Shown piece by piece: positions 1 through 64,000 of a stretch of 64,000 bases of DNA; positions within the stretch are counted from its first letter, which is position 1; each line of letters begins with the position of its first letter. The DNA lies in assembly GCA_964035545.1 (NCBI GenBank), contig OZ037765.1, forward strand, positions 20,708,995-20,772,994. The letters run 5' to 3'. Position numbers and translations under genes: made by a program. This DNA is from Bugula neritina (lineage: Eukaryota; Animalia; Bryozoa). Under the pieces are notes generated by a model, which saw only the letters and a program-made list of their open reading frames with translations, did not search any database and was not told the origin of the DNA.

Positions 1-407
1 TATTTCAATATAAATAATAACCATAAAGGGTCTTGAAGGTTTAAAACTGCTGCTAACGAGTCTACAAAATCTCGGTCGTCAAATTTATTGTTTGATGGAA
101 TAGCCTGTGTTCAAAAGTGTAGTCAAGAAGACTCTAAATTCAATGCAATAGCAGCATTATTTTATTGGGAGCTGTCAATAATATATTGACATATGGGTTA
201 TATTTAAAAGTTATATGCGTGTATAGTTTCCAGAGTTGAAGGTTCAATGATAATGATGTATGTAATTGCATCTAACTCATGTGGCAATTCATATTCCAAT
301 TCATATTCCATCATATATAGCAACTCACGCCAGCATGAATAGTGGGTAGGTTCATTAACATACTGAGATTTTACATTTCATATGTGCAACTGTCATCATT
401 TGTTTAG

Positions 408-3400
408 CCTGTGATGACATCAGACAGACTTACGACGCTTCTGGAACAAATATGAGTGAAATAGCAAACATCGTTCCAGAAGTAAACCTTCTTAGTGGTA
501 ACCTACTCTGCCCCGTAGCAAAGCCATGGTTTTCCATACTGGTGTGTATCAGTGAAGAGCATCGCTGTGATGGGACAGAGGACTGCTTAGGTGGTGTTGA
601 TGAGTTGGATTGTGGCTGTAAGTGTATATTTTAGACTGCGATAACATACTGTAATGTCATCAAATCTTTCTGCAAAACTGGCTTGTTCATAATATTTTTA
701 CCAGTCGATCAGCAGAACTAGTCACTGTGTTTTCACATTTCACTTAACAAAAATAATGAGTATTATGCTTGTTTGTTTCAATATTTTAATTAACTGATTT
801 TGATTTAGTCTGTTTTAAAATTACAACTAAAAGCCAGTAAAATACTTTTAAATTGAAAAACTTTTACCTTTTCAAGCATTTTCTTCTGTTGGTACATCTT
901 ACAAATTCAAACTGACCTTGCAAAAGGTTTTGACGTTGATAATGTTATGATTTATTTGCAAAGTGTGTAGCAGATTTGTAAATCTATATTATCTCAATGT
1001 TATGTTGGTTAGCCTATTGCGTTAATTTAGATGATGCATGGTGTTCCCATGAGCCTGTCCCAAACTATATCTGGCAAGAACCAGACGCCTGGACCTCTGC
1101 CAGACTGTATCCCTTTGGCGAAGAAGCTGGAGATGCAGATATGCTAAGCGGGCCTGATGACTGGGAGAAATTCTCATTATGTAAAAAAATAAGGATGAAT
1201 GGCAACATAGGAGTTCAGTTTTTTAATGCCAGATATTATTATATATATGTAAGTACAGACAGACAGATTTTGTCAGTTGTGAAAGCTTCCATTCATTTAG
1301 TTTCTTTTGTTTCGAGAGTTGTCTTCCGTAGATGAAGTTTTTGAGTGGTAAAATCATTAATTTTATTAGGAATTTTTAGTCACAATAGTTGCTTCAACTG
1401 AGAGGGGCAAAATGTACTTTTCACTTTTATATGAAATATTGTACCCAAAAATATTTTAGTAACATTTGATGTCCATTCATGCTTATCCAACGACACAGTC
1501 AACACCAATGTTGGAAGAAGTAGTTCTATATATTTTAAATTGTATATGTTTTATTGTCAAGGTAATGTTATGAACAAAGACATCTCCAACCTTTCATTTT
1601 TTCATTATTTTTTAATCTAATCGCTGGACAGAATTTTGAAGCATAAATATACACATTTTAGCATTCAAAGTGTAGCAGTTTGTTTTACCGCAAATTTTTG
1701 ATTTGAATATGTTATTGTTTACAGGTATGCGGTAATGGTTTACTAACCTTCAACAACGGTTATCGATCACACTATCCAGTCAAGTTTGAGGCAGACTCAT
1801 GGTATGACGATACTCCAATCATTGCCCCTTTCTGGGGTGAAGTTAGCGAGTTTCATACTCGTCTGGTAGAAGATGTGTTTCCGGGACTGCGCGCGAAAGC
1901 ATTCTATCATGAGTATGTGAAGTCCGTTGCCATGAGTGATAACACTACAGCAGTGTTGCAGAGGGCTACCTTGGACGTCGCAAATTCAGGCAAGTATAGA
2001 TGTGTTGAAGTTACAATTAGTGTCAGCTGTGCGTTGCTCACAAACCAACTTGCGTGTGTTGCTAAGTCACCGAGTCAAGTTGTGGTAGTTCTTCAAAAAA
2101 TTTGTGTTGTGATTTTCATTAGGTTAGTTATACTTGTTGCAAGTATTATAGCATTGTTGCTATACAAGCTTTCTGAGAAAAATCTATGAATAGTTCTCAG
2201 TTAAATAGCTGCTGTTTCATGTACATATAATATACTGATTCACTCTCTCTGTACTACTTTCAGTAATTAACATGTTCTGTGCACAACAAAACTTATTCCT
2301 CATAATCCTACAATGCTAGCACTGGTTTTTTTGTTTTCTCATGCAATTTTCTTCATTTCGTGGTAATGCAAAACTTTTTTCAATTCTGGTATGCATTCAT
2401 ATTTTAGAAGTTGGTGTTGACGGGTTTGAAGCTACATATGTGCTGGTTGTCACTTGGGTAAATATGGCACCATATAGTCATTGTGATTGGGTAGCATGGC
2501 GTGAGATAATGGAGGAGGCCTATGGATATGACTATGAATATGCTGAAGAAGAAGAAAGGGACCACTGTGTAGAACGAGCTACAACTGTTGCAGTGAGTCC
2601 AACAATATTTTGGTAAAACTTAAATATTTTTTGGCGTTGACCGACATTAGATTAGAAGTTGTTTCAATTTTAGATATGCTATCTTTTACAATAACATAAA
2701 GTAACAAGTATTTAAAGTTTTATGGCTTTCTATGGAGGTAGATTCTTATGGAACTCCAAAGAGAAAATGCTAACTGCAGCCTGATTTGTTGGAATAGCAT
2801 ATATTTGTTTATAGCTACTTGATTATAAATTTGTATTTAGTTGAACCACTTCCAAGCGGTGCTCATCTCAGATGGTGTTTACTCATTTGTGAAGTTTAAT
2901 TACCCAGAAGGTGGAATCAACTGGCCAGTACCAGGTTAGCAGCACTAGACTATACTCCTGGGACATGTAAATTGTGCCTTCAAATATTACATTCTTATAC
3001 TCGGTATTTTCGTAATAGATTAGTTATTCATTTGGCTTTAATGATCCTCAGTGATTTTTCTCTTTTTTTTTATAAAACAATGCTAATTTTAAAAATAAGT
3101 TAAAAATACACATTCATAGCTGAAAACAGCGTCATATCACTCCGGGCTATTTCTCACTGTAGAGATATCCTCTTGCATGCCCGATGATCAGATAGCTGCC
3201 ATACTGGGAGCAATAAATGGACCGCTGTCTAATGTAGCTGTAGCTGGCATCAACTCTGGTGATGTCTTACAAGGGGCTTTTCACTCTACTACCAAATATG
3301 TAAACGCCAGTGCCACTCTTGGTATAATGGACGTGGACTACTCGCCTGGCAACATGATATGTGAGTAGAGATTATTAGTTTGGTGAAAACATACTTTGGT

Positions 3401-6400
3401 AAATGCAAGCCTTATTTGATTTATCCGATGTTTCAAAGTGCATTTAGCACTTTCTGATTAAAGTACAATAGCTTGTATTATTTATCCAGTGTGGCGATAT
3501 TATGTTCTACAAAAGCAAAAAAGGTGTAGATATGGCAATGTACTTACTTTACTGTATCACTAGTTTCTTACATCTAATTTTATAGCTGAAGCAAAGGGCG
3601 AATGGCTGTTCAGGGTTGAGGAATCCTCGGGGCTAGCTGATGCGAGGGTGCAGTGTAGTCAGTTTGTTAACAGACAGAACCCAGCTCTCTATAGGGAGTA
3701 CAATACGCTCCAACATTGTCCTCAAAATCTCTTCCAGATGTGGTGGGACTGGGAGTGAGTTACATTCGTTACAATTGTGTCTACATCAATGTACATAAAC
3801 ATATGTACAGCTTTTTATTTACTAGCTCTTTTATGAGTGACACTTACTACAACGTGTAAATACATTTATAGTTTGTAGCTGCACTGTTTGAGCAAATTCA
3901 CATGGTCCAATATTAATTTTCTTTATGTTTCAGCTACACTTGGTATGGAGGATTTGATTGGATTGAATGTTACATTAGTACGTTTCCAGTCCTGGATATA
4001 GATACTGGCCTTCCTATTGAAAACTTTATGAACCTTAGTCAACTTTGTTGCTACGATATGGACTGGAATAGTGATTCTTTTTCATCGATTATAACTGACT
4101 CGCCATTTGCTGGTCATGTGACTGTAAGTATTATGCACTGTTCATCGTTATCCATTGACCGGTGCTTTTTAAAAATATGTGTAATTCAAATGAAGATAAA
4201 AATGGCTGTGATATTAAAACAAAGTAGTTTGGTTGTACAATATAGTTTTACCTGTTATGTAATATGTTTTATGCATTTCAAACAGAATTTTACAAATTCC
4301 TATGACCAGGCATAACGTAAAGCATTTATCAAAAGCCATGATTATTCAAATTATTGGTTTGAAAATTACTAGTTCTTAAAAAAGCATATTGAAGCTGTGA
4401 AGCTGATTGTGATTAGACACTGCAAGTTAGAAGTTTATAAGTTTACTGCTCTGTTTGAATATTTCTCACAGGATTTGACAGACGAAGAAGACGATGGCTT
4501 TATCAAGTGCTGTGTGGAGGCACAGGATAATGCTTTGTGTAACTCTTTTTACGACGTGCGTCCTAACAATAACGGCTCCTTCTATGATGCACCTGCTCGC
4601 CGTGAGTTATTTCAGCTACTTTACTTGTGTTTTTAACATATTGGTAAAAACAGCACCACATATTTCTTCAATGCTGGATAACTATATCGGTATTTGATAA
4701 ATGAATTTTGTTCTAACTATTTTAGAGCCATGGTTTGGAGATCCTCATATTGTGACATCCGATGGAGTTAGTTATACATTCAATGGTCTTGGAGAGTATT
4801 TGTTCACTGAAATTGGAAGCCGTGTTATAATACAAGCCAGAACTGAAAGGGTTGTCCTAGATAGTGGCGGTAAAGTTGATTTTAATTGGACAGTTACTTA
4901 TCTAACTACTTTTACATTTCAGTTTACTTTTCAGATTTATATGATTGTACTCCTGCCTTGGTAGAATGTAGCGTTGAACTTTTGAAGCATTACTCTTTAC
5001 TTTTGGTGATGTAGAGCTCGGTCAAGCCACGTACTTCAGCGCCATATGTGTGAAGAGTGATTCCTTACCAAGAGTGCAAGTTCAGATCAACAAGAATGCT
5101 GACACCAATGCTGTCGGGGTAGACAATCTGATGCAGATGGTTATTGATGGAACAGAAATGGACATCAGTTTGATAGAGCAAGATAAGAACACCACCCAGG
5201 CGCTTGATGGTGTAAATAATGGAATACTGTTTAAACGCTCCAACAGTAGCTTGACTGTGCTTTTTTCTTCTGGCGTATCTATCGATGTCTCCCCTAGCAA
5301 TGTAAGTGTACAGTTGCAGCTTGCCCTATTTTTGTTAATTCACCTGTGATAAACTTAACATAATGCACAATTTAAATTTGGTGAACATTATGCAGTTTCT
5401 GTAGGATTATGATAGATAAACTTTTTTGTGCACAGAACATGTTAGATAGTAGAGTAGTACAGTTTCTACATCAAACATTAGCTATTTAACTGAAAGCTTT
5501 ACATAGCTTTTTCTCTGAAAGCTTGTATAGCAACAATGCTATAATATAGCAGTTTCTTAATGTATCTCTGCACTTTGTTATGTGGCCAAGCCAAGCTGCT
5601 TCATCTTGAAATATAATTCTCAACACACATAAATTGTGCTAATTTGTGTCTAGTTTAACATTATCTGTTGCAGAAAATCCTCACTATCACACTCAGTTTA
5701 CCCTCCAAGTTTAAAGGCAAGACTCTCGGTTTGACTGGTAAGTATGATGGTGACAAGGAGAATGATTTCATGAAGTATGATGAGAGCGGCTACATACCCA
5801 ACAACTCTTCCGAATCAGAAATCTTTGACTGGGCTCAAATGTGTGAGTATTTTGCTTCTCAGGCAATCCCATTATTTCATAGTTGTTTTGTAGAATCATT
5901 TGATGATGAGTTCATGAAAATTAGTGTTGCTAAAGGTGTGAAGTAAATTGTTAACTATTAAAAAAATGTTTTTGTATCTTTCTGAAGCTTTTAGTCAGCA
6001 CTGTAATATATTGAATAACCACTCTCTTTTTATTAATGTTGCTATTCTTTTTTCTTAAAGTTGCTGTGTCTGAAGAGGATTCTATCATGTATTATACTGA
6101 AGCTGGAACTGACTGGTCAACTTATAATGACAACTCATTTGTACCCGTGTTTACTGATAACATTGACAACTGGGCGTGGTCTTCTGAGGAGTTGAAGACA
6201 GAAGCACTCAAGACCTGCAGCAATGACACCGCTTGTCTTTATGACGTCTTTATAACCGGAGATATCAACCTTGGCAAGGTCACTAAGCAGACTGTAGATG
6301 ATAGTGTTGCTGTGAGCGCAGCTTTGAGTAAGTACTTTGATTTTATTGAGTTGGTTTTGGAGAGGTCAAGAGTGCTGTTAGTCACTTGCTAGAGGTGAAT

Positions 6401-9400
6401 TATCTCTGGTTTTTTTTCTTCGAGCACACTGTGTATGTATTCTAGGATAGCAGTAAATTATAACGGATGGCTTAAAATTCTATGCCGAGAAGATGACTTA
6501 CCAACTTTATTTTTCATCAGTCTTTTGAGTTTGCTTATGCATGGAAACTCTGTGTATACATATATTCTAATATAGCAGTAGATTGTAACTTATGGCTTAA
6601 AATTCTACTCAGGGAATATAACATATTATTGTTGTTTTATGCCAGTTTTTCAGTTTTACTTATAAGTGAAAACTACTTCAAGTTTATGGCTATTCATCAG
6701 TTTATACTGCTAAACTTTACATCATTGTTTAGATGTCTCAATAGTAGTTGTGCTTTCTTGATAGATAACTTTGCTCCACAAATATCTGGGCCTGATACCG
6801 TGTTCTCTACTGTTGGTGTGGACTTCACTTATGTAGTCAGTGTGAATGACTCAAACGGAGATGACGTGACTGTCACAACCAGCATACCATCTTCTCAGTC
6901 TACTGATGGCCATTTGGTCACTTTAACAGCTCAGCTTGATTCTTCTAGTAACTTTACTAACCTAAAGTTCACTGTCATAGCAAAGGCAAGTAATGTGTAT
7001 TTGGTTACGAATGCCTGCTCTATGATCCTTTTTTTTTCGTTACACAAGAAAGATTTTGTTTAAACTCATGGGGAGGTCATTTTATTTCGAATGATTTGCT
7101 TTTTTCATTAGCATGGAATTTAGCTTAAATTCTAATGATTTAAAACAGGATCCTAGTGGGGCGGCAAACACCAAGACTCCCGTATTGATGATCTGTAATT
7201 GCCAAAATGGAGGAACATGCCTCGAACTTTCTGCTGAGGAACTGGAATTTGCAAGTTCTTTGTGAGTTTAGATTTATCAAATTCTCATTCTTTGGCTGAA
7301 TCTAGCAGTTTGCTTTATGTAGTCATTTTTACGTACATAAATCTTTGTATTTATATCAGTGATTTGCAGTAAGTTGTGTACATTTAAAAATAACATTTTC
7401 ATTGCACAACTTTTAATACTACGAAAGAAATTTAATTTTTAAATATCTGCAGGTTTGGTGCTAATATCAATGGTTATATTCATGATGAGTAGTTTTACTA
7501 TTAATGGAAGTGGTTTGACATTTACAGCTCTGTGGTACTGGATTGTATCTGTCCAGCTGGATATACAGGAGATACTTGTGATACAGATTTAGATGCATGT
7601 TCTCTGGTAGCTTCCCCCTGTTATCCATCAGTCCTGTGTGTAGATAGTCCACCACCAGCTGATCACACTGGATACACGTAAGTCTATGTTGATACAATAT
7701 CTGTAGGTTTCTCTTTTATCTTTATGTATCTCTAAACATCTACTAAATATTCATACTCCTTACAGATGTGGAGATTGTCCACCTGGATACACAGGAGATG
7801 GTAAAACATGCACAGATATAGATGAATGTGAAGATGAAAGTAGTTGTGGTCACATCTGTATCAACTCTCCAGGATCATATGTCTGTGCCTGCAATAGTGG
7901 GTATGAACTTGACGAAGATGGATCTACTTGCAATGGTAAGTGATTAGATGCACACCCTTTTTTTCCAGCATAAATAAAAACTTAGGTTCATTGAATTTAA
8001 GAATATATTTGGCATTTGACAAAAAAGTTTAACTTTTGTGGTCTGAATAAAGCATGGTACAAACGAAGTGAATGTAGAATAAAAACATTAAGAAAACCTT
8101 CTGGTTTAAATAAACTTATACCATATTTGTTGGCCAACCCTAAAAATTTGTCCTGTTGCAATTATTGTTCTCCATACTTTTTTCTGTTTCTGAAATCGGT
8201 TATAGAGTAAGAGATAGTTTTTTTAAATTTTTATTTTTCCCATGTCATCTACACAGGGTTGTAGCTCTTTGTTGTGTAGGACAATGAAAAAGGTATCTAC
8301 TAGCCACTATCGCCATAGCATATGTTTCTTTTAGATGTTGACGAGTGTCTGGCTGATCCATGCCATCATAACTGCACCAACTCTGATGGTACCTACTCAT
8401 GTTCCTGTAATGATGGGTATACACTGAGTAGCAATCAGCTTGACTGTGAACGTAAGTTTTTATTGACAAGAGCCTTTTGATAATCAATTTTTAGCTGTTT
8501 AGTTGTTTATACCGCAATGTTTTACTTGAACTTTGTCCAACTATTTGAAGACATAATTTTTTTGCTGATCATGAGCTTATTGTTTTATTGTATTCATTTT
8601 TTGAGTTTTATGGTAATATTTTGCCAATTAACGGCAAAAAATAAAATTGCTCTCAATGGCAGACTTTTACAGCATATGATAGCTCACCAGAGTAAAGTTT
8701 CTCTGTTTTTGAGTACTAAGTTATTGCGTTGTTTACCCGAATTTTATTTGAAGAAATAATTTATGTCTAATGTTACTATCTCATGTGCAACTGTAAAATT
8801 ATTTCTGATTCAAAACATTTTAAGCTTATAATTTGTTTGAAAGTCGCTTTCAAACTCTAGTTTATGTTGATGAAGTATTTGTAACCAGTTCATTCTGACT
8901 AAATGAATGTGTTATCATACTGGAATGCAATTCACCATCAAATTAATGTTAAGGTTTCCAAATGAAAATTGTTATCAACATTGGTTCGGCACCAGTAGCA
9001 ATGAACACATATTTGCAATCTTGCCCATTTGACATTTTAGCTGAAAATCCATGCTCTGAGCCCAGCCCTTGCGATAGTACAAATGGTTTGTGCAGCTCTG
9101 TTGATGGCTCAGAGGTTTGCTCTTGTAAGAAGGGCTACACTCTGGCTGGTGATGATGTATCTTGTGTGGAGATAGACGAGTGCCTCCTTGGCATTGATGG
9201 CTGCCAGCATAACTGCGTGAATGAAGTCGGAGGTTACTCCTGCACCTGTAATGATGGCTACAGTCTTGCTTCTAATGCCTTGGACTGCGAAGGTGAGCCT
9301 GTGATATCACTCTATGTCTCTTTGGATCACTATGGTTTTTCATATTTTTTATTTATAACATATTTAACACAAAGTAAGTATAATAATAGTACCTTGATAT

Positions 9401-12400
9401 TCCATCAGTTTTACATATTTTATTTTATCATTATTTTATCACTGTGATAACAAATCAGTTTGTGAAAATGCAATCTATCAATACTTTTTGTAAGACTATT
9501 TTTAATTATTCTGTAAATTTTGCCATTTTTATTCTTTGTTTTTGATTATACCTTGTAGAGTGGTTTTTTCTCAACTTGTTTCTTTCTCATTCAATTAATA
9601 ACCCACGTGTTGTGTCTATAGTCTCGTTTCATGTGTACAGGATGAGATAGGTTTAGTCTCAAAAAGTCTCCATATGAGTAGGTTTGCCCTACTTAGTGAT
9701 CACAGAAATATAGCCATCACAGTGTTATTTTTAGATAAGAATGAATGCATTCTGGACACTTATGATTGCCATGAATCCCAGTCTTGCTCCAACACGGAGG
9801 GCTCATATGATTGCGTCTGCTTAGCTGGCCAAGAATTCAAAGACGGACAATGTCAAGGTGAAAATGCTTCAGATATTCTTACTTTGTTGACAATACACAA
9901 CACTGCATTCTGTGAATACAAAATCATGTATAATTTATATAGTGACTTCAGTAGTGGACTTTCACTGTTTTGCTGTTGCTACAGTTTTTATTCTTGTCAA
10001 TGAAGTATCAATATTAGTCACTTTAAAGTTCAGTACTAACCTAAATAGTTATTGAGTACGAAATTTTGGAGTTGTTTGCTTTTACAGCTGTTGTTTACAC
10101 TGACCCCGTGAGTCCTATAACTAGTGACCCGGTCCCAGAGGCTGAAGTTAATGCTATTAAGATGTCTTTGGATGGAATGACTATTGCTGAGGTAAAAATT
10201 TTCATGTTCCATTTTATAATGGTTTAGAAAACTATTTTTTATACTCTACATGGGATGTTAAACATTCAGCATTATTTAGCAGGAAATGCATTAGATATGT
10301 AAACCTATTGTTGGTGGTAAATATCAATTCTCTATTTAAAATGTTCATAGCTTTTTATTTACCGCACAACAGACCAAATAAAGCACTATTTTGCTTAAGA
10401 ACATTTGATCTACTCATAGTTTTATTAGTAAAATACAAAAAATGTTATAGTGAACACTGAACAGTATATGTCCTTTTCATTCATTCAGTTGTAACATACT
10501 GTGCTTATTTCAGTATACTCTTGAAAAAGAGGTTCAACTATTCACCCTGTTAGCTGAAGAACTAAGTGATAGATGTGCCCAGCAAACGTGTGGATTTGAG
10601 AGTGTGGCATCAGAAGCCAGCAGAAGAAGGTATGTGATTGTGTGATTGCTGTACTACTGCATATAACAGTTATTTTAATAGGCCAGAGATTGCAGCTTGT
10701 TATGGCTCAGTAACCAATGAGCTTATGGATACCATTGTTGAAGAAGACAAACACAAAGTATTTTACGCAATATGTGTTGAGTCACACTGTTTACTATACT
10801 ACTCTGCTGTGTGCTGCATTACGTCTTGTTGTGGTATGGTAACCTAGCTACAGTATACTTTTCTTTTGTACTATTTGTGTTGTCTAAATTATTTTGAAGA
10901 ACATCTCTTATCAGCAACTGGAGCATATTCTCATTTTTTGGGAAGTTAAATCTTTTTGCAAATTTCAAGCTTTCATTTCTTTTCATCTAAAGGAAGGACA
11001 TGCATACCATTTAACATTTGCTAGACACACACCATTATTTCAATGAATATATAAATCTATAGCAACAAACAGTTTGCTGCAGGCACTAGCTTAGTAAAGG
11101 GTTCTAGACTGGAAAAATAAAAAATTGAATAAAAATGTTTATAGAAAAAACAACTTCCCTGAATTGTCTAAAATGCCCTACTTTACAGCTGTGCCTAATT
11201 GCTAGGGTTTTTTGTGTTATAGCATTAGCCTAGAAAGCATGTCTTCTGTGAGTAGGTCATTACTCATATGTTGGGGATTTCAACTGTACTAAGACATATA
11301 TAACTGTATAATGGTGAATGTCAAATAACCTATTTCACCTGTTATGCTTATTTTATATTAATAATGCTGCATATTATTATGTAATATTACATTTGAGAAA
11401 AGTTTATCAACAAATCCTCCAGCACTTAGCTGTAGATGCAGGAAATATTGGTGTCAACTTGTAGCATGTAACTCTGTTTTAATAGAAATAAATGCCCTTG
11501 AATATACTTGTTTCTTTTTTAATTTTAATATTTTATATTTAGTTGTGGAAATTTAAAGTTTACCTTAGATTTCAATGGTGGTGATATATAGCAATAGCAA
11601 TATATTGTTTCCAGTGATGTATCATTGTAATTGCAATTTATAGGAAGAGGTCCACATCCGTCACATTCTACAAGGAGTATTTTTCAAGACTCCCAGGCTA
11701 TCCTCAGTATGATGAGAATAACAACCTGCAGCTAGCCATATACTCTCTCGTCACGGGCAAAGGGGTGCTCGCTGTAGATGATCTGCAAGCTGCTATAACA
11801 TCAGCTACGTCTGAAATCAGCTCTGCTATAGGTATTTCTTACTCATTCTCACAAAGTCTCTTGGAATATTTGAACTAATTTTTTGTTTGAGTTGTTTAGT
11901 AACGTTTTCACAAAATAACGACTGGTGATGACTTAGGAAGCAATAGAAAGCAGATATGCTTTTATTTTACTGATATAATTACAGATTTTGTTTATCAAAG
12001 TGTTGTTTCTTAGAGTTACATAGTGAGTGACTGAGAGAGTTAGTGAGTGAGTAGATAGTGAGTGAGTAGATAGTGAGTGAGTAGATAGCATAGTTAGCAC
12101 TATTCGATAATCGATAGACGATGAAACTGCTGTAAGGTTGAATGTACTGCAGGTCATTTATTTGTCAGCAATATTTGTACATGATCACACACTATGAAGC
12201 TAGTATAGTGTGTGTTGTGTTGCAGGGTTCCCGGTCATTGACATCACTGTAGCCTTTGTACCAACAACTACCACGACCACAGAGTCTGAGAGTACTACAA
12301 TTGTAGACCCTAAGTCTGGAAATCAGTCCGTCATATACATCGCTGTTGGGGCATCAGCTGGAGTTGTGCTCCTTGTAATTGTAGTTGCTGTTCTTATCAT

Positions 12401-14313
12401 CAAGACAAGTAAAGCCAAGTATGTCTATTTACTACATTAATAAATATACTACATATATTGTATTGAACTTGCCTTAGCCTTTGGAGTTGTGAACCCCAAT
12501 ACGTTAGTAGTGCTCTTTGGCATTAGACAAATTTTATTATCTATCTATTTCTAAATCTTGCAGAGAAAGTACCAAAACTGTGTACCCCACAACTGACCCA
12601 GAATATTCTAGAAAGTTTTCCAAATCGGAACCCATTAGTGCGATCTCCGTTGCTAAAATAGATACGGAGAAGGGTGGTATGGAGCCCCCTCCCATAGTTT
12701 ATCCTGCGCCGTCTAGTAGTGATGCTGCCACTACAGTTGTGGCACCTAGTCATGCCCCGAAAGAGGCCAACAGCAGGCCAACGTCAGGGTCACACAAGCA
12801 TACAGTAGATCATGACAGAAACTCTTCTCCTCAGGCCGAATCATTCACTCCTGTGGATGCAGAAGGTAAGCTTGTCTTCTGATGTCTTACTAGAGTCTTT
12901 TATGCAAATCATTTAGGATAATCAACAACATCTCAAAAGCACATTGTATGGTTACATTTACTACTTTTTTCATTTTGCTAATCCATTTTATTGCGATTGC
13001 AGTAATATGTATGTTATCTTTTTTGTTTAGATTTTGCATTTTCTATTGATGGTGGGTTACACAAGTGTATGGACGTTTTCATATTATATTTTCACTCTAT
13101 TCGTTAAGAAGTGTGGTGGTGTTTGAACTTTATATTTCCTGGCCAAAGTTTCTTTAGGATATAATTAAAGAAGTTTTTCCGCTCATTATTGATTATTATA
13201 AAACAAGCAACGTTTACTAATTTGAAAAAAAAATTAAGGAGAAAAGCTTGTAAAGTTTAGCAAGTAGAATAGAAACATCTTTGTATAATATTATAAATAA
13301 TTAATCTAATGACTTCACCATCTGTTGCATGCACCTTATATTGTATAAGTAAGTCTACAAAAACTGTATTTGCTTATATATGTATATTATATGTGCTCAT
13401 ATATGTATATTGTATGTGCTCATATATGTATATTATATGTGCTCATATATGTATATTGTATGTGCTCATATACTATAATGATGCAGACACTTTGCACCCT
13501 ATTTTATTATTTCTTATTATTTAGTGAGCTAACACCAGAGTCTCTTTCACACTTCTGGTATGTATATACGTTGTATTGTTTCATACTAATCCCTAATTGT
13601 CACAACTGAGCCGTAATATGTGTACCCATAGAGTTGTCCCTTGCTTGCTTCTGAAGTTTGTGCTTGTTTTATTGATGCTTTGTAAAATTGATATAATTTA
13701 AATCGATTTTTCTTTAAGCTGAGCTCTCTTTAATTGATTTTATAGTAAATACAATACTTAAGCTATGTTGCATTGTGTTGTGTTATTGCTTTCAGCTTTT
13801 TCTAACTAGCTAAAAATTCCAGAATGTCATATAATGAAATTATTGTTTTGTTATAGAGGATAAGTATGTTGATTAGCAGTAATAAACTTTTAAATAGGCT
13901 GTCTATTGAGATAAAAAAATTATTTTTTTAAATTGGTAATCTGAATTGTAAATGTGTATTTTGTTAATGATTTTATAACAATGTCTTAATTTCTTTTACT
14001 TGTATTGGGTATCTAAATTAGTTGATTGACAATATGCATACCTCATATTATAAATATAAATTACCAGTTTAGAGTTTGTTATGGTTTTAGTTCGATTACT
14101 TCGTTGTATAACTATTGTGTCTTTTCAGGTGGCTCTGATGACTTAGAACAAGAGTTACTGTTAGATAATGTTCCTCACAAGTTTAACATCCCAATAATAG
14201 CACTCCCAGATGGAGATGAGGAGGCTTTTGATAGCAAAGGAACCAGAATATGTGTTATACCACCAACACCTCTTCCGCCCAATTATGACCCATATGACGA
14301 CTATTACACATAA
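408..14313 (+). CDS. Gene A: MUC4/SUSD2/mesh-like type-I membrane protein (LDLa-NIDO-AMOP-vWD-EGF/cbEGF array-SEA-like-TM), 5'-partial, 26 coding exons in window
   Basis: Hand-spliced exons: 408-617, 1013-1248, 1725-1989, 2408-2592, 2841-2934, 3163-3360, 3586-3754, 3934-4123, 4472-4601, 4726-4869, 5015-5301, 5674-5842, 6061-6327, 6765-6985, 7149-7261, 7528-7677, 7766-7935, 8335-8451, 9041-9292, 9735-9857, 10088-10191, 10514-10629, 11644-11831, 12226-12418, 12564-12865, 14129-14313. Motifs: LDLa [23 protein letters not shown]; [33 protein letters not shown]; AMOP QLCCY/KCC; v[17 protein letters not shown]; cbEGF DIDEC..CIN; [26 protein letters not shown]; stop TAA 14311-14313. The first exon begins at a phase-1 acceptor, so the start lies upstream of the window. 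Confidence 0.9.
2145..2312 (+). repeat. Intronic repeat, inverted partner of 5400-5545
   Basis: ATTATAGCATTGTTGCTATACAAGCTTTC..CAGTTAAATAGCT and TAACATGTTCTGTGCACAA..TCATAATCCTACA occur reverse-complemented at 5400-5545. Confidence 0.8.
5400..5545 (-). repeat. Intronic repeat, inverted partner of 2145-2312
   Basis: Reverse complement matches 2145-2312 apart from one internal indel. Confidence 0.8.
6429..6606. repeat. Diverged intronic tandem duplication (~120-bp period)
   Basis: CTGTGTAT..TATTCTA..ATAGCAGTA..ATGGCTTAAAATTCTA at ~6429 and ~6550. Confidence 0.6.
12041..12088. repeat. 15-bp tandem repeat x3
   Basis: TAGTGAGTGAGTAGA. Confidence 0.8.
13374..13471. repeat. 23-bp minisatellite, about 4 copies
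   Basis: ATGTATATT(A/G)TATGTGCTCATAT tandem copies in the last intron of gene A. Confidence 0.85.
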
Positions 14314-15559
14314 TATTACATTGTTGAAATACAAATAATATCTAATATGAAATATAGTGATAATAATGAAAATAATGATGGCATATAATAATATAAATAT
14401 TATTTCCGTCCAAAACAGTGTCTAGCAAATACTATGCTATTTATTTTATGCAGCTTGAATCTTAAATTGTTGATGACAGTTTTGAAACAGATTTTTGTAG
14501 AAAATCTATTTTTTTAATACATTTTATATCTTTTTTATACATAATTCAACAAAATGTGTTACAACCTTCTATTAAAAAGCAAACAATACAGTGTTTTTAC
14601 TTTCTAGTATCAGTTTCTTCTTTGTGTTGAACTACAATACTTCAGAAGATATTAGTCTTACTGTTGATAATAGTTGAAAAGTACTGTTTTGACATAAATT
14701 GTGCTTAAACCTAACTCTACTATGAAGTTCTCAATCATTGAACATTTACGTGTCAGTAGTAAAAGAAAACCAACTGGCATTTAACTCTTAAATTATTAGT
14801 TTGTAAAGATAATATACCGTGCAATTACATTAAGAAGAATACATAAAATTCAGTTTTCATCTCTGCTTCTTACGTGTTGCTGTATAAATTTTCACGTCAT
14901 AAATAAATACTACATATCAACATTTCTCTAGATTGATGTCAGTAAACCCTGCTAACTGTTGGTCACTAACCTAGTACAAAGATTTAGTTAAAGAAAAGAT
15001 ACTGTATTTTAATGACTTTTAGAGAATGAATTTAATCTATAATCATAACTGGTGCTATGATAATTTGCACAGGCTTACATGAGAAGAAACACTTAGAAAT
15101 CTCAGTGGCATAGTCTCATTGTTGGTGCAGTTAAACTAAACTGCTGAAAAATGTAAATAAGAAAGTATGACGGAATAAATCTTCATAAAATGTGATGTAG
15201 CCATTGCTAAAATGACAATTGACCATATTTATTGTACCTATAGCATAAGACAAGTAATTAAGTTGTTCCATTAGTGTGTTGATACAAATATTTTTACTAT
15301 GAGCATTGCATCTTTTTCAAAATTTCTTTCTACGATTCACTGCACGTGCTAATGTCAAGTGGTCTAAGATAAATATACATACACCAAACCATACATATAT
15401 GTATATATGTATGGATATGTGTGTATGTATTTTAAGTCTTTTAGGTATATAGGCCTACATATATAGAGTGCCTAATGAAGATTAAATAATAAATAAAGAG
15501 CATGATTAATGAGGGTATAAGAGCAAATTATAGACCTATGATCAGAGCTTTTTGGGAGT

Positions 15560-15601
15560 ATGTATATATATACATACATACATACATATACGTACATATA
15601 C

Positions 15602-15693
<92 letters not shown>

Positions 15694-15708
15694 GTATATA
15701 TATACGTG

Positions 15709-15745
<37 letters not shown>
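15560..15745. repeat. (TA)n microsatellite
   Basis: Direct observation. Confidence 0.95.
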
Positions 15746-15748
<3 letters not shown>

Positions 15749-16131
15749 TTATGCGCATATGCACGTACATATTAACACACTATTTATACATTGTAGGCCT
15801 ATAAGTAAAAAGGTTCTTTTATTATAAAACATATTTGCAAATTTTTTAGTTTGAAAAGTTTTTGAAAATTATTTGTCTCAAATAATCCTGTTATAATTTG
15901 AGGAGTCAATCTATTTTATGCTATATTTAATGTTTTCTGTGTAAATTATTTATCTGGTGGAGGGAAGGAATTCATATAGATCTTACTGAATATTACATAA
16001 GAGTTGTTAGTTTCTGCTGACTGACAAAAGCAATTCTAGCTATTTAAGTAGATTTTTCTCAGTGAGAAGTAATCCCTTAGAATCACTTACAAAATTAGAA
16101 TTCAATTAGAACTATTATATATCCACTAGTC

Positions 16132-17880
16132 AAATAGGGCAATATGTAGGTTAGATACACATGCATTGTCATGTATGCAATATAACCAGGCCGAAAAACA
16201 TGTAGTCAGCAATTGCTTGCTTTAACCCTCTGTTTATTATGGATACTATGCCTGTGTAAATGTTTATAATGTATTTTATTCCAATTTTCAAATTCAATAT
16301 CATTGATGTTATGTAAAAAGCAAGTATTTGTCAAATATTTTATTGATAGGTGCCAAGCGTTTAAATTTAGAGCTAAATCTTGCAGCATCACTTGGGCTGA
16401 AATTATCGACCCACTTAAGAGCTAAAAAGCTGTCAAGCTAGTTTCTGAAAAGCTACACGTTAGATTTGAAGTTAGAGAAAAACACACCCTACGCACTTGA
16501 CTAGCAGAGCGTTTCAAAGTTAATGGTAAATTTTAATGCTCTAAGGCCTAGTTTCTTTTTTTAGCGTTTTCTTTAAAGCACAAAAACACAAATATTTCTG
16601 TCAAGCATAGCATACATATCTTTACTTATAAAAAAACTTAAACTTGCAGCAGTTATATAGTAAATTGAGAAAAAGTAAGTTGAGAATCTGCGGTATCTCT
16701 GCTTGATTGCTCTATAGATATATGCTTTGAATCTTGTTATATATAACAAAAAGAAATAGGCTGTTTAAGGAGTGAAATAAATTTTAGTACTTACAATTCA
16801 TATAGCTATCATTTACTTCAGTAATTTTTGCATTTGTTTATGCTTTTATAGTATATAAGTAGCATAAGACTAATTACTTAACAACTTTTTACTCAATTTT
16901 TCAATAATCGTACAAATAAAATTGCACATGCATAATTATTTACGTTTTAAAATGTTTTGGTGCATTTCCACCAAAAGCTGCAAATTTAATTTTAAAAAAA
17001 CTTTGAATTTTTAAAATGATTCATCTTGACAATTTTTATAGTTTGATGAAAGCTTTTCATATTATGAAATGCTTTGTTTTGCTGTGAATTTCAATTGTTG
17101 CACTAGCTATTTTCAGTGATGCACATTGGAAATACTTTTTACACTTTCAAATCACCTGTAAGATTTTGAATCATTTCAAATAATTCAGTTTAAATTTGTT
17201 GGAAGTGATTTTTTAAAAGTGATGGAATTTTTTATCAAAACTGGATGAATTATTTTAGAGCACTGGCCTAGTATGCACTAAATTATAGATTCAAATCAGA
17301 TCAGGGCCAGGGGTGATGTCATGAAAAACATTCAATCATGCCACAACATACCAGTCCTTGGTTCGCATAAAAAACCTTTGCTAACAGGCTTCTCATTAAG
17401 AGATCTAATTTTTGGATAAGTAAAGGTATTAAATTATGTGCTTTATTACACAACCAGTTTGAAATAATTATGCCAAGGGCCTAAGTATGTAAATATTTGC
17501 AGAAAGAGTTTAACCCATTTGCTTTAGCTCTTGTACCAACAAGTTTATTTGTTTGGTTTCGAAGACAACATTCAACTGCTAGAATTGTTTTAAATATTGG
17601 TTTTTTTTTCGTATAGTCTGATCTAATTTTAAAAAGATTGATAATGTAAATTAAGAGCAATTACATGTATGCCCAAATATTAGTCCCAATTTTTACTTCT
17701 GGAGATTTCAAATAAACTGGCCTGTAGATCAATTAATGTATTCAATATGTGTAAAGATGGTATCTACTGTTTGAGTAATTCAAGAGTAATCAACAGAAAA
17801 CTCTTACAACATGCTGTAAATAGAGCAATAGGCTTATATGTAGGTTAGATGCATCTGCATTGTCATGTATACAATATAAC
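16132..17880. repeat. Pair of ~55-bp direct repeats 1.7 kb apart in the A-B intergenic region
   Basis: AATAG(G/A)GCAATA..TATGTAGGTTAGAT..TGCATTGTCATGTAT(G/A)CAATATAAC at 16132-16187 and 17818-17880. Confidence 0.6.
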
Positions 17881-18298
17881 ATTAATAATCATAAATAATA
17901 TCTCATAAGCTTTACTTTACTTACTATTTGTCTAGTGATATTTATATTAATGATTACATAAATGTATTGAAACCTAATACTCAAATTACCTTTTTTGATG
18001 GGTGTGTTAAACTTTTATATTTATGTTAAATTTATGTAATTGGTACCCCAGTCACAGTAATAACCTACCCAGCTGCGCTATTCCAATATATTTATGTATT
18101 TATGACGTTTTATTTGTTTATATTCTACTTTGTATCTAAGCAGCTATACCAAGAATCAATAAACAGTCATTACATTGTGAAATCAACACTGCAGCTTGAT
18201 CTTGTAAACTGCCAGCCCTTGCATATTGCAGTTAGGAGTGAAGGAAGGAAGATACCAGAATAGCAGTAAAGACCCAGTAACACAACTGTCTTTAAAGT

Positions 18299-21200
18299 AT
18301 GGTCTACACTCGACTGGTTTTGCTGCTGATTATTTCTGCCAACATACAGACCGTTCTTTCTCGTGAGTATAACTAAATTTAATTTTTAAAAGCCAGCTTT
18401 TATATATTACTTTCATATAAAGATAAATTAGTCTGCTGTAAATGTTATTATAGATTCACATTTTAATAAAGCACAAACTAAATAATTTTTGATTTGTGAT
18501 TTTTATTTTAAACATTTTAAAGTGAACTAAACTTAAAAAGCAGCAAACCAGAGAGTGGGTCTCTAATAATATACACTGTACATTGACACAAAATTTATAA
18601 GTGATTGCGCAATTAATCTTAAAAGTTAGGAATCTCAGAATAAATGTTTCTACATCAAAATACTTTCAGCATTCAACTCTAGAAATTTTGATTTCATTTA
18701 GATTTTATTTTTGTTTTAGAGGATGGCAGCAGTACCCCAAGGGAGTCAGGTAAAGTATTTACAAATAGTAGAAACTCCTGATAGTCAATAGTAATAAAGT
18801 AGGTTTAGTGTAGCCTAACATTTTTACCACTTCAAATGTTTTTATACACATTTTGAACAGTTCGAAGGTTTTCAGTGTACAGCAAAGTAAAAGTGTGTGA
18901 CATGCCATAGACTTTAGAGCTATAAGTTGCCTATAAATCAAGTTGTTGGCATGGTTTAGATATTTGAGTAAAAATAGTTATATAATAATAATATACGGAC
19001 TCCCACTATTTCATTCTTTCTGTATATTATACTTGCAGTGTATATTCTAGTTCATAATACATTTTGTTATGTACTATAATGCGTTGCAATTTATTTTACA
19101 ATACATCATATTATTTATTATAATATGTTGCAATATTGTATTATCATACATCTTATTATGTAGTATAATAGATATTTCTATCTCTTAAAATACTTGCCAC
19201 AGTTTGTCAAAACATATAAATATTGAGTTTTAATAATAGATGTACATTCTATGTAATATAATGCTTATAACAACGTAGTACCATATTATGCATTACAAAA
19301 TTTTATAAACATATTGTTCATAGAATATATTTGGCTTAAGTGTGAGGTTTGCAATCTTTGAATAAATAACTAGCAAAAGTGTTTTTCTAAAGAAAAGGAA
19401 CTCTACTGGTTTCTGCACATATTATAGTCATAACAAATACTTTTTTAAAAAGTTTCAAGTAACTTTTTAGACTTTACCTTGGATTAAATGTTACATGTAA
19501 CATATATATGCTGACATGTAGGTACATGACATATGCTTCTAGAACTCACTGTGTTGTGCTTTTAATTGTAGATGACTCAACAGGCTCTACCGATGAACCA
19601 GGTAATGGCACATAACTTGTTTCTAACCTTGGAACTAGTAGCAGCTAGTAGGCTTATGATATTGCTTTTATAGCAGTTTACCAATATATCATAAACTCAT
19701 GAAATTTATTCTTTTTAAAATTTATCTTGAGATAGCTTGAACTCACCTTAATTATAATACTGTTTTTAATATTTTTATAATATTTGATATTATCAATTAT
19801 AAATTGTTTTATAAAGTATTTGGTACTTCGAGTGTTTGACTGTTGAAAACCAAAAAGAGTCATTGAAACAATTAATCTTCCTGCGAGTAATTAAATCTTC
19901 AAAGTAGGAAATTAAGTAAAGGTGATATTGTTGATTTTGTTTAAATGCATATAAAGTATCAGCAAATACTTTGTTTAAAACTTTATTTAAGCAGATATTA
20001 AGTTTTCAACTTGGATATACATTTCATATACTTACAATAATATGTGTGTTTATTTATTTTACAGATGAGCGAGTTACAGCTGGTACTACAGAGACCTACA
20101 CAGGAGTTGCAGGTAACTGTTAAACTTGAAATATAATTTTCTATATTCTAATTACACATGAGTTATGCTTGCTATTTGTTACATCATATCAAAATTCTAA
20201 AGCTATAAGCAGCAATGTAACACAGATAGCTATTTTTGTGTATCGCTATTTTCAATCTGCAATGACTTGGTTTTGACATTTCTTGTCCCTCAACAACTTA
20301 ACATTATTAGATTGTCAACAGAGCAAATTAAACTATATAATGTATACACATAATAGAAACTAGCACTATATTTTGTTAATGTACAATTCGTAGACTTTGA
20401 TCTTCTGAGCGCTGGAAACCTGTATCCTGCGGGCTCTACTAACCTTTTGGACAGCTACTCCAACTCTGATGTCCGGTTCTCTAAGATCTGTGCTACCTAC
20501 AAGCGCTATGTTGAGCCTCTGCCATACTTCAATCTGGATCAGCCACGCCATCTGTCTGTAAGCACTAGCTTTGCATAGGCCTATCTAAGTCAGCAAATTA
20601 CATAACTATAATATGTGAATAAGAGTGTAAGCAAGTATTATTTGAATTTTAGGTTTTTACTACAACTTTAGTTATGTATGTAAAATTGTATCAAAGAATA
20701 GTTTTGACAATTTAATGGAAATCAGCTCTATAGTGATATGTTATTTAAAATTAGGGAGCTGCCTTTGCTATTGTAATTATACTAGCTATGAATGATGCTA
20801 ACAAAATAATGTATTGTGCAGCTATATGCTATGAATGTAAATCATTTTTATAGTCTTTATAAGATTTTTATCAAATGAAATAATTTCTTTAAAGGTGTGT
20901 AATAATGGAATGATGATTTTTGCTAATCAACCATTGGTTGAAAACCATCCACGGTTACTAAACACAGTTCCAGCCTTCAAAACCAAAGGCATTATGGCAC
21001 CGTTTTGGGGAAAGTCTAACGAAGCTACCATGTCTCAGCATTCTGATGCAAACAAGCGGACTCAGATCCTCGTAAATGACATAGAACGTGCTGCCATGTC
21101 GGACGATGTTCTTGAACTGGCCAAGCAAGATGCGGCAGAAGCAGGTAAGCCTACTGAAGAACTATTAAAATTATTATTTAAAAAATTATAAACTCAAACA

Positions 21201-24200
21201 ACAAACCACTATAATATAAAACTTGTATAAAATTAAATAATTTAACAAACTATCAATGTTATAATTTATACTCGGGTTAAAAAATTTAAGCATGAAATTA
21301 CATAATATTACGATGTTTTTGTTTGTAAGTAAGTTTGATTTTTTCATTAACTGCTAACACATATATATATATAAATTAGTCTTGGCTATATTATAGCCTT
21401 TTGTAATTTATTGTAGCCATTAATTGCTTAGTTATAAGATTAGAATATACTTTTATATATTTAATTTGTCAACTTTTTATAAATCAGCTTTAAATGATTT
21501 TCTAACAAGAGATATGAAACATGCATCACCATGCTCAATGTTTGAATGAAATTTTATAAAAAAAGATTAAAAAATGGTATCCTGCACAACATATTATGTA
21601 GACCTAGCACAAAGTCTTGTAGAAGAAATGAGGATGACACGAGTTGTACATGTGACATTATGCATGATAAAAGTTGTTATCATACCACCAGGTTAACTTC
21701 AACAGAACAGAGTTAATAATAAGCACACATTTCTTTAAATCTGTTGTCTTTTGACCAATTCAGGTGGTAATGAAGATTTTGTTCCAAAATGGATGCTAGT
21801 GGCCACCTGGGTAAGACTACCATACGATGATTTACAATGCCGAGAGAAATCTCTGAGTCATTTCAAGAACCCAACTGCCGAGTCTGAGGTCGAACATCAA
21901 GATTGTGTGGAGCTTTATGAAAACCTGCCGGTATTTCTCATAGCTATTCATATCTATATATAATTTATAATACATAATTGGTATTTATAGCTGTAGTTGT
22001 GAACATGTGACTATAGATTTGTTAGTTTTTAATTTTCAGAGAACTTTTGGCTACTTTGAAGAAGTGTTACAATATTGATCTTAGAAGTTTTGTTTATTAT
22101 TGCAGACAAACACTTTTCAAGCAGTGTATATGACTGATGGAAGCTACGCCTATGTTAAGTTTATTTACCCTGAAGGAGGCATTTCGTGGGTGTACCCGGG
22201 TAACTTCTCGCTAAAATAATTATATAACATCGTAAAAGATGATGTCAAGAAAATTTACCAGATTTTATTTTACGTGCGTTGTACTTGTAGCGAAATTGAT
22301 TAGTTGATCTTGTATTTTCAGGTATTGCTTATAGCAACATTGACAGTTGGCAATCCTACTTGAGCAGTTTCAATGGCGATCTGGATGATTTTGCTGTTGG
22401 AGGATTGATTTCAGGAGATGACGATGAAGTTAACGAATTAACTGAAGTCATCAGTTTATCCAACAGTGGCAGCTTTCATTTCTTGACTGTTGACGAAGCT
22501 CCTGGAAATTATGAAGGTAAAAGTGAAACCTTTTGCATTACTAGAATATTATGAACTTTAGCATTGATTAGCTTAAAACAAGATGTTATATAATCAAAGT
22601 TATACAGGAAAGCGTGAGGTGATTTTAAATAAATGAATAATCTAGTAGAACAATAACTGAATGCTTACAAAATAGTATGTTGACTCGGTAGAATATATTT
22701 TGATCTACGCAGGCTCTGAAATTAATTATTTTAAGTAATTTATTTTTTATTGATTTTGGCAAACAGTTTCCATTTAGATTTTGTCTAGAAGACGTTGACC
22801 AAAACATAAAAAGAAGTTTTCAATAAAAGTTTTAGCAGAACTTAATTGCACTTCGAAATATTGCAAAGATAATATATATATGTATCATTTTAGATGAAAG
22901 AATAGGTGAATACGTATACCGTGTGGATTTGTTTGATGGTACAGTAACTGCCGAGACTCAATGTGATAACTGGGTGAACGAACAAGATCTTTCACTAGTT
23001 GAGCTTTTCAATGCACTGAACCCCTGCCCAACAAATGTGCGCAGTGCATCAAGAGACTGGAGGTGACAGAAATATGAAATTTGTAAAATTATACTTTTAG
23101 CATACTATCGTAGCTTAAAGCCCAAAACATTCTTATCGCATAGTGTTGAGTTTCCTCAGTAGCCCTTATAAGGTAATGAGTAGCACCCTAGCTTGCAAGT
23201 TGCCAGATGTGGAGTTTAATTTCTGATGGCGGCAGAAGCTTTTACACATTCATCGTTTTTTAACAATTGGGTTTTACGTACTTAATATAAGAGTTTGATA
23301 AGTTAATTAAAATTTATTTGTCAACAAAAAGTGAAAGTGCTATACAAAAGTGTTCATTTCTTTATTTATCGCTGTGTGGTACCCAGTTTATGGCTTTTCT
23401 AGTTGTTATAGTGTTAATAACTTGATGAGAACCTTCCAGCTATGCTAGGAGTTTTATCTTGAATCAAATTCTGTGGAACTAGCCATCAACACTAGATAAA
23501 GTTGAAATTTTCTTAAATTATAGATTTGTATGGGCCTCAACTCAACCAGACTGCTATGAAAGTAGAATTTCCAGAGCTGGTTTCAAGCAGAGATGCTGTT
23601 ATAGCACAAAACAAGAAAGCTTGGGCTCACTAATAAAAGTTTTGCCAGATGCTGGTTTTGTAAAATATGAGGTAAGTATAGGCTACAAAGCCAAATGTTT
23701 TAAACTTCATTTTTGTGAACTGCCTTTACACATGTATTGAAAAGAATCCCAGCTGCATATGCACATGTACCTCTGTCAGTAAACTAACTAAAGCTACATA
23801 TTTTATAGCACAATCAAGTTTCTAAATGTTATGATATATTTGATTACCCAAATTGCAAATCTTTGATGTTTTAGTCTGCTGATAATGATGACGACGCTGG
23901 CTATAAATTGTGTTGTACTGGCTCAGTTCAGCTGTGCAAGTTGTTCCACATAGCGAGACCTATAAACACTGGAGAAGGATATCTTCCTATAGCAACTGGT
24001 CAGCATTTGCTCACCATAATCACTGCATGAAATTTACTCCAGAAACAGTTAATATCTAAAAAAGAATCTAATTTATATAGCATTGTTTGAAATTTTTCTC
24101 TAGGTCACTTGAAAGAAATTGTTTTGTAGGACCGGCATTTGGTGACCCTCACTTTTTAACCTCTGATGGTGTTAAGTACACATTCAACGGCCTTGGAGAA

Positions 24201-27200
24201 TATCTATTTACCAAGATCGGTTCGGACAGCCAAATACAAGTTAGAACTGAAAGAGTTGCTAGCAGCAATGGGGGTATGAAAACAGTCTTACAGGAAATTA
24301 CAAATAAATCTTTTCAACCTTCGATGAAGCTTAATTTAATAATGCTATCACATTTTAAATCAGAAATTTTAAAAGCAACAACTGATTTCTTTTGTTTAGA
24401 TTGACATTGTTTAAACTAATCAACAGTATATCATTATGTGCAAATTGCTACTAAACTATTGTACCACTACTTTAAGTTTGGTTGATATTTTGATTTTTGT
24501 TGTTAAAGAGTTGCAACTACTTTTCATAGAAATAAGCCATGTGTTGCAGAAGAGAGTGATGCAACCTACTTCAGTGCCATATGCGTGAGCATCTCAGGGC
24601 GACCCAGAGTTCAAGTTCAGGTCAACAAAACAGCTGCTGCCAATACTGTGGGTGTAGAAAATCAACTGCAACTAATTGTTAACGGAATTGAAGAAGACAT
24701 TGGGTTGTTAACTGAAAGTACCGACACTACTGAGAGCATTGACGGAGTAGATAGCACAATACAGTTTCAGAGAACACCAGATGACAGCCTAATAGTGTAC
24801 TGGGAAGAAGGCGTCTCTGTCACTGTATGGACATCTCAGGTATTTCAATCAGATATAAATTTGTAGGACGACTTGCATTTAAATACTAGTGGCTTATACA
24901 CTTTGCTGACTACACCACACACACTATATACACATGATGCAGACACACACGCACACACACACGCACACGCACGCACACACACCCACTACTCTGCACACAC
25001 TATATACCCTTTATGTATACTTTATGTAAAGTAATTATACAATATACACTACTTTTTCAATAATTGAGAGAATGTTTAGCTTGAAACTATTTTGCTATTT
25101 TATCTTTTAGCAAATGATGGCTTTGACACTAGGGCTGTCAAGCAGTTTGATTGGAGAAACTATTGGTCTAACTGGGGTGTATGATAGAAATGTCAGCAAT
25201 GAGTTTACATTCTTGAATGGAACCATCTCAGAATTGACTACCAATTCGTCTGACAAAGACATATTTGATTGGGCAAGCACATGTAAGTTAGAAAAGCTGT
25301 TTTATTCTAAGTTAAATTTCAGGTGTAAACTGTCATTCTATATTTACAATGTACATGGCTTACTTTAAATATAAATAAGACTATATATTGTGCTAATTAA
25401 TGGTAATTGGAAGCATAAATTGAAGCATATAATCTCTATATTATTGGCCAAACGTTGAAAGTTTATGATTATTTCAAAAAGTAATTCAGTTTTGAAAAAC
25501 TATTAAGAATTGTTTAATTTGAATGCAAACTACTATTTATAAATCATGAATATCAAAATTTTTTATTATACGTCTTGGATAATTGTAAATTAATGGTAAT
25601 AATAATTCTAACAATATAAATAATTCAAGTTCGATTCAGCATATGAGACATATGCAAAATATTTATGTCACTATATTTGATTTGGTCATTTATAAACAAT
25701 ATTATGCAAAGTGCCTTGTTTCGTAACAATTGAAGCAAATAACATAACTTTTCTGGTTTGCATTAAACTGAGATTTTGATAGAAGCTTTCAGCTACAACA
25801 TCTAACAGTTGAGTATTGATTATATTTATAATTTTATGCAGTTGCTGTATCTGAAGAGGATTCTATCATGTATTATACTGAAGATGGAACTGACTGGTCA
25901 ACTTATAATAATAATTCATTTGTACCCGTGTTTACTGATGACATCGATAGCTGGGTGTGGCCTTCAACAGACCTTAAAAATCAAGCTTTTGAAGCATGTG
26001 GAAACAACTCAGCTTGTTTATACGACATTTATATTACTGGAGACGTTGATGCTGGTACTTCTGCAAAACAAATTGAAGAAGAAAGTGAAGAGACAAACAG
26101 AATACTGAGTAAGGAAATCTATACCTGAAATGTACTTTCAAAAAATTATCTTAAATAAATGAATAATTTTTCTTGTATTTTTCTTTTATATGCTTGTATT
26201 TTTCACTACCTAGTCGTAGTGTGGTGATGTACAAATAGCCCCTGTAATGTGTAATGGTTAGCGTGTCAGGTTGAAAGTTAGAGTCCTTGGACTCGAATCC
26301 TGAATTAAGAGGAAAAAATTATTATATTCTAAAATGTTGGTAGATAACTTCTCACCTGTCATATCTGGACAAAGTGCAACCATGGCAAATGTAGGAGAGA
26401 CTGTCACTCTAGCGTTCAGTATAACAGATCCAAATAATGATGAAATAAAAGTTTCTACAAATTTAGACACAGCCGTAATAACTAATGTAGAAGATCTCTA
26501 TCTTTTTGAATTCACCATGCCAGACACAACAGCTTTCACTTTCACTATAATTGCTGAGGTATGCATTATCAAACTCAGTTTCAACCATTGAACAAATATC
26601 GAACTTAATTTTGTTTGTCAATCCTAGGCTTACCAATACCAGTTCAGATATTTAGATAAACGTTCAAATACCCTCTTTAAACTCCTAGCAGTTTAAATTT
26701 TATGTAAAATTACCGAATTTAGGATACAGATGGAGCTGTAGCTACTGAAACACCAACTCTTATGATTTGCCAATGCGTGAACAATGCAACTTGTGAAGAA
26801 TTATCAGAGATAGAGCTGGACTTAGTTCAAACTAGGTGAGCCTATTGTTGTTGTGTTGAACTTTCTATCTCAATATCTAAGATCTAAATGAATGGACTGA
26901 ATGAACAACTAAACTACTTCAAGCTACTCCAAAGACTGTTGAGCTATTGAACTTGCATGAAATATTGTCTTGTTTATTTACAACTTGTCAGAAAATAGAT
27001 ATGGCTGCTATTGCAGCAATAGCAAAATAAAGCAAGGAAAAGACCATTATGTATCAGAGTTGAGGTCAATTACATGTGAATGTGATTAATTACAATTACA
27101 ATTACATGGTAATGTAATTAATTACAATAACAATTACTTTTGTTTTCACAAGAGAAAAATAGAAGTTATATAATCTCACTGCTGGGGTCCAACTACCATG

Positions 27201-30200
27201 GGCAATTTTGACAATGGACAACCTTCTTTGTTCTCAACAGTAACACATGGGGTGAAAAATACGATGTTAAATTAATCTGAACTTTTTATTAAACAATAGG
27301 AAGGACAGGAAAAAGATGAATTTTATAAGGTTTAAACAATTGAAGTAATTGTTATGTAATTATAAAGTAATTGTAAAATTTAATTACATCAGCAATGTAA
27401 TTTATTACAATTACAATTACAATTACATTTTTATACACCAATTGCAAATTACATTCAATTACTTGACAAAATATAATTAATGGCAATCAATTACAATTAC
27501 AAATTACAATTACCCCAACTCTGTTATATACACAAAAAGTAGCTAAAGGAGAAAGTTCTTTAAATACAAAGTAAAACATAGAAAGCTGCTGTAATGAAAG
27601 AAAGGTTGTAAATGCATAATGTAACAATTTGAAGCAGTGTTTCAACTATCTATGTTTCAATGTTTTACTACTCCTTTAAAACTCATATACTTTCTGAATA
27701 TTTTACTTTAATTAACTTTGGTTAGGCATAAAACAATACAATTAAAAAATCTTGCTACGATGTAGCTACATAAACTTGCATCAATGAAATCTCATTCTAG
27801 ACTTCATTTATTTGTATATTTTACAGCTCTGTGGTACTGGATTGCATCTGTCCCACTGGATATACAGGAGATACGTGCGAATCAGATATAGATGCCTGTT
27901 CTTTAGTTGCCTTCCCATGTTACCCATCACTGCCCTGCATAGACAGCCCAGCCCCAGCTGATGAGTTCACCTACACGTAAGAAAATTCCCTTCACAACTG
28001 CTTGCCTATTGTCATTGTGATTTCTAAGTTGAATATTTTTTCTCATCTGAAATTAATACACTATTTTTTGCAGATGTGGAGATTGTTCAGAGGGGTACAC
28101 AGGAGATGGTAAATCATGTACAGACATAGATGAATGTCAGGATGAAAGCCTCTGTAGTGGTATCTGCATCAACTATCCTGGTTCATACGCTTGTACCTGT
28201 GAAAGTGGCTACCAGCTAAACGATGATGGAAAAACATGTGACGGTAAATACGTTTACATGTGATTATTACAAAGTTTTGCAACCAGATTTTGTGATAAAA
28301 GTAAAATCATTGTTCTTTTAACAAAGTTACTACCAAATGCATCATAAGTAAACAATACTGCACGGTGATGTTTTCTAGACATTGATGAGTGCATTACCCA
28401 GCCATGCCACCATTCCTGCACCAACACTGCTGGTTCCTTCAACTGTAGCTGTGATGTAGGCTATTCTCTTAATGAAGATGGAATCAACTGTGATTGTGAG
28501 TTTATGGCTTTTACTATCACTTATCTCCACTTACAGATGTCTATTAAGTACAGTAGTAAATTAAAGTAGTATATTTTTAGCTATATTCTATACATGCATT
28601 GCTATAATATTTTCTAAAAGTTTTATTAACCCCAAGCATTTCTATAGTAACTGTTGCTACTACTTACAACTTTGCAGTAAGTTTATAAATATAAATTGCT
28701 AATAACATGTCCAATATAGAGCTAAAACATAGTTTATCTCAAGCATTTGTAATGAAATTGAAAATATTTGTTACAAAAAGCCATGTAAAACATAGCTCAC
28801 TATGTTATTGCTTTCAGCTGCTGATCCATGCACAGATTCAAACAGCTGTGATACTGACAATGGCTTGTGTTCCAAAGTAAATGGAACAGAAGTGTGTTCA
28901 TGTGTCAAAGGCTACACTCTGAATGATGATGGAGAAACATGTGATGAGACTGATGAGTGTGCTCTGGAAACAGACGCATGCGAAAGTGGTTGCAAGAACA
29001 CAGATGGTGGATATCAGTGCACTTGTAGCTCAGGATATGTGCTGTCTTCTGACGGCCGCAGCTGTCAAGGTCAGTAGTGAGTAAATGTCATCCATAGAAA
29101 TGGCCTTTTTTTGCTTATGAAGGATGCTTGTATTAGTTTAAAAATATGGTTCACAAACATTTTGTGGTACAAATTTTTAAATTAATTTGTTGCATTGCTA
29201 AGCTTTTCATGGTGTTTTTCATATACTGTACATGCTCATGGGCACAAATAGTATATGAAACTATTGCAGGATTACTTTTCAAACTTAAAAAAAATTTTTA
29301 TTCAAGCAAATTTTTAATTTCACTTGAGTTTGGTGATTTTAGTTTTTGATATTTGACTATAATATATGAGAGAGTAAAAAATTATGTTGAAGTTTATGAT
29401 GAAAAAATAGGAACAGAAGTAGTAGTTATTAACCGAGTGTTTTTCATGTCTTCAGATATCAATGAGTGTGTAGACATCAACACCCAGTGCCCGGAAACGA
29501 AGACTTGCTCAAATATCCCTGCTTCCTACGAATGTGTCTGTAACCCAACCCAAGTCGAATCAGATGGCAAATGCATAAGTATGTTTCAAATTATCGCAGT
29601 CAAAAGTCACCTTAATTTCTAAGTATTGAAGCGTTATTTTTTTCTAAATAGTAGAATTTGTGGTTTGGGATGACAGTGACATTCATGTTGTTGTGATAAT
29701 ATATTTTTCAAACCATTAACATAGGATTACAAAGAATTTCATTTTTGTATGCTGCAGCAATATAATGTTGAGCTTCAAATTGAGGTTGTAGAATATCTAC
29801 CTACACTGAGCAAGGCTGCCTTTTGTCTATAATATATTATGTGCGTGTGTGCATATGTGTGCGTACTCGCGTAGGTGTGTGCGTGTGCGCGTGTATGTGG
29901 GTGCGTGTGTGTGCGCGCGAGTGGCTGCTACTGAAATATGGTGTGAATGGTTTGGCTTTATTTTGACCTATTCAAGCACATAATGTGTTTTACCTAATAT
30001 TACAGCCGTGAACCCTGGTGACCCAGTGGAGGAAATAACTACTGAACCTTCCAAAGCAGCTCTGAAAAACGGAGTAAAAATTGATTTTAAGGATATGAAA
30101 CTTGATGAGGTATGTGTAATGTATAAAGAGTATAGAGTGTTACACTACGCTATCGCTGACCCTCTTACCTCAATAGATTCCTCTGTAGTGCTATTCCTAT

Positions 30201-31972
30201 ATATGTGCAGTTTGTATAGTCTATTTGTACAATTTAAAAGTCAGTGAGCAAGCTTTACTTTTTGTTAACCAAGTTTAGTTCTACTCTAGTATGGCCTTAA
30301 AAAAGCTGTATGTGTTTGAAGATAGACTCTAAAATAATTCACTGTTGCAGTATACTTATGAAAAAGAAGAACTGCTCTTTGCAAACTTGGCCAAGTTTAG
30401 CAACGAACATTGTGAAGCGAATGACTGTGGCTTTATATCTGAAGAGTCTTCAAGAAAGTAAGTATATACAAACTTGCATTACGTATTAAACTTATGAATA
30501 TACTTATATGGCCTACAATATATCAAGCAAACAGATCTAAAAACATTTATAACGTTTTTCATATTACCATCAATTTTTCTTTTCTCATTTCGTTTTCTTT
30601 TTCTTATACAGTTCATCAAACAGTAAATTAGCTTGTAAGAAATTGCAAAGTTTATTACTATGCAAAATATTTTTAGGAAAAGAAATGATGTAACGTTTAC
30701 AGTAGCAGACTTCTACAGAATCAAGGGCTCTCCCTCATTTGATGATGGCAACACACAAGCCGCAATATATGCCTCAAGCTCTGAATTTGGCATTCTTTCT
30801 GCAAATGACCTGTTGACTGTGATAACTAATGCCCAGAGCTCCATAGAAAGTGATTTAGGTCAGTTAAGTTGCAGCTTTAATTAGTAACTTCTATAGCATC
30901 CCTCAGATTTCATTTTCACCTGATTAGAGTCAGATAAAGCAATTTTCTGGTGAATGAGTAAATAAGCTTATAGATTTATTTAATTTAGGTTATAAGTAAC
31001 TATGATTGGAAAATTTTTCATTTTGTGTGAAAAAATATCTCGGTTGCTTTTTTAATAAAACCAATTGAAAACTGCTTTTGATGACCTAACATGCTTGGAA
31101 ATGCTTAGGTACTTATACATGTTTGTAACTGAGTAAAGTACTTCTTTTGGTCAGGCTATGTTATGGACTCAATTGAGCGTGTCACTGCGCTAACTACAAC
31201 AGTAGCCCCAGCAACAACGCTTGTGGATGAAGAAGTTTCAGAAACTCCAAAATCTAAAACTGGAGTTTACGTTGCTATTGGTGTGAGCGTTGGATTGCTC
31301 GTGGTAGTCATTGTAGTGGTGCTTGTTTGTCTGAAGATAAAAATGAAGTAAGTCTGACATTTTGGTTTAAACATAATATAGATATGTAGTGTTGAATTTA
31401 CCCAGTGGTCCCTGTGGTGCAATGAGTAGCACCCCTGCTTACAAGCCGGAGGTTTCGGGTTCAAATCCCAATGGGGGCATGAAAGTTTTATTACTGCATT
31501 TTCAATATTATGTTATAGTTGTATTTAAAATATTGATATATTAGTAAGTAATAGAACAACCAAATTGCTACTATAAAATATATAAGCATAGTTTAATAAT
31601 TAGAATAGCTAATTGATTAATATGACTAGGTATTAGGATTAATTATTTGTCTGTTATAGCAAATCATCTAAAACAGCTCCTGGTGGTGCAGAAGAATCTG
31701 CTCACAAGAATGAAGTAGTAGCAACATCAATGACACAGCGTGATCCTGAGCAGTTTCATATGGTTGAAACAGGAAGCGCCAAACCAGGAAGTGCCAAACC
31801 AGGAAGCGCCAGACCAGAAAGCGCTAAACCAGGAGGTGCCAAACCAGGAAGTGCCAGACCAGGAAGCGGTGTGCGTGTTTCTGAAGAAAGGCCGGGAAGT
31901 GGAAGTAAACAGACTCAAGACCATAGCAGAGCCGCCACTCCTACTGTAGTGCACCCAGCTCCAGTAGAATAG
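18299..31972 (+). CDS. Gene B: paralogous MUC4/SUSD2-like type-I membrane protein (signal peptide-NIDO-AMOP-vWD-EGF array-SEA-like-TM), complete, 28 coding exons
   Basis: Exons: 18299-18362 ([21 protein letters not shown] signal peptide), 18720-18749, 19572-19601, 20065-20112, 20394-20557, 20895-21144, 21764-21930, 22106-22199, 22322-22516, 22894-23062, 23524-23671, 23875-23998, 24130-24273, 24550-24839, 25111-25282, 25842-26108, 26344-26558, 26723-26835, 27827-27976, 28074-28243, 28379-28495, 28818-29069, 29456-29578, 30006-30109, 30351-30457, 30677-30858, 31155-31347, 31660-31972. All introns are GT-AG and, from the NIDO region on, match gene A in position and phase. Motifs: [53 protein letters not shown]. 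Confidence 0.9.
23141..23234 (+). repeat. tRNA-like short interspersed repeat copy (degenerate)
   Basis: Shares the leader TAGTGTTGAGTTT..CAGT and AATGAGTAGCACCC..GCTTGCAAG with the 31387 and 33882 copies. Confidence 0.6.
26236..26312 (+). repeat. Highly degenerate tRNA-like/SINE head
   Basis: GCCCCTGT..GTGTAATGGTTAGC and B-box-like GGACTCGAATCC. Confidence 0.4.
27055..27523. mobile_element. MITE, probably hAT-type, in an intron of gene B
   Basis: TIR CAGAGTTGAGGT../..ACCCCAACTCTG; arrays of AATTAC/GTAATT subterminal repeats; flanks TTATGTAT / TTATATAC resemble a decayed 8-bp TSD. Confidence 0.75.
31387..31479 (+). repeat. tRNA-like short interspersed repeat (best-preserved copy)
   Basis: A-box-like TGGTGCAATGAG, B-box GGTTCAAATCC, pairing ends GTCCCTG/TGGGGGC; intronic; homologous copies at 23141 and 33882. 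Confidence 0.7.
31772..31867 (+). repeat. Coding 15-bp tandem repeat (GSA[K/R]P x6) in the cytoplasmic tail of gene B
   Basis: GGAAG(C/T)GCCA(A/G)ACCA units, translated [32 protein letters not shown]. Confidence 0.9.
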
Positions 31973-33881
31973 ATGGTGAATTTTTTAAGTACCTACTTTT
32001 AATATTACAGAGTGTCTTCCTAAGTTGAGAAATGTTTTGTGATAGCTTTTAGACAAGACTATTACAGTGCAGTATTTATTAGTGATTGAAATACAGTTCA
32101 AAACTAAGTATAAAATAAATTTCACGATTGTTGGGCATCAGATTATAATCCTAATTGATGGTGTAAATTCTTTTATAAAATTCTTATAATCTTTTCACAC
32201 TGGTCGCATCTTTGTGTTTTAGATTTCTGCCAGTGCAAGAAAATGACAATAGTGCTCTCACCTGCTTCAACTTCTTATAGAACATGACTTCTAACTGAAT
32301 ATATATATTATATGAATGCTCTACAAGCAGCTGATTTAAGTTCGAACAATAGATTACTCATTTTATTAAAGTTATGTAAATTTTCTTTTCTAAACTGAGT
32401 GATGATCTAAAACTCAATTAGTGAAAGTTATTGGCTAAAAAGTTTTTCAGATGAAAAAACCCTACCTCATCTGAATATCTTCCATGACAACCAAATCACT
32501 GCTTGTAGGGTAAGAATACACAATATAATATTCTGGAAATTTTTTCATTTTTATTTTTCTATCTTTATATTTTGTGCTTGTCTTTTTTTAGCTACATTAT
32601 AATAAACTCTACAGTAATCGAACCAAGTTAAAGTAAAACCATTAATTTTTTATATTAATATAATATAGTGAAAAACATAGGTATTGTTGTAGACTAATTT
32701 TAGTTGTGATTCTTTTGCTCACCAAAATATTATGTTTGACTATGAATTAGTTTTGATGACATTTCCCTCATTATGGTTGAAGTTGTTGGGAAAAGTGATA
32801 TTTTGATTGAAAATATCTGCCGAGATAATGAATGAAAGAGGTAGAAGTTGTTAATGATAAATTGATTCTGGAAATTGACTACTGCTTGCATGAATGTATT
32901 TATTTTAAATAAAGTGTCCAAACGATGACTCATGTCAATCACCAGCAAATAATATGATTCGCTTACACTCGCTTACAAAAATGACGCAATGTCCGAGGAA
33001 AATTACTGTAATTGCTTGAATTATTGCACCCTACGCGTGATGGTTACCGAATGGTCATCGCGTAGGGCCTACAGTTATCTCTACGCGTAGGAAATCCGAA
33101 AGCGTCATTAGTCTGGAATTGCTGCTCTGGAAAAGCTGGAGTGTTGTTGCAATTGTAAGTGGTAGGCTACACATACAACGCATTGTTTTTTATAGATAAA
33201 ATATGTCTTTTATTTAAAAAATATTTCAAATAAATTGTTTGTGCAATCAGATAGTTGAAGTTTCTATCAAATATATACATTTGCTAAACATAAAATTAAG
33301 CAAATTAGAGTTTAGCATCAACGAAAAAAAGTCTGACAGTTTATTTATAGTTTGTCATCTAAGATATATAACAAACTTGATACTTTTCAATGTTTGGTGC
33401 TAAAATGTCAATTAAAGCATTTTATTATTTACTTGTAATATCCTCATTTGCAGTAGCCATCTAGCTTATTATTTGTTTATCCAAATTGATGTTTGTCTGA
33501 ATGAGATACCACTGGTTTATCAATAGTCTTACAATCTGTGTTCCTATGTTCATTAGTCTACTTAAAATTTATCAGACAACTAGTACTCTAACAGAAGAAG
33601 CAATCTTTTAGTTAAAAATATTCTAACAGTTTGTCAGCAATGTAATTTAACTTATAGATAATAGAATATACTGAAAGCAATCACTCCTGAAGCATCAACA
33701 TTGTACTGCATGTACATAAGGATTTAGACTGACGTAAATAACACTTGAAAGCATGTTTATCTATGTTAGAACTCTAAGATAAAGTTATCATGAAGTTTTT
33801 AGATTGCTAAATCTGGTAATCAGACATGTTTTACAAATGTTTGATTATAGAATTCAGCTATAATTGTCCATGATAGAAATG

Positions 33882-33976
33882 TAGTATTGAGTTTATCCAG
33901 TGGCCCCTGTTGTGTAATGGTTATAGTGCACCTGCTTGCAAGCCGAAGGTCTTGAGTTTGAATCCCAGTGGGGGCG
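33882..33976 (+). repeat. tRNA-like short interspersed repeat copy
   Basis: GGCCCCTGTTGTGTAATGG..CCTGCTTGCAAGCCGAAGGTCTTGAGTTTGAATCCCAGTGGGGGC with the same 5' leader as the 31387 copy. Confidence 0.65.
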
Positions 33977-36900
33977 AAATTATTTTATAAGCAAAAAAGT
34001 AAGCTGTAATTTAATTTCCTGTATATTGTGTCTTAACATAATTAGGTAAACCTCGTGCCAGCATCGATTTCAGTTGCAGCAAGTAAGTAAAGTTAATGCA
34101 GAAGTTTGTCCAGGAGCTGAATTGAAATTTTGTTCTTAACAACATATTGTATAGATATTGAATTGCTGTGGCACTATATATATGTTTAAAAATCCTAATT
34201 ATGTTTTATACACACTCAACACTTTTGACTATATTCAAAAATTATAAATCTTGTGAAGTAAAAAAAATAAATTATCAAGTTAATTATTTATTTTATTTGT
34301 CAACAAAAAATCAAAAGAAATAAACTCACTTGCTTAAGTTTTGTAAAATATAAAGTACATCCATTTAAATTATCAGAATTTTTCTGCTCAGCAAATACTG
34401 CTCATTTACATTGCATTAAACTATATATTCAATAATATGTATGCATTGAATATTTATGATTATATATGTTTAATGGTAAGAGATTTAGGTGTAAGCCTCT
34501 GTGAGGCAAATTTGGGAGTTGTTTTCCCAAAAAATAAAGTTTCAGGCTTTTTTATATTTTATAAAATAATTGTCTTCACTGGGATTCAATTATTGTAATT
34601 TTATGGAGCGTGTTGGAAGATATAAAATCACTGTGGTGGATTCGTAAAAAAATAATGCTCAGAATATGTGCACACTTTGGTTGTTATGAGAGAAGAGAAG
34701 ATAGCATTCGTAAGTCAGACAGTATATTGAAGACTTGCTGATAAAAAGAGTCCAATTTTGACTCTTCAAAATTAATAAGAGCAAAACATAAACTGATAAG
34801 TAATAATATAGTTTAGAACTTTACACAAGTAGCACCAAAGTCTAACTGATAAGTTGAGGCATCTCATCTTACTTATACATGGTCGAGTATTGCTATCTGA
34901 TTGGTTCTTCAGAAACGAGCCGTCAACGGGCGCCACTTTTACCGCCCTGCCGTTTTTCTGCCTTGGATCGCGCTGTACACGTTGCATCATCCTGGTGAGT
35001 GTTGGCCAATAAGGAAAGACTGCGTGTACATGACTACTAACACACTTATGTCATATACTTGTTACAAAAGAGATAGCATGAGTAAAGTAATGATGCAAGT
35101 AGCATTCTAAGTAGTATTACTGAATTACAGGCTATAGTGGGGAGGTAATAATGCGTATCCAAATTTCACTAAACAATCCCATTTTCATTTATTTTCTTCT
35201 AGTCTTACTCTCATAGTCATTCTACAAGCTTGAAGTTGAACGAAAATGTAATTAAATTATTGCTGCCAGTAGGCGTAGTAGCTAAAGTCATGTTGAAAGA
35301 AGTGCCATCAAAGATCAAAAACTTTGCAGTAAGTGTACCAAGCATTATTATACCTGAGTAAGTTACTACAAGACTATAACTTTTATGAGCTGATTTTAAA
35401 ATGCAAATAGATTAATGAAAATTTAAACTTGGCTAAATAGAGCTTTTAGCTGACAATTGTGAAGGTACAAACACACCCTGTTTACAAAGAATTTGTAAAA
35501 GTCTGTTGAAACCACATATTGAACAAGGTTAGTTTCATTGCCATGCCATTACATATGCTGATTTTGTTGAAAATTGATTAGGACTGAAAGATCGGGACTA
35601 AAAACATGCCCCATTACTTGTTTTCATCGTATTTGTTATATTGGATATTCACGAGTTCTTAAAAAACAAATACTGTAAAAGGCTGTATTATTATAAAAAA
35701 ATTATTTTAAGCACATTTGATAATTTAGCTGAACAGATTGTATAACAAATTAATGGCATTGGTATTATGTTAAGTACAATAAGCTATAAAGGAATCATAA
35801 GATTCTTTCAAGTTAAGCATTGTTATACTATTTGTAGGTATATATAGCAATTCGTAGTGTTAGGCGTTGGTAGTCTAAGTAAACGGCAACAATTGTGCAC
35901 AAAAATAACAGGTATATCTAAAAGGAACCAGGCATTGCTTGAAATTAAAAAAAAATTGAATACACTAACTCTCAATACTATGTACTGGATAGTGCACTTT
36001 TGTTGAAAAAAGTTTAGCTCTTCATTTACTGACAAGTGGTTGACATTTAGTGTAAAGAGTAGGACTTGAAGGAAAACAGTTTTGAAGAGCACCAAACTTT
36101 AGTTTGAAGCACAAACAATGTTATTCTAATATTGCTGAGAAGTGTCTTGACTCCAAAAAATATCTTTCTAAAATGAACATTATATATTAGATGATATGGA
36201 GGGAAAAATATTTGTTGAGAAAATCTTTTTGCTAATAATGGGCCTTCTAAAGATTATACACTGTAAAGTATCAGATATGGTTTTTACAATCAAATAATAA
36301 AAGAGATTTATTATTATATATGTGCTGGTTTGAAAAACCAATCGTAACTGCGTTTATTAGGTTTTTGAGTAGATTTTAATTGCTGAAGGTATATGTCTCA
36401 CTTAGAGTTTCATGAATCTGGCTTTATCACAATGTTGTACAAAATTATATATTATGCAATTTCACATTTATTTTGATTGAGAAAGTCAAAAACATGTGCT
36501 GCAAATGAAAACATCTACAACAATTTCAAAACTGCTGTGATGAAAAGAAACGTTTGGCCCCTGACTCAGAAAAAGAGAACATAAAAGATAGATGCATTTG
36601 AGTGTACACCGCTATGTTGAATAATATTATTTATGTTTCATCTAATAAAAATAGACAATACCATTTAATCCTGCATACCTATGAAAAATATACTGCATCT
36701 GATATTTTAGATTAACATAAATGCAAGCATAATATCTTTATTTGTTCGAGCAATGATACTGCATTGCATTGGGAAAAAGTTTTATGGCGTTCTATTATTT
36801 AAATCTTTTTATAGTTGAGTGAATTATTTGTGGCTTCAACAGGTTCTACTCTAACATTCTAGAGTAGCTATTCTAATACTCTTTGGTACTCCAAAACAAA

Positions 36901-37054
36901 GCATGAGTCTTTTGCTTGAGTTATATAATTCCGGAAAAATAATATAAGTGTGTATTTAAAAAATAATAAATTAATTGCTAATAATAACATATGTATTTCA
37001 TTATATTACCAATGCATTAACTTTCTGCTGATCTAACAGAGTTCTATTTTGTAG

Positions 37055-37620
37055 CCACGGCGACCTCTACTCCCACAACAACCTACTACCTCTTCGTACT
37101 ACAAAAGTAAGCACTTGCTTTTTAATTTGAGTAAAAAATTTCATGAAAAGTTATATAACTGTGTATATGGAAAATAGTATTATAATTGACCAATAATATT
37201 ATATATATTAATTTTCTGAATATGATACAATGTAGTTCCATTTTTTAGCCACCACAACCACTACTACCACAACATCCTCAACTACATACCCTACCAGCTC
37301 TTGGTATCAACAAGTGAGCACATACATGTATGTCTTGTAGTTTGAGCAGCATAATATGTGGACACTTGTGGTGTTTACTTTGAAAAGGATAATTTAATTG
37401 ACAAAAAGAATATCTATATTTGAATACATCAACAATAAAGTTCGTAGTATTTTATATCTTTATGCATATATAATGGAGTTTCACTTTGTAGCTTCCACGA
37501 CCTCTACTTCTACAACATCCTCAACTACATACTAGGTCTTAGTACGACATAAGTAAGCGTATGCTTTTGAATTTGAGTAACATAAATCATGAAAATTTAT
37601 AAAACTGTTTACTTGGCAAA
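37055..37620 (+). pseudogene. Three tandemly duplicated Thr/Ser-rich exon-like units, apparently decayed
   Basis: AG/GT-bounded units 37055-37106, 37249-37313 and 37492-37552 with similar sequence (e.g. TTTTTTTSSTTYPTSSWYQQ). Lengths 52/65/61 break the frame and the third has an in-frame TAG. The downstream intron sequence is duplicated after units 1 and 3. Confidence 0.45.
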
Positions 37621-37628
37621 CAATAACT

Positions 37629-37630
<2 letters not shown>

Positions 37631-37688
<58 letters not shown>
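37631..37688. repeat. (TA)n microsatellite, left flank of the Penelope element
   Basis: Direct observation. Confidence 0.95.
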
Positions 37689-37690
<2 letters not shown>

Positions 37691-37769
37691 TTACGAGCTA
37701 GCAATTTAATTATAAATAGGTATACGAGAAACATTGTTGATTTATTACTTTATTATAGGTAAAATAATT

Positions 37770-37811
37770 CTACTAATATTTCGGGTACCACTGTACCCAT
37801 CTTCAGAGTAG
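37770..37811 (-). ncRNA. Minimal hammerhead ribozyme motif in the 3' pLTR (element sense strand)
   Basis: Reverse complement of 39268-39309, followed by AATAAA signals on the element strand. Confidence 0.75.
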
Positions 37812-38069
37812 CAATGAATGAAATTCAAAAATTATTATGTTACGTTAGACGTTATGCATGACACAAAGAATAGAGAGTGGCAGTTATTGTAAATTATTGA
37901 AACTTAGGGAGATAATCTTATTTTATATATTACGCAGGTCAAAAATTATTTATACTGATTGTTTTGCATAAAAAATAAATTAGAGTTGACAAAAAAAAAA
38001 AAAAATATAGATATCCAAGTATAAATAGCAAGAATTAGTGAAACTATGCGAGAGTTGAGTAGTGTGGAG

Positions 38070-38950
38070 CTATTGATATAGTTTTAGTGGTATGGAGTAA
38101 TTTTGTTTATTAAGTTGCGGTTTTATTTGTTTAATGTAGAGAGCTTCGGCTACTTTTCGATGGTGGATTCCTTTAAATGAATGATTTAAAACTGTTACAT
38201 TGTTTATTGATATGTTTCCATGATTAGTGGTGGAAGAGTGTTGATAAATTTTGGAATTGATGTCATGGCAGTGTTCATGTATCCTGTGTGATAGGCGACG
38301 TCCGGTTTCGCCTACATATGTTTGTTGACAGGTAGCTTCAGGGCAGGTTATTTTGTAGACTAGGTTGTGAATGTGTTCTTTATTGGTTTTATCTTTGAGA
38401 TTAAAATGTGAACTTAAGGGGGTTCCTTTAAATAAAATCCGGGCATTGAGTTCATTTGAAAAAGAGTCTGTAATTAATTTATTGAGGGAGCGGATTAGTT
38501 TTTCTCCTGTTACTCCTTTATAAGGCAGCTGGAGTAAAATGTGTTTCCTGTTGTCTTTTTCACTGAGTAGTCCGTCACCAATGTTGTTAATAGTTTTCTC
38601 TATTACATATTTAGGGTAACCATTTTTATGTTCAAAAACATTTCGAATATAGTTAAGTTCTTGGGTCTTAAGTGCTGGAGTAGAACAGATTTTATTAGCC
38701 CTTAATACTAGTGACTTGAGTGTGCTTAGCTTCCACGTTTTTAGTGAGAAAGAGTTCCAATGTAAATATGTATCGTTATGTGTTGGCTTGCGGAATACTG
38801 TGGTTTCTACTGAGCTATTGTGTCGCAAAACTGTAACATCCAGAAAAGAAAGTGATTTATTGGTTTCTAGTTCGTGTATAAATTTAATGTTAGGATGAAA
38901 ATTATCAAGTGTGTTGAGTGTTGTGTTAATATAATCAGGGTCTATTGTTG
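38070..38950 (-). CDS. Penelope-like element ORF fragment: RT C-terminus plus GIY-YIG endonuclease (5'-truncated)
   Basis: The frame stays open upstream of the called start: ..FHPNIKFIHELETNKSLSFLDVTVLRH..TTVFRKPTHNDTYLHWNS, then LVYKITCPEATCQQTYVGETGRRLSHRIHEH..RKVAEALYIKQIKPQLNKQ. Confidence 0.88.
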
Positions 38951-39267
38951 CAAATAAAACCGCAACTTAATAAACAAAATTACTCCATACCACTAAAACT
39001 ATATCAATAGCTCCACACTACTCAACTCTCGCATAGTTTTACTAATTCTTGCTATTTATACTTGGATATCTATATTTTTTTTTTTTTTGTCAACTCTAAT
39101 TTATTTTTTATGCAAAACAATCAGTATAATTAATTTTTGACCTGCGTAATATATAAAATAAGATTATCTCCCTAAGTTTCAATAATTTACAATAACTGCC
39201 ACTCTCTATTCTTTGTGTCATGCATAACGTCTAACGTAACATAATAATTTTTGAATTTCATTCATTG

Positions 39268-39309
39268 CTACTCTGAAGATGGGTACAGTGGTACCCGAAA
39301 TATTAGTAG
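39268..39309 (+). ncRNA. Minimal hammerhead ribozyme motif in the inverted pLTR
   Basis: CTACT-CTGAAGA-T-GGGTAC(AGTG)GTACCC-GAAA-TATT-AGTAG: stem I CTACT/AGTAG, CUGANGA core, 6-bp stem II, GAAA, palindromic ATAT helix III. Confidence 0.75.
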
Positions 39310-39364
39310 AATTATTTTACCTATAATAAAGTAATAAATCAACAATGTTTCTCGTATACCTATT

Positions 39365-39468
<104 letters not shown>

Positions 39469-40685
39469 TTTAACTTTTGTTTAGATAAACAGATTCTTAA
39501 TTGATTTACTTATAATCTGTAGCAAATCCTTAGCTCATGATATATTTTAATTCTTTAGACCTAATAGTTTATTAAGTTTGCAAATGTTTCCATACGTAGA
39601 GTGAACTAAAAAAGCTATAAGTAGGTTGTGCTATAGTCAGAATGTGTATGCTAACTCTTAAACAATCTGTGGATTATGATTAAAATAGTGGATTTAGATG
39701 CTAATAAACTCTTTAATGGATTACACATAGTTATCTAATAATGTATGTAATAATTATCACCAATAAATGTCATCAAACTAGTCATGTGTGCCATATTAAT
39801 ATATAATTTAAATTTAAAATGATGCTTTTGTAGATAGGTAAGTCAATGCTGACAGAAAGCTAAACTCACTAAACTCAAGCCATATAGAACTGGAAAAAAA
39901 CTACCCAGGACATAACATTATTATAACGTAAAATTTAAGTTTATTTTTATCGTAATTTATCTCATCCATGTACATTTTTGTAGAATATTAACACTAAGCA
40001 GTTTAATAAACAATTTTTTTAGCTGAGATGTTGTGTAGCAACTGAAGACCCTCAATTCTATATAAAGGAGTGTATGCTTTTTGATAACTGTGCTTTAAAT
40101 TTTACACCAACTTAATTATATTTCTATTGCTTTGTGAGAATATTTTTATATTGAACTTTATGATTAAAATATTAGGTTTTCTTTTGCCATAAAGCTATAC
40201 ACTGTTTAAATATTAACATTATGCCTGATAATTTAAAACAACTCACTGAACGTTGAAAAATATTCATAGGTTTAAAACATATTATATTTATTCAAGATAT
40301 AAGAAGATGCAGTTTGATAAATAAGGCAAAAAATAATTTGGTTAAACAACTACTATGTATTAATAGGTTATACGAGCTCTACAGAGTATATTATACGGCA
40401 GTTATTATTAACTCTGCTCATAATCTTTAGCATTAAAAAGATTAAAAAAATATTAGGATATAAAATCTGTTACTTTGAATTGTAGAAACACTATGTATTA
40501 AATAAATTATCACAAATTTATTATATCACGGAAATACAATGATGTAGCTATAGTCTTACATTAACTAAACTAATCATTTTTTATTAGTAGGCAAGATTTT
40601 ATAGAAATAAAATTAGTTGTCATCAGTCAAAATAACCTTGTGTGCATTCAGGTAGACACTGCTACACGCCGTATGTTGAGTTTCT

Positions 40686-64000
<23,315 letters not shown>

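Follow-up and report, generated by a model that had tools for sequence, protein, structure and literature searches.

Recurrent gene conversion very probably homogenizes an intron-containing EGF block across putative mucin-4-like genes of Bugula neritina

Introduction

Interlocus (ectopic) gene conversion and concerted evolution have been described in mammalian gene pairs (PMC2720389), in Caenorhabditis paralogs (PMC3966223), in Drosophila duplicates (PMC3924832), and in the GOT1 paralogs of Tigriopus (PMC3728101). In these cases, the homogeneous tracts are short and discrete, and silent sites and introns are homogenized within them. Paralogs are more similar to each other than to their orthologs, the effect is stronger in linked copies, and individual genes are mosaics of tracts with differing partners. 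The locus described here has these same properties and does not differ from the known cases in kind. Three of its aspects stand out. A stretch of about 320 bp is common to 9 to 10 old paralogs on three contigs, rather than to a pair. The stretch ends within exons. Finally, it persists in two sister lineages, in genes whose remaining parts have 36 to 72% protein identity.

The bryozoan Bugula neritina is a species complex with three or more cryptic members (PMC11480708). An initial annotation of 64,000 nt of B. neritina DNA (the window) had proposed that two inverted paralogs, A and C, are connected by a recent gene-conversion tract that spans an entire intron. Here we describe this tract in the window, in the rest of the genome, and in a sister lineage.

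Results

A putative mucin-4-like gene family in the window

The window is AT-rich eukaryotic DNA (GC of about 0.27 to 0.40) with short GT..AG introns. Self-comparison and exon-wise tblastn identified three paralogous multi-exon genes, A, B, and C (Table 1). Outside the block described below, A and C share 36 to 72% protein identity per exon by tblastn, and there they are old paralogs. Pfam searches with single exons found a MUC4-type C8-3 domain in one exon (46 bits; cut-off, 25). The NIDO match (23.5; cut-off, 25) and the VWD match (21.7; cut-off, 22.9) were both slightly below threshold on single exons, as is expected for domains that are split across exons. The family is probably mucin-4/SUSD2-like, with NIDO, VWD, MUC4-type C8, and EGF repeats, an architecture that is partly established from single exons. 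The likeness to mucin-4/SUSD2-type proteins lies in the MUC4-like C8-3 exon and in cEGF and EGF_CA exons above the cut-offs. However, those proteins have a NIDO-AMOP-VWD arrangement, and no AMOP domain was seen in the ten Bugula exons scanned one by one with Pfam. The B. neritina family also differs in being a lineage-specific expansion of at least 10 copies.

The window contains other repeats as well. A tandem array at 46967-47739 adjoins the 3' end of gene C; its shifted self-alignments are 79 to 92% identical, and its GC skew is strong (0.35). Either a repetitive exon of mucin-like type or a satellite could account for it. A 500-nt inverted repeat (37630-38129 and 38951-39448; 97% identity) has arms about 820 nt apart and simple-repeat arrays at its flanks. 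These simple repeats recur at 15559-15750, 49559-49904, and 63655-63790. The inverted repeat may be a foldback-type element.

A nearly identical block in genes A and C

We compared A 7557-7876 with the reverse complement of C 51637-51318 without gaps, pairing each A position p with C position 59194-p. There were 6 mismatches in 320 nt and zero gaps, and the mismatches fall at A positions 7615, 7633, 7743, 7758, 7821, and 7851. Two of them are in the enclosed 88-nt intron (A 7678-7765, GT..AG). These counts reproduce those of the initial annotation exactly. Both ends of the tract lie inside exons of gene A. The block begins about 29 nt into exon 7528-7677 (exon 1) and stops near 7876, within exon 7766-7935 (exon 2). 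Between these limits the two proteins are 96% identical. In the exon edges just outside, A and C differ at 5 of 29 positions (7528-7556) and at 16 of 59 (7877-7935), or jointly at 21 of 88 (about 24%). It had also been noted that the neighboring introns of A and C and the corresponding intron of gene B could not be aligned. This was borne out: the introns that flank the A/C block reach about 50% identity in a forced alignment, which amounts to unalignable sequence, and the 72%-identical gene B segment contains indels and an unalignable intron.

At the exon-edge mismatch rate of 0.24, a 320-nt stretch would have at most 6 mismatches with a probability of 2e-29, and the contrast between core and exon edges is significant by Fisher's test (p = 1e-10). 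At synonymous sites, the A-C difference (pS) amounts to 0.057 within the core, compared with 0.45 and 0.60 where these exons extend beyond it. Neutral sites of the core (pS of 0.057; intron, 0.023) are homogenized as much as replacement sites. Because pS is so much lower in the core than at the edges, selection at the protein level is excluded as the cause, a point that the initial annotation had argued from the intron.

Table 1. Positions of genes A, B, and C and of the block features in the window
Feature	Position	Strand	Evidence
Gene A, approximate extent	1063..11863	+	Exon-wise tblastn vs B and C; Pfam exon by exon
Gene B, approximate extent	20889..30893	+	Exon-wise tblastn
Gene C, approximate extent	47841..60558	-	Exon-wise tblastn
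High-identity block, gene A	7557..7876	+	6/320 vs C; 88-98% to 8 other genomic copies over 419-nt segment
Gene A exon, 5' part of block, EGF-like	7528..7677	+	AG acceptor 7526-7527, GT donor 7678-7679, open frame, weak EGF matches
88-nt intron, wholly within block	7678..7765	+	GT..AG; in-frame stop right after donor if unspliced
Gene A exon, 3' part of block, calcium-binding EGF	7766..7935	+	Pfam matches over cut-off: cEGF, EGF_CA, FXa_inhibition
Block in gene C, inverted paralog	51318..51637	-	Ungapped match to A 7557-7876
88-nt intron, gene C copy	51429..51516	-	2/88 vs A; 1-3/88 vs D, F, I, E, G
Equivalent segment in gene B, un-homogenized	27820..28230	+	72% to A, 70% to C, indels; intron unalignable

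Copies of the block across the genome

A 419-nt segment matched the genome of the window (G000; 216,009,554 bases) at 11 places. These are A, C, and further paralogs that we labeled D, E, F, G, and I, together with H on contig C5, J on contig C6 (split in two), and B at 72% identity. Seven of the block copies (A, C, D, E, F, G, and I) are clustered within 300 kb of contig C1, and H and J are on two other contigs. The block and its intron are thus present in at least nine paralogs of the NIDO/VWD/MUC4-C8/EGF type, with 88 to 98% identity over 419 nt. The cores of C, D, E, F, G, H, and I are 91 to 98% identical to that of A, and the flanking introns fail to align. Among the nine copies, the exon-1 core (121 nt) has no differences between C, F, E, and G and 1 to 5 in the other pairs. 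The 88-nt intron has 1 to 9 differences, and the exon-2 core has 0 to 12, except in copy I, where there are 19 to 23.

The full genes provide the background for these numbers. C, F, and J can be aligned through their introns at 76 to 87%, E and G align at 93%, and G and H align at about 70 to 80%. Between A, B, D, or I and the other genes, only exons can be aligned (70 to 86%). The divergence of the block is at most that of the youngest whole-gene duplicates in the family.

The near-identity of A and C could be the outcome of a single recent conversion directly between them. The two differ at only 6 of 320 positions and lie 44 kb apart, inverted, on one contig, and nearby intrachromosomal paralogs are the commonest kind of conversion partners. 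However, E (6 differences) and F (7) are just as near to A, and C has equally near copies in F (5), E (6), and G (7). Most sites that separate A from C are private to one of them. Among the nine copies, the states at 7615, 7633, and 7758 are private to A and that at 7821 is private to C; the state at 7851 is private to C within the window's genome. At 7743, A shares its state with E and I. Because the differences are mostly private and A is as close to E and F as to C, no direct exchange between A and C can be deduced. Each gene is merely near the family consensus, and any copy in the cluster is therefore a possible donor. We consider a single A-C event unlikely, and the proposal of one tract between these two genes gives way to a block carried by at least nine.

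Two copies have peculiarities of their own. In copy J, the 88-nt intron contains an insertion of about 8.1 kb (L019:1475-9605; contig C6, about 10705774-10713904). It is a Ty3/gypsy-type LTR retrotransposon whose open reading frames have aspartyl protease, reverse transcriptase, RNase H, and integrase domains, and its 300-nt LTRs are 98% identical. The element is missing from the sister-lineage ortholog of J (L027), so the insertion is young. In copy E (C1:20914600-20934599), the alignment with G, a close duplicate (93%), does not begin until about 200 nt upstream of the block, and E looks like a 5'-truncated duplicate.

Orthologs in a sister lineage

We found relatives by word searches with the exon-2 translation and then with an A-specific exon. 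The exon-2 search brought up 'hypothetical protein EB796_006997 [Bugula neritina]' along with a number of JGI proteins, and the second search added others. Their contigs belong to a genome other than G000. The sister-lineage sequences are JGI contigs from two samples and an NCBI B. neritina draft, all of them short-read metagenome or draft assemblies. Orthologs were assigned to copies in the window's genome by intron matching. L028 and L039 are orthologs of I at 89 to 90% identity; in G000, only I matches over the full length, and the runner-up is a partial match at 78%. L027 is the ortholog of J (94.6%), L037 and L038 are orthologs of H (about 85%), and L036 is the ortholog of A (83 to 90% over more than 10 kb). 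A further copy, X (L029, L030, and NCBI contig L035), is without a full-length counterpart in G000 and served only as an extra paralog.

Substitution divergence between orthologs in the flanking introns is 8.6 to 10.2% for A, 7.9 to 9.3% for I, 9.3 to 17% for H, and 3.8% for J. In more distant introns it reaches about 21%. With 4 to 10% divergence in flanking introns and several cryptic species in the complex, the sister lineage is probably another cryptic species of B. neritina. Intron divergence between the lineages is uneven by locus, at about 4 to 5% at J (contig C6) versus 8 to 17% on C1 and C5. In the H ortholog L037 (about 11250-11290), exon 1 of the block lacks about 45 to 50 nt, equivalent to A positions of about 7546-7592. 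The loss is either genuine, in which case it might mark a pseudogene, or a mistake of the assembly.

In the A ortholog, a scaffold gap of 58 N (L036:11590-11647) falls exactly on the block core, so A was tested through its flanks. The gap is a failure of the short-read assembler on a multi-copy repeat. Such a gap at a multi-copy block raises the question of whether the near-identity in the window's genome is itself an artifact of assembly or polishing, produced by cross-copy read correction or collapse. However, every copy has its own substitutions and unique flanks. The block also lies in unique flanks in three independent sister-lineage assemblies (the two JGI samples and the NCBI draft), and the ortholog of copy I is identical in two samples. 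The window apparently stems from the B. neritina assembly of the Darwin Tree of Life (216.00 Mb), which was made with hifiasm from 132x PacBio HiFi data. HiFi reads are many times longer than 320 bp, and the paper on that assembly nowhere uses the word 'polish'. We give an artifact almost no credence.

Divergence of the block intron between orthologs and between paralogs

Between orthologs, the 88-nt intron differs at 9 of 88 positions in I (10.2%), 8 of 90 in H (8.9%), and 2 of 86 in J (2.3%). The introns that adjoin the block in the same orthologs differ by 7.9 to 9.3%, 9.3 to 17%, and 3.8%, respectively. The block intron therefore diverges between orthologs at the rate of its neighbors, and it is neutral and unconstrained. 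Within the window's genome, the intron of the seven cluster copies has a mean of 2.9 differences per 88 (range, 1 to 6). The mean is 5.9 between the cluster and H or J and 8.9 between the cluster and the sister-lineage copies. The four sister-lineage copies differ among themselves by a mean of 12.7 per 88 (range, 9 to 15); either homogenization is uneven between the lineages or the sister assemblies carry errors. For A and C, the intron divergence of 2.3% (3.5% with synonymous sites included) compares with about 9 to 10% in the flanks between A and its ortholog.

Copy I carries this comparison within a single gene. Its block intron is 1 to 2 sites from those of A, C, D, and F but 9 from that of its own ortholog. 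Its exon 2 has the opposite relationship, with 8 of 170 sites differing from the ortholog versus 36 to 40 from A, C, D, E, F, and G, and in the exon-2 tree copy I and its ortholog form a clade with 100/100 support. The exon-1 core and intron together are 4 to 6 sites from the cluster paralogs and 13 from the ortholog. Fisher's test of this contrast gave p = 2e-5 to 3e-4. The block tree is star-like, and an AU test on 209 columns with too few informative sites does not reject the clade of I and its ortholog (p = 0.13). Therefore, the greater closeness of paralogs than of orthologs is a matter of distances, not of topology.

A neutral intron that is nearly identical among paralogs bears out the mechanism of the initial annotation, recent ectopic gene conversion; what is not supported is the specific pairing of A with C. 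The similarity would need no copying at all if purifying selection at the nucleotide level preserved a functional element, for example an RNA within the intron, a regulator of splicing, or an antisense transcript. The limits of the block are roughly alike in many copies, and the block is recognizable in the sister lineage, as such an element would predict. However, the ortholog introns evolve neutrally, and the intron is more variable than the core exons. The block of copy I also ends elsewhere than in other copies. Gene B lacks the intron sequence, and so does L040, a more distant relative whose C8 exon has 62% identity. L040 keeps exon 1 and both splice sites, and its intron at the block position is longer than 300 nt and has no similarity to the 88-nt intron. 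Equal conservation of the intron in other species, which the initial annotation had named as a refutation of conversion, was thus not found. An Rfam scan of the intron gave a best score of 17 bits versus a gathering score of 86 (E = 0.21), and folding against shuffled sequence revealed no stable fold (z-scores: intron, -0.53; block, +0.86). With no signal from Rfam or folding, we rejected an intronic functional RNA (snoRNA, miRNA, or other Rfam family). Purifying selection on a functional element of any of these kinds is highly improbable as the explanation.

Tract ends and other high-identity patches

The ends of the homogenized tract vary from copy to copy. Copy I is homogenized only from about 7557 to about 7800 in A coordinates, and it shares its diverged exon 2 with its ortholog. 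Copy F has flanking introns like those of C and J (78 to 88%), yet its block is like that of E and G over both entire exons (98%), with zero exonic differences from E. This switch from C/J-like flanks to an E/G-like block appears to support incongruence between tract and flanks. A and D have no differences at the 5' exon edge. The A exon edge 7877-7935 differs at about 4 of 59 positions from the sister-lineage ortholog L036 and at 16 of 59 from C, so this edge behaves as orthologous. Such variation is expected of repeated conversion and not of a fixed functional element.

Further short patches of high identity lie elsewhere in these genes. A and D are 96% identical over 124 nt (window 11628-11751), A and B are 91% identical over 126 nt (6059-6184 and 25840-25965), and B is 89% identical to C (28835-29013 and 49329-49151) and 93% identical to F. 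An exon of 195 nt is 94 to 96% alike across C, E, F, G, I, and J, and in the VWD region about 550 nt are 88 to 92% alike across C, D, G, I, and J. The entire gene family thus appears to be a conversion mosaic, made of short high-identity patches with differing partners.

Discussion

We conclude that a block of about 320 to 420 bp in at least 10 mucin-4/SUSD2-like genes is very probably under concerted evolution by recurrent gene conversion. The block comprises most of a putative EGF-like exon, the whole 88-nt intron, and two-thirds of the next, calcium-binding EGF exon. We suggest that non-reciprocal copying from paralog to paralog, that is, interlocus gene conversion in the course of repair or recombination, repeatedly overwrites the block. 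The seven members of the 300-kb cluster, in either orientation, would be reached most effectively by such copying, and those on the two other contigs less effectively. Being nearly identical, the block would stay a good substrate for more conversion, in the manner of a self-perpetuating 'island'. The diverged flanks, with their unalignable introns and exon edges that are about 25% diverged, would halt heteroduplex extension. Such a halt would account for the recurrence of tract ends at roughly similar positions. We infer this molecular mechanism, the self-perpetuating logic, and the timing of conversion relative to the lineage split. The locus is a clean, well-supported, and mechanistically ordinary example, and it calls for no new mechanism.

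A different possibility is that the conversion island is kept by a recombination or repair hotspot, or by selection for an invariant pair of EGF modules. We regard this as distinctly improbable. If it were true, the same 320 bp would be kept identical across an old ten-member family, three chromosomes, and two lineages by something well beyond passive, identity-dependent conversion. Under selection, the EGF pair could serve as a shared surface for docking, with the remainder of these adhesion-type proteins left to diversify, an arrangement that might fit recognition among colonial animals such as this one.

For recurrent conversion itself, the embedded intron is an internal neutral marker, and together with the sister-lineage orthologs it separates conversion from constraint unusually cleanly. 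The intron is free to change between lineages, yet it is nearly identical among old paralogs of one genome. Short-read assemblies break at such conversion blocks. Trees and dS values from the mucin-4-like family, or from other families of this genome, would be misleading if such blocks were included, which is a warning to annotators and phylogeneticists.
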